NCBI GenBank assembly: GCA_904386005.1
Contig: CAJFKR010000001.1
Span: forward strand, 139,525-203,524
Direction: 5' to 3'
Length of the DNA stretch: 64,000 bases
DNA from: Candidatus Flemingiibacterium merdigallinarum
GTDB lineage: Bacteria > Bacillota > Clostridia > Oscillospirales > CAG-272
Part shown: positions 1 through 64,000 of the stretch, piece by piece
Layout of the letters: each line of letters opens with the position of its first letter
Numbering within the stretch: the stretch's first letter is position 1
Notes under the pieces: generated by a model
The model's database searches: none
What the model saw: only the letters and a program-made list of their open reading frames with translations
What the model was told of the DNA's origin: nothing
Program-made: the position numbers and the translations under genes

Positions 1-1
1 C

Positions 2-352
2 AAGCGCGCGGCGCGCGAGGTGCTGCGGCTCGAGCCGGAGCGCCGTCCGACCGGACTTCTGACCGCGTCGGATGTGATCGCGCTGGGCGTGCAGAAGCAG
101 CTGCTGAAATCGGGGCTGCGGCTGCCCGAGGATATGTCGGTCGTCGGATTTGGAGATGTAGAGCTGGCGGCGTATATAAACCCGCCGCTGACGACGGTGC
201 GCATACCCGCGCGTGAGATGGGCATACAGGCGGCGAACGCGATCAACTACCTGATGCAGTCGCCGTCGATTATGAATATAAAGATACTGATGAAGTCGGA
301 GCTGTGTATCCGCGGGTCGACAATGGCATACAGCCCGAATGGCTTCGAATGA
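2..352 (+). CDS. LacI/GalR-family transcriptional regulator, C-terminal sugar-binding fragment; the 5' part lies outside the window
   Basis: The frame of ORF 20..352 stays open to the window edge. The stretch SDVIALGVQKQLLKSGLRLPEDMSVVGFGDVELAAYINPPLTTVRIP is typical of the C-terminal half of LacI-family repressors. Confidence 0.75.
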   Translation, partial: KRAAREVLRLEPERRPTGLLTASDVIALGVQKQLLKSGLRLPEDMSVVGFGDVELAAYINPPLTTVRIPAREMGIQAANAINYLMQSPSIMNIKILMKSELCIRGSTMAYSPNGFE

Positions 353-448
353 AATAGGCACCGTAAAATCGAATGAAATGACTCCGCAAAGTATGGACAG
401 GTACCGTAAAGGAGCATATGAAAACCGAACCAAATAGGAGGAATTGAT

Positions 449-1372
449 ATGAACACGAGATGCGCGCTTGTGACCGGAGCGGGCAGCGGAATCGGGCGGG
501 GAATCGCGCTCGGATTGGCGCGCGCCGGCTACAATGTCGCGATACACTACAACAGCAGTGAGGAGTCGGCGCTCGAGGCTGTGCGTCTCGCCGAGGGATA
601 TGGCGTGCGCTCGGCGGCAATCGGCGGGAGTCTTACGTCAAAGGCGGGGGTGGACGCTCTGTTTTGCGAATATGAGAAGCAGTTCGGTCGGCTCGATCTG
701 CTGGTCTGCAACGCGGGAGTCACCAAGACCGCCGATTTCGAGTCGCTCGACGAGGCCGACTTCGATCTGATGTATTCGCTCGACCTGAAGGGCTCGTACT
801 ACTGCATAGCCGCGGCGGCAAGGCTGATGCCGCGCGTGGGCAGTGGCTGTGACGTGGGGGATTCCGGCAAAACCGAGAGAGATGGCGCCGGATGTGCCGC
901 ACACAATCAAGCCGAGCGAGACGGCGCCGGATGTGCCGCACACAATCAACCCGAGCGAGACGGCGCCGCTCATACCAACCGCGGTATGCCGGATACCGAC
1001 AGCCGCGGACCGAGCATCGTCGTAATCGCGTCGAACAACGCGCATATGCAAACACCGCGCGCGGCGGCATACGCTTCGGTCAAAGCCGGACTCGTGCAGC
1101 TTGCGCGGCACAGCGCGGCAGAGCTCGCGCACCTCGGAATCCGCGTGAACACGATCTCGCCCGGCTGGACTGACACCGGCAGTCCGCGGCTCGGAAAAAA
1201 AGAGGACACCTACTACAAAATCCCGCTGAAGCGCTGGTGCCGTCCGGAGGAAGTCGCCGCCGCGGTGATATTTCTCGATTCGGCCGCGGCGGCGTCGGTG
1301 ACGGGCGCGGAGCTGGTCATGGACGGCGGCGCGTCGCTGATGAGCGACCGACCGGAACGGTATTGGCTGTAG
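449..1372 (+). CDS. SDR-family (short-chain dehydrogenase/reductase) oxidoreductase with a repeat-containing insertion of about 55 aa
   Basis: Rossmann motif TGAGSGIGRG, NAGV, and catalytic Y-x3-K (YASVKAG). An AGGAGG RBS lies 7 nt upstream of the ATG. Confidence 0.85.
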   Translation: MNTRCALVTGAGSGIGRGIALGLARAGYNVAIHYNSSEESALEAVRLAEGYGVRSAAIGGSLTSKAGVDALFCEYEKQFGRLDLLVCNAGVTKTADFESLDEADFDLMYSLDLKGSYYCIAAAARLMPRVGSGCDVGDSGKTERDGAGCAAHNQAERDGAGCAAHNQPERDGAAHTNRGMPDTDSRGPSIVVIASNNAHMQTPRAAAYASVKAGLVQLARHSAAELAHLGIRVNTISPGWTDTGSPRLGKKEDTYYKIPLKRWCRPEEVAAAVIFLDSAAAASVTGAELVMDGGASLMSDRPERYWL

Positions 1373-1614
1373 CAGGATATATCCTGCCGGATATATCTTG
1401 CAGGATTTGACCTGCCGGCTGTATTTTGACGCGGCGGCAATGCGGTATACCGCGGCGACAATTTATTTATCGCCGCGACAATTCCGCATACCCCGGTAGT
1501 TATGCCCTATCCTGCGGCGGCAATATCGCGGCGTCGGAAATTGCACTGCCAACCGGCATTCACGCAAAATAAAAACGGGGAGCTTTCGCCGAAAGCTCCC
1601 CGTTTTGTCATATG

Positions 1615-2457
1615 TCAGTTGTTTTTGATTATCCACTCACCGACGACCTTGTCGACTACAAACGCGTCGACGCGGCCTGCCTTGAGGTCGAGGTACGCGG
1701 TGATGTTGTCGGCGAACTCGACCAGCTCGCCGCCGTTCATTATAGCGTCATAGGTAGCGGTGTCGTTCTTGATAGCCTCGACTGCGGATGAGCCTGCCTG
1801 TACGGCAACCTTCTTGCCGGCGAGGTCAGCCTTCGTCTTTATCGGCGAGTCCTCGGCCACGATGATTACCTGCGCGTTGGCTACATACGGCTTTGACATG
1901 AACATCTCCTCGGTGCGCTCGGGGTTAATCGAGAAGCCGTTCCAGATGCAGTCGATCGTCTTGCCCGAAAGCTCAAGCTCCTTCGAGTTCCAGTCGATCG
2001 GCTGTGTTTCAAGCTTGACGCCGAGACGCGAGCAGACTTCCTCGGCGAGCGAGATGTCAAAGCCGACGATTTTGCCGGACTCGGAATCGCGGTAGCCCAT
2101 AGGCGGGAAGTTCTCGTCAAGTCCGAGGATGAGCGTGCCCTTGTCAAGGATATACTGGAGCGACTCGTCGCCCTCGACCGTCTGCATTTCACGTGGGAAT
2201 TCCTTGCCGGTCAGGAACGCGTCCTTGTTGCCGAACCACTCCTCGGCAATCTTGCCGGCAGTGCCGTCGGCGGCCATTTCGTCGAGTATCTCCTGTACCT
2301 TTGCGGCGAGCGCGTAGTCTTCCTTGCGGAAGCCGATAGCGTATTCCTCCGCGCCGAAGTTGTCGTCGAGGACGATATACTTCCTCGAGCTGCCGCAGGA
2401 CGCGAGCAGCGTCACGGCGAGTATTGCCGCGAGCATTAATGCGATGATTCTTTTCAT
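1615..2457 (-). CDS. ABC transporter substrate-binding lipoprotein, polar amino-acid (family 3) type
   Basis: Lipobox signal MKRIIALMLAAILAVTLLASC. The body (GFDISLAEEVCSRLGVKLETQPIDWNSKELELSGKTIDCIWNGFS) matches family-3 solute-binding proteins. Confidence 0.8.
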   Translation of the reverse strand: MKRIIALMLAAILAVTLLASCGSSRKYIVLDDNFGAEEYAIGFRKEDYALAAKVQEILDEMAADGTAGKIAEEWFGNKDAFLTGKEFPREMQTVEGDESLQYILDKGTLILGLDENFPPMGYRDSESGKIVGFDISLAEEVCSRLGVKLETQPIDWNSKELELSGKTIDCIWNGFSINPERTEEMFMSKPYVANAQVIIVAEDSPIKTKADLAGKKVAVQAGSSAVEAIKNDTATYDAIMNGGELVEFADNITAYLDLKAGRVDAFVVDKVVGEWIIKNN

Positions 2458-2714
2458 GATAGTCCTTCCCGCCGTGCGCGGTCATTTCCGGCACGACAAT
2501 AAAAATAATATAAAATAAGCTGTCAAGCATGATATTTAGCTGTCAAGCGTATTTTCAGTTTGAGTAAAAAAGCGTATAATCGATTCAGCGAATAATCGAT
2601 TCGCAAAATAAAGCGTTATCGCTTCGGTTGTCGGGTGAATCGATTGCTTGACTTTTGTCCGCCCGCGAAGCGGGGGCATTGCTTCGGCTACAGGGCGAAT
2701 CAAGTCGGACGCGC

Positions 2715-5456
2715 TCACTCCTCGCTGCCGCCGCTTACATTCGACTCGGCCATAATATCGACGAGCGCGTGTACCATTGACGCGGTTTCGGCGCGGGTCG
2801 CCGGCTCGCTCGGGCAGAGCTGTCCGTCGCGGCTCGGGTAGATGTCGTTCATCAAAAGCCAGCAGACCGGCTCGTATGCCCAGTCGGAGACGTCGTCGGC
2901 GTCTTCGTAGTCGAGACGGAACATCCACAGTCCGTCAAAGCCGCCGTCGTGGTATTGCAGATAGCGGTAGAGTATCGCCGCGAGCTGCTCGCGTGTGACC
3001 TCGTTGTTCGGACCGAAGGTGACCTCGTCGTAGCCATTGACGATTCCCTCTGCCGACGCCCAGCGAACCGCCTCGCTGTACCACTCGTCCTCGGGCACAT
3101 CGTCAAACTGCATCAGGTAGTTGACGACCGGACAGCCCTCGGCGCGCCAGAGTATAGTCACCGCCATCGCGCGGCTCAAGGTCAGGTCGGGCGCGAACAA
3201 TCCGCCAGGCAGACCGTCCATCAGCCCGTTTTCGGTCACAAATTTGACGTCGTCATAATACGGGCTTTCCTCGTCGATATCCGAATAAGGATTCTCCCAC
3301 GGCAGCGGCGCGAACACGGCTTCAATCGTATGGTCTTCGCGCACCCGTTCGAGGGTGAAGCTGCCATCGGCGCCGACCTCGTCGATTCGGCTTTCGCTGT
3401 CAACTATGATATCAGCGAGCATATAGCCGTCGTCAGGCGTCAGGGTGTAGCCGACGCTGCCGTCATAGCGCACCTCAGTTGTGCCGGCAGGCGAAATCGT
3501 GCCGCCGTCGGTCGCGGACGCGGTGACGTCGAAGGTTTGATTCAATATCGGAAGCAGCCAGATGAAGTCGTCGTCGGAATCGTCGGGTTCGGGTTCGTCA
3601 GGCTCTTGATCTATCGGCGTGTATAGTGCGGTCACATCGACCGGATATTCAGGCATTATGAATACGATTTCGGGCTTGTATTTGTCGGCTTCGGTGAGAT
3701 ATCCGTCGGCAATCAGCTGCTCGAGCCCCTGCCATTGGCTGAATTCTTTGTCGTCGTATTCCTCGGCGGTCAACCGAACCGCGGTGCCCTCATAATGTTC
3801 GGTAACGATTCCATCTACAGTCACCGAAAACGGAGTTTCGTCTGTGACGTCAGACAATACTACCTTGCCTTGGTCTATACGCAGTACGTATGTGTCGCTC
3901 ATATAGCGCAATGCCGCAAGATCCTGCGCGGTTATTGTGTATCCGTTATAGCCGGTCGCCAGCAGCAGATTATCACATTCAAGCCATGTATAGAAGTTGA
4001 GCGCTGCGCCGGAGGTGAGTCCGGCGATTTCTATATTTGAATAGCCGTAATTGTGGTTTCCGTCCGGATAAAGACCGCCGTCGGTCTCCTTGTCGGAGGT
4101 ATTGCCGGTTACGATCGGATTTCCACTTATGATGATATTGCCAAACGGCGAGCAATAAATTCCTCCGGCGTGAATGACCGCGTTATTGTCGGCTACACTT
4201 CCGCCGTGCAGCTCGAGCGTGCCGTCGATGTTGACAAAGATTCCGCCGCCGACTTTGATTGCCTTATTATTTGAGATTGTTCCGGACTCGAGTGTGAAAA
4301 ACGAGTCGGAGTTATCCACATACACGCCGCCGCCATACGTCGTCGCGGTGTTGTCTGAAATTTCTCCGCCAGACATAACGACGCTACCGCTGACTATGTA
4401 GACACCGCCGCCCAGCTGCGCGGTGTTGTTCGAGATTTGCGCGCCTTCCTGAATATACAGCTTGCCGTCGATCAGGCAGACTCCGCCGGACGCGCCGTTT
4501 TTGGTCGTGTTGTTGTTATTGCGCACGACCGCGCCGTCGCCGAGCGTGAGGCTGCCGCCGTTTATCGCGATGAGTCCTCTCGACGCGGTCAGTCCCTGCT
4601 CGCTGCCGCCGTCGACAATTACATTATTCAGCTCCACAGCATCGGAAATCTGAAGCAGATAGCCGTGCTTATCCTTTGTCGTGGATATTGATTTTGCCGC
4701 GCCGTCACTGGTTATAGTCAGACTTTTTTCAAGCGAGACAGTCGATGTGAGCTCGACGTCATTGATAAGATATATTGTGCCGCCGTCATACGAGTTTTCC
4801 ACAGCCTCGGCGAACGAGCCGGGCTGCCAGCTCTGTCCGGGCGCGGTCTGATATCTGGCGTCGGCTTCCTCAATAATGCTGAAGCTGAAGGTCAGCTGAC
4901 CTTTGTATTTTGCGGTATTCTTGGGCGCGATTGTGACTTCATATGTGCCGACCTCAACCGGCAAGGACGGGAGAATTTCGCCGGTGTCTTTTTTATAGGT
5001 TATATCATAATCGCCGTTGAAGTCCGAGCCGTCGGTGAGCTTTCCGCTGAGATTGATATATCCCGGATGCGGGTTGCCGTCGTACAGCACATTCTGCGGC
5101 TCGGCGGTGATGTTGACTATGTACTGTCCGGTGAGGCGTACATTGATATTGCATATGATAGTATCGCCGGTAGTGGTCGTCAGCTCGACGACAAGCGTCG
5201 TTGACACCGGCTCCTCAAAGGCTCGGGTGCTGAATTTCATATATCCATTCTGTTGCAATATCGGAACGGTGTAACCGGAGACTATACTGCTGTCATAAGA
5301 GAGCAGTTCGCCTGACGAAAGCTCTGTTTCCTTGGGCAGATATTCGAGAAAGTTGATTCTGAACTGCTGCTCGGTGTCGACCGGAGCTGACACATTGATA
5401 TCGACAGTCTGCGTGTCCGCGCTCAACGCAAATGTCAGGCAGACTGACAGCAGCAT
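2715..5456 (-). CDS. Large cell-surface protein: Ig/MBG-like N-terminal region, parallel beta-helix with GGGVY/GGGIF repeats, two Listeria-Bacteroides-type repeats, three C-terminal SLH domains
   Basis: 913-aa ORF. SLH motifs are present, e.g. FDDVPEDEWYSEAVRWASAEGIVNGY and ASMVHALVDIM-type ends. The annotated Met lies inside a signal-peptide h-region. The real ATG with its RBS is at 5488 in another frame (see finding). Confidence 0.8.
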   Translation of the reverse strand: MLLSVCLTFALSADTQTVDINVSAPVDTEQQFRINFLEYLPKETELSSGELLSYDSSIVSGYTVPILQQNGYMKFSTRAFEEPVSTTLVVELTTTTGDTIICNINVRLTGQYIVNITAEPQNVLYDGNPHPGYINLSGKLTDGSDFNGDYDITYKKDTGEILPSLPVEVGTYEVTIAPKNTAKYKGQLTFSFSIIEEADARYQTAPGQSWQPGSFAEAVENSYDGGTIYLINDVELTSTVSLEKSLTITSDGAAKSISTTKDKHGYLLQISDAVELNNVIVDGGSEQGLTASRGLIAINGGSLTLGDGAVVRNNNNTTKNGASGGVCLIDGKLYIQEGAQISNNTAQLGGGVYIVSGSVVMSGGEISDNTATTYGGGVYVDNSDSFFTLESGTISNNKAIKVGGGIFVNIDGTLELHGGSVADNNAVIHAGGIYCSPFGNIIISGNPIVTGNTSDKETDGGLYPDGNHNYGYSNIEIAGLTSGAALNFYTWLECDNLLLATGYNGYTITAQDLAALRYMSDTYVLRIDQGKVVLSDVTDETPFSVTVDGIVTEHYEGTAVRLTAEEYDDKEFSQWQGLEQLIADGYLTEADKYKPEIVFIMPEYPVDVTALYTPIDQEPDEPEPDDSDDDFIWLLPILNQTFDVTASATDGGTISPAGTTEVRYDGSVGYTLTPDDGYMLADIIVDSESRIDEVGADGSFTLERVREDHTIEAVFAPLPWENPYSDIDEESPYYDDVKFVTENGLMDGLPGGLFAPDLTLSRAMAVTILWRAEGCPVVNYLMQFDDVPEDEWYSEAVRWASAEGIVNGYDEVTFGPNNEVTREQLAAILYRYLQYHDGGFDGLWMFRLDYEDADDVSDWAYEPVCWLLMNDIYPSRDGQLCPSEPATRAETASMVHALVDIMAESNVSGGSEE

Positions 5457-5711
5457 TGTGAAAACAACCGATAAGATGATTTTTTCATAATATTACCTCC
5501 CGCATATAAAATCAACTTATATAAATTCATCTCACGTGAAAGCGGTGAAACTCATTTCATACACAGCATGATTATATCACAATTCGGACACAAAGTCAAG
5601 CGATTTAGCGTATTAAATTAATTGCCGCGTAAATTTGCGTAAATATACGAGGACGACAAATTGAATCGACAATTGTATTTTGAATTGGCTGCTCAAATTG
5701 GGTGAATATAA

Positions 5712-5745
5712 ATCTCCCCGCTCTGTATTCATAGAGCGGGGAGAT
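5712..5745 (-). terminator. Stem-loop downstream of the fucosidase gene
   Basis: 13-bp perfect stem atctccccgctct/agagcggggagat with an 8-nt loop. TTATATT follows on the minus strand. Confidence 0.55.
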
Positions 5746-5896
5746 GTGCAAAGCCGCTTGAATATTGAATCAAACCGAGCGTTACAGCAGCGTCAGCTCC
5801 TGCCGAAGCGTCAGCTTCTGCCGCGCGTCAAATATTGCCGCACGTCAATTCAGCCGAAGCGTCAGCTCCTGCCGCAGCGTCAAATCTTGCCGCGCG

Positions 5897-7213
5897 TCAG
5901 ATCTTGTTGCCGCCTGAACGGTCGTATCCGCCGCTGATCTGCGGATAGTAGGTGCCGCGGTACCACTCGGGCGGGGACGCGAAGGTCATTTTGATTATCG
6001 TCACGCCGAGCGGGTCGGGCGCGGTTTTCGGCAGATTCTTCATTAATATGCGCTGACCCTTGTATTCGAAATCGATCGGCGTGCCGTCAATGAGAGTCAC
6101 GCTCTCGGGCGCGCTCATGTAGCCGCCGAAGCCCATCTCGCCGTAGGACGGCCAGATCCAGTTCCAGAGGTAGACTATCTTTCCGTCCGCGCTCTGCGTC
6201 GTCGCGCAGACGCCGTTGCCGCCGGCGCGCATGAAGCCCTTCGGACGGCGCACCGGATATACCGCCTCGCCGTTGCGCTCGAGCCACTTGCCGACCTCAT
6301 TCAGCGGCTTTACCGCGTCGCTCGGCACGCTGCCGTCCGGAGCCGGTCCGATGTTGAGTAACAGGTTTCCGCCGCCTGCCGACGCGGTGTTCAGCATCTT
6401 CAAGATGCGCGGCGCGGTGTAGACATAGGGCGTCGCCTGCGCGGCGTCGACATAGCCCCACGAGATGTCGTTGAAGGTCATGCAGGCCTCCCAGTCGTTC
6501 GCCTCAGCGGTGACGTGACCCTCTGGCGTGCCGATGTCCTCAGGCAGGCGCGAGCGGTTGTTGATGATGATATCCGGCTGAAGCTCGCGCAGACGCTGAT
6601 TGCGTTCGAGCGAATCCCAGCCCTCCCAGTTTTCCATAGGGCAGGGTACGTCGTACCAGAGTATGTCGATCTTGCCGTAGTTTGTCAGCAGTTCGACGTT
6701 CAGTGCCTCGATGTAGTCGAGGAAGCGGCGGCGCGCGGCGGTGTCATACGCGCACTTGTAGCCGTCCTCGTGGTGCCAGTCCATAAGCGAGCTGTAGAAG
6801 CCGATGCCAAGCCCGAACTCGCGGCAGGCGCCGACGAACTCGGCGACGATGTCGCGTCCGCAGGCGTTGAACGAGTTGTACGGGTTGACCTTGCTGTTCC
6901 AGAGCGAGAAGCCCTCGTGATGACGCGTCGTCAGCACCATGTACTTCATTCCCGCGGCCTTCGCCTCGGCCGCCCACTCGCGGCAGATGCCCTCGCGCGG
7001 TCTGAACGTGTCGGCGAGACGCGCGTATTCGTCGCGCGGAATGTTCTCGTGCAGCTGCACCCACTCGTTGCGTCCGAGCTGGGAATAGAGTCCGTAGTGG
7101 ATGAACATTCCGAACCGCGCCTCGCGCCACCAAGCCATGCGGCGGTCACGCGTAGCAGCGCACTGCTGCTCGTATTCTGCCTTTGATACTATCTGTGCCA
7201 TTTGTGATATCAT
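5897..7213 (-). CDS. alpha-L-fucosidase, glycoside hydrolase family 29
   Basis: AWWREARFGMFIHYGLYS and TTRHHEGFSLW motifs, at typical GH29 length. The start could instead be the Met at 7201, which has better RBS spacing. Confidence 0.9.
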   Translation of the reverse strand: MISQMAQIVSKAEYEQQCAATRDRRMAWWREARFGMFIHYGLYSQLGRNEWVQLHENIPRDEYARLADTFRPREGICREWAAEAKAAGMKYMVLTTRHHEGFSLWNSKVNPYNSFNACGRDIVAEFVGACREFGLGIGFYSSLMDWHHEDGYKCAYDTAARRRFLDYIEALNVELLTNYGKIDILWYDVPCPMENWEGWDSLERNQRLRELQPDIIINNRSRLPEDIGTPEGHVTAEANDWEACMTFNDISWGYVDAAQATPYVYTAPRILKMLNTASAGGGNLLLNIGPAPDGSVPSDAVKPLNEVGKWLERNGEAVYPVRRPKGFMRAGGNGVCATTQSADGKIVYLWNWIWPSYGEMGFGGYMSAPESVTLIDGTPIDFEYKGQRILMKNLPKTAPDPLGVTIIKMTFASPPEWYRGTYYPQISGGYDRSGGNKI

Positions 7214-7420
7214 CCTTTCCGATTATAATCCCGGAATATCCCGGAGTTGGTTTCAGTATACCACAGGCGGCAGGGGTTGTCAATGTAATTTACATTATTA
7301 AATTAGGTAAAAAACATTACTAAAATACATAAAAGCGGCTGTACAGTCGACCGACATTGTGCCGCCGGCGGTACAGCCGCTATGGAGGATTATATCAAAA
7401 TTTTTAGATTTGTGTTCGGA

Positions 7421-8206
7421 TTATGAATAGAAATCGTGATTGCCGATAGTCGTCACATACGAGCGGTTTTCGGTGATCCACGAGCTTGTCGCGATCGCGG
7501 GGTTCAGAAAGTAGAGCGCTTCACGTGAGAGCGTATAGCCGTCGAGCACGATTTTCGCGGCGATGACGCTCTCGGCGGTCGGCGTGTTGTAGATAGTGCC
7601 GTTTGCGGTCGGCGTAAACTGGACGCCGAATTTGCTGTCGAAGATGACGCCGTAGATCGTGTTCGGGAAATCGTCGTGCCGGACGCGGTTCAGAACCACG
7701 TTGCCGACCAGAATCTTTCCGGTCATCGGCTCGCCCGACGACTCGGCGTTTATGATGCGCGAGAGCCAGTAGACCTCGTCGTCGCGGTAGTAGCTGTCGC
7801 CCGACTCAAATTCGTAGCCGCTCTCTGTCGTCAGTCCGACCGAGCGGGTCGCGTCGTCCCAGGTCACAGCCGCGCCGTAAACCTCGGCAATCGAGCGTAT
7901 CGGGATGAACAGCGCGCCGTCAATTATCAGATTCTCCGCGCCGCCGAGATATCGGCCGCTGACCGTTATGTAATTCTCGCCCGCGGTCACACTGATCTCA
8001 TGTGAGCTTCCGGTCACAGCTGAAAACAGCGAGCTCGCGCTCTCGTAACTCACGTATGTAGTCTGTCCGATCAGCCGCGCGTCCATGTCGACCGGGGTAT
8101 TGTTAATTGTGGTATGTACCGGTTCGACCGCGCTTGTGCTGAAAGCGAGAATTGAGGCTGTCAGGGCGGCGGATATCAGCCCTATGAGTTTTTTTGGTAT
8201 TTGCAT
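7421..8206 (-). CDS. SleB/CwlJ-type cell-wall hydrolase with N-terminal copper-amine-oxidase-like stalk domain
   Basis: Signal peptide MQIPKKLIGLISAALTASILAFSTSA. Hydrolase_2-like core YWLSRIINAESSGEPMTGKILVGNVVLNRV. The start was moved to ATG 8206. Confidence 0.8.
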   Translation of the reverse strand: MQIPKKLIGLISAALTASILAFSTSAVEPVHTTINNTPVDMDARLIGQTTYVSYESASSLFSAVTGSSHEISVTAGENYITVSGRYLGGAENLIIDGALFIPIRSIAEVYGAAVTWDDATRSVGLTTESGYEFESGDSYYRDDEVYWLSRIINAESSGEPMTGKILVGNVVLNRVRHDDFPNTIYGVIFDSKFGVQFTPTANGTIYNTPTAESVIAAKIVLDGYTLSREALYFLNPAIATSSWITENRSYVTTIGNHDFYS

Positions 8207-8480
8207 ATTGCATACCGTCCTTCTTTTGGTATTGTAAGATATGCGAGCTCGTCCGTATTCGGGACAAGTCGCAACGAAAAGGCATACGGACAAAGGTCAT
8301 CCGTATGCCTCTATTATACCATATTTGCCGAGTAATATCAACGCACAATATCTGCCAGCGGTCGGACGTGCCGTCGGCGGTCAGCGGGAACTGCGCCGGA
8401 CATAATGCACGGTCAGCCGGTGGACAGCGTAAACCGCACCGGACATATGCACAGTCAGCCGCCGGTATCCTGCGCGTGAA

Positions 8481-9920
8481 TCAATATGCCTTGCCCCAGT
8501 AGACCAGCTGCTTTGCCGGCTTGCCGCAGCAGACGCAGACGTCCGAAATCCGCTCCTGCTCGAGCGGCACGCAGCGCGAGCCGACTCCGGTCAGCTCCTT
8601 GACACGCTCCTCGCACTCGGGGTCGCCGCACCACATCGCGCGTACGAAGCCGTCGCCCGACGCGGCGAGCTTCTCGTTGATTTCGTCCATAGTCTTGCAG
8701 TCGTAGGTGCGGCGCACGAGATTGTCATGCGCTTTTTTATACATACCGTCGCGCACTTCCTTGAGCTTCGCTTCGACCGCGGTCTCGACGTTCACGAGGT
8801 CGACCGAAGTCTTTTCGCCGTTGTGACGGGTGACGAGCACGCACTTGCCCGCCTCAATGTCGCGCGGACCGAGCTCAATTCTGACCGGCACGCCCTTCAT
8901 CTCGTATTCGGCGAACTTCCAGCCGGGCGAGTTGTCCGACGCGTCCAGCTTTACGCGCACTCTGTCCTTGAGCCGTCTGTACAGCTCGTCCGCCGCCTCG
9001 AGCACGCCCGGCTTGTGCGCGGCTACCGGCACGATCACCGCCTGTATCGGCGCGACTGCCGGAGGCAGCACGAGTCCGCTGTCGTCGCCGTGAGTCATGA
9101 TGATGCCGCCGATCATTCGGGTCGTGCAGCCCCACGACGTCTGGAACGGATGCACGAGCTTGTTGTCGCGGTCGGCGTAGGTGATGTCGAACGCCTTAGC
9201 GAAGCCGTCGCCGAAGTAGTGCGACGTGCCGGCCTGAAGCGCCTTGCCGTCGTGCATCAGCGCTTCTATCGCGTAGGTGTCCTCCGCGCCGGCGAACTTG
9301 TCGCTCGGAGTTTTCGCGCCCTTGATCACCGGTATCGCGAGGTCGTTTTCATGGAAGTCGGCGTATACGTTCAGCATTTGCAGGGTCTCGGCGCGCGCCT
9401 CCTCGGCGGTGGCGTGCATGGTGTGACCCTCCTGCCACAAAAACTCGCGCGAGCGCAGGAACGGACGGGTAGTCTTTTCCCAGCGGACGACCGAGCACCA
9501 CTGATTGTACAGCTTCGGCAGGTCGCGCCACGAGCGGATGATGTTCGCGTAATGCTCGCAGAACAGAGTCTCGGATGTCGGACGGACGCAGAGCCGTTCG
9601 GTCAGCTTCTCGCTGCCGCCGTAGGTCACCCACGCGACCTCGGGCGCGAAGCCCGCGACGTGGTCCTTCTCCTTATTGAGCAGCGATTCGGGGATGAACA
9701 GCGGCATATACACGTTCTCGTGTCCCAGCTCCTTGAAGCGGTCGTCGAGGATCTTCTGGATGTTCTCCCAGATAGCGTAGCCGTAGGGGCGGATGATCAT
9801 ACAGCCCTTGACGCTCGAGTAGTCGATAAGATCGGCTTTTTTACAGATGTCGGTATACCATTGCGCGAAATCGACGTCCATTGACGTTATTTCGCTAACA
9901 AGCTTTTTATCGCCAGCCAT
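8481..9920 (-). CDS. proS: proline--tRNA ligase (archaeal/eukaryote-like form)
   Basis: N-terminus [35 protein letters not shown], class II motifs, and a C-terminal zinc-type CxxC...CxxC region. Confidence 0.93.
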
Positions 9921-10039
9921 GTTTATATTTATCCTTTCATAGTTGTTAGTTGTTTATTTATTAGTTATTAGTTATTAGTTGTTAGTTATCAGTTGTTAGT
10001 TATCAGTTGTTAGGTTGGGGCTGCGGCTGATATTATATT

Positions 10040-10068
10040 ATTATACAATATAAATACGATTGTGTCAA
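10040..10068 (-). promoter_or_regulatory. sigma-A promoter of proS (TTGACA-17-TATAAT, exact consensus)
   Basis: On the minus strand, TTGACA is at 10063..10068 and TATAAT at 10040..10045, with a 17-nt spacer. Confidence 0.6.
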
Positions 10069-10132
10069 GATAAATCATGTTAATTCTCGAAATACAGATG
10101 CGCTTAGCTTTATATAAAAATCAGATGTACTC

Positions 10133-10161
10133 TTGACAGTGCGTGGAAATTCTGATATAAT
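10133..10161 (+). promoter_or_regulatory. sigma-A promoter of the downstream putative glycoside hydrolase gene (TTGACA-17-TGaTATAAT)
   Basis: TTGACA at 10133..10138 and TATAAT at 10156..10161, preceded by an extended -10 TG. Confidence 0.6.
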
Positions 10162-10202
10162 ATTGATACCAAATGACATTTTCCGAAAGGATGGATAATA
10201 AA

Positions 10203-12089
10203 ATGATGCTACGCGCTCCGGCTGTTCCGCTTATAACAGTCGACCCCTATTTCAGCGTCTGGTCGAACACCGACCGACTCAATGACAGCGATCCGGTTCA
10301 CTGGACCGGCAAGCCGAACACAATCTGCGGCGTCGTCGAAATCGACGGCAAGGACTACCGCTTCATGGGTACCGGCGGTGGAGAGCCGCTCACCCAGACC
10401 TCGCTCGACATCACCACAATGACGACCACATACACGTTCGAGGGAGCTGGAATCAAGCTTGTCGCACGCTTCTTCACGCCGTTATTCATGGACGACCTTA
10501 AGATAATGACCCGTCCGGTAAGCTACCTTGAGGTCAAAGCCGAGCCGGTCGACGGCAGCACGCACTCGCTGAAGCTGAAGCTCTACGCGTCCGAGGAGCT
10601 CTGCCTTGACAAGCGCGACCAGTATGAGGTCGTCACCGAAACGCTCGACATCGACGGTGTGAGCGCGGTGCGCATCGGCTCGAAGGATCAGCCGGTGCTC
10701 GAGAAAAAGGGCGACGACATCCGTATCGACTGGGGCTACTTCTACATGGCGGCGTGGTGCGCCGATGTTGCCGGTTACAAGTGTACCGACACCAATATGA
10801 ACTTTGTCATGCTCGAGAAGCCGTTTGAGGATCGTGTGCTCGCGGTGTTCGCGTATGACGACGTCTACTCGATAAACTACTTCGGCGACAAGCTGAAATC
10901 GGTCTGGAACAACGACGGCAAGACTATCGAGACGGCGATACGCGAGGCGTTCGGCGATTACGACGAGCTGCTCAAAAAAGCGGTCGAATTTGACGTAAAG
11001 CTGTGGTGCGACGCTGTCCGCGCCGGCGGCGAGAAGTACGCCGAGCTTTTGCAGCTCGCGTACCGTCAGGTCATCGCGGCGCACAAGGCGGTAGTCGACA
11101 AGGACGGCGAGCTGCTCTTTATCTCGAAGGAGTGCTTCTCGAACGGCTGCGCGGCGACGGTCGATGTAAGCTATCCGTCGATACCGATGTTCCTAATATA
11201 CAACCCCGAGCTGGTGCTCGGCATGATGCGCCCGATATTCAAGTACGCGGCGAGCGACGACTGGAAGTTCGACTTCGCGCCGCACGACGCGGGTCAGTAC
11301 CCGATAGTCACCGGTCAGGTCTACGGCTCGAATGCCGAGAGCTACCAGATGCCGGTCGAGGAGTGCGGCAATATGCTTATAATGACCGCGGCGGCAGCTC
11401 GCGCGAGCCGTGATTACAGCTTCGCGAAGGCGCACCTCGAGACGCTCGAGGGCTGGACGAAGTACCTTATCGAGTACGGAGTCGACCCGGCGAACCAGCT
11501 CTGCACCGACGATTTCGCCGGACACCTCGCGCACAACTGCAACCTGTCGCTGAAGGCTATCTCGGGAATCGCGGGAATGTCGATTATCTGCGACGGTATC
11601 GGCGAGACCGACAAGGCGGTCGAGTACATGAAAAAGGCGCGCGAGATTGCGATAAAGTGGCTGCTGCGCGCGTCGAACGGCGACGGAAGCTATCGACTCG
11701 CGTTCGACCGCAAGGGCACGTACAGCATGAAGTACAACATCGTCTGGGACAAGCTGTTCGGCACCGGACTCATGCCGCACGAGGTATTCGATGGCGAGAC
11801 CTGGGCGAACCGCCGTCACTTCAACGCGTACGGTATGCCGCTCGACAACCGCAAGACCTACACGAAGTCCGACTGGCTCGTCTGGACGGCGACCCTCTGC
11901 GACACGAAGGCTGACTTCGAGAGTTACATCGCGCCGCTCTGGGACGCGTACAACGTAATGCCGACCCGTGTTCCGATGACCGACTGGTACGACACCGTGA
12001 CGTCGGCTAAGGTCGGGTTCCAGCACCGCACGGTTCAGGGCGGACTGTACATAAAGCTGCTCGAATATTACGGTACGGTAAAGGCATAA
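10203..12089 (+). CDS. Glutaminase-A-like / DUF4965-DUF1793-family putative glycoside hydrolase
   Basis: N-terminus LRAPAVPLITVDPYFSVWS and overall architecture fit this family. GAAAGGATGG RBS precedes ATG 10203. The upstream ATG 10173 would be nearly leaderless. Confidence 0.7.
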   Translation: MMLRAPAVPLITVDPYFSVWSNTDRLNDSDPVHWTGKPNTICGVVEIDGKDYRFMGTGGGEPLTQTSLDITTMTTTYTFEGAGIKLVARFFTPLFMDDLKIMTRPVSYLEVKAEPVDGSTHSLKLKLYASEELCLDKRDQYEVVTETLDIDGVSAVRIGSKDQPVLEKKGDDIRIDWGYFYMAAWCADVAGYKCTDTNMNFVMLEKPFEDRVLAVFAYDDVYSINYFGDKLKSVWNNDGKTIETAIREAFGDYDELLKKAVEFDVKLWCDAVRAGGEKYAELLQLAYRQVIAAHKAVVDKDGELLFISKECFSNGCAATVDVSYPSIPMFLIYNPELVLGMMRPIFKYAASDDWKFDFAPHDAGQYPIVTGQVYGSNAESYQMPVEECGNMLIMTAAAARASRDYSFAKAHLETLEGWTKYLIEYGVDPANQLCTDDFAGHLAHNCNLSLKAISGIAGMSIICDGIGETDKAVEYMKKAREIAIKWLLRASNGDGSYRLAFDRKGTYSMKYNIVWDKLFGTGLMPHEVFDGETWANRRHFNAYGMPLDNRKTYTKSDWLVWTATLCDTKADFESYIAPLWDAYNVMPTRVPMTDWYDTVTSAKVGFQHRTVQGGLYIKLLEYYGTVKA

Positions 12090-12259
12090 GCAGACACTGA
12101 ATATAATTATTATGAACACAAGGGGCATGGAGACGCACTCTCCATGCCCTGAATTTTTTATGGAATAAAAATGTCGAAAATAATTCGTATAATATTGACA
12201 AATTCGGATTTATAGTGTATCATATGTATATAATTATCGGAGAGAAGGTGCTTGACGGT

Positions 12260-12529
12260 ATGCGTGAATTATTCATTTTTATATTAACGGCAGCCCTATT
12301 CTTTGTTTTACAGCAGCAGCTGATACGGCGATGCGACCGGAAGGCGGTGCAGCTGATACCGATTTATCTGATTTCGGCGGCTTATGCGACCGCGATCACG
12401 CTGTTCATTATCGACCGTTTTACTGCCGGCGGCGTGCTTTTCAAAACGATTGTCGCTTTGCTCATAGCGGCATTGGCCACGGCTGCGTTGATTGGAGCCG
12501 GTATCGCGTGGCTTTACGAAAAGGTGTAA
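12260..12529 (+). CDS. Small integral membrane protein, unknown function
   Basis: Three predicted hydrophobic helices and a GGAGAGAAGGTG RBS. No recognisable family. Confidence 0.45.
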   Translation: MRELFIFILTAALFFVLQQQLIRRCDRKAVQLIPIYLISAAYATAITLFIIDRFTAGGVLFKTIVALLIAALATAALIGAGIAWLYEKV

Positions 12530-12560
12530 AATTTAATCATAATCGAAAGGAGCAATTACC

Positions 12561-13457
12561 ATGAAACACAAACTGCGCAAACTTCTCGCGATGATCATGA
12601 CGCTGTGCATGATTATCCCCACACTCGCTACCGGAGCGGCTGCAACCGACACGACTACCGCTCCATTTACCGATATCGCCGGTCACTGGGCGGAGGACAC
12701 AATCACCCGCTGGGCTGATGTAGGTATTGTCAACGGATATCCGGACGGGACATTCAGACCGGATGAATTTATCACACGAGCCGAGCTTGCGAAGATTGTG
12801 ACGCTCGCGTTCGGGCTCGAAACCGAATCTGACGCTCCGCTCGCTGACTGCGACCCTGACGCGTGGTATTATGAATACGTTAGAACCGCAGCTGACTACA
12901 TACCGAAATATCCATACATAGTTGGCTACGAGTCGGTGCTCATTTATCATAATAACACTTCGACTGGAAATTTTCTGCCGGATGAGCCGGTGCTGCGCTA
13001 TCATGCAGCCGACGCGTTTGCGACGCTCGCACTCGAGTATGGCGGCATGACGCTTGAGATTCCCGAGGATGAATACGAGGTTCACGCGGCGATATCGGAA
13101 GTTTTCTTGGACGAGTCGATACAGAGCTTTCCGACTTACTACCACCTGTTCCGGCCGAGCAATCCCACCGACCCGAATCTGATCCGTTTGCAGAATTCAA
13201 TTTATGCGGTCTACAAGCTGGGACTGATGACCGGTACGCCGACCGATGGCGGGTTTTATTTCTTCCCATTTATTGGTCTGTCCCGCGCGGAGGTGCTGAC
13301 TATACTTGACCGTATTCTCACGCCGGAGGAAGTAAGCGAGAATATGAACGGCACCGAAACAGCGGAGGAGAGCGAGCCGGTAGAGACTGAACCAGTAGAG
13401 ACAGAACCGGTAGAGACCGAGCCTGTCGAAACCGAGTTGCCAATTTTGATATTCTAA
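12561..13457 (+). CDS. Secreted SLH-domain protein, paralog A, with EPVET x4 C-terminal repeat
   Basis: Signal peptide MKHKLRKLLAMIMTLCMIIPTLATGAAA. SLH motif FTDIAGHWAEDTITRWADVGIVNGYPDGTFRPDEFITRAELAKIV. AAAGGAG RBS. Confidence 0.75.
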   Translation: MKHKLRKLLAMIMTLCMIIPTLATGAAATDTTTAPFTDIAGHWAEDTITRWADVGIVNGYPDGTFRPDEFITRAELAKIVTLAFGLETESDAPLADCDPDAWYYEYVRTAADYIPKYPYIVGYESVLIYHNNTSTGNFLPDEPVLRYHAADAFATLALEYGGMTLEIPEDEYEVHAAISEVFLDESIQSFPTYYHLFRPSNPTDPNLIRLQNSIYAVYKLGLMTGTPTDGGFYFFPFIGLSRAEVLTILDRILTPEEVSENMNGTETAEESEPVETEPVETEPVETEPVETELPILIF

Positions 13458-13477
13458 TTTCGAAAGGAGCAATTACC

Positions 13478-15058
13478 ATGAAACACAAACTGCGCAAACT
13501 ACTCGCGATGATCATGACGCTGTGCATGATTATCCCCACACTCGTGACCGGAGCGGCTGCTGACGACGCGCCGTTCTCTGATATCGCCGGACACTGGGCA
13601 GAGGACACAATCACCCGCTGGGCTGATGTAGGCATTGTCAACGGTTATCCGGACGGGACGTTCAGACCGGATGAATTCATCACCCGCGCGGAACTTGCGA
13701 AGATTGTGACGCTGGCGTTCGGGCTGACTGAAAAGACTGTGACCGAACTCAATGGAATCGACCCGGACGAATGGTATTACAACTATGTCTTGACTGCGGC
13801 GGATTTTATAACTTTGCAACCGATGTCTTTTCTACCGGAAGAGCTACATTTTTATCGTGTAAATCGAAGCGGCGCCAATGAGTTCTTTCCGAATGAACCT
13901 GCGCTGCGCTATCAGGCTGCCGAAGCTTTTGTACAGCTGAAAATATACGCTGACGGCGGTCTGACAAAAGAGATGCCGGAAACTGAAAATACTCAAACTC
14001 TTACGATTCCACAAAGCGATATCACTGTTGAAGTTCCCAGCGCATTTGAAATATTTTTGGAATTAAGGGAAACATTCAATGATTCCGAAATCGGACCACA
14101 AATAATGATGCTCGGTCCGGGCAGATGGGATACAAACCAGATGCGGAATGTTACATTCATGTGGCTCGCTTATGAACTTGGTATCATGCAAGGCGAAATA
14201 GAAGCGGATGGCAGATATTTTCATCCCAACGATTCGCTGACCCGCGCAGAGGTGTTGACCATACTCGACCGCATTCTCACGCCTGAACAGGCGGCTGCTA
14301 ACATGGCTGCTGCCGAAGCTGCGCTTGATGTGCCTGCGCCCGAGCCTGAGCCCGAACCGGTAGAGCTGCCTATACCCGACGGAACCGTTCCGGAGTCAAT
14401 CGACCTTGCCGACCCGAAATACAACATCACGCTGACCCGTGCGCAGTTCGCCGAGCTGCTCACAGTCGCGTTCGACCTTGACGGCGAAACCTCGCTTGCG
14501 CTCACCGACGTTGACCCGAACAGCGAATATTACAGTTACATCAAGGCGGCGGCTGATTATATCCCGAAATTCACCGGATATGAAATGCGCACCGAGGTTG
14601 ACGCGTATTATCAGGCGCAAAACCAATCTCGATACGACGATTTCCTGCCGGACGAGACTATTCTGCGTATGCACGCGTCGCAGTCGTTTACAGATATATA
14701 TGAGCTTCTGTACGGTGTTGAGTTCCCGATTCCGGATGATGCTTATGAGACAGCAGGTGTGATTTCGGCTTATTATGCAGACCCTTCCATAACATCAGTG
14801 GGAGGATTTCTGAATCCTATGATGCGCCCGGGATTTATTGCTGGTAATGTACTGCAATTCCAAAACGCAATCTACACTGGACATGTTCTCGGCATAATGA
14901 ACGATCGAATCGGCACTGACGGGCTGACCTACTTCCTGCCGTACGACGCGCTGACGCTGTCCGACGCGCTCTATTCGATTTTCAAGCTGCTGCCCTCTGA
15001 CGACGCGGAGGTGTTCGCGTCCGAGCTTGATAGCCTGTCGTTCATGCAGGCTGAATAA
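13478..15058 (+). CDS. Secreted SLH-domain protein, paralog B (two copies of the module found in paralog A)
   Basis: The RBS, signal peptide and first SLH motif are near-identical to those of 12561..13457. A second module begins near ITLTRAQFAELLTVAFDL. Confidence 0.75.
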   Translation: MKHKLRKLLAMIMTLCMIIPTLVTGAAADDAPFSDIAGHWAEDTITRWADVGIVNGYPDGTFRPDEFITRAELAKIVTLAFGLTEKTVTELNGIDPDEWYYNYVLTAADFITLQPMSFLPEELHFYRVNRSGANEFFPNEPALRYQAAEAFVQLKIYADGGLTKEMPETENTQTLTIPQSDITVEVPSAFEIFLELRETFNDSEIGPQIMMLGPGRWDTNQMRNVTFMWLAYELGIMQGEIEADGRYFHPNDSLTRAEVLTILDRILTPEQAAANMAAAEAALDVPAPEPEPEPVELPIPDGTVPESIDLADPKYNITLTRAQFAELLTVAFDLDGETSLALTDVDPNSEYYSYIKAAADYIPKFTGYEMRTEVDAYYQAQNQSRYDDFLPDETILRMHASQSFTDIYELLYGVEFPIPDDAYETAGVISAYYADPSITSVGGFLNPMMRPGFIAGNVLQFQNAIYTGHVLGIMNDRIGTDGLTYFLPYDALTLSDALYSIFKLLPSDDAEVFASELDSLSFMQAE

Positions 15059-15154
15059 TATTTTTAATAAAGCTCTTGCATTTTTCCGGAAAACAAGGTA
15101 TAATAGTATTGCTGCAAGGCAATCAAAATATATCCTGCACAAAGGAGAAACAAT

Positions 15155-15877
15155 ATGGAATACGGTCTTCAGATGTACAGCGTACGCGACATCACCGGCA
15201 ACGATCTCGCAGGCGCGCTGAAAAAGGTAGCTGAAATCGGCTATAAATTCGTAGAATTCGCGGGCTTCTTCGGTCATCCCGCTGAGGAAGTAAAGGCTAT
15301 GCTCGACGAGTACGGACTCAAGGTCAGCGGTACTCACTCGGGTCTCGGCGACCTCGACAACGATTTCGCCGGAACGGTCAAGTACCACAAGACTCTCGGC
15401 AACACGAACTACATAGTCCCGGGCGCTCCGTGGGACACCAAGGAAGGTCTCGATTCGACTATCGAAAAGCTGAACAAGTATCAGCCGATGCTCGCGGCTG
15501 AGGGAATCACGCTCGGTTACCACAACCATGACGGTGAGTTCAAGCCGAATAAGGACGGTCAGATCGCTCACGCCGAAATGGAAGCTCGCACCAGCGTCGA
15601 CTTCGAAATCGACACCTACTGGGCATTCTGCGCCGGCCGCGACCCGATCGAGACTATAACCCGCCTCAAGGACAGAGTACACGTCATTCACCTGAAGGAC
15701 GGCACTCGCGACCGCAAGGGTCTCGCGCTCGGCGAGGGCGAAGCTCCGGTGGCGGCAGTCCGCGCTAAGGCGATCGAACTCGGTATGCGCATGGTAGTCG
15801 AGAGCGAAGGTCTCGACCCGACCGGTATCGAGGAAGTCACCCGCTGCTTCAAGTACCTGATGACGCTCGAGAAATAA
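15155..15877 (+). CDS. Sugar phosphate isomerase/epimerase (xylose-isomerase-like TIM barrel)
   Basis: MEYGLQMYSVRD...IGYKFVEFAGFFG...HNHDGEF...VIHLKDG pattern. AAAGGAGAAA RBS. Confidence 0.8.
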   Translation: MEYGLQMYSVRDITGNDLAGALKKVAEIGYKFVEFAGFFGHPAEEVKAMLDEYGLKVSGTHSGLGDLDNDFAGTVKYHKTLGNTNYIVPGAPWDTKEGLDSTIEKLNKYQPMLAAEGITLGYHNHDGEFKPNKDGQIAHAEMEARTSVDFEIDTYWAFCAGRDPIETITRLKDRVHVIHLKDGTRDRKGLALGEGEAPVAAVRAKAIELGMRMVVESEGLDPTGIEEVTRCFKYLMTLEK

Positions 15878-15890
15878 TCTGATTTATATT

Positions 15891-15927
15891 CAGCCGTATA
15901 CGCAGACCGTATGCGGCTGATTTTTTT
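15891..15927 (+). terminator. Rho-independent terminator
   Basis: Stem cagccgtata.../...atgcggctg followed by T7. Confidence 0.65.
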
Positions 15928-16071
15928 GAAAATATTTACGAAAGTAGTTGACAATGCCGAAATAATACTGTATACTATAGTTATACAGTAAATATCCGTA
16001 TTCTATATTGGCAGCAATATTCTATATGGAGCTGACCGAAAAATCAGCTCTTTGTTTTAGGAGGTATCGAT

Positions 16072-16668
16072 ATGCGTGAATGCGAGGACTATGGCAAATA
16101 CGAACGCTGCAAGCATTGCCGTATGCACAAAAGACCGATGTCAAGGCGGCGAATCATTCTGCTTATCGTGCTCGGTGCAATCGTACTGCTGATTGCGGGG
16201 ACTGCCATCGGCTTCGTCGCGTTTGTAAAGAGCGGCGGATATCAGCTGCTCGACGATGTGCTCACTAAAGATACTGTCGAGCGTGTGACGCTGACCTATG
16301 GTATTATCGGCTACGAGCTTGAACTGCGCCCGGGTACGGTCGAATTTTACAGAGCGATAGCGTATACCGAGGATTTGCGCGTATACTTCTGGAGCATCGA
16401 CACCGACATGAACTGGAACGTGAGCGAGACGGTTATATTCGGTGGTCCTCCGCCGGTCGGTATCAATTTTTACCTGAAGGACGGCTCGACGCATCGGGTC
16501 GCGCTTACTGGTACGCGCTACTTCTTCAAGCACAATGTACACAATATCATCGTCGACGGCACGTCGTACATAACCGACGGCTGGCGTATTGAGGAATTGG
16601 GTAAGTTTGTTGAGCCCTACGTCGAGGATCTCATCGAGGGAAACAAGGAATATCAGAATCAACAATGA
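16072..16668 (+). CDS. Hypothetical single-pass membrane protein with Cys-rich N-terminus
   Basis: TM segment IILLIVLGAIVLLIAGTAIGFVAF. Its stop overlaps the start of the next gene (ATGA). No family recognised. Confidence 0.5.
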   Translation: MRECEDYGKYERCKHCRMHKRPMSRRRIILLIVLGAIVLLIAGTAIGFVAFVKSGGYQLLDDVLTKDTVERVTLTYGIIGYELELRPGTVEFYRAIAYTEDLRVYFWSIDTDMNWNVSETVIFGGPPPVGINFYLKDGSTHRVALTGTRYFFKHNVHNIIVDGTSYITDGWRIEELGKFVEPYVEDLIEGNKEYQNQQ

Positions 16669-17243
16669 ATGACATTATCTATCGTGAGCTTGAAGCGTCC
16701 GAGCTCGTACCCGAACTGTTCGCAGACTTCATTCGGCGGCAGGTCGTGAATCTCTGCTACCGCCATCCCGACGCGACCGCGTCTGACCCGGGCAAAGCTG
16801 CCGGATGGGTAGTCCGCCCCGACCCGTTTGTCGACGACTGGACGGACGACGACCACACCCGCGTGTCGGCAGACCTTTTATGCATAGTCGAATCAGGCGG
16901 GCTTGTATACGGCGCGTTCGTACCTGCCGAACCGAACGCGGGCAGACTCGTCGGCTTCATCTCAGTCGAGCCGGAGATATTCGGCGAGCGGCGATACATG
17001 GATCTTTCACATCTGCACGTGTCGGAGGATATGCGCGGCAGAGGTATCGGCGGCAAGCTGCTCGAATACGCGAAGCTGTGGGCTGCCAAGCAGGGAGCGC
17101 TGAGGTTATATATATCGGCACACTCCGCGCTTGAGTCGCAGAATTTCTACCGCCGCCGCGGCTGTATCGACGCCGTCGAGCCGCAGGATGAGCATATCGC
17201 GGAAGAGCCGTTCGACTGTCAGCTCGAATGCGACTGTATATAG
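16665..17243 (+). CDS. GNAT-family N-acetyltransferase
   Basis: Acetyl-CoA binding motif RGRGIGGKLLEYAKLWAAKQG. Confidence 0.8.
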   Translation: MNDIIYRELEASELVPELFADFIRRQVVNLCYRHPDATASDPGKAAGWVVRPDPFVDDWTDDDHTRVSADLLCIVESGGLVYGAFVPAEPNAGRLVGFISVEPEIFGERRYMDLSHLHVSEDMRGRGIGGKLLEYAKLWAAKQGALRLYISAHSALESQNFYRRRGCIDAVEPQDEHIAEEPFDCQLECDCI

Positions 17244-17316
17244 GCGTCATATCCGACCGCGAGCCTTCATAGACAATATACGTACAATTGTGAAAATGAA
17301 TCGCGCGGTATTAAAG

Positions 17317-17350
17317 CAAAATCGTCAGGTGTCAGCCTGACGATTTTGTT
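17317..17350 (+). terminator. Rho-independent terminator
   Basis: 13-bp stem caaaatcgtcagg/cctgacgattttg with a T-rich tail. Confidence 0.65.
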
Positions 17351-17354
17351 ATAT

Positions 17355-17446
17355 TGGCGGAGAAGCAGAGATTCGAACTCTGGAGACCCTTTTAAGGCCT
17401 ACACGATTTCCAATCGTGCGCCCTCGACCAGCTAGGCGACTTCTCC
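17355..17446 (-). tRNA. tRNA-Ser (anticodon GGA) with encoded CCA
   Basis: Hand-folded cloverleaf. Acceptor GGAGAAG/CTTCTCC. Anticodon stem CACGA/TCGTG with loop TTGGAAA. Long variable arm. T-arm CAGAG-TTCGAAT-CTCTG. Discriminator G plus CCA. Confidence 0.93.
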
Positions 17447-17474
17447 ATGTCCTATTAAGGTCGATTACCTTAAC

Positions 17475-17503
17475 AGTATACCACATTTCCGCCTGTTTGT
17501 CAA
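17475..17503 (-). promoter_or_regulatory. sigma-A promoter of tRNA-Ser (TTGACA-17-TGgTATACT)
   Basis: On the minus strand, TTGACA is at 17498..17503 and TATACT at 17475..17480, with a 17-nt spacer. Confidence 0.55.
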
Positions 17504-17616
17504 GGGGTATATCGAATTTTCCTCGCGATTCCGATTGAATTTTGCGCATGACCGCGGCTGCGCGCCGGTTCTTGAGTCTTTATTGACCATAGTCACAGCG
17601 AAAGCCGGCGTTATGG

Positions 17617-18552
17617 TCAGAGATTCCGATATTTCAGATACTTCTTCCGATAGTCAGTCGGCGATATCTCCTTCGCCGCGCGGAACGCGCGGTAGAAATT
17701 CGAGACGTCGCCGAAGCCGGTCTCGAGCGCAATGTCGAGTATCGACATATCCGAGCCGACGAGCAGCTTCTCGGCGCCGCTCAGACGTATCTCGATAAGA
17801 TAGTCCTTTGGCGTCTGACCGGTCACCTCGCGGAAGCCGGCGCGCAGCTGAGATATGCTCATGCAGCAGAGCTGCGCCAAATCCTCGATTTTCACAACCT
17901 TCATGTAGTTGTCACGTATGTATTCGAGCGCCGGCTTCAGCCGTTCGAGCTTCGGGTTGACTATGCAGCCCAGCTTCTTTTCATCAACGCTCGCCCGCGC
18001 GTTCAGCACGAGCAGCTCGGTCAGCATGGCCATGATAATCATGTACCGCCCCGGCTGGTCGGCAAGGCTCTCGGTGACAATCCGTCGTATCAGCGACGCT
18101 ATCATCGGATGCCGTTCGGCGTCGATTATGCCGGATATGCCGATTTCATTGTGTATCATGTCGATTATCTCTGAGTAGTTCGAGTGTCCGGTCTCGCTGC
18201 ACAGCCGCCCCAAATCTATCTGTATGAAGTTCCACAGGCTGTGACCGCCCGCCTTGCTGCGCGATATGTGATACTCATATGGAAAGAATATTTCAACATC
18301 ATCGGTCTTTGTGTCGTATATTCCGTGAACGGTGTGGCACTCTCCGACTCCGGCACGACAGAGCCCGAGCTCAATTGTGTCGTGAAAATGCAGCGCGCCG
18401 ATCTCGTTCTCCGGCAGCTCGTACAGCGAACAGTATACAATCTGTCGGTCGGCAGGCTGGTTTTTGTCAAAGCCATAATAATTATCGAATACAGGTGAAT
18501 CATATCGAGCGATAGTATTATTAAAATCTTTAGTATCGTTAACTTTTTGCAT
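17617..18552 (-). CDS. AraC-family transcriptional regulator (cupin-like sensor + HTH)
   Basis: C-terminal AraC HTH (ILDIALETGFGDVSNFYRAFRAAKEISPTDYRKK). AAAGGAG RBS 8 nt before ATG 18552. Confidence 0.85.
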   Translation of the reverse strand: MQKVNDTKDFNNTIARYDSPVFDNYYGFDKNQPADRQIVYCSLYELPENEIGALHFHDTIELGLCRAGVGECHTVHGIYDTKTDDVEIFFPYEYHISRSKAGGHSLWNFIQIDLGRLCSETGHSNYSEIIDMIHNEIGISGIIDAERHPMIASLIRRIVTESLADQPGRYMIIMAMLTELLVLNARASVDEKKLGCIVNPKLERLKPALEYIRDNYMKVVKIEDLAQLCCMSISQLRAGFREVTGQTPKDYLIEIRLSGAEKLLVGSDMSILDIALETGFGDVSNFYRAFRAAKEISPTDYRKKYLKYRNL

Positions 18553-18790
18553 GAAATTCACTCCTTTTTGCATTGAATTTTCTTTGACATACGTGTATAA
18601 TGATTATATCATGTGCGAATACACACGGCGATATGTTCATAATCGAACAAATGGGAACGCTTTGATATGGGCAGTCAATGATGTGTATTATTGTGCGCCG
18701 GGGACGGTCATACACGCCCTGCCGCCGCGGTGAGAAATTTCCGCGGTCGTGCTCGCGGCGCACCCAAAAATTACGAAAGGAAGTATCATC

Positions 18791-19396
18791 ATGAAGAAAA
18801 TTGCTTCAGCTATTCTTACGCTCGCGCTCGCGGCTACTCTCCCGCTCGGTCTGTCGGCAGCCGGCGAATCGGCTTTCGAAAATGTAATGATCACCGCTGA
18901 TACCAAGCTCTATGACGAGGGCGGTACCGACAATCCTATCGCTTATATGGAAGCTTACGGTGTAGGTTACTCCAGCAAGGGCGACCAGGTTATCTTTGAG
19001 GACATCGACTTCGGCGAAAACGGCGCTGATAAGATGTATATCAACTTCTCCTACGGCAACGAGAGCAACTCCACCAACCTTGAGGTTTACATCGACGAGG
19101 TCGCAGGCGAGCCGGCGGCTAAGTACAACATCGGTTACACCGGTGGTTGGGAATCCACATATGCCGAGGAATTCGAGACCGATATCTCCGTACCGGCAGG
19201 CACGCACGACATAATTGTCCTGTTCACCGACGAGACCGGTTCGTTCAACTACATCCGCTTCGACGAGGCTCCTCCGGCTCCGGTAGAAGAAGCTCCGGCA
19301 GAAGCTCCGCAGACCGCTGACCCGCTCACCATCACCGCTGCAATCGCAGCAGCAACGGCAGCCGGCGCAGTTGTCTTTAAGAAGCGCGCAAAATAA
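18791..19396 (+). CDS. Secreted CBM6/CBM35-like carbohydrate-binding protein with C-terminal hydrophobic anchor and basic tail
   Basis: Signal MKKIASAILTLALAATLPLGLSAAG. A beta-sandwich-like core. C-terminus PQTADPLTITAAIAAATAAGAVVFKKRAK. Confidence 0.65.
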   Translation: MKKIASAILTLALAATLPLGLSAAGESAFENVMITADTKLYDEGGTDNPIAYMEAYGVGYSSKGDQVIFEDIDFGENGADKMYINFSYGNESNSTNLEVYIDEVAGEPAAKYNIGYTGGWESTYAEEFETDISVPAGTHDIIVLFTDETGSFNYIRFDEAPPAPVEEAPAEAPQTADPLTITAAIAAATAAGAVVFKKRAK

Positions 19397-19640
19397 TTTC
19401 GCACCAAACTTTTTCATAACAGAACGATCGGCGGTATGACGCCGGTCATTCTTTTTTTCGGGATTATTTGTCGAAAGCATTGATTTTTAATCGCTTTTAT
19501 AATATAATTATAAAACAGATACGCGATAAAGTAAATGGACAAATCGACTATGTTAGCATAAATCAATCATGTCCGGAACGCCCCGAATATTTGCGTGTCA
19601 TATATCCACTGCGGTAAAATGCGCTTTCTGTTTGGACAAT

Positions 19641-19734
19641 TTCTAAAAATACATAAAAATCCGTGGGAAAAGCAAATCGATGACCGTCGTATCGATTTAT
19701 CTTTTCATTAAAATCGTATTTTTAGATTTTACCT
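19641..19734. repeat. 94-nt nested-palindrome element, copy A
   Basis: Roughly 85% identical by eye to 48857..48950. Nested inverted repeats tctaaaaatac/gtatttttaga, gggaaaag/cttttc and aaatcgat/atcgattt. Confidence 0.8.
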
Positions 19735-19818
19735 TTGATATTTTGTGTGAGCTGGGATATAATCAAGCGGTATAAAATTAAGGGAGCTTTCGCTTAACCG
19801 AAAGAATTGGATAAAATA

Positions 19819-20691
19819 ATGAACATTACAAACAGCACCCCTGAAATAATCAGCGACTCGAAATATTTCGAGCCTAATACGGTTCGAATAACAATATGCG
19901 GAAGCCAGCACCACGGCAAGGTCTGGCAGCATTCACACGCTTTCTATGAATTTGTCTATGTCGAGCAGGGCTTCTCGCTGCACTCGTATAATGGCAAGAC
20001 TTCGGTGCTGTGCGGCGGCGACCTGTTCGCGATATTCCCGGGCGACGTACACTCCTACAACAGCGCGTATCACACGCATATCTACAACTGTCTGTTCTAT
20101 CTCGAGGAGCTCGGCGACCTGCGGTCTGAGGTGCTGAAGCTTCCCGGCATCGACTGGGAGCGCAGGCGTGCCGCCTCGCCGCTGCCGATAATCCGCGTCG
20201 GGTTGTCCGAGCGTCGGGAGCTGGTCGAGCTGCTCGAGCATATGCGCCGCGAGCGCGAAAACAAGGCGGTCGGCTGGGAACTGAATCTGAAAGGACTGCT
20301 TATAAATTTCCTGACTATGTATTCGCGCCTGATCAGCTCGCTGCCCGATCACGAATGCAGGCAGGACGAGCGCGGTTACTGCGGGTATATCTATGCCGTA
20401 CTGAAATTTGTCGAGGAAAATTATACACATGACATCACGGGCGCGGATATCGCCGAGTTTGTCGGTTTATCGCAGGACTACCTATCGCGTCAGTTCAAGG
20501 CCGCGATGGCGATGACTCCGGTCGAGTACGTGCGCAAATTCCGCGTCGCGAAATCGATTGACTTACTGAAAACCACCGATATGTCGATTGCGAATATCGC
20601 CGACGCCTGCGGCTTCGGCGACATCAGCCTATACTCGCGCGTTTTCAAGCAGATAATCGGCGTCTCGCCCGCGGCCTTCAGAAAGGAATGA
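19819..20691 (+). CDS. AraC-family transcriptional regulator
   Basis: Cupin-like N-terminus plus HTH (IANIADACGFGDISLYSRVFKQIIGVSPAAFRKE). The start could be TTG 19807 or ATG 19819. Confidence 0.85.
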   Translation: MNITNSTPEIISDSKYFEPNTVRITICGSQHHGKVWQHSHAFYEFVYVEQGFSLHSYNGKTSVLCGGDLFAIFPGDVHSYNSAYHTHIYNCLFYLEELGDLRSEVLKLPGIDWERRRAASPLPIIRVGLSERRELVELLEHMRRERENKAVGWELNLKGLLINFLTMYSRLISSLPDHECRQDERGYCGYIYAVLKFVEENYTHDITGADIAEFVGLSQDYLSRQFKAAMAMTPVEYVRKFRVAKSIDLLKTTDMSIANIADACGFGDISLYSRVFKQIIGVSPAAFRKE

Positions 20692-20760
20692 CGCGTTTCT
20701 ACATGGACTTCAATATATATTAATTAGGCTATTGCAAAAGTGCAAGTCTGTTTGCTTTTA

Positions 20761-20798
20761 CTGGGGGAGGTGCCTTTTGAAAAAGGCACCTCCCCCAG
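20761..20798. other. Perfect 18-bp-arm inverted repeat (terminator-like hairpin without a U-tail)
   Basis: ctgggggaggtgcctttt/aaaaggcacctcccccag. No T-run on either side. Confidence 0.5.
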
Positions 20799-20879
20799 AC
20801 CCCCTCCGCGAAAACTTTAATAATTTGGTCAAAGCATAATTGTTTATAACTTCACAGAGATTATATAACTGCTTATCGT

Positions 20880-21080
20880 TAGAACAACAGAGATGCGCCG
20901 CCTAATGGGACCCTGCTTCCCAACCGGCGGCTTGGTTTCTACGTGGCTGTTTGAAATCGACTTCAGCTTCGCTGATCGCCGCTCCTCGCTCCTGAATTCT
21001 CCTCTATTCTCGCTAATCCTCGCTCCTGAATTCTCCTCTATTCCCGCTAATCCTCGCTCCTGAATCCTCATCCATTCCTG
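20880..21080 (-). repeat. GA-rich (on minus strand) intergenic repeat block: 34-bp tandem repeat x2.8 plus a hairpin module related to those at 28288 and 53688
   Basis: 34-nt units at 20987..21020, 21021..21054 and 21055..21080. The segment cagcgaagctgaagtcga (minus strand) is shared with 28299..28318. Confidence 0.6.
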
Positions 21081-21164
21081 CAATGCGCGGAAGCTGATGC
21101 TGCCCGCCGAGGTATAATTTGCAAATATGTGCGTATTGCACAAAAATAACAGAGATATTTCTGC

Positions 21165-21193
21165 TTGACAAAGCTCATATAGTGTCGTATAAT
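21165..21193 (+). promoter_or_regulatory. sigma-A consensus promoter P1 (TTGACA-17-TATAAT), about 200 nt upstream of blaI-like gene
   Basis: Exact hexamers at 21165..21170 and 21188..21193. Confidence 0.55.
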
Positions 21194-21276
21194 ATTAGTA
21201 TCGAATCGAATTTTATTACGGCTATATCACAGACTGGCGAAATTTTATAAATATCGAAAAATTTCGGCAAAACCTC

Positions 21277-21305
21277 TTGACACACGTAGTAAATTGTGAT
21301 ACAAT
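21277..21305 (+). promoter_or_regulatory. sigma-A promoter P2 (TTGACA-17-TGaTACAAT) of the blaI/blaR1-like operon
   Basis: Hexamers at 21277..21282 and 21300..21305. The palindrome ATTGT-gat-ACAAT overlaps the -10. Confidence 0.55.
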
Positions 21306-21388
21306 AGTATTGCAGGATTACACCATGACGTGTCGGAACGGCTTCCTTATCCACTTCCGGCGCGCCGATAAGGAATGGAGATAATCGT

Positions 21389-21790
21389 ATGATAAAGAAA
21401 AAGAAAGATTTCACAAAGCTTCCCGCATCCGAGCTTCAGATCATGCAGCTTATCTGGGATATGAACCAGAAGGGCGTGAAGGATATTCACGCCGGCGCGC
21501 TGCTCGCCGCTTACCCTGACGAGATTGGTCATCTCGCGCTTACCACGGTACTGACTCTCATTTCGAGACTTCAGACCAAGGGCTTTATCCGCCTTGAAAA
21601 GCACGGTCGCGCTAACTGCGCCATTGTAATCGCCGACGAGGACGAATACAAGCGCAAGGCGGCAGCCGACTTTGTTGCGACAGTTTATGAGAACAACACA
21701 AAGGGTCTGATTTCGGCTCTTTACAGCGACGGCATTCTTTCAAAGGAGGACATAGCCGAGCTGCGGCAGGAAATCGAAAACGACAAATAA
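21389..21790 (+). CDS. BlaI/MecI/CopY-family transcriptional repressor
   Basis: LPASELQIMQLIWDMN...TVLTLISRLQTKGFI winged-helix pattern. GGAATGGAG RBS. Confidence 0.88.
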   Translation: MIKKKKDFTKLPASELQIMQLIWDMNQKGVKDIHAGALLAAYPDEIGHLALTTVLTLISRLQTKGFIRLEKHGRANCAIVIADEDEYKRKAAADFVATVYENNTKGLISALYSDGILSKEDIAELRQEIENDK

Positions 21791-21805
21791 AGGTGGTGCT
21801 TCGGG

Positions 21806-23707
21806 ATGTTCGGCTTCGTTTTAAGCTTAACCGTGATGTCCGTGATGTTCACCTTGTCCGGCGGGGCGGCATTCATACTTCGGCGCACTCTAATGCGTGG
21901 GCGCGAGGGGAGAATGTACCCTGTCTGGATTGCTCTCTTTGCAATATCCGTTATACCGATTCGATTTAACCTTCCGGATATTGAACTTACCGAAGCGGCG
22001 AATTATAACACTGCTGCCGATATTTCAGACAATATCGCACAGGCTGATTCGCATTTTGACTTACAGCAGCCGATTGAGCCAGGTGTCAAGGACTCATCAG
22101 ATCTGCCGCGACAAAACGAAAATCTCGCTGAACTTCACCTGAGACGTTTCTTGGTCGCATTTGCCGAAAATCTCGATATGCTCACTTCCGTATTGTTTCT
22201 TTTGTGGCTCTCGGGCGCGACTATCAATTTCATTGTGTCGATGAACGAGTACTTTAGCGCGAAACGTATGCTTTACGCGAATTCGACGCCCCTGTGCGAT
22301 GAGCGGCTGATGTCGCTTATTGAAAAGGTGCGCGCCGATTGCCGCCTGAAGCGTCGGGTTGAAGTGCGCGTATTCGACGATATGCTGGTCGCGTCGCCGT
22401 GCGTGAGCGGTTGTCTCAAACCGATTTTGTACATCGAGTCGGGGGCTAAAGGGCTCGACGACGACAAGCTGCGCTATATCATTGCGCATGAGCTGACCCA
22501 TATCAAGCGCCACGATATTTTAATCAAGCTGTTTTCACTGTTCACCGCCGCGGTACACTGGCTGAATCCTGCAACCCGCAGCGTACTGCGCGCCGTATAC
22601 GAGGACTGCGAGCTGTCCTGCGACAGCCGGGTCATAAGTATCTACGGCAAGGAAATCAGCGGCGTCTATATGGGCGCGATACTCGATTTTGCGGAACGCT
22701 TTTCTGAAAACTCTCGACTCATCGGCGCGCCGATGCTGAACGGAGGACTGTTTGTCGCCCCGCCGTCCGGCGCACGTTATCTGAAAAGGAGATATGTGAA
22801 CATGAAAGGCTTCAGAAAAGATCGTGTGGCAGGCGTAATAACGGCATTGTTCTGCACAGCCTGCGCGGTGTCAAGCACCGTCGCGCTGTCCGCCTGCTCA
22901 GATATTACCCCAGGATTTTTCGAAAACGCGATAGTCCTCGACCAGCCGGTCGAGCAGATGGTTCGCGCATATTACGGACTGACCCTTGACGATTTCATCA
23001 CTCCGGATATGGTAGACGGAATAACGCAGCTCGAGGTCAGAGCACGCGAGAGCGCCGACGGCAAGATTTACGCCGAGTTCGTCGTGAACGGTCTCGACGG
23101 CTTTGCGTCGCCGCAGCCGAACTATTCAAAAAAGGTATATTGGGAAGACTGCACAGCCATGGCGGAAGCTATAACTGACTATGAGGGCGGTGCAGACCGG
23201 CAGAGAACCGATCTCAACAAGATCAACGCGTTCTATCAGCTCAAGGATCCAAGCGATCCAATGCTGACCGAGCGCGCACGTGCCGAGCTGCTCGCAATGT
23301 TCCCGATACTGAATGAAACCGGCGCGCTCTATTTCTTCGACCCCTACGCGTCCGAGCGCGAGATAAACGAGATACTGACGATATACGACCGCATGGGCGT
23401 CGCCGACCTGTGGGAAGTCGGCTCATACGAGTTCGACGCGTCGTCGCTGATGTATTTCACGAATCTGCGCGAGGTTACATTTGTCGGCTTTACGCCGGTG
23501 AATTACGATTTTCCGGATACGATCAAGGTGACGCTGGTCGACACGCAGCCGATCGAGACTGTCGATACCGACACGACCGAAGCGGTTGAAACGACCGAAG
23601 CGACCGACACGACCGAGGAAACCGCGGACACAAGTGCTGTTCCCAGCATCAAGGTTGAGGGCGGCGGTCGGGTTATCGTCGACAGCATTATCAGCACGCA
23701 ATCATAA
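21806..23707 (+). CDS. BlaR1-like M56 peptidase-family membrane sensor with divergent extracellular C-terminal domain
   Basis: N-terminal TM helices, zinc motif IIAHELTHIKRHD, and a Thr/Glu-rich C-terminal tail. Confidence 0.8.
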   Translation: MFGFVLSLTVMSVMFTLSGGAAFILRRTLMRGREGRMYPVWIALFAISVIPIRFNLPDIELTEAANYNTAADISDNIAQADSHFDLQQPIEPGVKDSSDLPRQNENLAELHLRRFLVAFAENLDMLTSVLFLLWLSGATINFIVSMNEYFSAKRMLYANSTPLCDERLMSLIEKVRADCRLKRRVEVRVFDDMLVASPCVSGCLKPILYIESGAKGLDDDKLRYIIAHELTHIKRHDILIKLFSLFTAAVHWLNPATRSVLRAVYEDCELSCDSRVISIYGKEISGVYMGAILDFAERFSENSRLIGAPMLNGGLFVAPPSGARYLKRRYVNMKGFRKDRVAGVITALFCTACAVSSTVALSACSDITPGFFENAIVLDQPVEQMVRAYYGLTLDDFITPDMVDGITQLEVRARESADGKIYAEFVVNGLDGFASPQPNYSKKVYWEDCTAMAEAITDYEGGADRQRTDLNKINAFYQLKDPSDPMLTERARAELLAMFPILNETGALYFFDPYASEREINEILTIYDRMGVADLWEVGSYEFDASSLMYFTNLREVTFVGFTPVNYDFPDTIKVTLVDTQPIETVDTDTTEAVETTEATDTTEETADTSAVPSIKVEGGGRVIVDSIISTQS

Positions 23708-23748
23708 ATATAAGCTCTTTGCTTAGATAAAAGCTCTTTGCTCAAATT

Positions 23749-23787
23749 AAAGCTCTCCGCTTCAAGCTGAAGCGGAGAGCTTTTTTT
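23749..23787 (+). terminator. Rho-independent terminator (probably bidirectional, between blaR1-like and ald)
   Basis: 16-bp stem aaagctctccgcttca/tgaagcggagagcttt followed by T7. Confidence 0.7.
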
Positions 23788-23810
23788 GACTTATGCTTCG
23801 ATTTTCAGAT

Positions 23811-24920
23811 TTATACTTCGAAAGGATTCGAATATTCAAGTCCGAGGCTGTCGGCGAGATTGCGATTCGCGCACTTGCCGTCGTAAATGTTCAGTCCCAT
23901 GACCAGACCGTGGTCGAGCTTCATCGCCGCTTCGAGTCCGTGCTGCGCAATCAGCATTCCGTAACGGAAGGTGGCGTTCGACAGCGCGATCGTCGACGTG
24001 TTCGGCACCGCGCCTGGCATATTTCCGACGCAGTAGTGTACGATGCCCTCGTCGATGTATACCGGATTGTCGTGCGTCGTGACGTGCGACGACTCGCAGC
24101 AGCCGCCCTGGTCGATTGCGATGTCGACGATGACCGCGCCCTTTTTCATAATTCCGAGATGCTCGCGGCGGATAAGCTTCGGAGTCGACGCTCCGGGTAT
24201 CAGCACCGAGCCTATAACGAGGTCGGCTTCGCGCAGCGACTTGCGGATATTCGCTTCGGTGCTGTACAGCGTAGTCACCGACGCGCCGAATATGTCCTCG
24301 AGGTAGGACAGCCGGTTCAGGTTGACGTCGAGCAGCGTCACCTGCGCGTCAATGCCGACCGCGGCTTTCGCGGCGTATGTGCCGGCGACGCCGCCGCCGA
24401 TTATCACAATCTTACCGCGCTCGACTCCGGGTACTCCGCCGAGCAGGATTCCGCGGCCGCCGTACGCCGCTTCGAGGTACTTCGCGCCCTCCTGTATCGA
24501 CAGTCGTCCGGCAATCTGGCTCATCGGGCGCAGGCAGGGCAGGTTGCCGTCGGCGTCGGTGATCGTTTCGAACGCGACCGCTTTGACGCCGCGTTCGAGC
24601 AGGACGTTCGCAAGCTCGGGATTCGCGGCGAGATGCAGGTAGGTGTAGAGAATCTGACCCTCGCGCAGATACTGATACTCGCAGGGCTCGGGCTCCTTGA
24701 CCTTGACAATCATATCCGCTTTGGCGAACACCTCGGCGGGCGAGTCGACAATGACCGCTCCGGCGGCGGCGTATTCGTCGTCCGAGAAATTCGCGCCCTC
24801 GCCGGCGTGTGTCTCGACATATACGGTGTGCCCCTTGGCGACATAGTCGGAAACGTTGTCGGGCGTGAGTCCGACGCGGTACTCGTGGTTTTTCAGTTCT
24901 TTTGTAGTTCCGATAATCAT
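23811..24920 (-). CDS. ald: alanine dehydrogenase
   Basis: MIIGTTKELKNHEYRVGLTP N-terminus, NAD-binding motif VIIGGGVAGTYAAKAA, 369 aa. Confidence 0.92.
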   Translation of the reverse strand: MIIGTTKELKNHEYRVGLTPDNVSDYVAKGHTVYVETHAGEGANFSDDEYAAAGAVIVDSPAEVFAKADMIVKVKEPEPCEYQYLREGQILYTYLHLAANPELANVLLERGVKAVAFETITDADGNLPCLRPMSQIAGRLSIQEGAKYLEAAYGGRGILLGGVPGVERGKIVIIGGGVAGTYAAKAAVGIDAQVTLLDVNLNRLSYLEDIFGASVTTLYSTEANIRKSLREADLVIGSVLIPGASTPKLIRREHLGIMKKGAVIVDIAIDQGGCCESSHVTTHDNPVYIDEGIVHYCVGNMPGAVPNTSTIALSNATFRYGMLIAQHGLEAAMKLDHGLVMGLNIYDGKCANRNLADSLGLEYSNPFEV

Positions 24921-24980
24921 TATGTGTTCATCCTAATCTGTGTATTTCGACGCAATAACGCGCGGTAGTATAATATACTA

Positions 24981-25009
24981 TTATACTACCGATTCGTAGA
25001 GATGTCAAT
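24981..25009 (-). promoter_or_regulatory. sigma-A promoter of ald (TTGACA-17-TATAAT, exact), overlapped by an 11-bp-arm palindrome
   Basis: On the minus strand, TTGACA is at 25004..25009 and TATAAT at 24981..24986. The palindrome ggtagtataat-atact-attatactacc spans 24965..24991. Confidence 0.6.
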
Positions 25010-25120
25010 AATATTTGCGGAAATCGCCGCGATAAAATGCAATATTTTTGATTTTCGCGGCTAAAACGCAAAAAATCCGTTCGCACCGCTGAGTGTACGA
25101 CCGGATTTCTGACCGTAATA

Positions 25121-26113
25121 TCAATAATGCACCGGCACATCGGTTTGGGCGCGTATCGTATCGACCCAGCGCGTGACGGCATCGGGAGCGGGCATAGTGT
25201 CGCAAGACCGCGATGTCTCACGGTTCATCGGATATTCGCGCCCGAGCCGCAGGCATTTCGCCGCGCCGAGCGGGTGGTAGGGCTCGACGTCGATTTCGAT
25301 TATATTCGTCAGCCGATTCGCGAGCGAAGCTATTGCCGCGAGGTGCTCTGGGCGGTCGTTCAGCCCGGGGATTATCGGACAGCGGAGTATCGATTTTGCG
25401 CCGACCGAGTCGAGCCGCAGCAGGTTATCGACAATCTGTCGGTTGTCGACGCCAGTGTATTTTTTGTGCAGCACGGGCGAGGTCTCCTTATAGTCGTAGA
25501 GGAAGATGTCGCAGACCTCGGCGAGCTCACGCAGCCGCTCAAATGGCGCGCAGCCGCTCGTCTCGACGCAGGTGTGCAGTCCCGACGCCTTCGCGCCGCG
25601 GAGAAGATTATAGGTGAATTCGAAGCTGTACAGCGGCTCGCCGCCGGTGACTGTCAGTCCTCCACGGACTGTCAGTCCGTATTCGCTGCCGTAGAAGTCG
25701 CGGTCGCGCAGGACGGTATCGAGCGTCTCGCCGACGGTCAGCTCGCGCCCACAGAGCTCGAGCGCTTCGGCAGGGCAGACGTCGGCGCAGCGTCCGCAGC
25801 CAATGCAGGCGGCGCGGTCGAAGATGTGGATTCGGTCGGGGTGACTGTTGTCGCGGTCGGTGTTACCGACTATGCGGTGGCACTCGCAGACCCGCGCGCA
25901 CTCGCCGCAGCCGATACACTTGCTCTCGTCGTAGAACAGCTCGGGTTCACGCCGCTTCGACTCGGGGTTGTGACACCAAAGGCAGTCGAGCGGACAGCCC
26001 TTCAAAAACACCGACGTGCGTATGCCCGGTCCGTCGTGGACCGAGAAACACTGAATATTGAATACTGTCGCGGTTACGGTCGGGTCGAATTGTGTGGATA
26101 AAATCTGGTTCAT
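25121..26113 (-). CDS. Glycyl-radical enzyme activase AE-1 (radical SAM with two auxiliary ferredoxin-type clusters)
   Basis: FNIQCFSVHDGPGIRTSVFLKGCPLDCLWCHNPES, plus CIGCGECARVC and CIGCGRCADVCP. Start set at ATG 26113 (MNQIL), 43 nt after the GRE-1 stop. Confidence 0.9.
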   Translation of the reverse strand: MNQILSTQFDPTVTATVFNIQCFSVHDGPGIRTSVFLKGCPLDCLWCHNPESKRREPELFYDESKCIGCGECARVCECHRIVGNTDRDNSHPDRIHIFDRAACIGCGRCADVCPAEALELCGRELTVGETLDTVLRDRDFYGSEYGLTVRGGLTVTGGEPLYSFEFTYNLLRGAKASGLHTCVETSGCAPFERLRELAEVCDIFLYDYKETSPVLHKKYTGVDNRQIVDNLLRLDSVGAKSILRCPIIPGLNDRPEHLAAIASLANRLTNIIEIDVEPYHPLGAAKCLRLGREYPMNRETSRSCDTMPAPDAVTRWVDTIRAQTDVPVHY

Positions 26114-26156
26114 GTTTGATTTTGTGTCATCTGGTATCAAGTTCGTCGGCTTTATG

Positions 26157-28265
26157 TCAAATCTCGTGCTCGGTGCGCAGCAGAACTTCCTCCTGCATCT
26201 CGGGCGAGAGGTGGACGAAATAATCGCTGTAGCCGCCGATGCGCACGACGAGGTCGCGATAAGCCTCGGGGTTCTCACGCGCGGCGAGCAGAGTGTCGCG
26301 GTCGACGATATTTATCTGTATCTCGAAACCGCCGCGCGCGAGGTAGGCGCGGATAAGCTCGGCGGCTTTGCGGCGCGAGTCGGCGTTGAAGGTCTTTTTC
26401 GTGAACTTCATATTGACCGCGACGCCGCCGATGAGTTCGGTGTGGCTCCACTTCGTGCTCGACAGTATCGACGCGGTCGGACCGCGCCTCTCGCGCCCCT
26501 GACAGGGACCCGAGCCGTCGCCGAGCGGGAATCCGGCGAGCCGTCCGTCGGGAGTCGCGCCGGTCGAACGCCCGAACTGCTCGTGCATAATCCAGCAGAA
26601 CACGCTCGGCACGAGGTGTCCGTTTGTGAACATAGGCGTGTATTTTTTGCATTCGGCGACGATGAAGTCGATGATACGACCGAACAGCGCGTCTACGCGG
26701 TCGATATCGTTGCCGTATTTGTCACAGCGGTTTAATAGCTTCAGCCGCAGCGGCTCGAAGCCCTCGAAGTTTTTGTCAAGCGCGGTCTTAAGTTCTGCAA
26801 GCGTCAGCTCGCCGCGCTCGAATATCAAGGTTCGGATAGCGTGCAGCGAGTCGACGAGATTCGCCATGCCGACAAAGCTCGGCATGATCCAGTTGTAGCG
26901 CGCGCCTCCCTGCTCTATGTCGACTCCGCGACGAAGGCAGTCGTGGACAAAGCAGGAGAGCAGCGGAGTCATTCCGCGCTCGGCGCGAAGTGCGCGTATG
27001 CGGTTCTGCTCGTCGAAGTTCGCGCGGATGTGGTTCGACAGCCGGTCGAAATAAGCGTTTATCAGCGACTCGAAGTCGTCGTATTCGCCGCCGAGCAGCT
27101 CGAGCAGCAGCCCGGGCATATTTGTGTAGGGGCTGGCTACCCAGACGTTCGACGAAGCTATCGGCGTGATTTCGACGCAGGTACTGTGTATGTACATATG
27201 CGAGTCGGACTCGGGCAGACCGTAGAGCCGTATGCCCTTTGAGATCACGTCGTCGTTGAATATTGCTGGATGCGAGCGTCCGTGCGACAGAATCTCACAG
27301 GCGCAGTCGAGGTATTCGTTCGGCATATCGCGCGTCCAGCAGAGCCCGACCGACGGATAGACGAGCCGTATGTCGTCGACGGCGCGCATACCCATTATAG
27401 TCAGCTCGTTCACGACCGGCTTGCCGTTATCGCGGCCGCCGAGCATATAGCCGGACGAGAGTCCGCGCGGCACACGGCGGTTTATCTGTATCGCGAGGCA
27501 GTCGATGAGGCACTGCGCCGTCTCGTCATCGATCGCTCCGCGCTCGACGTCGGCTTTGTAATAGCGGTAGAGGTAGCGGTCGGGGCGGCCGAGCTGAAAC
27601 TGCTGCGCGGCGAAGTAGCGGAAAGGGTCGAGCGTCAGGCAGTGCGTGACAAAATGCACCGACTGCACGGCTTCCCAGAAGCTCTCGGCAGGACCCGCGG
27701 GCACGCGGCGGCAGATGTTGGCGATAGTCCGCAGCTCTGCGGCGCGCTGTGGGTCGGTGCATTCAGCCGCGAGCTGCTCGGCACGGTTCGCGTAACGGCT
27801 CGCGTAGACCTTGACGGCTTCAAGGCAGGTGCGGCAGCAGCGGTAGAACGCGGCTTTGTCGCCGTCCGTATCGCCGAGTCTTTCGAGACAGGAGTCTATA
27901 ATAGATATAATGCCGTCGATTCCACCATCGAGCAGCAGGTCGTAGTCGACAGCCATATGCGAGTCCTGTCCGGCGATAGCGAGGCGGCTCGCGGCAATCG
28001 GCTGCAAACGCCGCCACTCATCGGCGTCGGCTTCGGTGAGCGGCGCGGACAGGTGTCCGACAATCAGCTCGTCGTCGTCAATCTCGGCGTCGAGTCCGGA
28101 GAGGGCGGTATAATAGGAGCGTGCGTAGCGTTCGCGGTCGTCAAGCTCGGGGCGGCGCTCCCACTCACGCCAGAAGCCGAGGTACATGGCTTCGTGGCAG
28201 AAGCGCGGCTCAACGGCGGCGCTCCGCAGGCGTTCGATGCGCTCGCGGTCGGAAGCTGTAAGCAT
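26157..28265 (-). CDS. Glycyl-radical enzyme GRE-1 (PFL-like fold, eliminase-type Cys-x-Glu loop), 702 aa
   Basis: C-terminal VVRIGGYSDYF with Gly codon at 26232..26234. Thiyl loop STCVE with Cys codon at 27177..27179. N-terminal ERIERLR...DDELIVG pattern. GAAAGGTG RBS before ATG 28265. Confidence 0.9.
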   Translation of the reverse strand: MLTASDRERIERLRSAAVEPRFCHEAMYLGFWREWERRPELDDRERYARSYYTALSGLDAEIDDDELIVGHLSAPLTEADADEWRRLQPIAASRLAIAGQDSHMAVDYDLLLDGGIDGIISIIDSCLERLGDTDGDKAAFYRCCRTCLEAVKVYASRYANRAEQLAAECTDPQRAAELRTIANICRRVPAGPAESFWEAVQSVHFVTHCLTLDPFRYFAAQQFQLGRPDRYLYRYYKADVERGAIDDETAQCLIDCLAIQINRRVPRGLSSGYMLGGRDNGKPVVNELTIMGMRAVDDIRLVYPSVGLCWTRDMPNEYLDCACEILSHGRSHPAIFNDDVISKGIRLYGLPESDSHMYIHSTCVEITPIASSNVWVASPYTNMPGLLLELLGGEYDDFESLINAYFDRLSNHIRANFDEQNRIRALRAERGMTPLLSCFVHDCLRRGVDIEQGGARYNWIMPSFVGMANLVDSLHAIRTLIFERGELTLAELKTALDKNFEGFEPLRLKLLNRCDKYGNDIDRVDALFGRIIDFIVAECKKYTPMFTNGHLVPSVFCWIMHEQFGRSTGATPDGRLAGFPLGDGSGPCQGRERRGPTASILSSTKWSHTELIGGVAVNMKFTKKTFNADSRRKAAELIRAYLARGGFEIQINIVDRDTLLAARENPEAYRDLVVRIGGYSDYFVHLSPEMQEEVLLRTEHEI

Positions 28266-28287
28266 AGACACACACCTTTCAAACAAG

Positions 28288-28549
28288 AGTGGTCTCGACT
28301 TCAGCGAAGCTGAAGTCGAGAGAGTGGAGAGTGGAGAGTGGTCTCAAACCGCCGCAGGCGGTTTGAGAGCTGTGGTAGGAAATCGCCGGAGGCGATTTCC
28401 GGAATTGATTATAAGAGAGGAGAGATGAGAGTGGGGAACGGACTCACCGCGGATGGTTTCGAGAGAACGGGCTCCCAAAGGGTGGTTTCGAGAGAGCGGA
28501 CTCACCGCGTGTGGTTTCGAGAGAGTGGACTTCCCACGGGTGTCGGAGC
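28288..28549 (+). repeat. GA-rich modular hairpin array (three long GNRA-like-looped hairpins plus 29-nt tandem units x3.5)
   Basis: Hairpins at 28293..28321, 28342..28368 and 28378..28400. 29-nt units start at 28438, 28467, 28496 and 28525. The 28318..28400 core recurs at 53783..53862. Confidence 0.7.
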
Positions 28550-28609
28550 TATAATAGCGGGCGGAATGGATTTATGATTGATATCGGTATTAAGACGCTC
28601 CTATAATCA

Positions 28610-29125
28610 TCATTCCTTGACAAAATAGCACATATCGAGAATGACGTTTCCTTTTTCGTCGGGGGTGGTGAAGCGGGGGCACTGGTAACGCTCGAAGAAC
28701 CAGAACGCGCCGTCCATAATCGCAAGCTCAAGCCCCTCGTCGGCAAGGCGAGGACAGATAACGTCCTCACGGCAGTACAGCTCGCCGTTTGACTCATTGC
28801 CGTAGACCTAAGCGACGCCGATTGGCGCGGCGGGGAAATCGTGATAGTCGAGTCCCTCGGGAACGGCGGTGTCAGGCTTCATGAACATTCCGATCCAATA
28901 TTCGAACGGCTCGCCGTCGAGGTGGCGCATGAGTCCGATATACGCGCCGCTGTCCTCGAAAAACTGCTCTCCGGCGATTGCTTCGAGCCGCTCGAATAGT
29001 CCGGTCTCGAACGCTTCGCCCCATTTTGCGCCGAAGCTGCCGTCGTCGCGGTCGTCGTCCGAGTATTTTTTGCCGATAAAGCGGGTCGCGGGCAGGGATT
29101 GTTTATAGATTCGCTTAATTTCCAT
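28610..29125 (-). pseudogene. GyrI-like / AraC-effector-binding-domain small-molecule-binding protein interrupted by an in-frame TAG
   Basis: MEIKRIYKQSLPATRFIGKKY...PIGVA, then TAG (28808..28810), then in-frame VYGNESNGELYCRED...MCYFVKE to the stop at 28610..28612. AAGGAG RBS before ATG 29125. Confidence 0.7.
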
Positions 29126-29373
29126 CGTGTGACTCCTTAGCTTTGTATTGCCGAACGCCATCGGATGCTAAGCGTTCGATTATGGTATAATCATACTACC
29201 ACACGGCTTCTGCCATGTCAATAGCCGGCGCGCAACCTGACGATATTCTATAAATGCTACAAAAATGCAGGTGCAATTTGTACAAATTGCGAGGGCGAGC
29301 TGTCAATATGCTTTTAATACTCCGATTGTGTTCGACTTCGATTTGATGTCATATCAAGAAATATGTTCGTTTC

Positions 29374-30351
29374 TCACAACAGCTTTACTCCGTGAGTGGT
29401 CAGATATTCGCCCGCCGCTCGCAGCTCATCGCGCGTCGGCGGCTGACAATCGCTGTCGCGAACATTGCGTCCGAGCGCGGACAGCTTCGAGTTGCCCCAG
29501 GCGTGATAGGGCAGCAGCTTCACGCCGCCGCAGCGCTTCAAGCGTAGGTACAGCGACGCGATATTGTCGAGGTGCCGCTCGTCGAGGTTAACGCCCTTTA
29601 TCAGGATGCACCGCAGCTGTGTCGGCGCGCCGAGCGAGTCGACCGCGAGCAGATTGTCGACTATCACATCGAGCGCGGCGCCGGTGTTCGCGCGATGCCG
29701 AGCGTCGTCCGAGTCCTTGTAGTCCCAGAGCAGCAGGTCGCACAGCTCAACCAGCCGAGGTATGTATTTCGGGTCAAAGCAGCCGCAGGTCTCGACCGCC
29801 GTTCCGATACCGCGTCGGCGGCACTCGGCGAGCAGATCGAGAGCGCAGTCGGGGCTGTACATCGGTTCGCCGCCCGACAGCGTGATTCCACCCTTAGTTC
29901 CCATGAACGCGCGGTCGCGCTCGACAAGGTCGGCGATTTCGGATATCGACATGAGCCGGTACGACGCCTCGAGCGCACCGGTCGGACAGGCGTCGACGCA
30001 GGCAAAGCAGGATTTGCAGCGCGCGCGGTAGATTGTATGCGAGATGGGGATATTGGTGGGAGTGGGTACGTCAGTGTGAACAGCTTCGAATATATGCGCG
30101 CGGCTCGGGCAAGCCTTGGCGCACTCGCCGCAGCCGATGCACTTCTTTTCATAATATAATAGCTGCGCTTCGCGGCTCTGCGTCTCGGGGTTGTGACACC
30201 ACCGGCAGGACAGCGGGCAGCCGGCGAAAAACACTACCGTCCGCACGCCCGGTCCGTCGTGCATACAAAAACGCTGAATATTTGTTACCGGTATCTGAAT
30301 TCCTATTACCTCCTTTCCTTGCCGATGTTTTGTGACGGTTTTGCGAAGCAA
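29374..30351 (-). CDS. Glycyl-radical enzyme activase AE-2 (start uncertain: TTG 30351, or ATT 30300 behind a strong RBS)
   Basis: NIQRFCMHDGPGVRTVVFFAGCPLSCRWCHNPE, plus CIGCGECAKACP and CKSCFACVDACP. Confidence 0.88.
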   Translation of the reverse strand: MLRKTVTKHRQGKEVIGIQIPVTNIQRFCMHDGPGVRTVVFFAGCPLSCRWCHNPETQSREAQLLYYEKKCIGCGECAKACPSRAHIFEAVHTDVPTPTNIPISHTIYRARCKSCFACVDACPTGALEASYRLMSISEIADLVERDRAFMGTKGGITLSGGEPMYSPDCALDLLAECRRRGIGTAVETCGCFDPKYIPRLVELCDLLLWDYKDSDDARHRANTGAALDVIVDNLLAVDSLGAPTQLRCILIKGVNLDERHLDNIASLYLRLKRCGGVKLLPYHAWGNSKLSALGRNVRDSDCQPPTRDELRAAGEYLTTHGVKLL

Positions 30352-30405
30352 ATCGCGGTCTGTGACCGCGAAGTCACAAAACGCGTGGTTTGAAAAATTT
30401 ATTTT

Positions 30406-32568
30406 TCAAACTTTGCCCTCAAGCTCGGCGATTATCATGTTCTGCCAGTCGCAGTTCAGCGTCACGAAGCGTGCGTTCCAGCCCGACACGCGCACCGACA
30501 GCGCTTGATAATTCTCGGGGTGCGCCTGCGCGTCGCGCAGTATGCTCGCGTCGGCGACGTCCGGCTGCATGAAGAAACCGCCGAGCGTAACAAAGCCGCG
30601 CATCAGTCCGACGATAGCGTCGAGTCCCTCGTCGCCGTCGACGCTGTCGGGCAATAGCTTGATGTCGAGTGCCGCGCCGGTCACTTGCTTTGTGAGGTCG
30701 GCGGCGGCATACGACCGGATAATCGCGGTCGCGCCCTCGCGGTCACTGCCCGGGGTCGGCGAGCAGTTCGGGGCGAGCACCTCATGTGCGCGATGTCCGT
30801 GCGGCGACGCGAGCCGGTTCGGCGCCCACTCGAGCTGACGACCGAACGTGCTGACTCCGCTCGGAAAGCGATACCCGCAATTTGTGCCGAGCCTTTGCTC
30901 CATGTCATGACAGATGTCCGAGAAGTCGGAGAGCAGCTTTGAATAGATCGAGTCGACCTCGGGGTTGTCGTTGCCGAAGTAGCGGTACGCGGTCAGCATA
31001 TGCTGTCGGAGCGGCTCGCTTTCGTCCCAGTCCGCGGCGAGAATATCGAAGAATTCATCGAGCCCCAGCAGCCCCTCGTCGAATACGGCTTTCTTAATCG
31101 CGTACAGGCTGTTCACCGTGTCGGCGAGTCCGCCGATGTGCGGCGAGATGACGTTGTAGACCGGTCCGCCCTCGAAGTAGGAATATCCCCTCTCGATACA
31201 GCCCTGCTCGAACAGCGACACTACCGTGCAAGGGGCGGTCGGACGCCAGACGAGCCTGCCGTCAGGGTCGCGCTCGGTCTCGAAGCGCGCGAGCTGACCG
31301 CGTCCGATTCCCTCGACATATGCCTTGAGGTCGCGGACATACGCGTCGTACAGCGCGTCGAAGTCGGCGAAATCTCGATTCTTGTAGTCGGCGAGCGTCG
31401 TGTGCTGCAAAATCGCGAGCGAGTCGAACGGCGTGTAGATGAAGTAGGTCTTGCCCGGGATCTGCACCTCCCAGCAGCCGTCGTTCGCGAACCTTTTCGC
31501 TTCGCGCTCGTCGTATCCGAATTTGGTCAAGGCGTCGATAATCAGCGGCTCGTTGTACAGCGCGATTATGCCGCCGCCGTAGCGGATAGTGTTCGCGACG
31601 CGGTAGAGAAGCTCGTCGCTCGAGTCGGGCGAGATACGGACGGTTATCGGGAAATCGCTGATACCAAGCTCGTCGATTATGTCGAGGACGAGGTAGGTGA
31701 CATTGCACTCGACCGAGTTGTCGTTCTCGTCGATGCCGCCGAGCAGGATATTCTGATAATGCTGCGCATCGCCACTGCCGTAGTCGCCGCCGCTGACCCA
31801 CTCGCAGCCCTTGATGAAGAAGTGCGCGAGCAGCTCGCGCGCTTCGTCGAGTGTGATTTTGCCGTCGGCGAGGTCGCGCTCGAGATACTCGCCGAGCAGC
31901 ATATCAATCCGTCCGATGCCGGGCCAGTTTCCGCAGAGCCGCACAAACGCGAACGTGAACCACAGGCTCTGCACCGCCTCGCGGAAATTCGACGCCGGCT
32001 CGAACGGCACGCGGCGGAGTATGTCGGCGTTGTCGTGATATCCGCCCGCTTCAAGCGCGTTGATATAGCGGTCGCGCCAGATTAGCATTGAGTCAAGGCA
32101 GCTTTTACAGCTTGCGAGAAACTTAAGCCGTCGGGTCGAATACAGGTCGCTGTTAAATATTATCTCCGACATGGATTTTTCTATTTTGTCGTAAAGACCT
32201 ACGACTCCGTCTCTCAGCACCGACACAAAGTCGAGCGTCAGGTGGCTGACGCTGCCGAACACCGGACGACCGTCGATTGTCGCCGGAACGACGTGCGATA
32301 TCGCAAGTCCGAGTGTCGCCGCGCCCGATATAAGCTCGCCGTCACAGATTCGTATCGGCGCGCTCTCGGCGATACGGCGGATCGCGGCGTTGTATTTTTT
32401 CAGGTCGGACAGCTCCGATATGCCGTCGATATCGTCGAGCGGCACCGACATCACGCGTCGGGTGTCGAGCCCGTAGCGGTGGTCATACAGCGATTCATAC
32501 GCGAAGCGTCGCGTCGCGTCCGAAAGACGCACCGGACGCTTTTCTTTTGATACTGTGAAGAATTCCAT
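30406..32568 (-). CDS. Glycyl-radical enzyme GRE-2, 720 aa
   Basis: C-terminal SVRVSGWNARF with Gly codon at 30481..30483. Thiyl loop DGCWE with Cys codon at 31474..31476. GGGGAG RBS before ATG 32568. Confidence 0.9.
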   Translation of the reverse strand: MEFFTVSKEKRPVRLSDATRRFAYESLYDHRYGLDTRRVMSVPLDDIDGISELSDLKKYNAAIRRIAESAPIRICDGELISGAATLGLAISHVVPATIDGRPVFGSVSHLTLDFVSVLRDGVVGLYDKIEKSMSEIIFNSDLYSTRRLKFLASCKSCLDSMLIWRDRYINALEAGGYHDNADILRRVPFEPASNFREAVQSLWFTFAFVRLCGNWPGIGRIDMLLGEYLERDLADGKITLDEARELLAHFFIKGCEWVSGGDYGSGDAQHYQNILLGGIDENDNSVECNVTYLVLDIIDELGISDFPITVRISPDSSDELLYRVANTIRYGGGIIALYNEPLIIDALTKFGYDEREAKRFANDGCWEVQIPGKTYFIYTPFDSLAILQHTTLADYKNRDFADFDALYDAYVRDLKAYVEGIGRGQLARFETERDPDGRLVWRPTAPCTVVSLFEQGCIERGYSYFEGGPVYNVISPHIGGLADTVNSLYAIKKAVFDEGLLGLDEFFDILAADWDESEPLRQHMLTAYRYFGNDNPEVDSIYSKLLSDFSDICHDMEQRLGTNCGYRFPSGVSTFGRQLEWAPNRLASPHGHRAHEVLAPNCSPTPGSDREGATAIIRSYAAADLTKQVTGAALDIKLLPDSVDGDEGLDAIVGLMRGFVTLGGFFMQPDVADASILRDAQAHPENYQALSVRVSGWNARFVTLNCDWQNMIIAELEGKV

Positions 32569-32764
32569 TGCGGTATCTCCCCTCACAAGAATTGATGTGT
32601 GATTTAATTATACCATATATCGCGCCCGATTTGTATTGACAAAACTATGATAAATATGTATAATACTATTAATAAAAAAACCGCTGTCCGGCGCTTCAGT
32701 CGCACGGCAGCGGAAATATATAAATTATGGATTCGCGGTTTTTGCTAAAAATATGAGGGATAAT

Positions 32765-33547
32765 ATGAAAATCGAGACGATAGACATAAAATACCATTTC
32801 TACGGGCGGTTTCGCGACAATCACTGCGACAACGTGCGCAACATCAAGTCGCTGCCCTGGCTGTCGGTCGTGCAGGCGGAGACCGGACGCTATTCTCTGC
32901 GGCTCGGCGGCAGCGAGACATACGAGATCCCGACCGGCGGCTTCTTCATCGCGCCGTCGCAGGTTACACAGGACATCGTCCACCACGTCGACCAAATGTC
33001 GGGGACGATGAACGCGCGCTGGCTGTTCATTGAGATTGAGGTGAACGGCGGCTACAAGCTCGAACACCTCTACGATTTTCCGGCGGTGGTCGGCGGGGAG
33101 ACTTCGATCAAATTGAACCGGCTGTTCGACGATATGTTCGCGTCGCGCACTCTCTGCGAGCGGATGAGTATTTACTACCGGATAATCGACATTCTGCTCG
33201 GCATCGCGTCGCCGAGGTCGGTGATGCTCGCCGGAAATATGCTCGATATCGCCGGCTACATAGCGAGCAACTACAGCCGTGACCTCTCCGTCGCCGAGCT
33301 CGCGGCAAGGGCGCATATGTCCGAGTCGAACTTCTACGCGGTGTTCCGGCGCAACTTCGGTATGTCGCCGATGGCCTATCTGAACCGATACCGTCTGTCG
33401 GCGGCGTCCGTGCTGTTGACCAGAACAGATCTGACGATAGCCGAGGTCGCGTCGTCGGTCGGGTATACCGACCCGCTCTATTTCAGCCGGCAGTTTCATC
33501 GGCTGTTTCAGGCATCGCCTCGCGACTACCGCAAGGCGGGGGTGTGA
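32765..33547 (+). CDS. AraC-family transcriptional regulator, divergent from GRE-2
   Basis: HTH region LSVAELAARAHMSESNFYAVFRRNFGMSPMAYLNRYRL...YTDPLYFSRQF. GAGGGA RBS before ATG 32765. Confidence 0.85.
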   Translation: MKIETIDIKYHFYGRFRDNHCDNVRNIKSLPWLSVVQAETGRYSLRLGGSETYEIPTGGFFIAPSQVTQDIVHHVDQMSGTMNARWLFIEIEVNGGYKLEHLYDFPAVVGGETSIKLNRLFDDMFASRTLCERMSIYYRIIDILLGIASPRSVMLAGNMLDIAGYIASNYSRDLSVAELAARAHMSESNFYAVFRRNFGMSPMAYLNRYRLSAASVLLTRTDLTIAEVASSVGYTDPLYFSRQFHRLFQASPRDYRKAGV

Positions 33548-33777
33548 GCGGTTTGAACCTAATTCGTTATAATATACAAAATGTCCTTTTATTAGTTGGC
33601 ATGATATACAAAAATGGTTTATCGCTGTTATAAATATTGCAATTATGCGTTAAGTATGATATAATAAATTCATAAATAGCCGCGCTATAATTACATAGTA
33701 CGGCAGAGTCTGCAAATGATCACTCGGCGGACTTCGCCGTATATACGACGCTATATGGAGAAAGGACGGTCATACTC

Positions 33778-35256
33778 ATGCTGAAATATTCAAATCGAAG
33801 TCTGCTGCCGGTTCTGGTGCTGCTCGCGGCGATAATAGCTTCCTGCGGTACCGTCGAGACGGCTGATACCGAAGCCACGACGGCGATTAGCGATACAGGA
33901 ACGGATACATCATCCGAAAAGCCGCTTCCGGAGCTGCCGGAGGACGACTTCGACGGCTACAATTTCCGTGTGGCGCACTGGGATATGCCCGACTGGCCTA
34001 TGCGCGCCTGCGTCGATATTGTAGGCGAGAACAACGGCGACACGATAAGCGACGCGGTCTATCGGCGCAATCTCGCGGTCTGCGAGCGTTACAATTTTGA
34101 AATATCACTGATTTCGGTGAGGTGGGACGAGCTGAAAGGCATGGTCACGAACGCTGTCATGGCGGGCGACGACGCGTTCGACCTTGTGATTCTGCGTATG
34201 TATGAGGGAAAGGATCTGCTTACAACCGGTCAGCTTGTCGATTTCCACAGCATTCCCTACATCGATCTGACCGCGCCGTGGTGGGACTCGAATTGCTCGG
34301 ACAATCTGACTATCGACGGCAAGCTCTATTACGCCGCGTCCGACCTTACTATCGAGGACAAGAACGCGACGTCGGCAATCCTGTTTAACAAAAAAATCGC
34401 CGACGATTACGGCGTCGAAGATCTGTATTCGCTGGTGAGATCGGGTGAATGGACGATTGAACGCATGATGAACATCTATTCCGAAGTCACTTCTGACCTT
34501 GACGGCGACGGCGAGCTGGGCGAAAACGATATCTGGGGCTTCCTCGGCGGCAACGATGTCGGCAGCGCGTTCTTCCTCGGCGGGGGCGGCAAGTATTTGT
34601 CCAAGGACGGGAGCGGCGTCTTTTACGACTCGTTCAACACCGAACGGAATATAGAGCTGTCGCAGCTGATACAGCGGCTTATGTCTGACAGCGACAATTT
34701 CTACAATCACCACACAGGTGCGCAAAAGGTTCCGATAACCGACGACACCGAATATCGAAATCTGTTCGCGAGCGGAGCGGGGCTGTTCTATTGGGATAGG
34801 CTCGACGCGGTCTCGGACCTGCGTTCGCTCGACACCGACTTCGGTATTCTGCCTACACCGAAATATGACGCCGAACAGGAAAATTACATAAATCAGGTTA
34901 GCCATCACACGATGGGATTACTCTCGGTGCCGGCGACGCAGACCGACCTTGAGCGCACCGGCATCATACTCGAGGCGCTGTCGGCCGAGTCGCGCTATGA
35001 GCTCAATCCCGCTTATTATGATGTGTTGCTTAAGACCAAGTCGATACGCGACGAGGATTCGTCGGAAATGCTCGACATAATACTGGCGAATCGCTGTTAT
35101 GACTTCGCCGCGATATTCAACATCGGCGGCTGGCCTGATGAACTGATAAATGTGATGAAGAACGGGTCGGCTATAGTTTCAAGCTATGAAAGCTACGCGA
35201 CAAAAATCGAATCCGCGCTGGACGACATCTACGACGAGCTGTCGATACTCGACTGA
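33778..35256 (+). CDS. ABC transporter sugar/oligosaccharide-binding lipoprotein (family 1), with no adjacent permease genes
   Basis: Lipobox LLAAIIASCGT. Paralogous to 58038..59468 (shared DAVYRRN, WW, SGxWxIxRM motifs). Confidence 0.85.
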   Translation: MLKYSNRSLLPVLVLLAAIIASCGTVETADTEATTAISDTGTDTSSEKPLPELPEDDFDGYNFRVAHWDMPDWPMRACVDIVGENNGDTISDAVYRRNLAVCERYNFEISLISVRWDELKGMVTNAVMAGDDAFDLVILRMYEGKDLLTTGQLVDFHSIPYIDLTAPWWDSNCSDNLTIDGKLYYAASDLTIEDKNATSAILFNKKIADDYGVEDLYSLVRSGEWTIERMMNIYSEVTSDLDGDGELGENDIWGFLGGNDVGSAFFLGGGGKYLSKDGSGVFYDSFNTERNIELSQLIQRLMSDSDNFYNHHTGAQKVPITDDTEYRNLFASGAGLFYWDRLDAVSDLRSLDTDFGILPTPKYDAEQENYINQVSHHTMGLLSVPATQTDLERTGIILEALSAESRYELNPAYYDVLLKTKSIRDEDSSEMLDIILANRCYDFAAIFNIGGWPDELINVMKNGSAIVSSYESYATKIESALDDIYDELSILD

Positions 35257-35346
35257 CCTTTGCGATAAATATAATACACAAAAACAGTTCTGCCTCGCGC
35301 GGAACTGTTTTTGTGCGGGTCTGAAATATCGACCGGCTCGGACTAT

Positions 35347-35943
35347 TCAACATTTGCGCCCCATGACGCAGTGCTCCATTATCTCGCATATCTGCTCGAT
35401 TGAGTCGGCGCAGTCGCGTTTCAGCCACTCATTGACTATCGCCATGAGCCCGTTCATGTAAAAGGTCATCATATAGCCCTGTTCCTGCTCGGGAACCTGA
35501 AATCGCTCCAATATCGGTCTGAATATATGCTCAAATATATGATGGTAGGTTTTATATAGCCGGAGCGACTCGGAATTTTTGAGCACGGTGCGAAACAAGC
35601 GCTTGTGTCCGGCGATGTAGGAAAGATAGGGCATCAGATATTCGGGCGTTATCAGATACAGCTCCTCGAGCGGGCATATGCGTATTCTGTTTACAAGGTC
35701 GTCCGACGTCGGCTTCATATGCGAAAAAAAGTCGCTGACGAAATACCGCACGCTTTCCTCGAGCAGGTCGCCTATCGACTCATAGTGCAGATAAAAGGTG
35801 GAGCGGTTGACACCGGCGGCGGCGCACAGCTCCTTTACCGTGATATATTCGATGTCCTTCTTCTCGAGCAGTTCGAGAAACGCCTGATCCATACGAGCCG
35901 CGGTGCTGTAATATTTGCTTTCGGATCTATTCAAGCTTATCAC
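35347..35943 (-). CDS. TetR/AcrR-family transcriptional regulator
   Basis: N-terminal HTH ITVKELCAAAGVNRSTFYLHYESIGDLL. Confidence 0.88.
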   Translation of the reverse strand: MISLNRSESKYYSTAARMDQAFLELLEKKDIEYITVKELCAAAGVNRSTFYLHYESIGDLLEESVRYFVSDFFSHMKPTSDDLVNRIRICPLEELYLITPEYLMPYLSYIAGHKRLFRTVLKNSESLRLYKTYHHIFEHIFRPILERFQVPEQEQGYMMTFYMNGLMAIVNEWLKRDCADSIEQICEIMEHCVMGRKC

Positions 35944-36835
35944 CCTTGTCTTGGCAAAACGCGCGTATTAACATAAATAAAGCTATGGCTATAACTCCAA
36001 TAACTACCGCCGAACCGGTTATCGTGTCCATTAAGCGGCGGTAATCGGTGTCATGCGGTGAAAACCTTGATATCAACGCGGATTGCAAAGTGAGTATAGA
36101 CAGCATCGCGCACACAAGATTGATGGCTTTCGCGGCTGAAAGTATCGGGCTGCCCACTTTGCGGAATTTTACAATATTGATTATCGACAATACCATAATG
36201 TAGAATGTATAAAACGCGGTCATATAAATGAGGTTGCCCGGATAAACGATATCGGGCGCGCTCTTTACCATCAGCACTACCATTCCGGACATAGGTATGA
36301 TGAGGACGAGCAGCATTACCGCCGTGCGGCGGTAGCAGCGCAGCTCGTAGTCCCTGCCCCGCGTCTCCCGCCGCCGGTAGCCCCTCGCCAGCTGCGCGCG
36401 CATGATGATGAGTACCATGTAAAACACCGCGACCGTGAAAAACCATACCGAGCCATACCACAAAGCGGTGATATACCGGTATAGCATATACGCGAAATTG
36501 ACAGTCATTCCTTGATATATGCCGACACTGCCGCGGTAAAAACAATCGGTTGAATATTTTTTCACAAATGTGATCAGCCTTGATTTTTGCTGTGGGTCAT
36601 AAGTGACCAGCGCGCTTTTCATTCGTTTGATCCACCTGATAAGCGCAGGCAGTCGGATTGAAATTATCGTGAGCGAATAGGCTGACGATAGATAAATCGG
36701 ATAGGAAATGACGCTTTCCTCCAAGCCGCCGACGAAAATTACGACAAGCAGGGGAAATGATACGCTCGAAAGCAGTATCAAAACCCACTTTGGAGGAAAT
36801 AGAAGGTCGTGTAGAAGCCTGTTCGCTCCTCGCAT
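35927..36835 (-). CDS. Polytopic membrane protein, unknown function
   Basis: At least 6 hydrophobic segments. Overlaps the tetR start by 17 nt, suggesting coupling. Confidence 0.6.
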   Translation of the reverse strand: MRGANRLLHDLLFPPKWVLILLSSVSFPLLVVIFVGGLEESVISYPIYLSSAYSLTIISIRLPALIRWIKRMKSALVTYDPQQKSRLITFVKKYSTDCFYRGSVGIYQGMTVNFAYMLYRYITALWYGSVWFFTVAVFYMVLIIMRAQLARGYRRRETRGRDYELRCYRRTAVMLLVLIIPMSGMVVLMVKSAPDIVYPGNLIYMTAFYTFYIMVLSIINIVKFRKVGSPILSAAKAINLVCAMLSILTLQSALISRFSPHDTDYRRLMDTITGSAVVIGVIAIALFMLIRAFCQDKGDKLE

Positions 36836-36839
36836 TGCG

Positions 36840-37193
36840 TCACTCCTCGCTGATTTCCTTTGCCAGCTCCATTATATCAAACGCGTATTTGCGCTTGCCT
36901 TTTTCGAGCAACCGCTTGTAGATCGGATAGTTGAAGCCCATGCCCGCGAAGCCGATAAGTCCGATTATTACGCCGAGGATAAACATTGCCGCGCTTCCGT
37001 CGCCGATAACCTCCATCGCAAGGCACATTCCGACTCCGGTGACGAGTGACGAAACAATTCCGAACGTGTAGCTGAAAATTGTCGACGGCAGCTTTGCCTC
37101 AGCGTCGAGCTTGCGCAGCGCGACAACCTTGGAATCTCTCTTGGGCGCGTATTCGTTGGCGAGATGCTCCGCGTAAATCTTATCTGTGTTCAT
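36840..37193 (-). CDS. Small membrane protein (two TM helices), first gene of the TetR operon
   Basis: AGGAGG RBS before ATG 37193. Hydrophobic core IFSYTFGIVSSLVTGVGMCLAMEVIGDGSAAMFILGVIIGLIGFAGM. Confidence 0.55.
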   Translation of the reverse strand: MNTDKIYAEHLANEYAPKRDSKVVALRKLDAEAKLPSTIFSYTFGIVSSLVTGVGMCLAMEVIGDGSAAMFILGVIIGLIGFAGMGFNYPIYKRLLEKGKRKYAFDIMELAKEISEE

Positions 37194-37268
37194 GTTTGTT
37201 TGCCTCCTGTTATTTTGTGATTACAGTATACCACAAAATAAAGTCGGACTGAACAACACAAATTATAA

Positions 37269-37344
37269 TTTGTGTTGACACAAATCATGATTTGTGTTGA
37301 CACAAACGGCGATATGTGTTGACACAAACGGCGATATGTGTTGA
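37269..37344. promoter_or_regulatory. Array of 3.5 near-palindromic 16-bp boxes (TTTGTGTTGACACAAA) phased every 22 bp; putative TetR operator array
   Basis: Boxes at 37269..37284, 37291..37306, 37313..37328, and a partial one at 37337..37344. They lie 76-150 nt upstream of ATG 37193. Confidence 0.6.
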
Positions 37345-37426
37345 ATTGAGGCGGCGCGGCGAAAATATCCGGTCAGATTGCGTCCGAGCCGATTTTGGCA
37401 GGCGGTATCGCGGCGGCTGTGGTTCT

Positions 37427-38962
37427 TTACTGCCCGAACTTGAGCTTCGCGAGACCTCCCTCGGCGGTCTCCTTGTATTGGCGCGAAATGTCGAGTCCGG
37501 TCTCCTTCATCACGTGTATGACCTTGTCGAGCGAAATTTTGCGCGAGTCGACGAGGAAGCTCGCGAGGCTGACCGCGTTTATCGCGCGCATTGCCGCGAC
37601 CGCGTTGCGCTCGATGCAGGGGATCTGCACAAGCCCGCATATCGGGTCGCAGGTCAGACCTAAGTGGTGCTCGATGGCGATTTCGGCGGCGTATTCAATC
37701 TTGTCGAGGTCGAGTCCGAACAGCTCGGCGAGCGACGCCGCGGCCATCGCGCAGGCTGAGCCGATCTCCGCCTGACAGCCGCACTCGCTGCCCGATATCG
37801 ACGCGTTCGTCTTGATGAGGTTGCCGACGACACCGCCCGCCGCGAGCGCGCGCAGTATCTCCATATCGGTATAGTCGCGCTTCTTCTGCTGATAGTATAA
37901 AACCGCCGGCAAAACTCCCGACGAGCCGCAGGTCGGCGCGGTGACTATCGTCTCGGCGCAGGCGTTCTGCTCGCTGACCGCGAACGCGTAAGCGCAGACC
38001 ATGCGGTTCTCGCGCGTCTCGGCACTCTCGTCTATATGCTCGCGGCATAAAAGCTGCTTTGCCTTTTTCTGCACGCCGAGTCCGCCCGGGAGTATGCCCT
38101 CGTCGGCGAGTCCGCGCTCAATGCTCGCTTTCATGCCGCGCCAGATTTCGGAGAGGTAGTCCCAGATGCCGCTGCCCTCGGCGCGCTCGACATACTGCCA
38201 GAGCCGCAGATTGTTCGCGCGGCACTCCTTCGCTATCTTCTCGAACGACGATACCGGATAGACGTCGGGCGGCTCGGGCAGCAGGTATTTGTCGTTCTCG
38301 AATCTTCCTCCGCCGGTGCTGACAACGCGGATGCGGTCAATCTGTGCGCCTTGTCTGAACGCGATCATGTCCATTGTGTTCGGGTGCGGCAGGTCAAGCT
38401 CGGTCGTGTTGAAAATGATATCGCAGCTGACCGGCGCCAATGTGGCTTTGATTACCCGGTCGGTGCCGTGACCGATTCCGGTCTTGGCGAGCGAGCCGTA
38501 GAGTATCACCTTGAAACGGTCGGCGGTCGGGTTCTTCTCGCGGAACATACGCGACGCGCGTTCGGGCGCTATAGTGTGCGAGCTCGAGGGTCCGCGCCCG
38601 ACGAGGTATAGCTCGGTCAGCGATTTCATACCGGTGGGAGAGGGCTCATCTCTGATTTCAGATTGCAGCTCGCTGCCGAAAAAGTAATCGACCGGAACAT
38701 TGAAGATTTTCGCGAGCTTATACACATTCTCGGTTGACGGCAGCGCGAGTCCGGTCTCCCATTTCGAGACGGCGCGGTTGCTGACGCCGAGCCGCTCGCC
38801 GAGCTCTCGCTGTGTGATGCCGCTGCGTCTGCGCAGCGCGGCGAAGGTCTTAGCAAAGGCTGTGTCTTTAGCAAAGGCTGTGTCTTTAGCAAAGGCTGTG
38901 TCTTTAGCAAAGGTTTCGCCTTTAGCAAAGGCTTTGCCTTTGGCAAATTCGTTTTCGTTCAT
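37427..38962 (-). CDS. XRE-type HTH domain fused to single-chain iron-sulfur L-serine dehydratase (beta + alpha domains)
   Basis: HTH ITQRELGERLGVSNRAVSKWETG. Dehydratase motifs GRGPSSSHT and APTCGSSGVLPAVL. N-terminal FAK-type hexapeptide repeats. Confidence 0.85.
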   Translation of the reverse strand: MNENEFAKGKAFAKGETFAKDTAFAKDTAFAKDTAFAKTFAALRRRSGITQRELGERLGVSNRAVSKWETGLALPSTENVYKLAKIFNVPVDYFFGSELQSEIRDEPSPTGMKSLTELYLVGRGPSSSHTIAPERASRMFREKNPTADRFKVILYGSLAKTGIGHGTDRVIKATLAPVSCDIIFNTTELDLPHPNTMDMIAFRQGAQIDRIRVVSTGGGRFENDKYLLPEPPDVYPVSSFEKIAKECRANNLRLWQYVERAEGSGIWDYLSEIWRGMKASIERGLADEGILPGGLGVQKKAKQLLCREHIDESAETRENRMVCAYAFAVSEQNACAETIVTAPTCGSSGVLPAVLYYQQKKRDYTDMEILRALAAGGVVGNLIKTNASISGSECGCQAEIGSACAMAAASLAELFGLDLDKIEYAAEIAIEHHLGLTCDPICGLVQIPCIERNAVAAMRAINAVSLASFLVDSRKISLDKVIHVMKETGLDISRQYKETAEGGLAKLKFGQ

Positions 38963-39003
38963 TGTATGGTTTCCGGCAGCTGCCGGCAGTTTCTCCTTAT
39001 ATA

Positions 39004-39912
39004 TTACGGCTGTTTTAGCTTTGATAGTATATGTGTATACAAATCGTCGACCGATTCAAGCTCACTTTGCGGCAGGATACGCTGTCTGACGATATCTCCG
39101 CCGAAATCGTGTATCAGCAGTCCGTCGACAATCATCTGCGCAAGCGATTCGGGCGGCATATCGCCGAAATATCCGCGGATTAGGTCGCCCTCGAGTCTGA
39201 ACAATTCGGTGGCAATCAACGCCTGCTCGTAGAATTTCGGGGCTTTGACCGCGTCGGCGAAGTCGATGACGCGGAGGTTTCCATCTCGGTCGACGAGGAT
39301 GTTGTCCGAATTGAGGTCGCCGTGGACGAACACGCGCGCCGAGGTGTCGAGCCGGTCGATATACGCGCGGCGGTCGGCGCGGAAGCTCTCGGTGTAGCAG
39401 TCCCAGCGGCGCGAGCGCTCGGGGTCGTTAATGATGTCGACCGAGTTGAAGTCGGGCGCGGGCTGGTTCATGCGGTCGGTGAGCTCTCTCAGCGACGCGG
39501 CAAGTCCGCGCTTTTTTTCGGGGTGGTCATGAATATAGCTGTCGAAGTCGATTCCGTCGATATATTCGCTGACGATATACACGAAACGGTAGCGGTCGCT
39601 GACCTCGCCGCTCGCGACGATACGCGGAGTCGGCACGTCATGCTCGCGCGCGAAGCGTTCGGCGAACAGCTCGGTCGACATATCGGACACGCAGTCGACG
39701 CCGCTCTCGATCGGGGCGTAGATTTTGACGACATACCTGCCTATTCTGAACACGGCGTTAGTGCCGGGCGTCAGCTTTTCGGGCGGGGTATAGTCGAGCC
39801 GTTCGCGGTCGAAGATATATTCGGCGAGCGGCGCGAACGCGTCGGGCGAGTTGAACACACGTCCCCAGTCAGCCCAGCTCGCGATGCTGAAGTTGAAAAG
39901 ATATTCGCTCAA
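39004..39912 (-). CDS. Aminoglycoside/choline-kinase-like phosphotransferase family protein
   Basis: Catalytic loop VFVHGDLNSDNILV and the IDFADA motif. Confidence 0.75.
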   Translation of the reverse strand: MSEYLFNFSIASWADWGRVFNSPDAFAPLAEYIFDRERLDYTPPEKLTPGTNAVFRIGRYVVKIYAPIESGVDCVSDMSTELFAERFAREHDVPTPRIVASGEVSDRYRFVYIVSEYIDGIDFDSYIHDHPEKKRGLAASLRELTDRMNQPAPDFNSVDIINDPERSRRWDCYTESFRADRRAYIDRLDTSARVFVHGDLNSDNILVDRDGNLRVIDFADAVKAPKFYEQALIATELFRLEGDLIRGYFGDMPPESLAQMIVDGLLIHDFGGDIVRQRILPQSELESVDDLYTHILSKLKQP

Positions 39913-40084
39913 ATGAGACTCACCCCCCTCGACATAAATTTTGTATTATCGTGTATTTGCTTGCTGCGTCGGTTCATAGTACTATTGTACCACATTTCGC
40001 TCGGGATTACAACAAGAATTTTCGATGTGATAATATTAACGTAAAAATAGAAGCAGGGAGAGTTTCCTCTCCCTGTAAATATTG

Positions 40085-41626
40085 TTATTCGTCGTCGTCG
40101 ATCGAGGTCTTGGAGCGGACGAGCACCTTCTGCTCGTAGCAGGAGAATATCGAGTCGACGTCGTTTTTAGGCTTTGGCGTCAGGTAGCTGACTATCGGTA
40201 CAATGATGAGACCGAGTGTCATCGCGATTGCGCCGGCGTTTATCGGCGAGTCGATGAAGCCGATGAACATATTCGAAACGGTCAGTCCGACGCCGGTTAT
40301 AAAGCAGACCCAGACCGCGGCTTTCGTGACGCGCTTCATGTACAGACCGTACAGGAACGGCGCGAGGAAGGCTCCGGCGAGCGCGCCCCACGAGATGCCC
40401 ATCAGCTGCGCGATGAACGCGTTCGCCGAGTGGTACTGCATAATCGCGATGACCGCGGATATGACTATAAACACCGCGACAAGTATACGAATCGACAAGA
40501 GCTGCTTCTTTTCACTCATGTTCTTTATAATGCTGCCGCGCAGCAGGTCGAGCGTCAGCGTCGAGCTCGAGGTCAAAACGAGCGACGAAAGCGTCGACAT
40601 CGAAGCCGAAAGCACAAGGATTATGACAATGCCTATGAGTATATCCGGCAGGGTCTCGAGCATGGACGGGATGATCGAGTCGTAGACCGGCGCGCCGTTA
40701 TTGTATTCGACAACGTCGCCGAACAGTCTGCCGAAGCCGCCGAGGAAGTAGCTGCCGCCCGCGACCACGAACGCGAACAGCGTCGAGATGATCGCGCCCT
40801 TCTTGATGTCGTTCTCATGCTTTATCGAGTAGAATTTCTGCACCATCTGCGGCAGTCCCCATGTGCCGAGCGACGTCAGTATAACGACTCCGAGCAGTCC
40901 GAGCGGGTCGGGACCGAAGAACGAGGAGTACGCGCCCTGCATATTCGCCGCTGTGCCGGTCGCCTCGGACGGTATCTGCGAAAGCGAGGTCATAGCCTCC
41001 ATGAAGCCGCCCTTGCCCGAAAGCACCGCGCCGATTACCGCGCAGATGCCGACCAGCATTATTATTCCCTGAAGGAAGTCGTTTATAGCCGTGGCTGTGT
41101 AGCCGCCGAGGATTACGTACACCGCGGTCAGCGCCGCCATCGCGAGCACACACCAGGTGTAGTCGATACCGAACGCCATGCCGAACAGACGCGAGAGTCC
41201 GTTGTAAACCGACGCGGTATAGGGAATGAGGAACACGAACGTGATTATCGCCGCCGCGATTTTGAGCGGCTTTGAGTCGAAGCGTTTTTCGAAGAATTCA
41301 GGCATAGTGCTGGCGTCGAGGTGATGAGTCATTACCCGCGTGCGTCTGCCGAGGATGACCCAGGCAAGCAGACTGCCGATGAGCGCGTTGCCGACGCCGA
41401 TAAAGGTAGAAGCGATGCCGTACTTCCAGCCGAACTGTCCCGAATAGCCGACGAAAATGACGGCCGAGAAGTATGAGGTGCCGTACGCGAACGCGGTCAG
41501 CCAAGGTCCGACTGAGCGTCCGCCAAGCACAAAGCTGTTGACACTGGTCGCGCGCCTACGGCAGTATATGCCGACCGCTACCGTCATGGCTACAAATATC
41601 AGTATCATCAGGATTTTTGCAAACAT
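40085..41626 (-). CDS. Sodium:solute symporter (SSF) family transporter
   Basis: About 13 TM segments and an SSF-like N-terminus (FVLGGRSVGPWLTAFAYGTSYFSA). AAAGGAA RBS before ATG 41626. Confidence 0.85.
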   Translation of the reverse strand: MFAKILMILIFVAMTVAVGIYCRRRATSVNSFVLGGRSVGPWLTAFAYGTSYFSAVIFVGYSGQFGWKYGIASTFIGVGNALIGSLLAWVILGRRTRVMTHHLDASTMPEFFEKRFDSKPLKIAAAIITFVFLIPYTASVYNGLSRLFGMAFGIDYTWCVLAMAALTAVYVILGGYTATAINDFLQGIIMLVGICAVIGAVLSGKGGFMEAMTSLSQIPSEATGTAANMQGAYSSFFGPDPLGLLGVVILTSLGTWGLPQMVQKFYSIKHENDIKKGAIISTLFAFVVAGGSYFLGGFGRLFGDVVEYNNGAPVYDSIIPSMLETLPDILIGIVIILVLSASMSTLSSLVLTSSSTLTLDLLRGSIIKNMSEKKQLLSIRILVAVFIVISAVIAIMQYHSANAFIAQLMGISWGALAGAFLAPFLYGLYMKRVTKAAVWVCFITGVGLTVSNMFIGFIDSPINAGAIAMTLGLIIVPIVSYLTPKPKNDVDSIFSCYEQKVLVRSKTSIDDDE

Positions 41627-41649
41627 ACGAACATTCCTTTCGAGATATT

Positions 41650-41980
41650 TTCGAAAGGGCAAAAGAAAACGCCCTTCCGTAATCGTAATTACAGAGGACG
41701 AATAAATCGTGTTACCACCTCAGTTCGCCTGCCCCTCACGAGACAGACCTCAGAAAGTACTGGACAGACGTGCGCACGCGTCCACATACTCGGCGCCAGA
41801 TAACGGCGGCGTTCCGTTACCGCTTAATTGTACAGGCAAATGAGCCCTTCCGTTCGCAGTACAGCTCTCGGGATGTAATATTACTCTGCGATGCTCCGCG
41901 CCTCTCACCAACCGGCGGCTCTCTGTGGTATCGCGTGCGAGTATATCCGGACAAATCCGGTTCCCGGTCACAGCTTTTAT
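41650..41980 (-). promoter_or_regulatory. T-box riboswitch leader
   Basis: On the minus strand: Stem I AG-box plus distal loop AGAGAGCCGCCGGTTGGTGAGAGGCG, F-box CCGTTA, AGTA box, and T-box core AACTGAGGTGGTAACACG (plus coordinates about 41708..41725). Confidence 0.7.
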
Positions 41981-41986
41981 ATTTTT

Positions 41987-42015
41987 ATTATATCACCATA
42001 TTGAAGCTTTGTCAA
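41987..42015 (-). promoter_or_regulatory. sigma-A promoter of the T-box leader (TTGACA-17-TATAAT, exact)
   Basis: On the minus strand, TTGACA is at 42010..42015 and TATAAT at 41987..41992. Confidence 0.65.
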
Positions 42016-42166
42016 TAGTTATTTGCAAAAAAATGAAAATTTTGTCTTAAGCGGGCGACCCGACGCGGTCTCAGCCAAGACCGCGAATAAGCGGAGCTCG
42101 AGCGGTTATACTATGGATGATTCGGCAAAGCTCTGCCGAAAATCATTATTTGAAAGGTTTGTATAT

Positions 42167-43231
42167 ATGAAAGGTTACGCAATGCTCGGAATCGGGCGCA
42201 CCGGCTGGATCGAAAAGAATACGCCCGAGTGCGGACCGCTCGACGCGCTCGTGAAGCCGCTCGCGGTCTCGCCCTGCACGTCCGACATACACACGGTCTG
42301 GGAGGGGGCGATAGGCGACCGGCACGACATGATTTTAGGTCACGAGGCGGTCGGCGAGGTCGTGTCTGTCGGTTCGCTCGTGCGCGATTTCAAGCCGGGC
42401 GACCGGGTATTAGTTCCGGCGATCACCCCCGACTGGGGAAGTCTCGAAGCCGAGGCCGGCTTCTCAATGCATTCGGGCGGTATGCTCGCCGGCTGGAAAT
42501 TCTCGAACTTCAAGGACGGCGTGTTCGCCGAGTGCTTCATGGTCAACGAAGCCGACGCGAATCTCGCGCTGCTGCCTGACGGCGTAGACATAGCGTCCGC
42601 GGTCATGCTGTCGGACATGGTGCCGACCGGATTCCACGGCGCGGAGCTCGCGCGTGTTCAGTATGGCGAGAGCGTCTGCGTCATCGGTATCGGACCGGTC
42701 GGTCTTATGTCGGTAGCGGCGTCGGCGCTGCGCGGAGCGGGACGGATATTCGCGGTCGGCTCGCGGCCGAGGTGCGTCGACGCGGCGAAGCAATACGGCG
42801 CGACCGACATCATAAACTACCGCGACGGCAGCATATCCGAGCAGATAGCCGCGCTGACGGGCGGCCGTGGCGTCGACAAGGTCATTGTCGCCGGCGGCGA
42901 CAATGACACGTTCATCGACGCGGTTAAAATCTGCGCGCCGGGCGGTATCATCGGCAACGTGAACTACCTCGGCAGCGGCGACTATGTAAAGATTCCGCGC
43001 GTCGAATGGGGCTGCGGAATGGGTCACAAGACGATAGCCGGCGGTCTGATGCCTGGCGGCAGACTGAGAATGGAGCGGCTCGTGTCACTGCTAAAATATG
43101 GCAGACTCGACACGTCGATACTGCTGACTCACCGCTTCGACGGCTTTTCGCACATCGAGGACGCGCTGTTTTTGATGCGCGATAAGCCGCGCGACCTCAT
43201 CAAGCCGGTCGTAATGATAGAGTCGGACTGA
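42167..43231 (+). CDS. Zinc-dependent, NADP-type (secondary) alcohol dehydrogenase
   Basis: MKGYAMLGIGRTGWIEK...CTSDIHTVWEGA...LGHEAVGEVVSVG and GIGPVGLM. Start moved to ATG 42167. Confidence 0.88.
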   Translation: MKGYAMLGIGRTGWIEKNTPECGPLDALVKPLAVSPCTSDIHTVWEGAIGDRHDMILGHEAVGEVVSVGSLVRDFKPGDRVLVPAITPDWGSLEAEAGFSMHSGGMLAGWKFSNFKDGVFAECFMVNEADANLALLPDGVDIASAVMLSDMVPTGFHGAELARVQYGESVCVIGIGPVGLMSVAASALRGAGRIFAVGSRPRCVDAAKQYGATDIINYRDGSISEQIAALTGGRGVDKVIVAGGDNDTFIDAVKICAPGGIIGNVNYLGSGDYVKIPRVEWGCGMGHKTIAGGLMPGGRLRMERLVSLLKYGRLDTSILLTHRFDGFSHIEDALFLMRDKPRDLIKPVVMIESD

Positions 43232-43254
43232 ATCAGGCATACAGTAAATACAGA

Positions 43255-43295
43255 ACGCGCGGTATCACACAAAGGTTTGATACCGCGCGTTTTTG
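43255..43295 (+). terminator. Rho-independent terminator
   Basis: 13-bp stem acgcgcggtatca/tgataccgcgcgt followed by TTTT. Confidence 0.7.
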
Positions 43296-43486
43296 CGCTT
43301 TATTTAAGCTCGCCGTCGCGTATGTGCAGTTCACGTGAACACTGTTTTGCTATCGCGTCATCGAGCTGCTCCGATACGCCGAGCGATTCGGCAGTGCCAG
43401 AGAGCTGGCTTTCGTCCGGCTTCTTGTCCTTGAGCAGCCGGTATCGCGATATTTTCACGCGGTGAGTATTGGCAAAATATAAGAGT

Positions 43487-44089
43487 CTATATAAAGAAAT
43501 GTTTATAATCATTTCCATGGCTTTCGCGCGGAGAGAGCTTCCTTTTATACTTTCCTCCCAAGTCCTCCATGAATCCCATTCCGATAAGATCATGCTTTAC
43601 CGTGCAGTAATCGTCGTATATCTCGGAAATCAGAGCGACGACCTCTTTTTCGGTATAAACTCGATTTGGCTCGAATTTTTCGGCTATGTGACCGATAATT
43701 ATTTCACGTTTTTTGATCTGTGTGGGAAGGTGTGTCAGTTTCCCATACGCAAAAAATCTGTCAATGATTTTTTGCTCGTAGCTATCGTAGCTGTCAGGCT
43801 CTATCGTCGCGCGGATAAGGTCACTGATTTTTTTGTCCATCAGCTCATAATTGATTGAATATATGGTGTAGTGCTGAATTTTGGTTGATAAAACTATCCC
43901 CGCCTTTTCAAGTTTGTCCATATGGTATGATACGGTGGGAGCAGTCAGATTGAGCTTTGCGGACAGATATTCGGTGTAGCTGTCCTTTTCAAACAGGATG
44001 CTTAAAATTTTCAGCCTTGACTCGTCCGCCAGCGCCTTGAAAATCGCGGTCTCCGCGGTTTCGACAGTCTTTTTAGGCATTATTGACAC
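43487..44089 (-). CDS. ArsR-family HTH regulator fused to a DUF2087 domain
   Basis: ALADESRLKILSILFEKDSYTEYLSAKLNLTAPTVSYHMDKLEKAGIV, with a DUF2087-like C-terminal half. Confidence 0.75.
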   Translation of the reverse strand: MSIMPKKTVETAETAIFKALADESRLKILSILFEKDSYTEYLSAKLNLTAPTVSYHMDKLEKAGIVLSTKIQHYTIYSINYELMDKKISDLIRATIEPDSYDSYEQKIIDRFFAYGKLTHLPTQIKKREIIIGHIAEKFEPNRVYTEKEVVALISEIYDDYCTVKHDLIGMGFMEDLGGKYKRKLSPRESHGNDYKHFFI

Positions 44090-44573
44090 CTCCTACACTC
44101 TGCCACCACTTGTCCCATTCCGACAAAAGCTCGGTAAGTGTGTCAATAATGATACTGCATTCAAAGATCGCCTCGACCGAGTTTGACAGCTTGGCAAGCT
44201 CCAATTCCTCGACCCTATGGTCTAAAAAGGCGGAGTGTATCATCTGAACGGCGTGCGCGTATACCAAAAACGCTTCTTTGCGGTCGACGTCGCTTTCATT
44301 ATCATACCAAGTCTTATACTCGGAAAAATACATTTTCCGAGAGTTTCTGAAAACTCTGTTTTCACGCAGGCTGTAATACTTTTCGCCATATGGCGGTTGA
44401 GAGAAGCTCATATTAACCATCTTCTGCGACTGCTCGATCATTGACAGCGATATTTTATACGCCTTGATAGCGGTTTTCTGCCGCGCGTCAACCTTACTCA
44501 TAGCATCGCTTGTCTTTGAACGCAGCTTTTCGGCGATCAAAAGCAGCTCACGCTCTACATCCTGTCCTGTCAT
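44073..44573 (-). CDS. Hypothetical protein (helical, no recognised family), translationally coupled to the ArsR/DUF2087 gene
   Basis: 166-aa ORF whose 3' end overlaps the next start by 17 nt. GGAGCGAAAA RBS-like sequence. Confidence 0.5.
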   Translation of the reverse strand: MTGQDVERELLLIAEKLRSKTSDAMSKVDARQKTAIKAYKISLSMIEQSQKMVNMSFSQPPYGEKYYSLRENRVFRNSRKMYFSEYKTWYDNESDVDRKEAFLVYAHAVQMIHSAFLDHRVEELELAKLSNSVEAIFECSIIIDTLTELLSEWDKWWQSVGGVNNA

Positions 44574-44801
44574 GTGTTTTCGCTCCTTTATAATTTACTT
44601 AGATAAATATCTAAGTAAATTATATCACATCACAAACGAACTGTCAAGATTTTTTATGTTTTTTTATTGGCAGATTGAAAAATGAAATTGCACTATCCAA
44701 ACTGATAAAAAGTTTTCATAAAAAGAGTATGGGAGATTATTGACATATTTGCATTGATGTGATATAATAATAAAAATCCGTTTATCGGGAGGTGGCGTAC
44801 A

Positions 44802-45563
44802 ATGGAAAAAATCACGGTTGACAACGGGCAGAAGTTCGACTTTGGGCGAACCTCAGCCGAATATGCGAAATACCGCGACATCTACCCGCCCGAGCTTTAC
44901 GACAGGCTGTATAGTCTCGGCGTCGGCGCGACGAATACACGCTGGCTCGACCTCGGCACCGGCACGGGTACAGTCGTGCGCGGACTCGCGAAATATGGCG
45001 CGGATATCGCAGCAATTGACAGCTCAAAGGAGCAGATAGCACAGGCAATCGAGCTGTCGCGCGGGTATGACAACATCAGATACGAGGTGGTCAGCGCCGA
45101 GGAGGCATCGTATCCCGAACACAGCTTCGACACAGTCACCGCCTGTCAGTGCTTCTGGTACTTTGATCCGGCGGCAGTAGTGCCGAAGATAAAGAAATGG
45201 CTGAAATCGGGCGGAATGTTTCTGAAGCTGTATATGAGCTATCTCAAGGAAGACCCGATTGCGAGCCGTTCGCACGCGCTCGTAAAGGAGCTGAACTCGA
45301 ACTGGACCGGCGGTTCGGCGGCAGTGCAGGATCTGCGGACACATTATTTCGACGCCCCGCAGCTTGACAGCTTTTGTATAGACCTGCCGTTCACGCGCGA
45401 GAGCTGGCACGGTCGAATCAAAGCTTGCCGTGGTGTGCTCGCGTCTATGGACAGCGACACGTTCAGGCGTTTTGAGGAGCGTCACCTCGAATTGCTTAGG
45501 ACTCTGCCCGAGCACTTCACGGTGAGACACAAGGTTTTTCTGACCTATTACATTATGAAATAA
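44802..45563 (+). CDS. Class I SAM-dependent methyltransferase
   Basis: Motif I WLDLGTGTGTVVRGL, with an acidic residue after beta-2 (AIDSS). Confidence 0.8.
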   Translation: MEKITVDNGQKFDFGRTSAEYAKYRDIYPPELYDRLYSLGVGATNTRWLDLGTGTGTVVRGLAKYGADIAAIDSSKEQIAQAIELSRGYDNIRYEVVSAEEASYPEHSFDTVTACQCFWYFDPAAVVPKIKKWLKSGGMFLKLYMSYLKEDPIASRSHALVKELNSNWTGGSAAVQDLRTHYFDAPQLDSFCIDLPFTRESWHGRIKACRGVLASMDSDTFRRFEERHLELLRTLPEHFTVRHKVFLTYYIMK

Positions 45564-45624
45564 TATATCCCCCTCAACTCTGAGATTCGGTTGAGGGGGT
45601 ATCTTTATCTTAAATTGTACGAAA

Positions 45625-46821
45625 TCAGTAATACCAACTCGAGTCAAGTTCGTCGAGCGTGCCGAACGAATAACCCTCGTCCTGCAAGAACTCGATAATC
45701 CAACCGAGCATATCGGCGGTTTCGGTGTAGGATTCGTGCAGCAGTATAATCAGAGGAGAGTTTTTCAGCGACGAGCCGTATTTGAAGGTGTCAGTAAAAT
45801 TTTTCTTGAGCCATTCGTCGGCGGTCATATTGGCAGGACATTTTTTCAGCATACTGTCGTAGTTCGCGCAGTTCCAGTCGTAGCCCTTGTAGCCGAGCTC
45901 GGATAGCTTGCCTTTCAGGTCGAGCGCGCTCTTTTTAGTCGAGCCTCCGGGGAACCGGAACAGCTTTTCGTCCGGTACCTCGCCGAGCGCGTTGTTTATC
46001 GCCGACTCCCATTCGGAGATTTCGGCTTCAAGCCCGCCCTCCTTTTGTATGCGCGCGTAGTCGTGGTCGTAGGAATGGCAGCCGATTGCATGTCCGCGCT
46101 CGTAGCAGTCGGCGACCAGCTGCGGGTAGGAGTCTACGAGGTAGCCGACGGTGAAGAAGGTCGCTTTGACGCCGTATTCGTCAAGCGTGTCGAGGATTGT
46201 CGCGATGTTCTTTTTGTTCGGTCCGTCGTCAAAGGTCAGGTATGCGACCTTGCCGCTCGAAGGCTTCGCGGCGGCAGTATCGGCTGCCGTCGATGTACCT
46301 GCGGCAGTATCGGCTGCCGTCGACGTATCTGCGGTGGTATCGGCTGCCGTCGATGTACCTGCGGTGGTATCGGCTGCGGGTGACGTATCTGCGGTCGTCT
46401 CGGCTGTAGTTGATATGTCAGCCGTTTTTGGCTCGGCGGCGTCCGATTCGGCAGTATCGTCGGGCTCTTCCGGCTTGGCTGTGACCGGCGCGGCGGTTTC
46501 GGATTCGAGCGATTCGGTATTGTCGCTGCTTACTTCAATTTCAGTGGTTTCGGGGAGCGGCGTGTATATCGAGTCGTCTGACGCTGTCTCGGCACAGACC
46601 TCGGTTTCGGTCGGAATGTGCGCGGATGACGTTTCGGTCGTATCACGGCGATATGGCACAACGGTGCGCCGTGTCAGATATGCGTCCTCGGCGCTGACCC
46701 GTGACGCGAAATTCGCACAGGATACTGCCAATACAGTGAATATTGCAAGTATTGCAACCGTAAGTATACGCGATATACGTAAAGCTGTGTATGGTTTGTG
46801 ATTTGCGGCTCTGTGTTTCAT
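45625..46821 (-). CDS. Membrane-anchored polysaccharide deacetylase (NodB homology domain) with long Thr/Ala/Asp-rich repeat linker
   Basis: NodB motifs YLTFDDGP and HSYDH. N-terminal TM segment ILTVAILAIFTVLAV. Confidence 0.85.
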   Translation of the reverse strand: MKHRAANHKPYTALRISRILTVAILAIFTVLAVSCANFASRVSAEDAYLTRRTVVPYRRDTTETSSAHIPTETEVCAETASDDSIYTPLPETTEIEVSSDNTESLESETAAPVTAKPEEPDDTAESDAAEPKTADISTTAETTADTSPAADTTAGTSTAADTTADTSTAADTAAGTSTAADTAAAKPSSGKVAYLTFDDGPNKKNIATILDTLDEYGVKATFFTVGYLVDSYPQLVADCYERGHAIGCHSYDHDYARIQKEGGLEAEISEWESAINNALGEVPDEKLFRFPGGSTKKSALDLKGKLSELGYKGYDWNCANYDSMLKKCPANMTADEWLKKNFTDTFKYGSSLKNSPLIILLHESYTETADMLGWIIEFLQDEGYSFGTLDELDSSWYY

Positions 46822-46990
46822 TGGTTTCGTACTCCCCTCTTATATCCTTTTGTATATATGACGAAAATAATGTTGAAAAGTTCCGATATAACAACAAAAT
46901 GCGTGAAAGTTTGATTATAGTTCATATTTAGTTAACAATATTACCGTCATCAGCGTCATTGCCGTCATCGCGTCAAGACAAAACTATGCC

Positions 46991-47024
46991 AAGATATAAA
47001 TAGACCCGCGATCGGTCGCGGGTC
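46991..47024 (-). terminator. Terminator of fucI
   Basis: Stem gacccgcga/tcgcgggtc with loop tcgg. TATTTATATCTT follows on the minus strand. Confidence 0.6.
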
Positions 47025-47062
47025 GGGATATTGAGGTTGTACTATATGCGCAAATAGCTACA

Positions 47063-48829
47063 TTATTTATACAGCGGACCGTATGCGGCGCAGGCACGGT
47101 AGTCTGCGTCCTCGAGGTTGGTCGTGCCGAATGCCGACCATGCGTGCGGACGGTAGACCTTGTCTGCCGGAATATTGTGCATCGATACCGGTATGCGCAG
47201 CATCGAAGCGAGAGTAAGGATATCCGCGCCGATGTGTCCGTAAGCGAACGCGCCGTGGTTTGCGCCCCAGTTAGCCATTACGCTGTAGACATCGGTGAAC
47301 GCGCCCTCTCCGGTGAGCGTCGGTGCGAACCAGATCGAAGGCCAGGTCGGGTCGGTGCGGTCGAGCAATGTATGGGTTACCTTGTCGGGCAGCTCAACGG
47401 TGTAGCCCTCGGCGACCTGGATTACCGGTCCTAATTTGTCGACGAGGTTGACGCGAACCATCGTAACCGGCATTTCGCCCTTCGATATGTACTGGCTCGA
47501 GAATCCGCCGCCGCGGAAGTAGCCCTTGTTCGCCGGAGCCCACTTCGTGTTGGCGAGCATAGCCTCGATGTCGGCGTCGGTGACGTTCCACCATTCCTTC
47601 ATGACCGAGTTGCCGTTTTCGTCCTTAGCCGCGCCGTTGCCGTCGAGTGCCGACGCGCCAGAGTTGATAAGGTGCATGAAGCCGCCCGATGCCTTGCCGG
47701 TGACCTCAAAGCCGGCGACGCGCTTGACCGCGTCGGGGCTCCAGTAGGTGCGCACGTCGGAGAATACCGCCGGACGGTTCGAGACGAGGTTCAGAAGCAG
47801 CATAGCGAGACCGTTGAGGTTGTCATTCTCGGTAGCGAGAATGAACGGCGGGCGCTTGCCGTTCCAGTCGAACGTCGTGTTGAGTATAGCCTCGGTGAAG
47901 TCAGCGTTCGGCATATAGTCGGTCCACTGGCGCTGACCCTGGAAGCCGCCAAAGATAGCGTTGCGGCCGTTCGACTCCTCGATGTAGCCCATTTCGGCGA
48001 GCTTCGGGTTTCCGAGCATAATGTCGCGGACGATGAGCGTCATCTTCGCGATAAACTCCCACTCCTTCTCGTCCTGCTCGGCGTTGTTCTGCCATTCGGG
48101 CGGATTGACCTCGAGACCCTTCGGGCAGTTCTTCTTGATCCACGCGAGTTCCTTCTCGTATTCGTCGTGATCGTAGATGCCGAGGTCTACGCGGCGGAGA
48201 ATCTCAACCATGTCGACCCACTCGGCGCGAATTCCGAGATACTTCTGCATGAAGTCGGGATCTGCGAACGAGCCGGCGATACCCATTGCGACCGCGCCGA
48301 GTCCGCAGTATGCCTTGCCGCGCATGAGTCCGACCGCGATAGCGCAGCGCGCGAAGCGGAGGATTTTTTCAGCGACGTCGGCGGGAATCGTCGTGTCGCC
48401 CATGTCCTGAACGTCGTGACCGTAGATCGCGAACGCGGGAAGTCCGCGCTGTGCGTGCGCGGCCATGACGGCGGCGAGGTAGACCGCGCCGGGGCGCTCG
48501 GTGCCGTTGAAGCCCCAGACCGCCTTAGTCGTCAGCGGGTCGAGGTCCATAGTCTCGCTGCCGTAGCACCAGCAGGGAGTTACCGACAGGGTCGCGCAGA
48601 CGTTCAGCTTTGAGAATTTCTCGGCGCAGAGAGCGGCTTCCTTGCCGCCGCCGATAGTGGTGTCGGCGATGACGCACTCGACGTGCGTTCCGTCCGGATA
48701 GAAGAGCGTCGACTCGATTAACTCCTTTGCGGCGCGAGCCATGTTCATCGTCTGATCCTCAAGGCTCTCGCGGATTCCGCGGCGGCGTCCGTCGATTATC
48801 GGGCGGATGCCGATTACCGGTTTGTTCAT
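47063..48829 (-). CDS. fucI: L-fucose isomerase
   Basis: 588 aa. N-terminus [24 protein letters not shown] and overall colinearity with FucI. Confidence 0.92.
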
Positions 48830-48856
48830 AATAATATCCCCTTTTCTTTAGGTTAC

Positions 48857-48950
48857 TTCTAAAAATACATAAAAATTCGTGGGAAAAGTAAATCGATGCC
48901 TATGGTATCGATTTATCTTTTCCTTCAGATCGTATTTTTAGAGGTTACCT
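48857..48950. repeat. 94-nt nested-palindrome element, copy B (immediately 5' of the fucI RBS)
   Basis: Roughly 85% identical by eye to 19641..19734. The palindrome arms extend to about 48850..48951. Confidence 0.8.
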
Positions 48951-49264
48951 GTATAGTTTTTGGCAGCGGGCGGATTGCTGGGCTGTAAGCGGATATGTAT
49001 TAGCCCGCGACCTTATTGATTTAAGTATACATATTAAATATACCATACCGCGCGCCATTTTGCAATAGATTTTTTATTATTTTATATGAATTTTCCGGTA
49101 AAGGGAGAAAAATGACTTCGGGCGATAAATCCGGTCGTTGTTATGTAAATTGCCGCAATTGTATTGACAGCGGTAGAAAATTATGCTACAATGTAGATAC
49201 CGAAAGAATAATTCGGAAACGCGGGAAAAGCTATGTTCATGATCAATGAAAGCGAGGGGATGAA

Positions 49265-50236
49265 ATGAAGCATTGGGCAATCGGCGTGCTGCTTGTATTT
49301 ATATGCTGTCTATCCATATCCTGCGCGGATATAGCCGACGACGGCAATTTGAACACGCCGTCGCCGCGAATCGCGTGGCTTGATAGGATTGTCAGAATTG
49401 AACTCGGCGATGACGCTGACCGCATTGTGTCGTCCGACGGCGAGACTATGTATACGTCCGATGGCGAGCTGCTCGGACTCACCGCCGCCGACGGCTGTGT
49501 ATACTTCCTCGAGCGAGAGGCGAACGGCGGTTCGGCATTGAGCCGCGACGTGACTATAGGCAGAATCGACGCGGACGGTACCGTACACAATCTGACAAGC
49601 GAGCTGTTTTCTGACAGTGAAATACACAACGAGCTCGGATTCATACGCATACTTGACGGCAAAATCTTCATCTCGGGCGCGTCGGCATACGGCGACGCGT
49701 ATCTCTGCGACCCCGAAACCGGAAATGTCAGCTTACGAAATATGCCGGCGACGAACGCGCTCGACAGCGAGAATATCTACTACACCGACGGCGGGTACGA
49801 GATATACCGTCTGACCGCCGACAATTTCGGGGGTGAAGCGGAAATTTACTACGACGGCAGTGACTTTGTCGGCTGGGAGGACGCGGAATATTATGTCGGC
49901 GTCGGAATCGAACAATTATGCGTTGGCGGCGGCAGATTGTACTTTACAGTATCGGCATCTGACGGGTATCGGATATATTCATACGACGGCGAGCTGTCGC
50001 TTCTGCACACAAACGAAAATCCGGTGCGTCAGCTGCAATATTACGGCGGTGAGCTGTATTATTCGGACGAAAACGGAATCTGGCGGCTTTCGGACGAGCC
50101 GGAGCGGATATGCGGGCTCTGTGCGCGCGGGGGCGAGTCGGGTCGGCTGCAAATGTTCGCCTGCGATTTTGTGATACACTCGGGTCGGCTTTACTATGAT
50201 ATCGACGATTTGACAGTATACGAGGAGCTTGGATAA
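49265..50236 (+). CDS. Hypothetical lipoprotein, beta-propeller-like (DUF5050-like YY repeats)
   Basis: Lipobox VFICCLSISCAD. Repeated ...YY.D....I.R... strands. Confidence 0.6.
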   Translation: MKHWAIGVLLVFICCLSISCADIADDGNLNTPSPRIAWLDRIVRIELGDDADRIVSSDGETMYTSDGELLGLTAADGCVYFLEREANGGSALSRDVTIGRIDADGTVHNLTSELFSDSEIHNELGFIRILDGKIFISGASAYGDAYLCDPETGNVSLRNMPATNALDSENIYYTDGGYEIYRLTADNFGGEAEIYYDGSDFVGWEDAEYYVGVGIEQLCVGGGRLYFTVSASDGYRIYSYDGELSLLHTNENPVRQLQYYGGELYYSDENGIWRLSDEPERICGLCARGGESGRLQMFACDFVIHSGRLYYDIDDLTVYEELG

Positions 50237-50251
50237 CAGGGAAGTGGTGAC

Positions 50252-50704
50252 GTGAAAAGGTCGCTGTATATATACGCGGGGATTTTGATACTGCACGCGA
50301 TGAATATGTGCGTCAATTTCTATATTGTCTGGCAGTTGAATATACGCAAGTCGTACGACCCGCCGGAGGGGTGGTTCGAGAGGGCTGACCGGCGAATGTT
50401 CATCGCATCGGCACTGGTATTGACGGTGACGGCAATATATCTGCTGGTGATGTGCCGAAGCGAGCGGTGGCTATGTCTATATCCGGCGGCGCTGACGTTC
50501 GTGAGCGGCGTTTCACTTATATCCGCGCGGTTTGAGTGGTCGACGCCGCTGCAACTGCTGATTGATTTTATAGGCGCGCTGCCGGTGGGGGCGCTCGGGT
50601 TCATCGACCGCGGGCACGAGTACGAGCTGTCACTGGTGTACTATGCTGTGCTGACGTTGCTGGTGGTGTGCGTGATGTTGGTTCGGAGACGGGGGCGGGA
50701 ATGA
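50252..50704 (+). CDS. Hypothetical membrane protein (4 TM)
   Basis: GTG start and four hydrophobic segments. No family recognised. Confidence 0.45.
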   Translation: MKRSLYIYAGILILHAMNMCVNFYIVWQLNIRKSYDPPEGWFERADRRMFIASALVLTVTAIYLLVMCRSERWLCLYPAALTFVSGVSLISARFEWSTPLQLLIDFIGALPVGALGFIDRGHEYELSLVYYAVLTLLVVCVMLVRRRGRE

Positions 50705-50737
50705 ACAGCCAGCTTTTATTTTAGGAGGTGATACTGT

Positions 50738-51532
50738 ATGAAAAAATTGGCTGTTTGTGCAGGTCTTATCACTGTGTTATACCTTATGCAAAGCTGTGCG
50801 GGCAATCAGGTCGAAAGCTCAGCGACTGAAATGGTGAATACTACGCCGGTCTCACCGTCCGACGCGTATTCAACCTCTCCGGCTGAAAGCAGCATAGACG
50901 AAACAACACAAACCGCGTCAGTATCAACGCCGGTTGATTATTCGAATACACAAACCTTTGACAGTATACGGGAAATGAAATTATCAATAGAAGGTACATC
51001 AACTGACTTATCTCTTACCGAAAATACCGATATTAATTCCCTGATTTGGCGCGAGCTCACCGGTCTTGACAGTGAGTATTCGGAGGACTTTGTAGAATGG
51101 TCAGGCGGCGGCAGTTATTTCATCTATTATACAAATGGAGAATATGTGACAGCCTTTATGCCGTTTTCGACTGAAGCGGAGCTGTCGGACGCAATGAATA
51201 GTTGGCTTTCAGTCGACGGAACATATGAAAGCCTTACTGCAAACGAGCGGATATCGGATATAGTCAAAAACGATATTGACACCGAGCTCGGCACGATGTA
51301 TGAATGTACATATAATACTGACAAGGTCGAGGGACTGAAAACCCGATATCACGAATATACCGATGAGGGCGGGAGAACCTACATCCTTTCGCAATCGTTT
51401 ATGTCAGACGGCAGTCTGTCAAGCAACGCGTTGTTTGTGTTTGATGGCGAAGCGTCGTTTATGTGCAGCGGAAATGACCCGAGCTTTACGATGAACTCGG
51501 CACTTAGTCTGATATCGGCTGCAATTGAATGA
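50738..51532 (+). CDS. Hypothetical lipoprotein
   Basis: Lipobox VLYLMQSCAG. TAGGAGG RBS. Confidence 0.6.
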   Translation: MKKLAVCAGLITVLYLMQSCAGNQVESSATEMVNTTPVSPSDAYSTSPAESSIDETTQTASVSTPVDYSNTQTFDSIREMKLSIEGTSTDLSLTENTDINSLIWRELTGLDSEYSEDFVEWSGGGSYFIYYTNGEYVTAFMPFSTEAELSDAMNSWLSVDGTYESLTANERISDIVKNDIDTELGTMYECTYNTDKVEGLKTRYHEYTDEGGRTYILSQSFMSDGSLSSNALFVFDGEASFMCSGNDPSFTMNSALSLISAAIE

Positions 51533-51540
51533 ATAATCTC

Positions 51541-51574
51541 ATCTCCGGCAGCTTCGCTGCCGGAGATTTTTTTC
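51541..51574 (+). terminator. Rho-independent terminator
   Basis: 11-bp stem atctccggcag/ctgccggagat followed by T7. Confidence 0.75.
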
Positions 51575-51701
51575 ATTTTTTTTGTCTTTTTCCCCTTGCC
51601 AAACCCCGCGCTTTGCGGTATAATATTCACAAAGCAATATGATTTGTCCTGCTAAAACACAGGATATATCTGCCAAAATCAGTCAGAAAGGATAATTGCC
51701 A

Positions 51702-53687
51702 ATGTCACAAGCCCTGCTTGACTATGTCCTCGCCGGTGAGCATCACGCGTTCCGCCGAGACGCCGCCGACGCGCTCGGAATCGACAATCTCGCCGAATAC
51801 TACCGCGCCGCCGGACTTACGCCCGAGGAGCGCATGGCGGACCGCTTCGAGCGGCTCTGCCGTGCCGAAACACCGCGTATACTTCCGGACGAAAAAATCT
51901 GCTATGTCCGCACGATAAAAAATATCCCCGACTGCTTCACGCCCGACGAGTGGGACGAGATACGAAAAGGTCACTTCATCCACGAGATCGGCTATATCTC
52001 GAACCTCTCGCCCGACTACGCGAAGGCAATCTCGCGCGGCCTCGTTGCACTGCGCGAAGAAGCCGACGAATACGGACGGCGCGCTATCGACAACATCATC
52101 GACCTCGCCGACCGCTACCGCGACGAGGCTTTGCGTATCGGCCGCGGCGACATCGCCGCGACGCTCGAGCGCGTGCCGCGCTACGGCGCGACGAATCTGC
52201 GCGAGGCGTTGCAGTTCTTCCGGATAATCCACTTCTCGCTCTGGCTCGAGGGCAACTACCACGTCACGACCGGACGCTTTGACAAATACATCTACCCCTA
52301 CTTCAAAGCCGACATGGACAAGGGAATATATACGCGCGAGACCGCGCTCGAGCTCATCGAGGACTTCTTCATCTCGTTCAACAAGGACAGCGACCTCTAC
52401 CCCGGAGTTCAGCAGGGCGACAACGGTCAGTCCATGGTGCTCGGCGGCCGCGACAAAAACGGGCGCGAATGGTTTTCCGAGCTGTCCGAGCTCTGCCTTG
52501 AGGCGAGCCGGAATCTCGGGCTGATCGACCCGAAGATAAACCTGCGCGTGTCGAAGTCGACTCCGATCGATGAATACATAAAGGGCACCGAGCTCACCCG
52601 CGCCGGACTCGGCTTCCCGCAGTATTCGAACGACGACGTCGTAATCGACGGGCTTGTCTCGCTCGGATATTCGCCCGAGGACGCGGCGAACTATGTCGTC
52701 GCCGCCTGCTGGGAGTTTATAATCCCGGGCTGCGCGTTTGATGTCGTGAATATCGGCGCGCTGTCATTCCCTAAGGTTATCGACACTGTGCTTCACACGA
52801 GCTTTTCGGGCTGCAATGACTTTGACGAGCTGCTGGGGAAAGTGCGCGACGAAATCAACGCCGAATGCGACTCGATAACCTCGAAGATTCACGATTTGTG
52901 GTTTGTGCCGTCGCCGTTCATGTCGGTCATGCTCGACGATATCAAGTACCGCAATTTCGGCATACACGGCACCGGCATCGCGACCGCCGCCGACTCGCTC
53001 GCGGCGATTCGAAAATATGTCTATGACGATAAATCCATAACTCCAACCGAGCTTATCGCCGCGGTCGACGACAACTTCGAGCACACTCCCGAGCTGTTGC
53101 ACAAGCTGCGCTATGACGCGCCGAAGATGGGACGTGACGACGACTATGTCGACGGTATCGCTACGTCGCTCGAGGATATGTTCGCCGACTCGCTCGCCGG
53201 CCGCCGGAACTGTGAGGGCGGAATCTATCGCGCCGGAACCGGCTCGGCTATGTACTACCTCTGGCACGCCGCCGAAATCGGCGCGTCGCCCGACGGCAGA
53301 CGCCGCGGCGAGCCGTTCGGCACGAACTTCTCGCCGAGCCTGTTTGCCGATACTGACGGTCCGGTGTCGGTCATAAAGTCGTTCACAAAGCAGCATCTCG
53401 GCAGGGTGATAAACGGAGGTCCGCTGACGCTCGAGTTCCACAACAGCGTATTCCGCGGCGACGACAGCCTTGAAAAAGTCGCGGCTATAGTCAAGTATTT
53501 TATCGACCGCGGCGGTCATCAATTGCAGCTGAACTCGGTCAATCTCGAGACGATGAAGGACGCGAAGCTGCACCCCGACAAGTACCGCCGTCTGGTCGTG
53601 CGGATCTGGGGCTGGAGCGCGTACTTTGTCGAGCTCGACCCCGAGTATCAGGATCATGTTATCGCGAGACAGGAATACAGCATTTAG
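51702..53687 (+). CDS. Glycyl-radical enzyme GRE-3, 661 aa (shortest of the three)
   Basis: C-terminal VVRIWGWSAYF with Gly codon at 53610..53612. Thiyl loop AACWE with Cys codon at 52707..52709. GAAAGGA RBS before ATG 51702. Confidence 0.9.
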   Translation: MSQALLDYVLAGEHHAFRRDAADALGIDNLAEYYRAAGLTPEERMADRFERLCRAETPRILPDEKICYVRTIKNIPDCFTPDEWDEIRKGHFIHEIGYISNLSPDYAKAISRGLVALREEADEYGRRAIDNIIDLADRYRDEALRIGRGDIAATLERVPRYGATNLREALQFFRIIHFSLWLEGNYHVTTGRFDKYIYPYFKADMDKGIYTRETALELIEDFFISFNKDSDLYPGVQQGDNGQSMVLGGRDKNGREWFSELSELCLEASRNLGLIDPKINLRVSKSTPIDEYIKGTELTRAGLGFPQYSNDDVVIDGLVSLGYSPEDAANYVVAACWEFIIPGCAFDVVNIGALSFPKVIDTVLHTSFSGCNDFDELLGKVRDEINAECDSITSKIHDLWFVPSPFMSVMLDDIKYRNFGIHGTGIATAADSLAAIRKYVYDDKSITPTELIAAVDDNFEHTPELLHKLRYDAPKMGRDDDYVDGIATSLEDMFADSLAGRRNCEGGIYRAGTGSAMYYLWHAAEIGASPDGRRRGEPFGTNFSPSLFADTDGPVSVIKSFTKQHLGRVINGGPLTLEFHNSVFRGDDSLEKVAAIVKYFIDRGGHQLQLNSVNLETMKDAKLHPDKYRRLVVRIWGWSAYFVELDPEYQDHVIARQEYSI

Positions 53688-53912
53688 TGAGGAGTTAGGA
53701 GTTAGGAGTGAGGAGTTTCGGTAGAAATTCGCCGAAGGCGAATTTCTGAAACAGAGTGGACTCAAATTCGCGAAGCGAATCCGAGAGAGTGGAGAGTGTG
53801 TGGTCTCAAACCGCCGAAGGCGGTTTGAGAGCTGTGGAAGCAATTCGCCGGCGGCGAATTGCAATTGTTGGAAATTAGAATCCGGCGGATTTGGAAATGA
53901 GTGGTCTCACCA
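53688..53912 (+). repeat. GA-rich modular hairpin array between GRE-3 and AE-3
   Basis: AGGAG x4 run at 53689..53715. Hairpins at 53723..53747, 53761..53787, 53804..53830, 53840..53862 and 53879..53891. The core is shared with 28318..28400. Confidence 0.7.
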
Positions 53913-53935
53913 CACGATTATGAATTATCCCGGCT

Positions 53936-54877
53936 TTGCCGGTTTTGGTGCGAATGAACGATATATTTGATACAGCTGATGGAATTGAAAAATCTGGTCG
54001 GGCTGACGGATTTGATGGAATTGACAAATCTGATAAATTTGATAAAGGCGAAGATACACACGAGCCGCGCGGCATCGTCTTTGACATAAAGGAGTTCGCG
54101 GTGCATGACGGGCCGGGTGTGCGGACGACGGTGTTCATGAAAGGCTGTCCGCTTTCCTGCCGCTGGTGTCACAATCCCGAGGGCTTGTCGCCGCGCCCCG
54201 AGCTGATGGTCAAGACCGCGCGCTGCCGTCACTGCGGCTTGTGTACGCGTCCCTGCGAACACGAGGACTGCAAGCCGTACGGTCGCTGTCTGCATATCTG
54301 TCCGGAGGGACTGATATCGGTCGTCGGCAAAAGCTGGACGCCCGACGAGCTGGCGGCGCGGATACTTCGAGACTATGATTTTCTGAAATCGAGCGGCGGC
54401 GTGACGATCTCGGGCGGCGAGCCGACGATGCAATCCGAGTTCGTGTCAGAGCTGCTGCGCCGGCTGCATGGGCTGCACCGCGCGGTCGAGACCTGCGGAT
54501 ATTGCAGCGGCGAGCGGTTCACGTCGGTGATAAATGAGTGCGATTATGTGATAATGGACATAAAGCTCGCCGACCCCGAAGCGCACAAGGTGTGGTGCGG
54601 CGTCGACAATGCCCCGATCCTCGAAAATTTCGAGCGGTTAAGGTCGAGCGGGCGCGAGTATCTCGTCCGAGTGCCGCTGATACCCGACGTCACCGACACG
54701 CGCGAGAATCTCGCCGCGATATCCGAAATCGTCGGCGACAGCAGGGTCGAGCTGCTCGGCTACAACAATATGGCGGGCGCGAAGTATGCCGGAGTCGGGC
54801 GGGTTTACACGCTTCCTGACAAGAAGAACCGCGAGATCGACCTTGCGCTGTTCAAGCACGCGGTATTGAGCCGGTAA
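53936..54877 (+). CDS. Glycyl-radical enzyme activase AE-3 (start uncertain: TTG 53936 or ATG 53954)
   Basis: FDIKEFAVHDGPGVRTTVFMKGCPLSCRWCHNPE, plus CRHCGLCTRPC and CLHICP. Low-complexity N-terminal extension. Confidence 0.88.
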   Translation: MPVLVRMNDIFDTADGIEKSGRADGFDGIDKSDKFDKGEDTHEPRGIVFDIKEFAVHDGPGVRTTVFMKGCPLSCRWCHNPEGLSPRPELMVKTARCRHCGLCTRPCEHEDCKPYGRCLHICPEGLISVVGKSWTPDELAARILRDYDFLKSSGGVTISGGEPTMQSEFVSELLRRLHGLHRAVETCGYCSGERFTSVINECDYVIMDIKLADPEAHKVWCGVDNAPILENFERLRSSGREYLVRVPLIPDVTDTRENLAAISEIVGDSRVELLGYNNMAGAKYAGVGRVYTLPDKKNREIDLALFKHAVLSR

Positions 54878-54953
54878 AATTCAATACACAGCATTGAGGA
54901 AATCGGGATAGAGAAATATTCGGAGAGGGAATCAATCAGAGAGGGAAAGCAAA

Positions 54954-57032
54954 ATGAACACAATCAAAATCACCCGCGCCGCCTTTGCACTCGCGGACGG
55001 CGGCATATACGAATTCACGCGCACGAACAACGGCTGGGAATACGCGTCGGGCGATATCAGCGCGCATCTGACAGTTACGGTTGACGAGCAAACCGCAGAC
55101 TTCGGCGTACTCGGCGCGATACGCGTATCGGCTTCGGTCGACGGCGGATGCTTTTCGGCAGACAACGCGATAATGCTGACTGTCGGCGAGGACATACCGG
55201 CTGTCAGCTACATGGCGAACTACCAGAGCTGTCCGCACTGGTGCCGTCCGGCGTTCCCCGAGACACAGGACGCGATACCGAACAAGACGCAGGCGTTACT
55301 CGGCAGATACGGTGATGAATACGGCTTTATCCTGCCGGTCGTGGACGAGACCTACAAGACCGCGCTGCGCGGCGGCGATGTCTCGGGGAGGGGCGGCATG
55401 GAGCTGTATAGCTTCGCGAACGTGTCGAATTTAAGTGAATGTGAGACGCTCGCGGCGGTATACGCGTTTGGAGCTGAGCCGTACAAGCTCGCGAGCGAGT
55501 GCGCGAAATACGCGCTTGAGCTGCTGAACAACGGCGCGGCGATCCGAGCCGAGCGCCGCTATCCCGAGATATTCGAATATCTCGGCTGGTGCTCGTGGGA
55601 CGCGCTCGAGATACGTGTCAGCACCGAGGGACTGCTCGAGAAGTGCCGCGAGTTCAAGGAGAAGAACATACCGGTGAAGTGGGCGATAATCGACGATATG
55701 TGGGCCGAGTGCGACAATCTGCGCGACATACCCGACGACCTGACGCGCGAGACGGGAATGTTCAAGGTCATGCACTCGTCGAAGCTGCGCAGCTTCGAAG
55801 CCGACCCGAAGCGCTTCCCGTTGGGACTTCGCGACTGCATAGCAAAGATACACGAATACGGACTTAAGGTGGGTATGTGGCACCCGACAAGCGGCTACTG
55901 GTCGGGTATCGACCCGACGTCGCCGCTCGCGGACGAGCTGCGCGAGCTCCTTATCGAGACACCGAACGGTCGGCTGCTGCCGAAGCCCGAGCTTGAGACG
56001 GCTTATCTATTCTACAACGCGTTCCACGATTTCCTCAAAGCCTGCGGCGCCGACTTTGTGAAGATAGACAATCAGGGCTTCATCGCCGAGAACTATCGCG
56101 AGGTACTGCCGCTCGGCAAGGCGGCGCGTGCGTTGCAGAAGGCTATCTGCTCGTCGGTCGGCGCGCACTTTGACAACGACATCATCAACTGCATGGGCAT
56201 GGCGAGCGAGAATATGTTCAACCGCCCGTCGGGCGCGGTTTCGCGCTGCTCGGGAGACTTTTTGCCCGAGAACCGCGAGTGGTTCATACGGCACATACTC
56301 GCCTGCTCGTACAACTCGCTCGTGCAGGGACAGTTCTACTGGAGCGACTGGGATATGTGGTGGACCGACGACGAGCAGGCGAAGAAGAACAGCGTCCTGC
56401 GCGCGATTTCGGGCGGCCCTATCTATGTCAGCGACAAGATCGGGCGCAGCCGTCCGGAGGTGTTCGAGCCGCTCTGCTACAGTGACGGTCGGATTCTGCG
56501 CTGCGAGTCGCCGGCGACGCCGACGCTCGACTGTCTTACGGTCGACCCCGAGAAGAGCGGACGGATATTCAAGGTGAAGAATCTATACGACAAGGGCGGC
56601 GTGATCGCGGCGTTCAACCTCGACGCGGGAAATCAGCCGGTCAGCGGCAGCATCCGCGCCGCCGATTTGGGACTTAGCGGCGAGGTCGCGATATACGAGC
56701 ATTTCTCGGGCGAGGCGTGGATTTTAGCGGACGGCGATAGTCTCGACGTGACCTTGTCCGACCACGACGACTTCCGGCTCTACACGATAGTGCCGTTCGA
56801 CAAAATCGCGGTGCTCGGTCTTATCGACAAATTCAACTCTCCGCTCGCGGTATCCGGCGGATTCGACGATGTATACTCGCTCTACGAGGGCGGCGAGTTC
56901 GCGATAGTCGCTCCGGAGGGCGAATACAAGCTGCACACCGACGCCGGCGACTATGCGCTCGAGCGGAATGGGTGCGTATATTCGGCGAAGCTGCCGCTTG
57001 AGACACGCGCGGTGAAGATTGTGCGGCGATGA
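54954..57032 (+). CDS. Cytoplasmic GH36-clan / raffinose-synthase (Sip1)-like glycosidase
   Basis: YLGWCSWDALE, WAIIDDMW and FVKIDNQG motifs. No signal peptide. GAGAGGGAAAG RBS. Confidence 0.72.
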   Translation: MNTIKITRAAFALADGGIYEFTRTNNGWEYASGDISAHLTVTVDEQTADFGVLGAIRVSASVDGGCFSADNAIMLTVGEDIPAVSYMANYQSCPHWCRPAFPETQDAIPNKTQALLGRYGDEYGFILPVVDETYKTALRGGDVSGRGGMELYSFANVSNLSECETLAAVYAFGAEPYKLASECAKYALELLNNGAAIRAERRYPEIFEYLGWCSWDALEIRVSTEGLLEKCREFKEKNIPVKWAIIDDMWAECDNLRDIPDDLTRETGMFKVMHSSKLRSFEADPKRFPLGLRDCIAKIHEYGLKVGMWHPTSGYWSGIDPTSPLADELRELLIETPNGRLLPKPELETAYLFYNAFHDFLKACGADFVKIDNQGFIAENYREVLPLGKAARALQKAICSSVGAHFDNDIINCMGMASENMFNRPSGAVSRCSGDFLPENREWFIRHILACSYNSLVQGQFYWSDWDMWWTDDEQAKKNSVLRAISGGPIYVSDKIGRSRPEVFEPLCYSDGRILRCESPATPTLDCLTVDPEKSGRIFKVKNLYDKGGVIAAFNLDAGNQPVSGSIRAADLGLSGEVAIYEHFSGEAWILADGDSLDVTLSDHDDFRLYTIVPFDKIAVLGLIDKFNSPLAVSGGFDDVYSLYEGGEFAIVAPEGEYKLHTDAGDYALERNGCVYSAKLPLETRAVKIVRR

Positions 57033-57105
57033 GGAGAAATAGATAATAAATTGACATAACAAATGGCTGTCGTTTTTTAGCGACAGCCATATTGTGTATT
57101 CTTTG

Positions 57106-57915
57106 TTATAACAATTTAATGATATTATTTCTATATTCAGTTGGAGATTGCTTACTATACTTTTTAAAAAACAGTGAAAAATTTGAAACATTATCAAATC
57201 CCACCATAACAGCAATATCACTGATGCTTTTTTCAGTCGAAGTTAGCAGCATACAGGCGTATTCATACCGTTTAATATTTAATAAAGCTTTGACACTCAT
57301 ACCAAAATATCGATGACATATGCGTTGAAGACTTGATATACTGGTATAGAGACCATCAGCGATATCAGTTAGTGTAATATTATCTGATATATGAGTGTTG
57401 ATGTATTCGGTAAGACGAGTAGAATTTAGCTTGGACATATCGAGTTCACTTTGATTAATTATTTGACAAATAATTAATTTAGCAGCTAAGTTTTGTGCCT
57501 CATACGCCAAACAATCACTCTGAAATAAACTATTGGACAGCACTGTGGTGAACTTTAATATCTCGGGAATATTTAGAATTGTAGGAGTTTTGAATTTATC
57601 GATAAGGCTATAAGGGGGTGTATTATTATCATAAACCATATCTATGCCGCACTGACTATATCCATTAACGCTTGTTAACATATGATTATAAGCAGGCGGA
57701 ATAATCATAACACAGCCTTCGCGTACGACAAAAGTATTGTTGTCATTATAAACATTCAAACTGCCACAGGTAACAACAATAAATTGATAAAACTCATGCT
57801 GATGATAATCCATTTTAAAGCCGGCAGGGCGTACCATATAGTCGATATGGATTATTGGATAATCGGGGTGACTTGATACATATGAAATTTCTGTTTGCAA
57901 CGCGTAATCTCCCAT
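57106..57915 (-). CDS. AraC-family transcriptional regulator (AT-rich islet)
   Basis: C-terminal HTH ISDIAVMVGFDNVSNFSLFFKKYSKQSPTEYRNN. Cupin-like N-terminus. Confidence 0.85.
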   Translation of the reverse strand: MGDYALQTEISYVSSHPDYPIIHIDYMVRPAGFKMDYHQHEFYQFIVVTCGSLNVYNDNNTFVVREGCVMIIPPAYNHMLTSVNGYSQCGIDMVYDNNTPPYSLIDKFKTPTILNIPEILKFTTVLSNSLFQSDCLAYEAQNLAAKLIICQIINQSELDMSKLNSTRLTEYINTHISDNITLTDIADGLYTSISSLQRICHRYFGMSVKALLNIKRYEYACMLLTSTEKSISDIAVMVGFDNVSNFSLFFKKYSKQSPTEYRNNIIKLL

Positions 57916-58037
57916 TGACTCGATTTAATAACATTATGAACATTTTTTATATTGTAATTATCGGTCTGTTCTTGTATAATATAGACAAAGCCTGTGTTTG
58001 TTATATATGGGCTAATAAAAATGAGGTGGGAAATGCT

Positions 58038-59468
58038 ATGTACCGAGTATTTTCATTGATATGCGTTCTATCGCTGCTAATGGCAAGTGTTTCATGTGTC
58101 AGTGATGACAACGATGTTGTGACGACTAATGAATCATCTCAATCAGAAGTTGAAACAACAGAGTTATTTACTGTTGAAATTAAGGATTTTGACAACTATG
58201 ATTTCAGATTCTACACATATTCAACAGGCGTTGATATGTATGCGCCGGAAGAGGAGACAGGCGATATTGTAAATGACGCGGTATACCGTCGAAATCGCGA
58301 AATCGAAGAAATGTACAATATCACTATCAGTACGATTGACAGCGGCACGTTGAATGAAAGAGAACATAGAGATGCGATTAATACAATGATCAACGCGGGC
58401 GATGAGGCTTGCGATGTTGTATTGAATATTGGAAAGCAGCTGGCAAACCAAGCGCTGGATGGTTATTATATCAATATGTATGATATTGAGGAATTCGACT
58501 TCGACAAATCGTGGTGGTCAAAGCAGCTTGTAGAAGATTTATCGTTTTCTGGTTGTATGTATTTTTGCTCAAACAATCTCCATTATGAGGAATTTGCGGC
58601 TTCGAAGGTGTTTTACTTCAACAAAGATAAAATCGACGAATACCAACTGGATGATCCATATGAGCTTGTTTTAAGCGGAAAATGGGTAATTAATCGAATG
58701 ATTGAAATGACACGAGATGTTAACGAGGATTTGAATGGCAACAATATAGCTGACAACGAAGATTTTTACGGCTTGCTGACTACTGTGTCACATAATGCGT
58801 GGGCAGTTTGCTTTGATATCCCAGTGTGGGAAAAAAATAATGACTCAATTGAATTGGTGGCAATGAGCGATAAAATGTTAAATGCATTCGATAAAATCCA
58901 CTCGTGGTATTATGACAGCATTGGATTATATACGTGGGATAGTTACTCAAAAGCAATAAATGAGATGCGCGATATGTTCAAAGCCGGGCAGGGGATGTTT
59001 GTATTTGGTTTTGTGGGTGATTCCGGCACATATTATAGAGATACCGATGTCGATTATGGTATTGTACCATTTCCAAAATACGATGAAAATCAAGAAAATT
59101 ATCGTGTATTCTTCGGAGCTAATACGTCAAATATGTTTGCCATCCCGATATTTGCATCCGATAAATCAAGAACCGGTCTAATATTAGAGGCGCTTTCGGC
59201 TAAAGGATATGAGGAATTGATACCGGTATATTATGAGGTCGCACTCAAAGATAAATATATGAGAGATGAAACTTCGGTAGAAATTCTTGACATTATTACT
59301 GAAAACAGAACCATCAGCTTTTCATATTGTTATGACAATTGGGATGCCGGTCTTGGCTTTGGTAATTGTTTTCAGAGTGAATTTAAAGATAGTTTCTCTA
59401 CATTCTACGCTGCTCGTGAAAATATTGTAAAATCACGCATACAGAAAGTAGTTGAAGCTTTTACTTAA
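58038..59468 (+). CDS. ABC transporter sugar/oligosaccharide-binding lipoprotein (AT-rich islet), with no adjacent permease genes
   Basis: Lipobox LLMASVSCVSD at ATG 58038. Paralog of 33778..35256. Confidence 0.85.
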   Translation: MYRVFSLICVLSLLMASVSCVSDDNDVVTTNESSQSEVETTELFTVEIKDFDNYDFRFYTYSTGVDMYAPEEETGDIVNDAVYRRNREIEEMYNITISTIDSGTLNEREHRDAINTMINAGDEACDVVLNIGKQLANQALDGYYINMYDIEEFDFDKSWWSKQLVEDLSFSGCMYFCSNNLHYEEFAASKVFYFNKDKIDEYQLDDPYELVLSGKWVINRMIEMTRDVNEDLNGNNIADNEDFYGLLTTVSHNAWAVCFDIPVWEKNNDSIELVAMSDKMLNAFDKIHSWYYDSIGLYTWDSYSKAINEMRDMFKAGQGMFVFGFVGDSGTYYRDTDVDYGIVPFPKYDENQENYRVFFGANTSNMFAIPIFASDKSRTGLILEALSAKGYEELIPVYYEVALKDKYMRDETSVEILDIITENRTISFSYCYDNWDAGLGFGNCFQSEFKDSFSTFYAARENIVKSRIQKVVEAFT

Positions 59469-59523
59469 TCATCATACTTGCAGTAAGTCAGTTTCTTGCC
59501 AGTGCGGGCATTTCATCACGCGA

Positions 59524-59560
59524 CCCTTTGCGTCATGAGACGCAAGGGCCGCGCTTTTGT
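59524..59560 (+). terminator. Probable terminator
   Basis: Stem ccctttgcgtc/gacgcaaggg with loop atga. The T-run begins 6 nt later. Confidence 0.5.
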
Positions 59561-59665
59561 ACCATAACTTACTGAAGTGACGCTCACAATCTGTACACCC
59601 TGTCGCAGGCTTTAGTATTATATTCGGTTAACTGCATTTGTGACGTCGTAAGTAGTCAACCGCGG

Positions 59666-60553
59666 TCAGTCTATGGCCTTTATCTTGTAGCCGACCGAAT
59701 ACTTCTTGCCCGGCTCAAGCGTGATCGCGTAGGGCTTGTCCTCGAAGTTGCCGGTCTCGCCGAGGTGCGCGGGGAGTCCGTTCCACGGCTCGAGGCAGAC
59801 GAACGGAGCCTGCTTTTTCGGTGGCGTCCAGACGCCGAGCGCGTTGAAGCCGGTGAAGTCGAAGTCGATGCCCTTGCCGGTGTTCTTGTTGACCAGCTTG
59901 ACCTGACGGCTCTTCAGCTTCTTTGCGAGCAGCACGTCGACGTCGAAGTCGGGATAGTTCAGCTCCCACTCGTTCGTGTTCTTCAGCTTGTCGGTTATCG
60001 GCAGCGATGGGTCTATGTAACCTCCGCCGTAGTTGGTTGTGTAGATGACGTCCTCATTCTCGACCTCGCTGAATATCAGCTTGTAATCCGAGAATTTCTC
60101 GCCGTCATGCAGCGGGCATTTGAAGCCGGCGTGACCGCCGATGCAGAACACGATGTTCTTCGAGTCGATATTCTCGACTGTATATGTAGTCGAGAAGCCC
60201 TCGTCACTGATTTTGTGCTCGATAAGCAGACGGAACTTGTACGGGTAGACCTCGTGCGACGCGGCGCTGTCGAATAATTCGTACACGAGCCGGTCGGAGT
60301 CGGCTTCGAGCAGCCGGAACTCCTGCTTGCGCGCAAAGCCGTGCTTCTTCAGCGGATACGCCTTGCCCTCGAATTTTACGCTGTCGTCGATTGTCGAGCC
60401 GACTGTCGGGAACAATACCGGCGCGTGGCTTGCCCAGTACTCGGGCAGTCCCTCCCAGACGTATTCCTGCCCGTCGCGCTTATACGAGACAAGCTCGCCG
60501 CCGAGCGTTGAGCCGACAGCCACGGCTTTCGCGGTTTTAATTTCTGTGTTCAT
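59666..60553 (-). CDS. Aldose 1-epimerase (galactose-mutarotase-like) family protein
   Basis: PVLFPTVG...HGFAR...GGHAGF...CLEPW pattern. Confidence 0.85.
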   Translation of the reverse strand: MNTEIKTAKAVAVGSTLGGELVSYKRDGQEYVWEGLPEYWASHAPVLFPTVGSTIDDSVKFEGKAYPLKKHGFARKQEFRLLEADSDRLVYELFDSAASHEVYPYKFRLLIEHKISDEGFSTTYTVENIDSKNIVFCIGGHAGFKCPLHDGEKFSDYKLIFSEVENEDVIYTTNYGGGYIDPSLPITDKLKNTNEWELNYPDFDVDVLLAKKLKSRQVKLVNKNTGKGIDFDFTGFNALGVWTPPKKQAPFVCLEPWNGLPAHLGETGNFEDKPYAITLEPGKKYSVGYKIKAID

Positions 60554-60762
60554 TCTTGATTCCTCCTGATAATATTGGATAGTATGATTTTACCTGCCGG
60601 TCCCTCGGCGTATGCTTATATGCAAGCGTTCCGATGCAGCGGCAAACTCACGAAATAACAGACAGCGGCACGGCAGATTCGCCGCGCCGCTGTTTTATTT
60701 GCGCTGTCACGTATAAATTCTAATCCGGTCTGCGTAACAGTTATCACGACGCGGAGCCGCGT

Positions 60763-62766
60763 TTATTCCTTCATTCTCGGCGGGAATTCACCGTCGTGTC
60801 CTGAGTGCTGGTTCTTAGCCCTTTCCTCTGCTTCGCGGCGCTGGCGCGCTTCCTCGTCGGCTATCGCGCGATTGCGGTTCTCCTCCTCGCTGCGGCGGCG
60901 CTTCTCCTCGGCGAGCGCTTCAAGCTCCTCCTCGGTCGCGCCGTCGTCCATAGCGGCGTTGAACTGCGCCTCGTCCATGACCTCGTGCTTCATAAGGAAC
61001 GCGGCGATGAAATGCAGCTTGTCGATGTTCTCGTTTAAGAGCTTCATCGCGGTGTTGTACGCCGTCTCGACCAGACGCTTGATTTCATTGTCGATGAGTG
61101 TCGCGGTGTCCTCGGAGTAGTTGCGCGACGTGTTGAAGTCGCGGCCGAGGAATACCTCGTCGCTGTTGTGCTCCGAGCCGTAGACTATCGGTCCGAGCAC
61201 GTCGCTCATGCCATAGCGGGTGACCATGTTGCGGGCAATCGTAGTCGCGCGCTGGATGTCGTTCGACGCTCCGGTCGAGATGTCGCCGAGAATCAGCTTC
61301 TCCGCGACGCGTCCGCCGAGCAGCGAGACAATCTCGTTCTCCATCTCGCTCTTCGAATTGTACGAGCGATCCTCCTTGGGCAGCGACAGCGTATATCCGC
61401 CGGCGCGTCCGCTCGGGATTATCGAGATCTGATGAACCGGTGTGTCGGGCTGCAAAATCTTCGTGACGATAGCGTGACCGGCTTCGTGGTACGCGGTCAG
61501 CCGCTTTTCCTTTTCGCTGATTATCTTCGACTTCTTCTGAGGTCCGACCAATACCTTTATCGTCGCTTCCTCGAGGTCGTTCATACCGATAAGGCTTTTA
61601 CCCTTGCGAGCCGCGAGCAGCGCCGCTTCGTTCAAGAGATTCGCGAGGTCCGCGCCGGTGAAGCCGACCGTAGTCTTTGCGAGTGTGTGAAGGTCTACGT
61701 TTTCCTCAAACGGCTTGCCGTTCGCGTGAACCTTGAGTATTTCCTCGCGTCCGTTGATATCCGGGTAGTTTACCGTGATCTGCCGGTCGAAGCGTCCTGG
61801 ACGCAGCAGCGCCGGGTCGAGTATATCCGGACGGTTGGTCGCCGCGATGACGATGACTCCCTCGTTGCCGCCGAAGCCGTCCATCTCGACGAGCAGCTGG
61901 TTCAGTGTCTGCTCGCGCTCGTCATGTCCGCCGCCGAGTCCGGCTCCGCGGTGACGTCCGACCGCGTCGATTTCATCGATGAATATGATGCTCGCCGGAT
62001 TCTTCTTCGCGGTGTCGAACAGGTCGCGCACACGCGACGCGCCGACGCCGACGTACATCTCGACGAAATCCGAACCCGAGATCGAGTAGAACGGAACTCC
62101 GGCTTCTCCGGCTACCGCCTTTGCGAGCAGGGTCTTACCGGTGCCGGGAGGTCCTACAAGCAGGACGCCGTGCGGTATGTGCGCGCCGAGCCGCGAGAAC
62201 TTAGCCGGATCGCGCAGGAACTCGACTACCTCGACGAGCTCTTCCTTCTCCTCATCCGCTCCGGCTACGTCCTTGAAGTATACCTTCTTTTTCTCGTCCG
62301 AACCGAGCTTGGCGCGCGCCTTACCGAAGCTGCCTACCTTGCCGCCCTTGCCGCCGGCGCCCGAGAACTGGTTGATTATGAAGAACCAGAATACAATGAA
62401 CAGTATGATTACTATAGCGTACGGCAGCAGGCTGACCCACCACGGGATATCCACCGGCTCGGCGATGTTGTACTCCTCGATGATGCCGTCGCGGAACTGC
62501 TGCTCTATAGTGTCGCCGAACTGCTGCCAGAACACGTAGTAGTCGCGCAGCTTGAACGTGACTATCGTATTGTCCTGCTTTATTATAGTCAGCCGGTCGT
62601 CGCTGTCTATCTCAAAGGCTTTGACCTGCTGTTCGTAGAACAGCCGGTCAATATCGCTGTAAATGACCTTCTCGCCCGGCTGATTGCCGAACAGCGCCGC
62701 CGTCGCGAAGAGTATCACGCCGATCAGCACCACGTAGAAGATCATTATCTTATAATTTGATTTCAT
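60763..62766 (-). CDS. ftsH: ATP-dependent zinc metalloprotease FtsH
   Basis: Walker [12 protein letters not shown] region, and zinc motif HEAGHAI. Confidence 0.95.
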
Positions 62767-62843
62767 TAATTAAAACCTCGCCGGAGCGCCGCGGTACGCG
62801 GAACGCCCGCCATCCTTTCTTGTTTTGTCAAATATCACCGTGG

Positions 62844-63401
62844 TCAGTTTTTATTCTGATACACTTTGGGGCTGAGCACGCCTATGTAAGGCAGAGCCCG
62901 GTATTTTTCGTCATAGTCAAGCCCATAGCCGACCACAAACTCATCGGGTATCACCCTGCCGCAGTAGTCGGGGGTGAGGTTTATGCTCGGGTCGCGACGG
63001 TCGGGCTTGTCGAGCACGGTGGCGATCCGGACACTCTTTGCGCCCTTGTTTTTAAGGTAGGTCGTGAGGTATGACAGCGTGTGTCCGCTGTCGATAATGT
63101 CCTCGACTATCAGGATATCGATATCGGAGATATCGCTGCGGTGCAAATCGAGCAGTATCGTCGGTGTACCGCTTGACGTAGTTGAGCGACCGTAGCTCGA
63201 TACCTTCATGAAATCGATCTCGACCGGGATGCTGATTTTTTTCATGAGGTCGCCCATGAACACGACCGAGCCTTTCAGAATACAGAGCAGCAGCAGCCGC
63301 TTTCCTCGGTAGTCCTCGCTGATGCGATCGGCGATATCCTGCGTGATTTTATCGAGCTCCTCGCGTGAGACCAGAATGCTTTCAATGTCATTATTAATCA
63401 A
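62844..63401 (-). CDS. hpt: hypoxanthine phosphoribosyltransferase
   Basis: PRPP-binding motif ILIVEDIIDSGHTLSYL, 185 aa, in the conserved tilS-hpt-ftsH order. Confidence 0.92.
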   Translation of the reverse strand: MINNDIESILVSREELDKITQDIADRISEDYRGKRLLLLCILKGSVVFMGDLMKKISIPVEIDFMKVSSYGRSTTSSGTPTILLDLHRSDISDIDILIVEDIIDSGHTLSYLTTYLKNKGAKSVRIATVLDKPDRRDPSINLTPDYCGRVIPDEFVVGYGLDYDEKYRALPYIGVLSPKVYQNKN

Positions 63402-63448
63402 ATCGGAACCATACCTTTCTTAACAAAGCCGGTTTATATCGGACGGCG

Positions 63449-64000
63449 TCAGTTCGCCGGATTATAATAATACCAGACCGACAAAATCCTGTCGGAATCG
63501 GCTCTCGCGCGGTCGGCGACCGCGAAGCCCGGAACCCAGACGATTCCCTCCGAGTCGCAAAAGACCGGCAGTCGTTCGCGCTCGTCACGGCTCAACTTAT
63601 GGTCATTGTAGAGCTTTTTGAGCCGTCGGGTCATTCCGCCAAAGACATACGCGTCTCCGGCGCGCCTTGAGCGTACAAATAATATATGATTTATTTTATC
63701 AGAATTTAATTCTGCGTGTATTGATAATTTGTAAATATTTTTGAGTCTTTCGTTATATTTTTCAAATTCGCCGCATTTTTTCGAATTTGGCAATAAAATC
63801 GCCGCAAAATCGGGCGACGCGAATTGATTTATGCCAACGGCGAGCGGATATTCAAACTCAATCCGCTGCTGTGGCGCGGCATTATTGGCATAAGCCAAAT
63901 TGGCATAAGCCGAATTGGCAGAAGCTGAATTGGTAGAAGCCGAATCAATAAAAGTCAATTTTCCGCGCGAGATTTCAGCGCGAATTTTCCCGGGCAGCGA
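63449..64000 (-). CDS. tilS: tRNA(Ile)-lysidine synthetase, C-terminal part; the 5' end lies outside the window
   Basis: The frame stays open to the window edge (SLPGKIRAEISRGKLTF...). C-terminal domain RRAGDAYVFGGMTRRLKKLYNDHKLSRDERERLPVFCDSEGIVWVPGF. Sits in tilS-hpt-ftsH synteny. Confidence 0.8.
   Translation of the reverse strand, partial: SLPGKIRAEISRGKLTFIDSASTNSASANSAYANLAYANNAAPQQRIEFEYPLAVGINQFASPDFAAILLPNSKKCGEFEKYNERLKNIYKLSIHAELNSDKINHILFVRSRRAGDAYVFGGMTRRLKKLYNDHKLSRDERERLPVFCDSEGIVWVPGFAVADRARADSDRILSVWYYYNPAN

Follow-up and report, generated by a model that had tools for sequence, protein, structure and literature searches.

In glycyl radical enzymes (GREs) of the CXE type, the catalytic cysteine and the glutamate two residues further on both touch the substrate, which lies above the Cys loop (PMC13450708, PMC7077986, PMC8473560). 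The chemistry expected for this type would have the thiyl radical abstract a hydrogen from the carbinol carbon, with deprotonation of the hydroxyl by the Glu and cleavage of the beta C-O or C-N bond. The intervening residue X is Val in HypD (PMC7077986) and Ile in IslA, whose loop consists of Cys468-Ile469-Glu470 (PMC8473560). In BSS, the catalytic Cys493 is followed by Met494 (PMC11194802). Our alignments place Val at X in propanediol dehydratase (PD), glycerol dehydratase (GDH), CutC, HpyG and PflD. A preceding sequence-only reading had stated that characterised eliminase-type GREs carry G-C-V-E in this loop; the Val holds for these five enzymes and for HypD, and IslA is the exception. GREs drive several gut reactions relevant to health, and entire clades of them are still without experimental validation according to a 2026 review (PMC13450708).

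The best solved relatives of the enzymes described here are the B12-independent GDH of C. butyricum (1R8W/1R9D) and the PD of R. inulinivorans (5I2A/5I2G), at E values of 1e-73 and 1e-65, the former obtained with GRE-3, for which GDH is the top match. The window, that is, the whole stretch of 64,000 nucleotides that was analysed, encodes GRE-2 (30406..32568, minus strand; 720 aa), GRE-3 (51702..53687, plus strand; 661 aa) and the comparator paralog GRE-1 (26157..28265, minus strand; 702 aa). All are PFL-like and contain the domains PF02901 (E 1e-78 to 1e-112) and PF01228 (E 1e-16 to 1e-24). Residues are numbered from the ATG at 32568 in GRE-2, which is the start of the 100% identical database protein P0001, and from that at 51702 in GRE-3. 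The AF2 models have pLDDT values of 93 (GRE-2) and 89.7 (GRE-3); the GRE-2 model superimposes on PD, GDH, HypD and CutC with a Foldseek TM score of 0.83, and every one of the top 50 Foldseek matches is a GRE. The glycyl motif RVxG[FWY] is found near the C-terminus as RVSGW in GRE-2, where the radical glycine G696 is followed by W697 (30478..30483, minus strand), as RIWGW in GRE-3, where W636 and W638 lie on both sides of G637 (53607..53615, plus strand), and as RIGGY in GRE-1.

Each of the GRE genes is adjacent to a gene with PF04055 and PF13353 domains. The radical-SAM activating enzyme of GRE-2, which also has Fer4 domains, is encoded at 29374..30351 on the minus strand, its exact start being uncertain, and that of GRE-3 at 53936..54877 on the plus strand, where the coordinates are the ORF bounds and the true start is probably later. 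An AraC-family regulator (PF12833, PF00165; 32753..33547, plus strand) diverges from GRE-2, and a GH36-like protein (PF05691, Raffinose_syn; 54954..57032, plus strand) is encoded 3' of the GRE-3 activase. GRE-2 and GRE-3 are intact, activase-paired GREs of the CXE, eliminase- or isomerase-like, type, and their chemistry is expected to be that of this type. A pseudogene or a sequencing error was rejected because the ORFs are intact, have plausible ribosome-binding sites and are conserved across hundreds of homologs.

The codons bear out the difference in the Cys loop that had been read between the paralogs. In GRE-2, the reverse complement of 31465..31485, AAC GAC GGC TGC TGG GAG GTG, encodes N-D-G-C-W-E-V, with C365 at 31474..31476, W366 at 31471..31473 and E367 at 31468..31470 on the minus strand. 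The VAACWEFII segment of GRE-3 has C336 at 52707..52709, W337 at 52710..52712 and E338 at 52713..52715 on the plus strand, and GRE-1 reads STCVEIT, with the codon of C363 at 27177..27179. A phmmer search against solved structures pairs the GRE-2 cysteine with that of 'IIGCVEPQVPGKT' in PD, which aligns C-W-E with GCVE, and the GRE-3 cysteine with Cys433 of GDH, in the segment C433-V434-E435. The cysteine that precedes the Trp can therefore be assigned as the catalytic one, as had been proposed. A second G-C-x-E string in GRE-2, EQGCIERG, was rejected as an alternative since it aligns with 'DDCIKRGMS' of PD, outside the Cys loop. The Glu two residues past the catalytic Cys is invariant in our alignments A1-A4, and the adjacent-Cys pair of pyruvate formate-lyase is absent, the residue before the Cys being Gly in GRE-2 and Ala in GRE-3. 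The small aliphatic residue at X is missing from both enzymes, with Trp in its place.

No solved or named GRE with C-W-E was found among the PDB alignments and NCBIfam families, in agreement with the expectation that the motif is uncommon among characterised GREs. When the 23-residue loop peptides of GRE-2 and GRE-3 were compared with the PDB, the sole GRE match was PflD (8ID0, 'VGCVETSIPG', the nearest solved match for the GRE-2 peptide), and the other matches were irrelevant. In a full-text literature search, no paper was found that mentions GCWE, CWE or GCVE along with 'glycyl radical'. Neither enzyme matches a named family: the scores for TIGR01774 (PFL2/glycerol dehydratase subfamily) are 275.7 bits for GRE-2, 298.5 for GRE-3 and 437.2 for GRE-1, below the cutoff of 678.2, and the equivalogs HypD, CutC, HpsG/HpfG, PRK09983 (NF007437), IAD, HPAD and PFL give at best 226-342 bits against cutoffs of about 1000-1150. 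The score is 80-84 bits for pyruvate formate-lyase itself (TIGR01255; cutoff 994) and 223-240 bits for PRK09983 (cutoff 1109), which is named 'formate C-acetyltransferase' and presumably corresponds to E. coli PflD. Representatives of the remaining C-W-E subclades are also below the equivalog cutoffs.

The motif is widespread outside the characterised enzymes. Of 142 full-length sequences drawn as a sample of 1.84 billion cluster representatives, 75 contain it, as do at least 73 of the 2,735 representatives with E <= 1e-30, a count that is a lower bound. Among the best 120 relatives listed for each enzyme, Trp is at X in 119 for GRE-2, with GCRE in the odd one, and in at least 119 for GRE-3. 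The same holds for 70 of the 72 full-length ORFs of the GRE-2 family in GTDB species genomes and for 65 of 70 GRE-3-family ORFs from metagenomes, a recurrence far beyond chance. The C-W-E proteins are short GREs (median 709 aa) and are divided between clade A (NDGCWE, R[VM]xGW), which includes GRE-2 (NDGCWE, RVSGW), and clade B (AACWE, RVWG[WF]), which includes GRE-3 (AACWEF, RIWGW). Clostridia of the gut and rumen commonly have enzymes of both clades, with C-W-E GREs in hundreds of species-level genomes, including that of the cultured Fumia xinanensis NSJ-33.

The core subclades that hold GRE-2 and GRE-3 each have an NJ bootstrap of 100%, and an exclusive clade of A and B has 3%, with 5-45% for wider groupings. 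Internal identity is only about 35% in both clades, and the average identity between them is 27%, versus 29-30% to other GREs. GRE-2 and GRE-3 are 26% identical, as divergent as had been noted, and are 25% and 30% identical, respectively, to the C-V-E paralog GRE-1. Small lineages among the short GREs that have other residues at X (CTE/CSE/CQE; CAE/CVE/CIE/CNE) are tentatively placed next to clade B by NJ (45% for B with group G1), and C-W-E occurs independently in P0331, a PFL2-family protein of canonical length. Taken at the level of sequence, C-W-E is conserved as the signature of two GRE clades that are large, branch deeply, are shortened at the N-terminus and are uncharacterised, and it does mark distinct lineages.

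The Trp covaries with other core positions, one of which is on a barrel strand. The position of GDH Tyr640 is among the five most discriminating of the whole alignment; we take Tyr640 to be an active-site residue, and our full-text literature search found no mention of it. This position ('AGLYPVS' in PD) corresponds to Ser573 in GRE-2 (30850..30852, minus strand), to Gly514 in GRE-3 (53241..53243, plus strand), which is invariant in alignment A4, and to Phe556 in GRE-1. It is occupied by Gly, Ala or Ser in 71 of the 76 sequences with Trp at X, and by Phe, Tyr, Trp or His in 35 of the 58 with an aliphatic or other residue at X, of which nine have a small residue, a covariation that is confounded by the shared ancestry of the sequences. 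The small lineages without Trp at X have Phe, Trp or Met there. Exceptions to the swap in size are P0331 and P0277, which combine C-W-E with a strand Trp and a strand Phe, respectively, and a CYE/RVTGW group mostly retains the strand aromatic. The radical glycine is followed by Trp in 50 of 73 C-W-E representatives versus 8 of 66 others, and Trp at Gly-1 is also seen in groups G1 and G2, which lack Trp at X.

Structural data on BSS show how such residues may interact. Cys493 of BSS is described as having the Gly loop on one side and the closely packed side chains of Met494 (X), Leu766 and Gln707 on the other (PMC11194802), which shows that the X side chain packs on the thiol along with strand residues. 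Gln707 may be the counterpart of GDH Tyr640, judged solely from the similar spacing to the radical glycine (122 versus 123 residues). Canonical GREs pair a small X (Val, Ile) with an aromatic residue on the barrel strand, and the C-W-E enzymes a Trp at X with Gly, Ala or Ser on the strand. The aromatic wall next to the thiyl cysteine would thus have shifted onto the Cys loop, which would now bear it, and in most cases another Trp adjoins the radical glycine. The sequence-only reading had anticipated that a bulky Trp would reshape the roof of the active site. A reshaped packing remains plausible; the loop, however, is the floor rather than the roof, because the published structures put the substrate above it (PMC7077986, PMC8473560), and the covariation suggests that the Trp stands in for bulk lost elsewhere and adds none.

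We consider it somewhat more probable than the opposite that the C-W-E clades have a core repacked around the Gly/Cys radical pair and act on different substrates, that of the GRE-3 clade being carbohydrate-derived. The general-acid position of the diol dehydratases (GDH His164, PD His166, CutC Asp216) is occupied by His109 in GRE-2 (32242..32244, minus strand), where 'gsvsHltld' pairs with 'GVGHVTV' of PD, and by Asn101 in GRE-3, which retains His187 at the position of GDH His281. The gene contexts also differ. Across 71 GTDB loci of the GRE-2 family, nothing is conserved beyond the AraC homolog, found upstream in divergent orientation in 39, and the activase homolog, which directly follows the GRE gene on its strand in 41. 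GDPD genes were considered as a hint to the GRE-2 substrate and rejected, as they are near three loci only and do not generalise across the 71. In the GRE-3 family, the activase homolog is the next gene 3' of the GRE, in the same orientation, in 44 of 76 loci; a GH36-like homolog adjoins the GRE in nine loci, in three different arrangements, and GH127-like proteins (7), sugar MFS transporters (7) and LacI regulators (12) are also found. The difference at the general-acid position and in gene context suggests that clades A and B most probably act on different substrates. That of the GRE-3 clade is probably carbohydrate-derived. The earlier suggestion that GRE-2 and GRE-3 share a substrate class thus finds little support, also in view of their low identity and the 3% bootstrap of a common clade.

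Other roles of the Trp were weighed against this evidence. A determinant of substrate class, in which the indole lines the pocket and selects one class of substrate that all C-W-E enzymes share, perhaps by stacking on a sugar or another ring, is unlikely. It would account for a Trp that is invariant in clades of such low internal identity and agrees with the abundance of carbohydrate genes in GRE-3-family loci. Moreover, clade B lacks the five-residue segment that bears the substrate-packing aromatic (GDH Tyr339, HypD Phe340, CutC Phe395), and therefore another aromatic could assume this packing. However, no carbohydrate or pathway genes are conserved by the GRE-2 family, the general-acid position differs between the clades, the substrate contacts listed for the solved GREs that were consulted are made by the Cys, the Glu and strand residues and never by X, and PflD converts a sugar phosphate with C-V-E by alignment. 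The broader idea that the C-W-E/Gly-Trp enzymes are one or two new GRE classes in which the Trp is mechanistically essential, with a carbohydrate-derived substrate of the GRE-3 clade that the GH36-like and GH127-like neighbours would release or process, is doubtful, though conceivable; the Trp would be an aromatic substrate platform or part of a Trp cluster controlling the Gly/Cys radical pair, a design without counterpart in any characterised GRE.

A cluster of this kind might instead tune or shield the radical. The Cys-loop Trp and a Trp at Gly-1, Gly+1 or both would alter the stability of the Gly/Cys radical pair, its oxygen sensitivity or its hydrogen-transfer equilibrium, whatever the substrate. 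The coincidence of C-W-E with Trp beside the radical glycine fits this idea, as does IslA, where Trp374 is unusually near Gly805 and Cys468 (PMC8473560); it is nevertheless quite improbable as the primary explanation, given that Gly-1 Trp is found in G1 and G2 relatives without Trp at X, and it overlaps and is compatible with repacking. Drift, with one or two fixations of the Trp as a lineage marker that persists and has no specific role, appears very improbable. Few independent origins are demonstrable because the deep branches of the tree have low support, which leaves room for drift, but the Trp next to the catalytic residue is nearly invariant across dozens of clusters at 50% identity, other core positions change in coordination with it, and it occurs independently in P0331. 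From the sequences compared, the Trp beside the radical cysteine looks like a sign of repacking of the radical core and not like the marker of a shared substrate.

C-W-E provides a simple sequence handle for uncharacterised GREs, which make up no fewer than 73 clusters at 50% identity, and is accompanied by coordinated changes at both radical-holding loops. If the aromatic residue has indeed been relocated, these enzymes would show how much variation is tolerated in the packing around a thiyl radical; a Trp in contact with the substrate would instead point to a new substrate class.

Among known systems, the alpha subunit of BSS resembles the C-W-E enzymes in having a larger residue, Met494, after Cys493 that packs with strand residues on the thiol (PMC11194802). 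It differs in catalysing fumarate addition, in its need for small subunits and in being much more distant (E 1e-22 to 1e-34). BSS is also not known to have the CXE glutamate. IslA is a CXE eliminase in which X is likewise not Val and Trp374 approaches the Gly/Cys pair more closely than is usual (PMC8473560); this Trp, however, is at the Phe395/Phe340 position and not on the Cys loop, and IslA has an Arg/Gln sulfonate-binding set and a length of about 830 aa. The sugar-phosphate isomerases YbiW and PflD (1,5-anhydroglucitol/mannitol-6-phosphate) are also of the CXE type and act on carbohydrate-derived substrates, a likeness to the GRE-3 family with its carbohydrate-utilisation loci. They are full-length enzymes of about 765-810 aa, in contrast to the short GREs of the window, and PflD aligns with Val at X; for YbiW, the review describes the motif only as 'CXE'.

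Compared with GDH and PD, GRE-2 and GRE-3 are only 20-24% identical, have an N-terminus about 70-130 residues shorter, and have no microcompartment or aldehyde-processing genes nearby. They carry C-W-E for C-V-E, Gly-Trp for Gly-Tyr and Ser or Gly at the Tyr640 position. GRE-3 additionally lacks the Tyr339 segment of GDH, and Asn replaces both His164 and Asp447 in it; at the Asp447 position, GRE-2 has a gap in the alignment. Common to all of them are a barrel of ten strands, a Cys loop in which the Glu is the second residue after the Cys, the RVxG-aromatic motif and a dedicated radical-SAM activase, and GRE-2 further resembles GDH and PD in retaining the general-acid His.

The three glycyl radical enzymes (GREs) of the window, GRE-1 (26157..28265, minus strand, 702 aa), GRE-2 (30406..32568, minus strand, 720 aa when translated from its ATG at 32568, the same sequence as database protein P0001) and GRE-3 (51702..53687, plus strand, 661 aa), all contain PF02901 and PF01228, and each gene adjoins a radical-SAM activase gene. 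Direct reading of the DNA confirms Trp at position X of the Cys-loop motif CXE in two of them. The reverse complement of 31465..31485 encodes N-D-G-C-W-E-V in GRE-2 (C365-W366-E367, numbered from the ATG at 32568), and GRE-3 reads V-A-A-C-W-E-F with the Cys codon at 52707..52709 (C336-W337-E338); residue numbers are one lower than in the search outputs, whose translations began one codon upstream. GRE-1 reads S-T-C-V-E, with Thr before the catalytic Cys (27171..27182), where Gly is usual. The glycyl motifs are RVSGW (GRE-2), RIWGW (GRE-3) and RIGGY (GRE-1). All three GRE-activase pairs fit into about 30 kb (25121..32568 and 51702..54877), those of GRE-2 and GRE-1 in tandem on the minus strand with a 117-aa ORF between them (28808..29161) that has no Pfam match. 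In a 511-aa ORF (37427..38962, minus strand), an N-terminal HTH_3 domain is joined to the beta and alpha domains of a serine dehydratase; either the fusion is an unusual one or the ORF is over-extended.

The Cys of the motif is the catalytic one in both proteins, as the sequence-only reading had proposed. In phmmer alignments to enzymes of solved structure, it falls on the Cys of 'IIGCVEPQVPGKT' in propanediol dehydratase (PD) for GRE-2, and on Cys433 of glycerol dehydratase (GDH) for GRE-3. A second string in GRE-2, G-C-I-E, was rejected as the Cys loop because it aligns to PD 'DDCIKRG', outside that loop. The AF2 models are confident (pLDDT 93.0 for GRE-2 and 89.7 for GRE-3), and the GRE-2 model matches PD, GDH, HypD, CutC and PflD with TM values of about 0.83 at 20–24% identity.

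Close relatives retain the motif: NDGCWE occurs in 119 of the 120 listed for GRE-2 (about 709 aa, 60–67% identity), and AACWEF in at least 119 of the 120 listed for GRE-3 (66–97%). Among 1.84 billion cluster representatives, a profile built from the two families gave 2,735 matches at E <= 1e-30, and 139 of the best 150 (>=600 aa) were aligned with the three window GREs. Among these 142 sequences, 75 carry Trp at X, 31 Val, 7 Tyr, 5 Ile and 4 Gln; the median length is 709 aa for C-W-E proteins versus 776 aa for the others. Two clades stand out: clade A, which holds GRE-2 (NDGCWE with R[VM]xGW or R[ML]GGL), and clade B, which holds GRE-3 (AACWE with RVWG[W/F]). Their core subclades each have 100% neighbor-joining (NJ) bootstrap support. 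An exclusive A+B clade has 3%, and mean identity between A and B (27%) is lower than that of either to the rest (29–30%), so that either a single origin or convergence is possible. The motif also occurs independently, as GCWE, in P0331, a protein of canonical length above the TIGR01774 cutoff. In the GRE-2 clade, the radical Gly of P0243 is followed by Gly, not Trp (RVSGG); in P0278, of the GRE-3 clade, the Cys loop has degenerated to AAGSCF and RVWGW is replaced by CVRDW, so that this copy has probably suffered a frameshift or decayed.

Scanning GTDB turned up at least 553 stretches that encode relatives. Eighty loci were retained; all belong to the GRE-2 family and come from Clostridia, Oscillospiraceae, Christensenellales and similar MAGs, and from the isolate Fumia xinanensis NSJ-33 (L064, NZ_JACRSV010000001.1 500867..518945; 57% identity, NDGCWEVQ, RVSGW). 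The latter was cultured from the human gut, and thus offers a tractable organism for experiments.

The strand position aligned to PD 'AGLYPVS' and GDH Tyr640 is among the best separators of C-W-E from other sequences. Where X is Trp (n = 76), this position is Gly, Ala or Ser in 71 and Phe, Tyr, Trp or His in 2; where X is aliphatic or another residue (n = 58), the counts are 9 and 35. GRE-1 has Phe556 here, and in the small non-Trp lineages (C-T/S/Q-E and C-A/V/I/N-E) that the NJ tree tentatively places among the short GREs next to clade B, the residue is Phe, Trp or Met. In the C-Y-E members nested within clade B it is Ala. Exceptions to the pairing are P0331, P0277 and the CYE/RVTGW group. 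Trp is also enriched on both sides of the radical Gly, at Gly+1 (50 of 73 C-W-E sequences versus 8 of 66 others) and at Gly-1 (35 of 73 versus 9 of 66). A further core change common to both clades is an Asn-bearing strand motif, 'x-N-x-S-P' (GRE-2 601 'APNCSP', GRE-3 542 'GTNFSP'), versus the canonical 'ADGxSP'; Asn is present in 54 of 73 C-W-E representatives, and the non-C-W-E sequences have Gly, Ser or Asn.

The sequence-only reading had suggested that the Trp reshapes the active-site roof and marks a substrate class shared by GRE-2 and GRE-3. Neither claim is supported as stated. In published structures the substrate lies above the Cys loop, in contact with Cys and Glu (PMC13450708, PMC7077986, PMC8473560), and the strand position is mostly small where X is Trp. 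In a modelling study of benzylsuccinate synthase (BSS), Cys493 is enclosed by the Gly loop on one side and by the closely packed side chains of Met494, Leu766 and Gln707 on the other (PMC11194802), which shows the side chain at X packing, together with strand residues, against the thiol; Gln707 may be the counterpart of GDH Tyr640. Taken together, the covariation, the BSS packing and the substrate placement favor a relocation, in which the Cys loop would have taken over from the strand the aromatic wall beside the thiyl Cys, over added bulk in the pocket. With moderate confidence, such a compensated repacking of the radical core is better supported than a reshaped roof with a shared substrate class.

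GRE-2 and GRE-3 are 26% identical, differ at active-site positions and in gene context, and probably do not belong to the same substrate class. The PD His166/GDH His164 position is His109 in GRE-2 but Asn101 in GRE-3, whose His187 aligns with GDH His281. The five-residue segment carrying the usual substrate-packing aromatic (GDH Tyr339, HypD Phe340, CutC Phe395) is missing from GRE-3; GRE-2 keeps a Tyr there. Across 71 GRE-2-family loci, only a divergent AraC regulator (39) and the activase (41) are kept. Across 76 GRE-3-family loci the activase is kept in 44, and the family is found amid carbohydrate genes: 7 loci have a GH127-like gene and 7 a sugar MFS transporter, with LacI regulators in 12 and AraC regulators in 15. 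A PF05691 (Raffinose_syn, GH36-like) gene, at 54954..57032 in the window, recurs in nine of these loci (L007, L012, L013/L094, L095, L114, L119, L123, L124 and L129), and in 8 of the 33 whose flanks each span at least 3.5 kb. Its place varies: it follows the activase, directly precedes the GRE gene (whose start it overlaps in L012) or lies alongside on the other strand; these three arrangements suggest a functional link with the GRE-3 family beyond synteny.

Adjoining the AraC regulator of the GRE-2 module is a 492-aa predicted lipoprotein (33778..35256, plus strand) with no Pfam match, which resembles a solute-binding protein. None was seen beside the GRE-2 homologs examined, and weak relatives occur in three GRE-3-family loci. 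On one contig with a GRE-2 homolog (L011, 14634..16130), a second, different short GRE (666 aa) and its own activase are followed by 2-hydroxyacid dehydrogenase and GDPD genes.

All three window GREs score far under every NCBIfam equivalog cutoff, and at 276–437 bits (437 for GRE-1) are below the TIGR01774 subfamily cutoff of 678 bits. A PDB search with the loop peptides found no C-W-E in a solved GRE, and text searches gave no match; a 2026 review that attributes a CXE motif to every eliminase and isomerase is silent on Trp at X (PMC13450708). The motif is thus not common among characterized GREs, being absent from the solved, named and published ones examined, and is a mark of large uncharacterized GRE clades. 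At the same loop, PD, GDH, CutC, HpyG and PflD have C-V-E by alignment, HypD has Cys434-Val435-Glu436 (PMC7077986), isethionate sulfite-lyase (IslA) has Cys468-Ile469-Glu470, with Ile at X (PMC8473560), and BSS has Met494 after Cys493 (PMC11194802).

Follow-up and report, generated by a model that had tools for sequence, protein, structure and literature searches.

Does a serine dehydratase that carries its own DNA-binding domain also regulate transcription? The question is raised by a gene in a 64,000-nt stretch of DNA from Candidatus Flemingiibacterium merdigallinarum (the window), in which the ORF at 37427..38962 on the minus strand encodes a protein of 511 aa plus stop, as judged from the ORF list and the sequence. 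From its N-terminus the protein consists of a disordered repeat extension, an XRE/Cro-C1 helix-turn-helix (HTH), a variable linker and an iron-sulfur L-serine dehydratase (SDH); we refer to it as HTH-SDH. An earlier note on this DNA had proposed a trigger enzyme that represses its own or neighbouring genes. From the comparison of the window protein with its relatives, we consider that the HTH-SDH family probably also controls transcription, although the window copy differs from many of its orthologues in the DNA that surrounds it.

Architecture and distribution of the fusion

The start codon at 38962 is the sole in-frame ATG, GTG or TTG after the preceding stop that leaves the HTH whole, which rules out an alternative start that would drop the repeat extension or add residues to it. 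An in-frame CTG at 38989 was rejected as an alternative, lying just 3 nt past GGAG. Residues 1-35 form a lineage-specific extension made of an 18-nt in-frame tandem repeat (38850..38947, minus strand; 5.4 copies, TRF score 147, 91% matches), which codes for (F-A-K-D-T-A)n at residues about 6-38. This N-terminal extension is predicted to be disordered (pLDDT 31-45 in the AF2 model) and is missing from most homologues; a 92%-identical relative (P0001) has two repeat units fewer than the window protein. The AF2 model as a whole reaches a pLDDT of 83.5 and matches both 4rqo and the P22 c2 repressor.

Pfam, the model and column conservation place the XRE/Cro-C1 HTH domain at residues 38-95 (38678..38851, minus strand), in agreement with the earlier note, which had put it at residues about 40-95. 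The Pfam HTH_3 match (PF01381, residues 42-94) scores 61.2 bits against a cutoff of 23, and the domain is modelled with a pLDDT of 76-92 as five helices (20-47, 51-58, 62-70, 77-87 and 91-95). Foldseek superposed it on the P22 c2 repressor (3jxb, 2r1j), 60 residues with 35% identity aligning at an rmsd of 0.9-1.0 A. Hardly any variation is seen throughout the HTH-SDH family in the recognition helix, S61-N-R-A-V-S-K-W-E69, and the residues expected to face DNA (S61, R63, S66 and K67) are the best-conserved part of the HTH, also in lineages without the candidate operator described below. Within the fusion family, mean pairwise identity falls from 56% in the HTH to 16% in the linker and returns to 59% in the beta domain, which puts the HTH on a par with the beta domain; it is highest, at 76%, in the alpha domain, the most conserved portion of the protein. 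By this measure of sequence conservation, the HTH is under purifying selection. The acidic/polar linker that follows (residues 96-111; 38630..38677, minus strand) has a pLDDT below 50 at residues 100-104, and tethers the HTH about 15 residues ahead of the GPSSSHT active-site loop. Cys137 and Cys323 are the only cysteines enriched in fusions; we dropped them as a hint of redox sensing because neither is exclusive to fusions.

The enzyme begins with a short beta domain (residues 112-235; 38258..38629, minus strand), which Pfam SDH_beta matches at residues 114-174 with 68.2 bits over profile positions 1-67 of 155, and continues into the catalytic, cluster-binding alpha domain (residues 236-511; 37430..38257, minus strand; SDH_alpha at residues 264-505, 254.7 bits). 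Over the whole protein, NCBIfam TIGR00720 (sda_mono, single-chain L-serine ammonia-lyase) scores 367.4 bits against an equivalog cutoff of 345.1, and both motifs singled out in the earlier note, GRGPSSSHT and CGSSGVLPAVL, are present. The window protein matches 4rqo at E 2.5e-75, with a Foldseek TM of 0.78 (normalised by the target) for its model. The earlier note had left the state of the catalytic cysteines to be checked: all three [4Fe-4S] ligands are intact, with Cys396 (37775..37777), Cys438 (37649..37651) and Cys449 (37616..37618, all on the minus strand) aligned with 4rqo chain C361, C403 and C414 (native C343, C385 and C396). The catalytic His165 (codon 38468..38470, minus strand) likewise aligns with chain His79, native His61. 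We took residue roles from PMC12647591, in which His61 is the catalytic base of the Legionella pneumophila enzyme (LpLSD).

The cluster-ligand cysteines are invariant in 119 family members and in 90 loci (20 fusion and 70 non-fusion), and the GPSSSHT loop (G124-T130 in the window protein) and the catalytic His are invariant in 20 HTH-bearing and 70 HTH-less relatives; conservation of the catalytic residues makes no distinction between fusions and stand-alone relatives. With all known catalytic residues intact, the window protein is predicted to be a catalytically competent [4Fe-4S] L-serine dehydratase. Its description in the earlier note as a complete single-chain enzyme holds for these residues and for the TIGR00720 score, but not for the beta domain, where about 40 residues are missing (the equivalent of 4rqo chain 88-128) and the match falls short of full-length SDH_beta. 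On its sequence, the enzyme is of a short subtype, other than the canonical type 2 layout. Because stand-alone relatives of about 395-400 aa have the shortened beta domain too, the shortening is unconnected with the fusion.

The fusion is common to at least 118 clusters from Clostridia MAGs at 63-92% identity, the HTH Pfam match being present in 119 of the 120 best clusters in that range, and the family occurs widely among uncultured Clostridia of the rumen and gut. MAGs with the fusion include GCA_017472255.1 and GCA_022791685.1, and the window's organism is also represented by a 277-kb scaffold (ERZ28573946, GLEN20-1 scaffold_24). The earlier note had allowed for an HTH gene merged with the dehydratase by a frameshift or assembly error. 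Such an artefact, whether from frameshift-merged genes or from a chimeric assembly, is barely conceivable: the same frame is kept in those clusters, HTH, linker and SDH share one reading frame in 22 independently assembled lineages, and an identical 511-aa product was called on 23 contigs (those read, out of 30 index blocks). A search with the HTH plus the N-terminus of the beta domain against protein representatives returned many-tandem-HTH proteins and short fragments as top matches, and the fusions collapse into few 50% clusters. Forms without the HTH branch from within the fusion clade, implying that the dehydratase body still works alone.

Current annotations call the protein a 'helix-turn-helix domain-containing protein' or an 'L-serine ammonia-lyase subunit alpha', neither of which covers the whole of it. 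The earlier note had also raised the prospect that the architecture might already be both widespread and characterised; it is widespread, and in the searchable literature we found no paper describing or characterising it, nor any account of an Fe-S dehydratase that has a DNA-binding domain of its own. We found no conserved gene neighbourhood, as neighbours differ in nearly every lineage, and the lineages compared share no neighbouring regulator gene. One sub-clade is an exception to the varying neighbours, with a GDSL-lipase gene upstream of HTH-SDH.

A palindrome upstream of HTH-bearing genes

A 15-bp palindrome, TCAACY-N3-RGTTGA, lies upstream of HTH-SDH in 12 of the 22 fusion lineages. It is placed 100-165 nt from the start codon and is exact in L002, L003, L004, L006, L025, L029, L034, L115, L118 and L119, with one mismatch in L001 and L005 (sequences of the candidate operator sites: TCAACTAAAAGTTGA; TCAACCATCGGTTGA). 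In the 779 kb of the 121 loci we observed 11 exact copies, where about 0.74 would be expected by chance, and all of them lay at this spot upstream of HTH-SDH. As controls we used HTH-less SDHs from a metagenome scan whose 80 loci included only 6 with the HTH. The palindrome was exclusive to HTH-bearing genes, occurring in 12/22 fusion lineages vs 0/70 HTH-less SDH genes (Fisher p = 1.8e-9). Because the neighbouring genes differ completely between lineages, it is HTH-SDH itself that the palindrome accompanies. None of the 121 loci showed a second target, and therefore no regulon can be defined.

The arms of the palindrome are conserved and its 3-nt centre is variable, with compensatory changes absent, a pattern in keeping with a protein recognition site and not with an RNA hairpin. 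Its half-site centres are 10 bp apart. The motif is missing in lineages with divergent recognition helices (L036, L037-39), and it was not found in 10 of the 22 fusion lineages, the window included, within the DNA available. It is this co-occurrence of domain and site that suggests the HTH as the palindrome's binder.

Using promoter assignments that are consensus matches only, we found that the palindrome precedes the predicted -35 of HTH-SDH by 8 to about 31 nt. The distances (8, 18, 18, 21, 21, 25 and 29-31 nt) are not cleanly in phase with the DNA helix; in six lineages the spacing is fixed at 29-31 nt, and the intervening sequence is unconserved. Helical phasing was considered as evidence for activation, as the first ten sites looked phased, and was abandoned once two added sites and alternative promoters (21 and 25 nt) weakened the pattern. 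Several operator-bearing promoters are near-consensus at -35 and -10 and should therefore need no activator. Repression, the direction that the earlier note had specified, is not indicated either, the candidate operator being upstream of the -35 and off the core promoter.

The window locus

In the window itself, the HTH-SDH start lies 41 nt after an APH-family phosphotransferase gene (39004..39912, minus strand; Pfam APH 61.9 bits). A consensus scan of this 41-nt gap turned up neither a promoter-like nor a terminator-like site. Ahead of the APH gene, the same kind of scan found a promoter-like TTGTAA-17-TACAAT with TG (39984..40012, minus strand; 9/12 matches), preceded by a terminator-like hairpin at 40075..40054. 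Judged by these matches, the site at 39984..40012 is likely the promoter of the pair, and the APH-like kinase gene and HTH-SDH are probably co-transcribed. The pair recurs in L033, a 92%-identical relative, and is unconserved in other lineages. TCAACY-N3-RGTTGA is absent throughout the 64-kb window, so that self-regulation at this locus is not evident. The only one-mismatch occurrence, at 58139, was rejected since it falls inside a lipoprotein coding sequence, and the two-mismatch matches (31, vs 21 +/- 4.5 expected) include none at a promoter of interest.

What the window has beside the ATG is the perfect 14-nt palindrome (ccggcagctgccgg = CCGGCAGCTGCCGG) that the earlier note had reported, at 38973..38986 instead of the 38971..38984 given there. 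That the window protein represses its own gene through CCGGCAGCTGCCGG would account for a perfect site directly upstream of the start codon that is kept in L033, yet we regard this as highly improbable. The site lies between the ATG and a Shine-Dalgarno-like AGGAG (38993..38997, minus strand; 30 nt upstream of the ATG), within the gap that lacks a promoter-like site. It shows no resemblance to the family motif, even though the SNRAVSKWE helix of the window protein is identical to that of L029 and L115, which have TCAAC...GTTGA. It is absent from the 73-82%-identical relatives L031, L114, L120 and L121, and L033, where it is identical, is too closely related for its retention to count as conservation. 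The window also holds 11 perfect 14-nt palindromes vs 4.2 +/- 1.9 in shuffles, so that one beside an ATG is not significant alone. On these grounds (retention in the 92%-identical relative only, and a sequence unlike the family motif) we rejected it as a family operator. A translation-affecting RNA hairpin is at least as likely: as RNA, the palindrome could form a 5-bp GC hairpin in the AGGAG-ATG spacer, with a fold energy of -9.6 kcal/mol (z -2.2 in a 31-nt context, z -0.9 in 61 nt). The AGGAG-ATG distance appears too long for normal Shine-Dalgarno spacing unless such a hairpin shortens it.

Regulatory readings and known systems

On balance we favour, by a modest preference, a trigger-enzyme-like, one-protein regulator at the level of the family, with a window copy that lacks the cis site and would be chiefly an enzyme. 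The autoregulation proposed in the earlier note thus finds an operator-like site at the gene's own promoter in many orthologues and none at the window locus. In the mechanism we envisage, a short single-chain [4Fe-4S] serine dehydratase would have gained an N-terminal XRE-type DNA-binding domain via a flexible linker, and the enzyme dimer would put two HTH domains on TCAACY-N3-RGTTGA. With the palindrome just upstream of the -35 of its own promoter, the protein could then control its own synthesis; we lean towards control from an activator-type position, a direction suggested by the placement of the site. The likely modulator would be the state of the catalytic domain, either L-serine occupancy with beta/alpha closure or the presence of the oxygen-labile cluster. 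In the window lineage, the cis site would have been lost and HTH-SDH would ride behind the APH-like kinase gene on the APH promoter; any action of its still-conserved HTH would be on sites in other parts of the genome. More tentatively, and with clear doubt, we offer a 'sense-and-degrade' switch, in which the catalytic state (serine bound, cluster present or lost) sets how the two HTH domains engage the palindrome upstream of the protein's own promoter.

Two other readings were considered. The protein may be a plain enzyme whose HTH is a structural, oligomerisation or protein-interaction module, possibly a relic in the window lineage, with the palindrome read by another factor. The absence of the palindrome from the window and 9 other lineages and the operon-like position of the window gene behind the APH-like gene speak for this reading, and Foldseek also returned for the HTH hydroxypropylphosphonate epoxidase (HppE), whose N-terminal domain is HTH-like. 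We nevertheless hold it unlikely, given a palindrome that occurs only upstream of HTH-bearing genes, DNA-facing residues that are the best conserved of the HTH even in operator-less lineages, and no conserved regulator gene nearby. HppE resembles HTH-SDH as an enzyme with an XRE-like N-terminal helical fold; what sets HTH-SDH apart is the strong conservation of its recognition helix and the palindrome that goes with it. The N-terminal domain of HppE is not known to bind DNA.

Alternatively, HTH-SDH could be mainly a transcription factor whose dehydratase body serves as a serine or redox ligand domain with little catalysis. BzdR (PMC3602430) consists of an XRE HTH, a linker and a shikimate-kinase-like domain; its enzyme-like part is reported to be a regulator domain evolved from an enzyme, and BzdR-type regulators exemplify such an evolutionary route. 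HTH-SDH matches BzdR in its HTH family and in the order of N-terminal HTH, linker and enzyme fold, and its relatives have a conserved candidate operator. Unlike in BzdR, where the enzyme-like part has become a regulator domain, the catalytic residues of HTH-SDH are all intact: the GPSSSHT loop, the equivalent of LpLSD His61 and the three Cys ligands are invariant, as in stand-alone relatives. The alpha domain is the best conserved, the whole protein scores above the TIGR00720 equivalog cutoff, and the nesting of HTH-less forms speaks for a body that works by itself. An enzyme-derived sensor of this kind is accordingly improbable in our estimation, and the family-level regulator that is also an active enzyme remains the reading we prefer.

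As an enzyme, HTH-SDH is closest in layout to the Legionella pneumophila type 2 LSD (4RQO), with which it shares a beta-then-alpha single chain, GPSSSHT, the catalytic His and three Cys ligands. The Legionella enzyme is without a DNA-binding domain and has the extra residues of chain 88-128 in its beta domain; its C-terminal Cys458, a fourth ligand and intrinsic inhibitor (PMC12647591), is missing from the window protein, which ends ...AKLKFGQ. The stand-alone short SDHs of Clostridia, Bacteroidales (Tidjanibacter, Barnesiella, Coprobacter) and Anaeroplasmataceae are 47-67% identical to the window protein over residues 112-507 and have its shortened beta domain and Cys set. They differ in starting at M-[KQ]-S-[IL]..ELY.IG.GPSSSHT, with no HTH, and in having no TCAACY-N3-RGTTGA upstream.

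Aconitase/IRP1 and Bacillus subtilis CitB are Fe-S dehydratases that moonlight as regulators, the body of the apo-enzyme binding RNA with no added DNA-binding domain. Their Lewis acid, as predicted for HTH-SDH, is a [4Fe-4S] cluster whose fourth iron is labile; HTH-SDH differs in carrying a separate, fused HTH. Loss of the HTH-SDH cluster could signal redox state or iron supply. The aconitase analogy has been drawn for LSDs (PMC12647591). Should HTH-SDH bind the palindrome, it would constitute a minimal one-protein circuit from amino-acid catabolism to transcription, possibly a new type of redox or serine sensor, and a compact operator-plus-protein part for synthetic control in anaerobes. If the switch also operates as outlined, a single protein would tie serine catabolism to substrate supply and anaerobiosis, and might control other genes in lineages without the cis site, such as that of the window.

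Trigger enzymes with their own DNA-binding domain include PutA (RHH plus proline dehydrogenase/P5C dehydrogenase), BirA (wHTH plus biotin ligase) and NadR (HTH plus NMN adenylyltransferase/kinase). RbkR (PMC5397151) is another. In all four, as in HTH-SDH, a single polypeptide carries both a metabolic enzyme and a DNA-binding domain, and the likeness extends to the palindrome at the gene's own promoter in the 12 lineages that have it, not to the window copy. It differs from them in enzyme class, being an Fe-S dehydratase, and in a site that lies upstream of the -35 and not over the core promoter. Known trigger enzymes that have a DNA-binding domain of their own are few, and none is known to pair an oxygen-sensitive Fe-S dehydratase with an HTH; if the switch reading is true, HTH-SDH would be the first Fe-S dehydratase to act as a transcription factor via a dedicated DNA-binding domain.

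Domains, reality and descent of the fusion

The ORF at 37427..38962 (minus strand) encodes 511 aa, in which Pfam recognized HTH_3 (residues 42-94, 61.2 bits), SDH_beta (residues 114-174, 68.2 bits, covering only profile positions 1-67 of 155) and SDH_alpha (residues 264-505, 254.7 bits). The protein also exceeded the cutoff (367.4 against 345.1 bits) of TIGR00720, the NCBIfam equivalog model for single-chain iron-sulfur L-serine ammonia-lyase, confirming the earlier note's reading of an XRE-type HTH and a serine dehydratase (SDH) on one ORF, here HTH-SDH. The closest solved structure was the Legionella pneumophila enzyme 4RQO (E 2.5e-75), with which Cys396, Cys438 and Cys449 aligned at the cluster ligands (native C343, C385 and C396) and His165 at native His61, the His of GxGHGTD. 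In the Legionella enzyme the three Cys ligate the cluster and His61 is the catalytic base, replacement of which abolished activity (PMC12647591). The catalytic residues showed no variation across 20 SDH sequences with the fusion and 70 without, and the Cys ligands are intact. The dehydratase had been called complete; its catalytic residues are all present, but ~40 residues of the Legionella beta domain are absent, as is the C-terminal Cys458. Stand-alone short SDHs (~395-400 aa) from related genomes of Clostridia, Bacteroidales and Anaeroplasmataceae, which start directly at M-[KQ]-S-[IL]..ELY.IG.GPSSSHT, share the short beta domain, so the shortening is a trait of the SDH subtype rather than an effect of fusion.

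The AlphaFold2 model (119 sequences, mean pLDDT 83.5) placed the enzyme body close to 4RQO (TM 0.78, normalized by target) and the HTH within 0.9-1.0 A of the P22 c2 repressor over 60 residues, with residues 1-28 disordered and the linker falling below pLDDT 50. Across 119 family members, mean pairwise identity was 56% in the HTH, 16% in the linker, 59% in the beta domain and 76% in the alpha domain. The recognition helix, S61-[ND]-R-A-V-S-K-W-E69, was 86-100% conserved at all positions but 62 (Asn 75%, Asp 19%). Together with the invariant catalytic residues, this conservation makes HTH-SDH look like a working enzyme joined to a working DNA-binding domain.

The N-terminus carries an in-frame 18-nt tandem repeat (38850..38947, 5.4 copies, residues ~6-38) that multiplies a native D-F-A-K segment preceding helix 1 in other homologues. 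Copy number differs between 92%-identical lineages: the relative L033 has ~3.4 copies (3121..3200), and the protein P0001 has two units fewer than the 511-aa protein. The segment is disordered in the prediction and probably functionally neutral.

The earlier note had considered that a frameshift or assembly error might have merged two genes. In a collection of 5.8 billion proteins, 119 of the 120 best clusters (63-92% identity) had Pfam HTH matches alongside SDH_beta and SDH_alpha, the exception being a 434-aa entry starting inside the HTH, and the identical 511-aa protein was called on at least 23 contigs (23 read, 30 index blocks). The fusion is real, and the chance of an artefact is negligible. 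Most of these clusters were 475-485 aa, from Clostridia, Ruminococcaceae or 'Eubacteriales' MAGs of rumen and gut, and were named 'helix-turn-helix domain-containing protein' or 'L-serine ammonia-lyase ... subunit alpha'. In a neighbour-joining tree built on the SDH part, without support values, most fusions grouped in one clade. Nested within it were two HTH-less loci, L007 and L045, suggesting secondary loss of the HTH; both retain a linker-like N-terminal tail. Outside it fell the divergent-HTH fusions L036 and L037-39, and L006, whose HTH is of the common type. L037, L038 and L039, on human-gut contigs of 205-498 kb, carry a second kind of HTH-SDH with a very different HTH (GVSVNTLSNWEKGETSPS), which may have arisen by a separate fusion or by strong divergence. 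A search of representative proteins also returned proteins made of many tandem XRE-type HTH units (P0121, P0123, P0168 and others), among them one of 1002 aa with 11 matched stretches and one of 4162 aa with 23.

A predicted family operator

Comparison of the regions upstream of HTH-SDH orthologues yielded a 15-bp palindrome, TCAACY-N3-RGTTGA, lying 100-165 nt 5' of the start codon. It matched exactly in loci L002, L003, L004, L006, L025, L029, L034, L115, L118 and L119 and with one mismatch each in L001 and L005. Exact TCAAC-N5-GTTGA occurred 11 times (10 distinct copies), always at that position, against ~0.74 expected in 779 kb from 121 loci. Of 22 distinct fusion lineages, 12 had the motif, whereas it was absent upstream of all 70 SDH genes without an HTH (Fisher p = 1.8e-9). 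Its arms are kept in sequence while its centre varies, its half-site centres are 10 bp apart, and the neighbouring genes change from lineage to lineage; these features favour a site read by a twofold-symmetric protein dimer over an RNA hairpin or the terminator of an upstream gene. Fusions with other recognition helices (L036, TDKAVSKWE; L037-39, SVNTLSNWE) lacked the motif, as expected if the HTH reads it.

Promoters near the motif are consensus predictions only. Six lineages had it fixed 29-31 nt before a predicted TTTAYA -35 box, the intervening sequence not being conserved; elsewhere it ended 8, 18, 18, 21, 21 or 25 nt before a predicted TTGACA-like -35, and an alternative predicted promoter in L006 would put it over the -10. 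In L004, L005, L025, L034 and L118, which have the 29-31 nt spacing, and in the HTH-less L045, the -35 box TTTATA runs directly into GTTGR, one operator half-site, which may serve as a second contact or simply reflect common promoter ancestry.

The locus in the window

The 64-kb window contains no copy of the motif; its sole one-mismatch match (58139) lies within a coding sequence. HTH-SDH starts 41 nt downstream of a phosphotransferase gene of the APH family (39004..39912), a gap with no promoter-like or terminator-like site, and its likely promoter (40012..39984) comes after an SSF symporter gene's terminator. This arrangement recurs in L033. A GDSL-lipase gene precedes HTH-SDH in a sister sub-clade, where L115 has the promoter and operator and L031, L114, L120 and L121 have lost both. 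The predicted cis site is thus lost repeatedly while the HTH stays intact, implying that the domain either acts on other sites in the genome or is decaying slowly.

Several other features of the locus were observed. A T-box-like leader (41691..41980, minus strand; Rfam RF00230, 71.8 bits, below the gathering threshold of 93, E 1e-15), with candidate specifier codon UAC then A, sits between a promoter (42015..41987, perfect TTGACA-17-TATAAT) and the PutP-like SSF symporter gene (41662..40085). Four tandem 22-nt units at 37256..37343, each a near-palindrome ACACAAAnnnnnnTTTGTGTTG, separate the HTH-SDH stop from the next operon (37193..35347; membrane proteins of 117 and 302 aa and a TetR regulator). 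They probably form an array of TetR operators that overlaps the promoter of this operon. A few genes downstream (~29374..33499; L028 13416..17536), an annotated PFL-like glycyl-radical enzyme (~720 aa) adjoins a radical-SAM activase and an AraC-type regulator.

Regulation and rival explanations

We favour, at slightly better than even odds, a trigger-enzyme-like family in which an active Fe-S serine dehydratase would bind the upstream palindrome as a dimer and thereby control its own promoter. Regulation of its own gene, as earlier proposed, fits the 12 of 22 lineages with the motif at their own predicted promoter but finds no such site in the window. The repression then envisaged fares less well, since an operator upstream of the -35 argues against simple promoter occlusion and leans towards activation, although several promoters near consensus make the direction less certain. 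A candidate signal is closure of the beta and alpha domains driven by L-serine, given that the HTH is tethered ~15 residues ahead of the GPSSSHT loop. Presence of the labile cluster may be another; a reference cited in PMC12647591 is quoted there for conformational changes upon cluster binding in the Legionella enzyme.

A non-regulatory or relic HTH seems unlikely beside the conserved recognition helix. A BzdR-type pseudo-enzyme sensor would likewise join an HTH to an enzyme fold, but is contradicted by the intact catalytic residues and is improbable. Still less credible as the operator is the 14-nt palindrome (CCGGCAGCTGCCGG) that the earlier note named. It is indeed perfect and just 5' of the ATG at 38962, although its position is 38973..38986, and it is identical in L033. 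However, it is unrelated to the family motif although L029 and L115 share the recognition helix found here, is missing in relatives at 73-82% identity, and is one of 11 perfect 14-nt palindromes in the window (~4 expected). The transcribed palindrome folds into a 5-bp GC hairpin (-9.6 kcal/mol) that only mildly beats shuffled sequence (z -2.2 in 31-nt context, -0.9 in 61 nt). It lies between the ATG and an AGGAG (38993..38997) 30 nt away, with a weak GGAA closer to the ATG partly in the stem, and we infer a small leader hairpin with a possible effect on translation. In L031, the 82%-identical relative, the hairpin at this position is far stronger (-24.4 kcal/mol, z -4.3); it lies at 5935..6012, with GGGAGAAAGGAAG, which resembles a Shine-Dalgarno sequence, on one side and the start codon on the other. 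Such hairpins may be a shared translational feature of operator-less lineages.

The earlier note had allowed that the architecture might already be widespread and characterized; widespread it is, and a search of full-text literature found no description of it. Enzymes fused to DNA-binding domains are a known concept, exemplified by PutA, BirA, NadR, RbkR and BzdR. Beside these, HTH-SDH is a widespread, uncharacterized family for which the operator prediction is now concrete and testable.

Follow-up and report, generated by a model that had tools for sequence, protein, structure and literature searches.

Introduction

The prototype of the class I T-boxes is the leader of Bacillus subtilis tyrS, which responds to Tyr through a UAC specifier. 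In T-boxes, the AG bulge and the distal loop form an interdigitated T-loop platform against which the tRNA elbow stacks. In Actinobacteria, some T-boxes are known to act on translation. The trp leader of B. subtilis combines TRAP-dependent attenuation with sequestration of the trpE Shine-Dalgarno (SD) sequence in read-through transcripts.

Some lineages deviate from the standard T-box layout: streptococcal glyQ T-boxes lack the specifier-loop GAA (PMC11404447), and a stem Sa in staphylococcal glyS and insertions in the S. aureus met leader have also been described (PMC11404447, PMC9177973, PMC7913692). According to TBDB, Tyr T-boxes have a single preferred specifier, and a 3' C is favored over a 3' U (PMC7778990). 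The transporter families reported to be under T-box control are ABC, APC, DAACS, LIVCS, MFS, NhaC, and NSS, with SSS/SSF not among them (PMC2494555); in Firmicutes, Tyr T-boxes precede NhaC and NSS family transporters (Wels et al. 2008, PMC2494555). As for aryl acids, a route in which an arylacetate is converted to its CoA thioester, reductively carboxylated by IOR and then transaminated was described in Methanococcus maripaludis (Porat et al., as cited in PMC4162585), and an aryl-acid route to aromatic amino acids in rumen anaerobes was described by Allison (1965, as cited in PMC7356843).

The locus considered here lies within a 64-kb stretch of DNA (64,000 nucleotides, referred to below as the window) from Candidatus Flemingiibacterium merdigallinarum. 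Like the class I T-boxes (RF00230; B. subtilis tyrS), its leader has a Stem I with a basal K-turn, a specifier and a following purine in the 3' strand of an internal loop, an AG bulge with a distal loop, a Stem II, a Stem IIA/B with an F-box, Stem III, a 7-nt UGGN bulge, and mutually exclusive antiterminator and terminator structures with a U-tract; the specifier is UAC, as in tyrS. Unlike them, the clade of the window carries a 3–7-bp hairpin in place of the Stem I AGUA, a three-way junction and a degenerate GAA, and the window leader itself has a degenerate Stem II S-turn, an extra hairpin between Stem IIA/B and Stem III and a sub-threshold score. The regulated gene, unlike in the tyrS prototype, encodes an SSF/SSS transporter and not a tRNA synthetase.

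As in the glyQ, glyS, and met deviants, the functional framework appears to tolerate loss of the S-turn signature and extra stems in one lineage; unlike in those cases, the insertion lies inside the specifier loop, opposite the codon, an arrangement not described in the literature searched. A Tyr T-box preceding a secondary transporter recalls the NhaC and NSS cases of Wels et al. (2008), from which the present one differs in its SSS/SSF family and in a genomic context that points toward an aryl-acid substrate. A full-text literature search for T-box together with "solute symporter" gave no match. Gene arrays in relatives resemble the aryl-acid route, with a PaaK-type ligase, IorA, IorB and an aminotransferase in one locus (L023) and a FadD-like ligase together with a Tyr T-box in four others (L010, L030, L068 and L078), unlike the window, which holds the transporter alone. 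In the literature searched, we found neither a transporter for this route nor T-box control of it.

Results and Discussion

Location, Promoter, and Regulated Gene

41661..41980, minus strand: full T-box leader, beginning with Stem I and ending with the terminator U-tract (RF00230 match and terminator fold)
41987..42015, minus strand: sigma-70 promoter, -35 TTGACA at 42015..42010 and -10 TATAAT at 41992..41987 (12/12 consensus matches)
40085..41626, minus strand: SSF/SSS-family sodium:solute symporter gene, 513 aa, ATG at 41626 (Pfam and TIGR profiles)
40054..40075, minus strand: terminator just after the transporter stop, 9-bp stem with 6 GC pairs, followed by CUUCUAUUUU

The RF00230 model could be aligned from end to end (model positions 1–219) with 41691..41980 of the minus strand, at 71.8 bits, with E = 1.4e-15 in a local search and E = 1.4e-13 when the whole 64-kb window was compared with all 4227 Rfam families. 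This match is far beyond chance. It had been proposed in an initial annotation, made from the letters of the DNA, that a T-box leader lies here, and the full-length alignment upholds that assignment. The RF00230 search suggested there as a check gave a significant hit, yet one that falls under the gathering score of 93, the cut-off for family membership; because of this, a default Rfam gathering scan of the whole window reported only a tRNA and no T-box. That tRNA, Ser-GGA, is the sole one in the 64-kb window, where no tRNA-Tyr gene was found.

The promoter, already recognized as an exact consensus, has a 17-nt spacer with a TG extension. The transcription start is predicted near 41980, where the RF00230 match also begins, and the leader driven from this promoter is roughly 355 nt long. 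The individual sequence elements listed in the initial annotation were likewise found, each at its place on the minus strand.

Directly downstream lies the gene whose control by the leader had been postulated. Its product exceeds the cut-offs of Pfam SSF PF00474 (199.8 bits vs 22.8) and TIGR00813 (204.3 bits vs 184), and scores below the equivalog cut-offs of both PutP TIGR02121 (201.3 bits vs 515.5) and PanF TIGR02119 (158.1 bits vs 328); judging from these profiles, the carrier is neither PutP nor PanF. From the arrangement of the gene and its terminator, the regulated unit is monocistronic.

For comparison, we used 17 orthologous SSF leaders (9 more distant, 8 close) plus a linked leader, that of L010, whose extra T-box belongs to the same transporter/ligase system. 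RF00230 aligns at full length with each of the 17 orthologous SSF leaders. Four of them (L068, L030, L063 and L074) and the linked L010 leader reach or exceed the gathering score, at 93.5–112.5 bits, and the clade of the window scores 52–77 bits, with 10/10 clade leaders under the Rfam threshold of 93. Leaders of this clade will consequently escape standard pipelines, leaving the carrier labeled a "sodium:solute symporter". When metagenomes were scanned with the 16-mer ATTACATYCCGAGAGC, the real leaders among the matches listed were L123 and L180, both near-identical to L081, and the rest were chance matches.

Stem I and Its Three-Way Junction

41863..41975, minus strand: Stem I, variant form (covariation, RNAalifold and single-sequence fold)
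41975..41973 (AGC), bulge UGU, 41969..41968 (GA), with 41867..41866 (GA) and 41865..41863 (GCU), minus strand: Stem I K-turn base
41966..41962 (CGGGA) with 41873..41869 (UCCCG), minus strand: Stem I helix
41943..41939 (UACUC) with 41886..41882 (GAGUA), minus strand: Stem I helix
41934..41930 (GCGAU) with 41892..41888 (AUCGC), minus strand: Stem I middle stem
41947..41960, minus strand: extra hairpin CCGGA-UUUG-UCCGG in the 5' strand of the specifier loop, clade-specific
41899..41924, minus strand: AGAGAGCCGCCGGUUGGUGAGAGGCG, with the AG bulge AGAGA and the distal loop GGUUGGUGAGA at 41924..41901 (RF00230 alignment)
41874..41877, minus strand: specifier UAC (Tyr) at 41877..41875 with next base A at 41874 (conserved in orthologous leaders)

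The base of Stem I contains the GA/K-turn motif, AGC-UGU-GA at 41975..41968 with (A)GA-GCU at 41868..41863, in keeping with the RF00230 model, and the helices flanking it (helices 1 and 2) co-vary. Over Stem I, 91.1% of the alignment cells are paired, as opposed to 30–45% in slid controls; 14 pairs show changes on both sides, none of 500 shuffles attained the observed value, and compensatory changes occur in every Stem I helix tested. The MAFFT alignment displaces helix c in some rows, so that some helix 4 cells are undercounted; model R1 was used for searching only. RNAalifold and the single-sequence fold of the window yield the same Stem I, with a three-way junction.

This junction arises from the extra hairpin (helix 3), which occupies the place of the canonical AGUA S-turn strand at the specifier loop. 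Four of its five pairs show compensatory changes, 97.7% of its cells are paired, and it was predicted independently by RNAalifold and by the single-sequence fold. Neither strand of the S-turn (loop E; 5' AGUA opposite 3' GAA) is present in the specifier loop of the window, where the 3' side reads UAAUAU in the position expected for GAA. Within the clade the 3' GAA is degenerate (UAA, GGA, UGA, AGA); AGUA and GAA are both retained in the more distant orthologous leaders. On the strength of the covariation, we regard the variant Stem I with its three-way junction as a feature of the window's clade. The AG bulge and distal loop align with the invariant AGAGA and GgUUGGUGaaA of RF00230 and are invariant in our alignment A2.

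The initial annotation was right in calling Stem I atypical, but not in its reason, an AGAGUA motif on the 3' side: this "AGAGUA" is helical and varies between orthologues, being one strand of the co-varying GAGUA/UACUC helix and not a motif. Stem I is atypical because a hairpin stands in place of the 5' AGUA strand. A T-box codon presented from a three-way junction without an S-turn would amount to a natural test of the S-turn's contribution to codon presentation.

Stem II to Stem III

41817..41862, minus strand: Stem II, with an insertion in the loop and a degenerate S-turn, UUAA for AGUA (Rfam alignment)
41794..41816, minus strand: Stem IIA/B pseudoknot region (Rfam alignment)
41806..41801, minus strand: F-box CCGUUA
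41811..41808 (loop CGCC) with 41797..41794 (GGCG), minus strand: pseudoknot pairing
41727..41749, minus strand: Stem III (Rfam alignment)

In the RF00230 alignment, Stem II, the Stem IIA/B pseudoknot with its F-box, and Stem III are all present. The pseudoknot loop and its partner co-vary in orthologues, as judged by eye (e.g., GCGUC/GACGC in L087 and GCGUU/AACGC in L089). We also noted an additional hairpin between Stem IIA/B and Stem III.

Specifier, Antiterminator, and Mode of Control

41725..41708, minus strand: T-box core AACUGAGGUGGUAACACG
41694..41721, minus strand: antiterminator (-5.2 kcal/mol)
41661..41700, minus strand: intrinsic terminator CGUCCUCUGUAAU-UACG-AUUACGG-(A)-AGGGCG at 41700..41670, with U-tract UUUUCUUUU at 41669..41661

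UAC occupies the specifier position in the window, in 17/17 orthologous SSF leaders and in the L010 ligase leader, and is the sole triplet at a constant distance from the closing helix in all of them. The more distant SSF leaders (nine) have GAA-(0-1 nt)-UAC-A, or UAU-UAC in L001, directly before that helix, and the eight close ones have UUAC-A/U-U-CCCG. In the window, U 41873, just after A 41874, opens the closing helix. UAC is followed by A in about 15–16 of the 17 SSF leaders; L090 and L001 have U there. The Tyr specifier, initially put forward as a best guess, is thus found at the same position throughout, and the comparison of orthologous leaders recommended along with it returned UAC, and no other codon, fixed before the closing helix. 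Judged by this conservation, the leader is specific for tyrosine, with UAC the right specifier.

The antiterminator consists of GAGG (41721..41718), a 7-nt bulge UGGUAAC (41717..41711), ACGA (41710..41707) paired with UCGU (41701..41698), and CCUC (41697..41694); within the bulge, UGGU (41717..41714) is predicted to be able to pair with the ACCA end of tRNA. The terminator comprises 13 bp at -14.0 kcal/mol and shares 7 nt, 41700..41694, with the antiterminator. Owing to a bulged A it escaped a simple scanner, and it came to light when the sequence was folded. A UGGUANC bulge and the same antiterminator architecture (-4.9 to -13.4 kcal/mol) recur in all 18 leaders, each of which also has an overlapping terminator (-12.9 to -25.4 kcal/mol) followed by a U-rich tail. 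This conserved overlap leads us to conclude that control, as modeled, is by class I transcription attenuation, with the antiterminator and the terminator mutually exclusive.

The elements of sequence and structure, their covariation and their conservation come from the leaders themselves, and tRNA binding and the charging response from what is known of T-boxes; put together, they suggest the following course of events. Stem I would offer UAC to the GUA anticodon of tRNA-Tyr, and the tRNA elbow would stack against the distal AG-bulge/loop platform. An uncharged tRNA would have its ACCA end free to pair with UGGU; this pairing would stabilize the weak antiterminator against the stronger overlapping terminator, and RNA polymerase would then read through into the single SSF-family transporter gene. 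Charged tRNA-Tyr would be unable to make the UGGU contact, and transcription would stop at 41661. In this way, a fall in Tyr-tRNA charging would lead the transporter to supply tyrosine.

We consider it very probable that the leader is a genuine full-length class I T-box for tRNA-Tyr that attenuates transcription of the SSF transporter gene. Points counted against this reading were the sub-threshold score, the absent S-turn strands and the U after UAC in L090 and L001. The low score and the missing S-turn would be accounted for if the leader were a decaying, non-functional remnant, with degenerate S-turn motifs in both Stem I and Stem II; such decay is very hard to reconcile with retention of the same variant in ten non-redundant leaders whose proteins are 75–83% identical, with compensatory changes in every helix, an invariant distal platform and T-box core, and intact promoters and terminators. 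Sensing of some other tRNA is less credible still. The codons once listed as alternatives were AUU-A (Ile), which overlaps UAC in the window and the close clade (AUUACAU), and GAA-CGG-A (Arg). AUU-A is mostly absent in distant orthologues, the more distant leaders that lack AUU reading GAAUACAU or GAAUACAG, and GAA-CGG-A sits in Stem II, where it aligns with the GAA that the Rfam model has in that stem.

The initial annotation had seen no clean terminator with a U-tail and suggested that control may be translational, with tRNA binding freeing the SD sequence and no functional terminator. The SD GAAAGG is indeed sequestered, in a hairpin of 8 bp (41658..41636), and translational T-boxes occur in Actinobacteria. 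Nevertheless, the 13-bp hairpin and its UUUUCUUUU tract, at 41700..41661, overlap the antiterminator on its 3' strand, the arrangement seen in class I T-boxes, and are retained in 18/18 leaders; moreover, the SD lies ~55 nt past the antiterminator, outside the competing helix, unlike in known translational T-boxes. A purely translational T-box is consequently most improbable.

A Possible Second Layer of Control

41634..41660, minus strand: post-terminator element, comprising GCCCUUUC at 41660..41653, a hairpin and the SD
41658..41651 (CCUUUCGA) with 41643..41636 (UCGAAAGG), minus strand: post-terminator hairpin
41641..41634, minus strand: SD GAAAGGAA

The element GCCCUUUC is complementary both to the 3' strand of the terminator, GGAAGGGC (41678..41671), and to the SD region; its duplex with the terminator 3' strand is computed at -16.7 kcal/mol (z = -5.0 vs shuffles). 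Attenuation might accordingly be joined by a relay that hands the decision to the ribosome-binding site. In antiterminated RNA, the freed GGAAGGGC would pair with GCCCUUUC and leave the SD open, and in RNA that leaks through a folded terminator, GCCCUUUC would pair with the SD and block translation. We find such a two-layer scheme rather unlikely, on balance. In its favor, 15/17 leaders carry a complement to their own terminator 3' strand within 32 nt after the terminator (z = -3.1 to -5.7; -12.8 to -20.0 kcal/mol), and the pairing co-varies, as judged by eye (GGCGGAGG/UUUCCGCC in L084, CAGUU/AACUG in L066, CGGAGGGC/GCCUUCCG in L074). Between its two full-length conformations, the window leader shows almost no difference in energy, and in about half of the leaders the predicted probability that the SD is unpaired rises from the terminator to the antiterminator state (0.22 to 0.51 in the window, 0.27 to 0.64 in L081, 0.44 to 0.84 in L086, and 0.23 to 0.94 in L066). 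In the other half (L084, L088, L001, L009, L063, L068, L074 and L078), however, it is unchanged. Terminator 3' strands are, moreover, trivially SD-like as complements of the T-box CCUC, so some anti-SD complementarity is expected anyway; no T-box leaders of unrelated genes were present among the loci compared to form a control set, and the support for the relay consists of thermodynamic predictions. By these models a second, translational layer is possible and only half supported. The trp operon of B. subtilis offers a conceptual parallel, in that a termination decision is backed there, too, by an SD-sequestering refolding of the full-length RNA; its effector is a protein, whereas that of the relay would be a tRNA, as predicted and as supported by about half of the orthologues.

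Gene Neighborhoods and Transporter Substrate

Of 88 related loci, about 33 have the transporter (63–70% identical) adjoining a FadD-like/PaaK-type CoA ligase, IorAB or an ACMSD-family amidohydrolase; ligase or IOR genes stand beside it, for instance, in L023, L043, L010, L068 and L078. The genes of L023 form a one-strand array, and the four Tyr T-box operons with a FadD-like ligase also hold the transporter. In the 64-kb window, no homologues of the ligase, PaaK, IorA, IorB or the amidohydrolase were found, i.e., no aryl-acid cluster, and in the flanks of the close clade no ligase or IOR gene lies beside the transporter. Upstream of the ligase-first loci other than L010, no T-box or other Rfam element was found.

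The operons with ligase, IorAB and aminotransferase genes in relatives, four of them under Tyr T-boxes, suggest that the substrate may be a precursor acid of tyrosine. An aromatic acid such as 4-hydroxyphenylacetate seems to us at least as likely as tyrosine, and we would give this proposal about an even chance. The classical reading of a T-box-controlled transporter, that it imports L-tyrosine itself, appears somewhat unlikely to us. It is true that the cognate amino acid is the usual substrate of transporters under T-box control (Wels et al. 2008, PMC2494555), that among equivalog-type models the carrier most resembles the proline carrier PutP (201 bits), and that ligase and IOR genes are absent beside the transporter in the window and in the close-clade flanks; against this stand the recurring neighbors in about 33/88 loci and the fact that a CoA ligase, which four Tyr T-box operons pair with the transporter, would have no role if free tyrosine were imported.

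Tentatively, and with somewhat less than even confidence, the T-box may be viewed as controlling aryl-acid salvage uptake, the carrier as an SSS sodium-coupled importer of the 4-hydroxyphenylacetate type, and the leader as representing a distinct three-way-junction T-box subclass whose specifier loop lacks an S-turn, possibly with a terminator-to-SD relay. After import, the CoA ligase would activate the acid; reductive carboxylation by IOR and a final transamination would then give tyrosine. If this holds true, the aryl-acid pathway would gain its missing transporter in a generically annotated family, of which gut and rumen anaerobes have at least 8000 homologues. More generally, the Tyr specifier together with the recurring CoA-ligase/IorAB/aminotransferase neighbors makes for a testable prediction, tyrosine vs 4-hydroxyphenylacetate, of what is carried by a very large family of transporters in gut/rumen Clostridia, Bacteroidaceae and Treponema. 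The question bears on aromatic-acid cross-feeding in anaerobic communities, for p-cresol, too, is formed from 4-hydroxyphenylacetate.

As to the FadD-like ligase, NCBIfam gave generic matches only, all under their cut-offs, and the nearest solved structures are those of FadD13, FadD5, feruloyl-CoA synthetase and 4-coumarate-CoA ligase.

Leader and Expression Platform

The T-box leader, the gene behind it and the only tRNA gene of the window are organized as follows:

42015..41987, minus strand: promoter TTGACA-17-TATAAT with a TG extension, 12/12 consensus match
41721..41694, minus strand: antiterminator GAGG-[UGGUAAC]-ACGA...UCGU-CCUC, -5.2 kcal/mol
41700..41670, minus strand: terminator CGUCCUCUGUAAU-UACG-AUUACGG-(A)-AGGGCG, from folding, -14.0 kcal/mol
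41669..41661, minus strand: U-tract UUUUCUUUU after the terminator
41626..40085, minus strand: SSF/SSS-family carrier, 513 aa (ATG 41626, stop 40085); Pfam SSF 199.8 bits, TIGR00813 204 bits vs a cut-off of 184
40075..40054, minus strand: strong terminator 3' of the carrier stop codon
17355..17446, minus strand: tRNA-Ser (anticodon GGA), the window's only tRNA gene

The headline reading of the initial annotation, a Tyr-specific T-box leader controlling an SSF carrier, was confirmed. All the sequence elements it listed were found in place on the minus strand, and the Rfam search it proposed returned a significant, full-length match to RF00230 (model 1-219 at 41691..41980, minus strand), with E = 1.4e-15 in a local search and, when all 4227 Rfam families were run over the whole window, 1.4e-13. 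The score of 71.8 bits is below the curated RF00230 gathering score of 93, yet far beyond chance; a default Rfam scan of the whole window reports the tRNA alone, and the T-box match needs E-value thresholds. Profile searches indicated that the carrier is neither PutP (201 bits vs a cut-off of 515) nor PanF. With a strong terminator just past its stop codon, the carrier gene is the only one in the regulated unit. Between the T-box promoter and a divergent zinc-dependent alcohol dehydrogenase gene (likely ATG near 42159) there is also a terminator-like hairpin, TTCGGCAAAGCTCTGCCGAA, at 42121..42140 (+).

The attenuator terminator was revealed by folding, a simple scanner having missed it owing to the bulged A. 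Its first 7 nt (41700..41694) are also the 3' strand of the antiterminator. This platform is shared by 18/18 leaders. In each, the bulge is UGGUANC and a terminator with a U-rich tail overlaps the antiterminator, starting 2-6 nt upstream of the CCUC strand; folding energies range from -4.9 to -13.4 kcal/mol for the antiterminator and from -12.9 to -25.4 kcal/mol for the terminator. As folded, the expression platform is of the classical class I transcription-attenuation design. The earlier suggestion that there was no clean terminator, and that control might be translational, did not survive this comparison: because the overlapping terminator is conserved in the 18 leaders, control would be transcriptional, and translational control is not needed as the main mechanism.

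Specifier Codon

Homologues of the carrier were collected, and 80 genomic loci were compared together with a further 8 from its nearest relatives (75-83% identity). A T-box lies immediately upstream of the carrier in 9/80 and 8/8 of these, respectively, and all 17 SSF-carrier leaders are full-length RF00230 matches. The more distant leaders show the canonical register GAA-codon-purine-helix, the specifier region being GAAUACAU in loci L063, L066, L009, L045 and L078, GAAUACAG in L068, GAAAUACAU in L030 and GAAUUACAU in L074; four of them pass the Rfam gathering score (93.5-112.5 bits). The window reads UAAUAU-UAC-A-U-CCCG and its close clade keeps UUAC-A-U-CCCGAGAGC, except for L090 (UUAC-U-U), while L001 reads UAU-UAC-U.

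The sole triplet at a constant distance from the closing helix, in the 17 SSF leaders and the window, is UAC, the codon that the initial annotation had guessed; the comparison of orthologous leaders that it recommended thus places UAC at the same position in every leader, including the linked L010 leader. As for its alternatives, AUU-A is missing from most distant leaders and GAA-CGG-A is located in Stem II. According to TBDB, families with two codons, Tyr among them, have a single preferred specifier in >85% of leaders, and codons ending in C are always favoured over those ending in U (PMC7778990). The Tyr assignment is well supported, because UAC is fixed in all leaders, the alternatives fail, and the TBDB codon preference fits. 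From the UGGU bulge, the cognate tRNA is expected to carry A73 as its discriminator base, which would fit tRNA-Tyr. No tRNA-Tyr gene for comparison with the T-box occurs within the 64-kb window.

A Variant Stem I

Scores against RF00230 are only 52-77 bits in the clade of the window, which comprises ten non-redundant leaders (nine of similar protein identity level, namely the window, L081, L082, L084 and L086-L090, plus L001 with 77.3 bits). All fall below the Rfam threshold because their Stem I deviates, so that the clade is missed by standard annotation. In canonical leaders, including those of more distant orthologues, the 5' side of the specifier loop carries GGGaA-gAAGUA; the clade has instead a small hairpin straight after CCGGGAA:

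41960..41947, minus strand: extra hairpin CCGGA-UUUG-UCCGG of the window

The hairpin becomes CCGGA-GAUA-UCCGG in L081, CGGCA-GAAA-UGCCG in L090, CUG-GAAA-CAG in L087 and L089, and a 7-bp version in L084. The 3' GAA of the specifier loop is degenerate in the clade. The initial annotation had rightly called this Stem I atypical, but the displaced AGAGUA that it gave as the reason is simply the 3' strand of a UACUC/GAGUA helix, whose sequence differs in each orthologue (e.g., GUUU/AAAC, GUCUUU/AAAGAC, GGGGU/ACUCC); the real feature is the hairpin replacing the S-turn strand.

Covariation was scored for the resulting three-way junction on a structure-blind MAFFT alignment of the clade leaders. 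In this alignment 91.1% of cells were paired, vs 29.5-45.0% when the partners were slid by 1-3 columns, with changes on both sides in 14/29 pairs and compensatory changes at 4/5 pairs of the extra hairpin; the observed pairing values were matched by 0/500 shuffles. The same junction was obtained independently from RNAalifold, and from the single-sequence fold of the window. A covariance model built here for this Stem I gave 103-132 bits for the clade and 44-61 bits for canonical orthologous Stem I's.

Loss of the specifier-loop GAA in streptococcal glyQ T-boxes, a likeness to the degenerate GAA of our clade, and extra stems elsewhere in T-box leaders are both known (PMC11404447, PMC9177973, jointly). 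In the literature searched, whose coverage is incomplete, we came across no T-box in which a hairpin takes the place of the S-turn strand facing the codon; given that coverage, we treat this Stem I as a lineage-specific variant and not a new class. The clade would offer a natural S-turn-less way to present the specifier codon.

Genomic Context and Possible Substrate of the Carrier

T-box control is patchily distributed over the carrier tree, occurring on both sides of the root, with a Tyr specifier every time. Wels et al. (2008) listed Tyr-T-box transporters in the NhaC and NSS families only, SSS being absent (PMC2494555), whereas the window's carrier belongs to SSS/SSF.

We examined the neighbourhoods of relatives whose carrier is 63-70% identical. 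At L010 (927..4539, +), a Tyr T-box (109.4 bits, GAA-UAC-A) is followed by a FadD-like acyl-CoA ligase and then the carrier; at L068 (1608..5138), L078 (2517..6228) and L030 (2618..5919) the order is T-box, carrier, ligase, with carrier-ligase gaps of 30 and 19 nt (ORF coordinates) and about 55 nt, respectively. Two-gene operons of this kind, under Tyr T-boxes, hence exist in either gene order; among the papers searched, we found none describing a CoA ligase controlled by tRNA-Tyr. Overall, the carrier is adjoined by a FadD-like ligase in 15-17 loci, by a PaaK-type ligase in 7 (TIGR02155 being the top match, at 462 bits, below the equivalog cut-off of 646), and by IorA and IorB in 5-6 (L043 IorA, 727 bits vs 651; L023 IorB, 292 bits vs 222). 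An ACMSD-family amidohydrolase (Pfam Amidohydro_2) adjoins it in 13 loci, e.g., L050 (124..954, +; 276 aa). The ACMSD family includes aromatic-acid (de)carboxylases, and this neighbour would be a further link to aromatic carboxylates. In about 33/88 loci, then, the carrier is linked to CoA activation, or oxidoreduction, of aromatic 2-oxo/aryl acids.

At L023 (508..6871, +), a PaaK-type ligase, a 138-aa protein with no family match, the carrier, IorA, IorB and a PLP-dependent aminotransferase lie on one strand; together they resemble a full assimilation cluster, with a transporter of its own, leading from aryl acids to aromatic amino acids. Aryl-acid gene arrays are also pointed to in L043, L065, L079 and L057.

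Placing a CoA ligase under the same tRNA-Tyr control as the carrier makes sense only for import of a carboxylic acid from which tyrosine is made. In rumen bacteria, 4-hydroxyphenylacetate is a source of tyrosine. In Methanococcus maripaludis, arylacetates are converted to CoA thioesters, reductively carboxylated by IOR and transaminated (Porat et al., as cited in PMC4162585); Phe synthesis from phenylacetate is known in rumen anaerobes (Allison 1965, as cited in PMC7356843), and IORs accept 4-hydroxyphenylpyruvate (PMC13285125). We give about an even chance to the carrier substrate being an aromatic acid of this kind, upstream of tyrosine, with 4-hydroxyphenylacetate as the simplest candidate. 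Applied to the window itself, this assignment is weakened by the lack of ligase, IorAB or amidohydrolase partner genes in its 64 kb and by the unrelated neighbours flanking the close clade; furthermore, no substrate is assignable to the FadD-like ligase from family or structure matches. Import of tyrosine itself, the default reading for a T-box-controlled transporter, seems less likely, as the relatives' neighbourhoods point elsewhere, to CoA ligases, IorAB and an aminotransferase; what probability remains goes to some other substrate. In place of the amino-acid substrate initially proposed, the compound transported may be a precursor acid of tyrosine. The aromatic acid assignment predicts a function, open to testing, for a large family of transporters that is still uncharacterised.

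A Possible Relay to the Shine-Dalgarno Region

The segment between the U-tract and the start codon contains additional complementarity:

41678..41671, minus strand: terminator 3' strand GGAAGGGC, complement of GCCCUUUC
41660..41653, minus strand: GCCCUUUC, directly 3' of the U-tract, complementary to the terminator 3' strand and the SD region
41658..41636, minus strand: hairpin CCUUUCGA/UCGAAAGG, pairing the GCCCUUUC segment with the SD region
41641..41634, minus strand: SD GAAAGGAA

Such an arrangement might plausibly let the terminator control the SD and keep leaky read-through transcripts untranslated, as a second layer besides attenuation, though we regard this as less likely than not. A complement to the leader's own terminator 3' strand occurs within 32 nt past the terminator in 15/17 leaders (z -3.1 to -5.7 vs shuffles), and in L084, L066 and L074, read by eye, the partner changes along with that strand; terminator 3' strands, however, are SD-like by construction. 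Upon switching the enforced structure from terminator to antiterminator, the SD was predicted to be more often unpaired, the probability rising from 0.22 to 0.51 in the window, from 0.27 to 0.64 in L081, from 0.44 to 0.84 in L086 and from 0.23 to 0.94 in L066. About half of the leaders showed such a rise with the antiterminator formed, and the other half no change. No T-boxes of unrelated genes, which could serve as a control, were present among the fetched loci.

Post-terminator complementarity (41634..41660, minus, in the window) is seen at equivalent positions of L066, L074, L081, L084 and L086. At L045 (~2810..3000, +), a ~40-nt segment, UAUGCCCUGCCUGUUUUGUGAAACAAAACAGCGCGCAGGA, appears by eye twice between terminator and SD.

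Other Observations

A 511-aa ORF of the window (37427..38962, minus) combines HTH_3 (XRE-type, 36-106) with L-serine dehydratase beta (114-174) and alpha (264-505) domains, and is either an unusual regulator domain-enzyme fusion or two genes read as one ORF. At L029 (4743..6731, +), and also at L012, L037 and L054, a 662-aa ORF with HMGL-like, IPMS_D2 and LeuA_dimer domains and a C-terminal AraC-type HTH is an isopropylmalate-synthase-like enzyme-regulator fusion.
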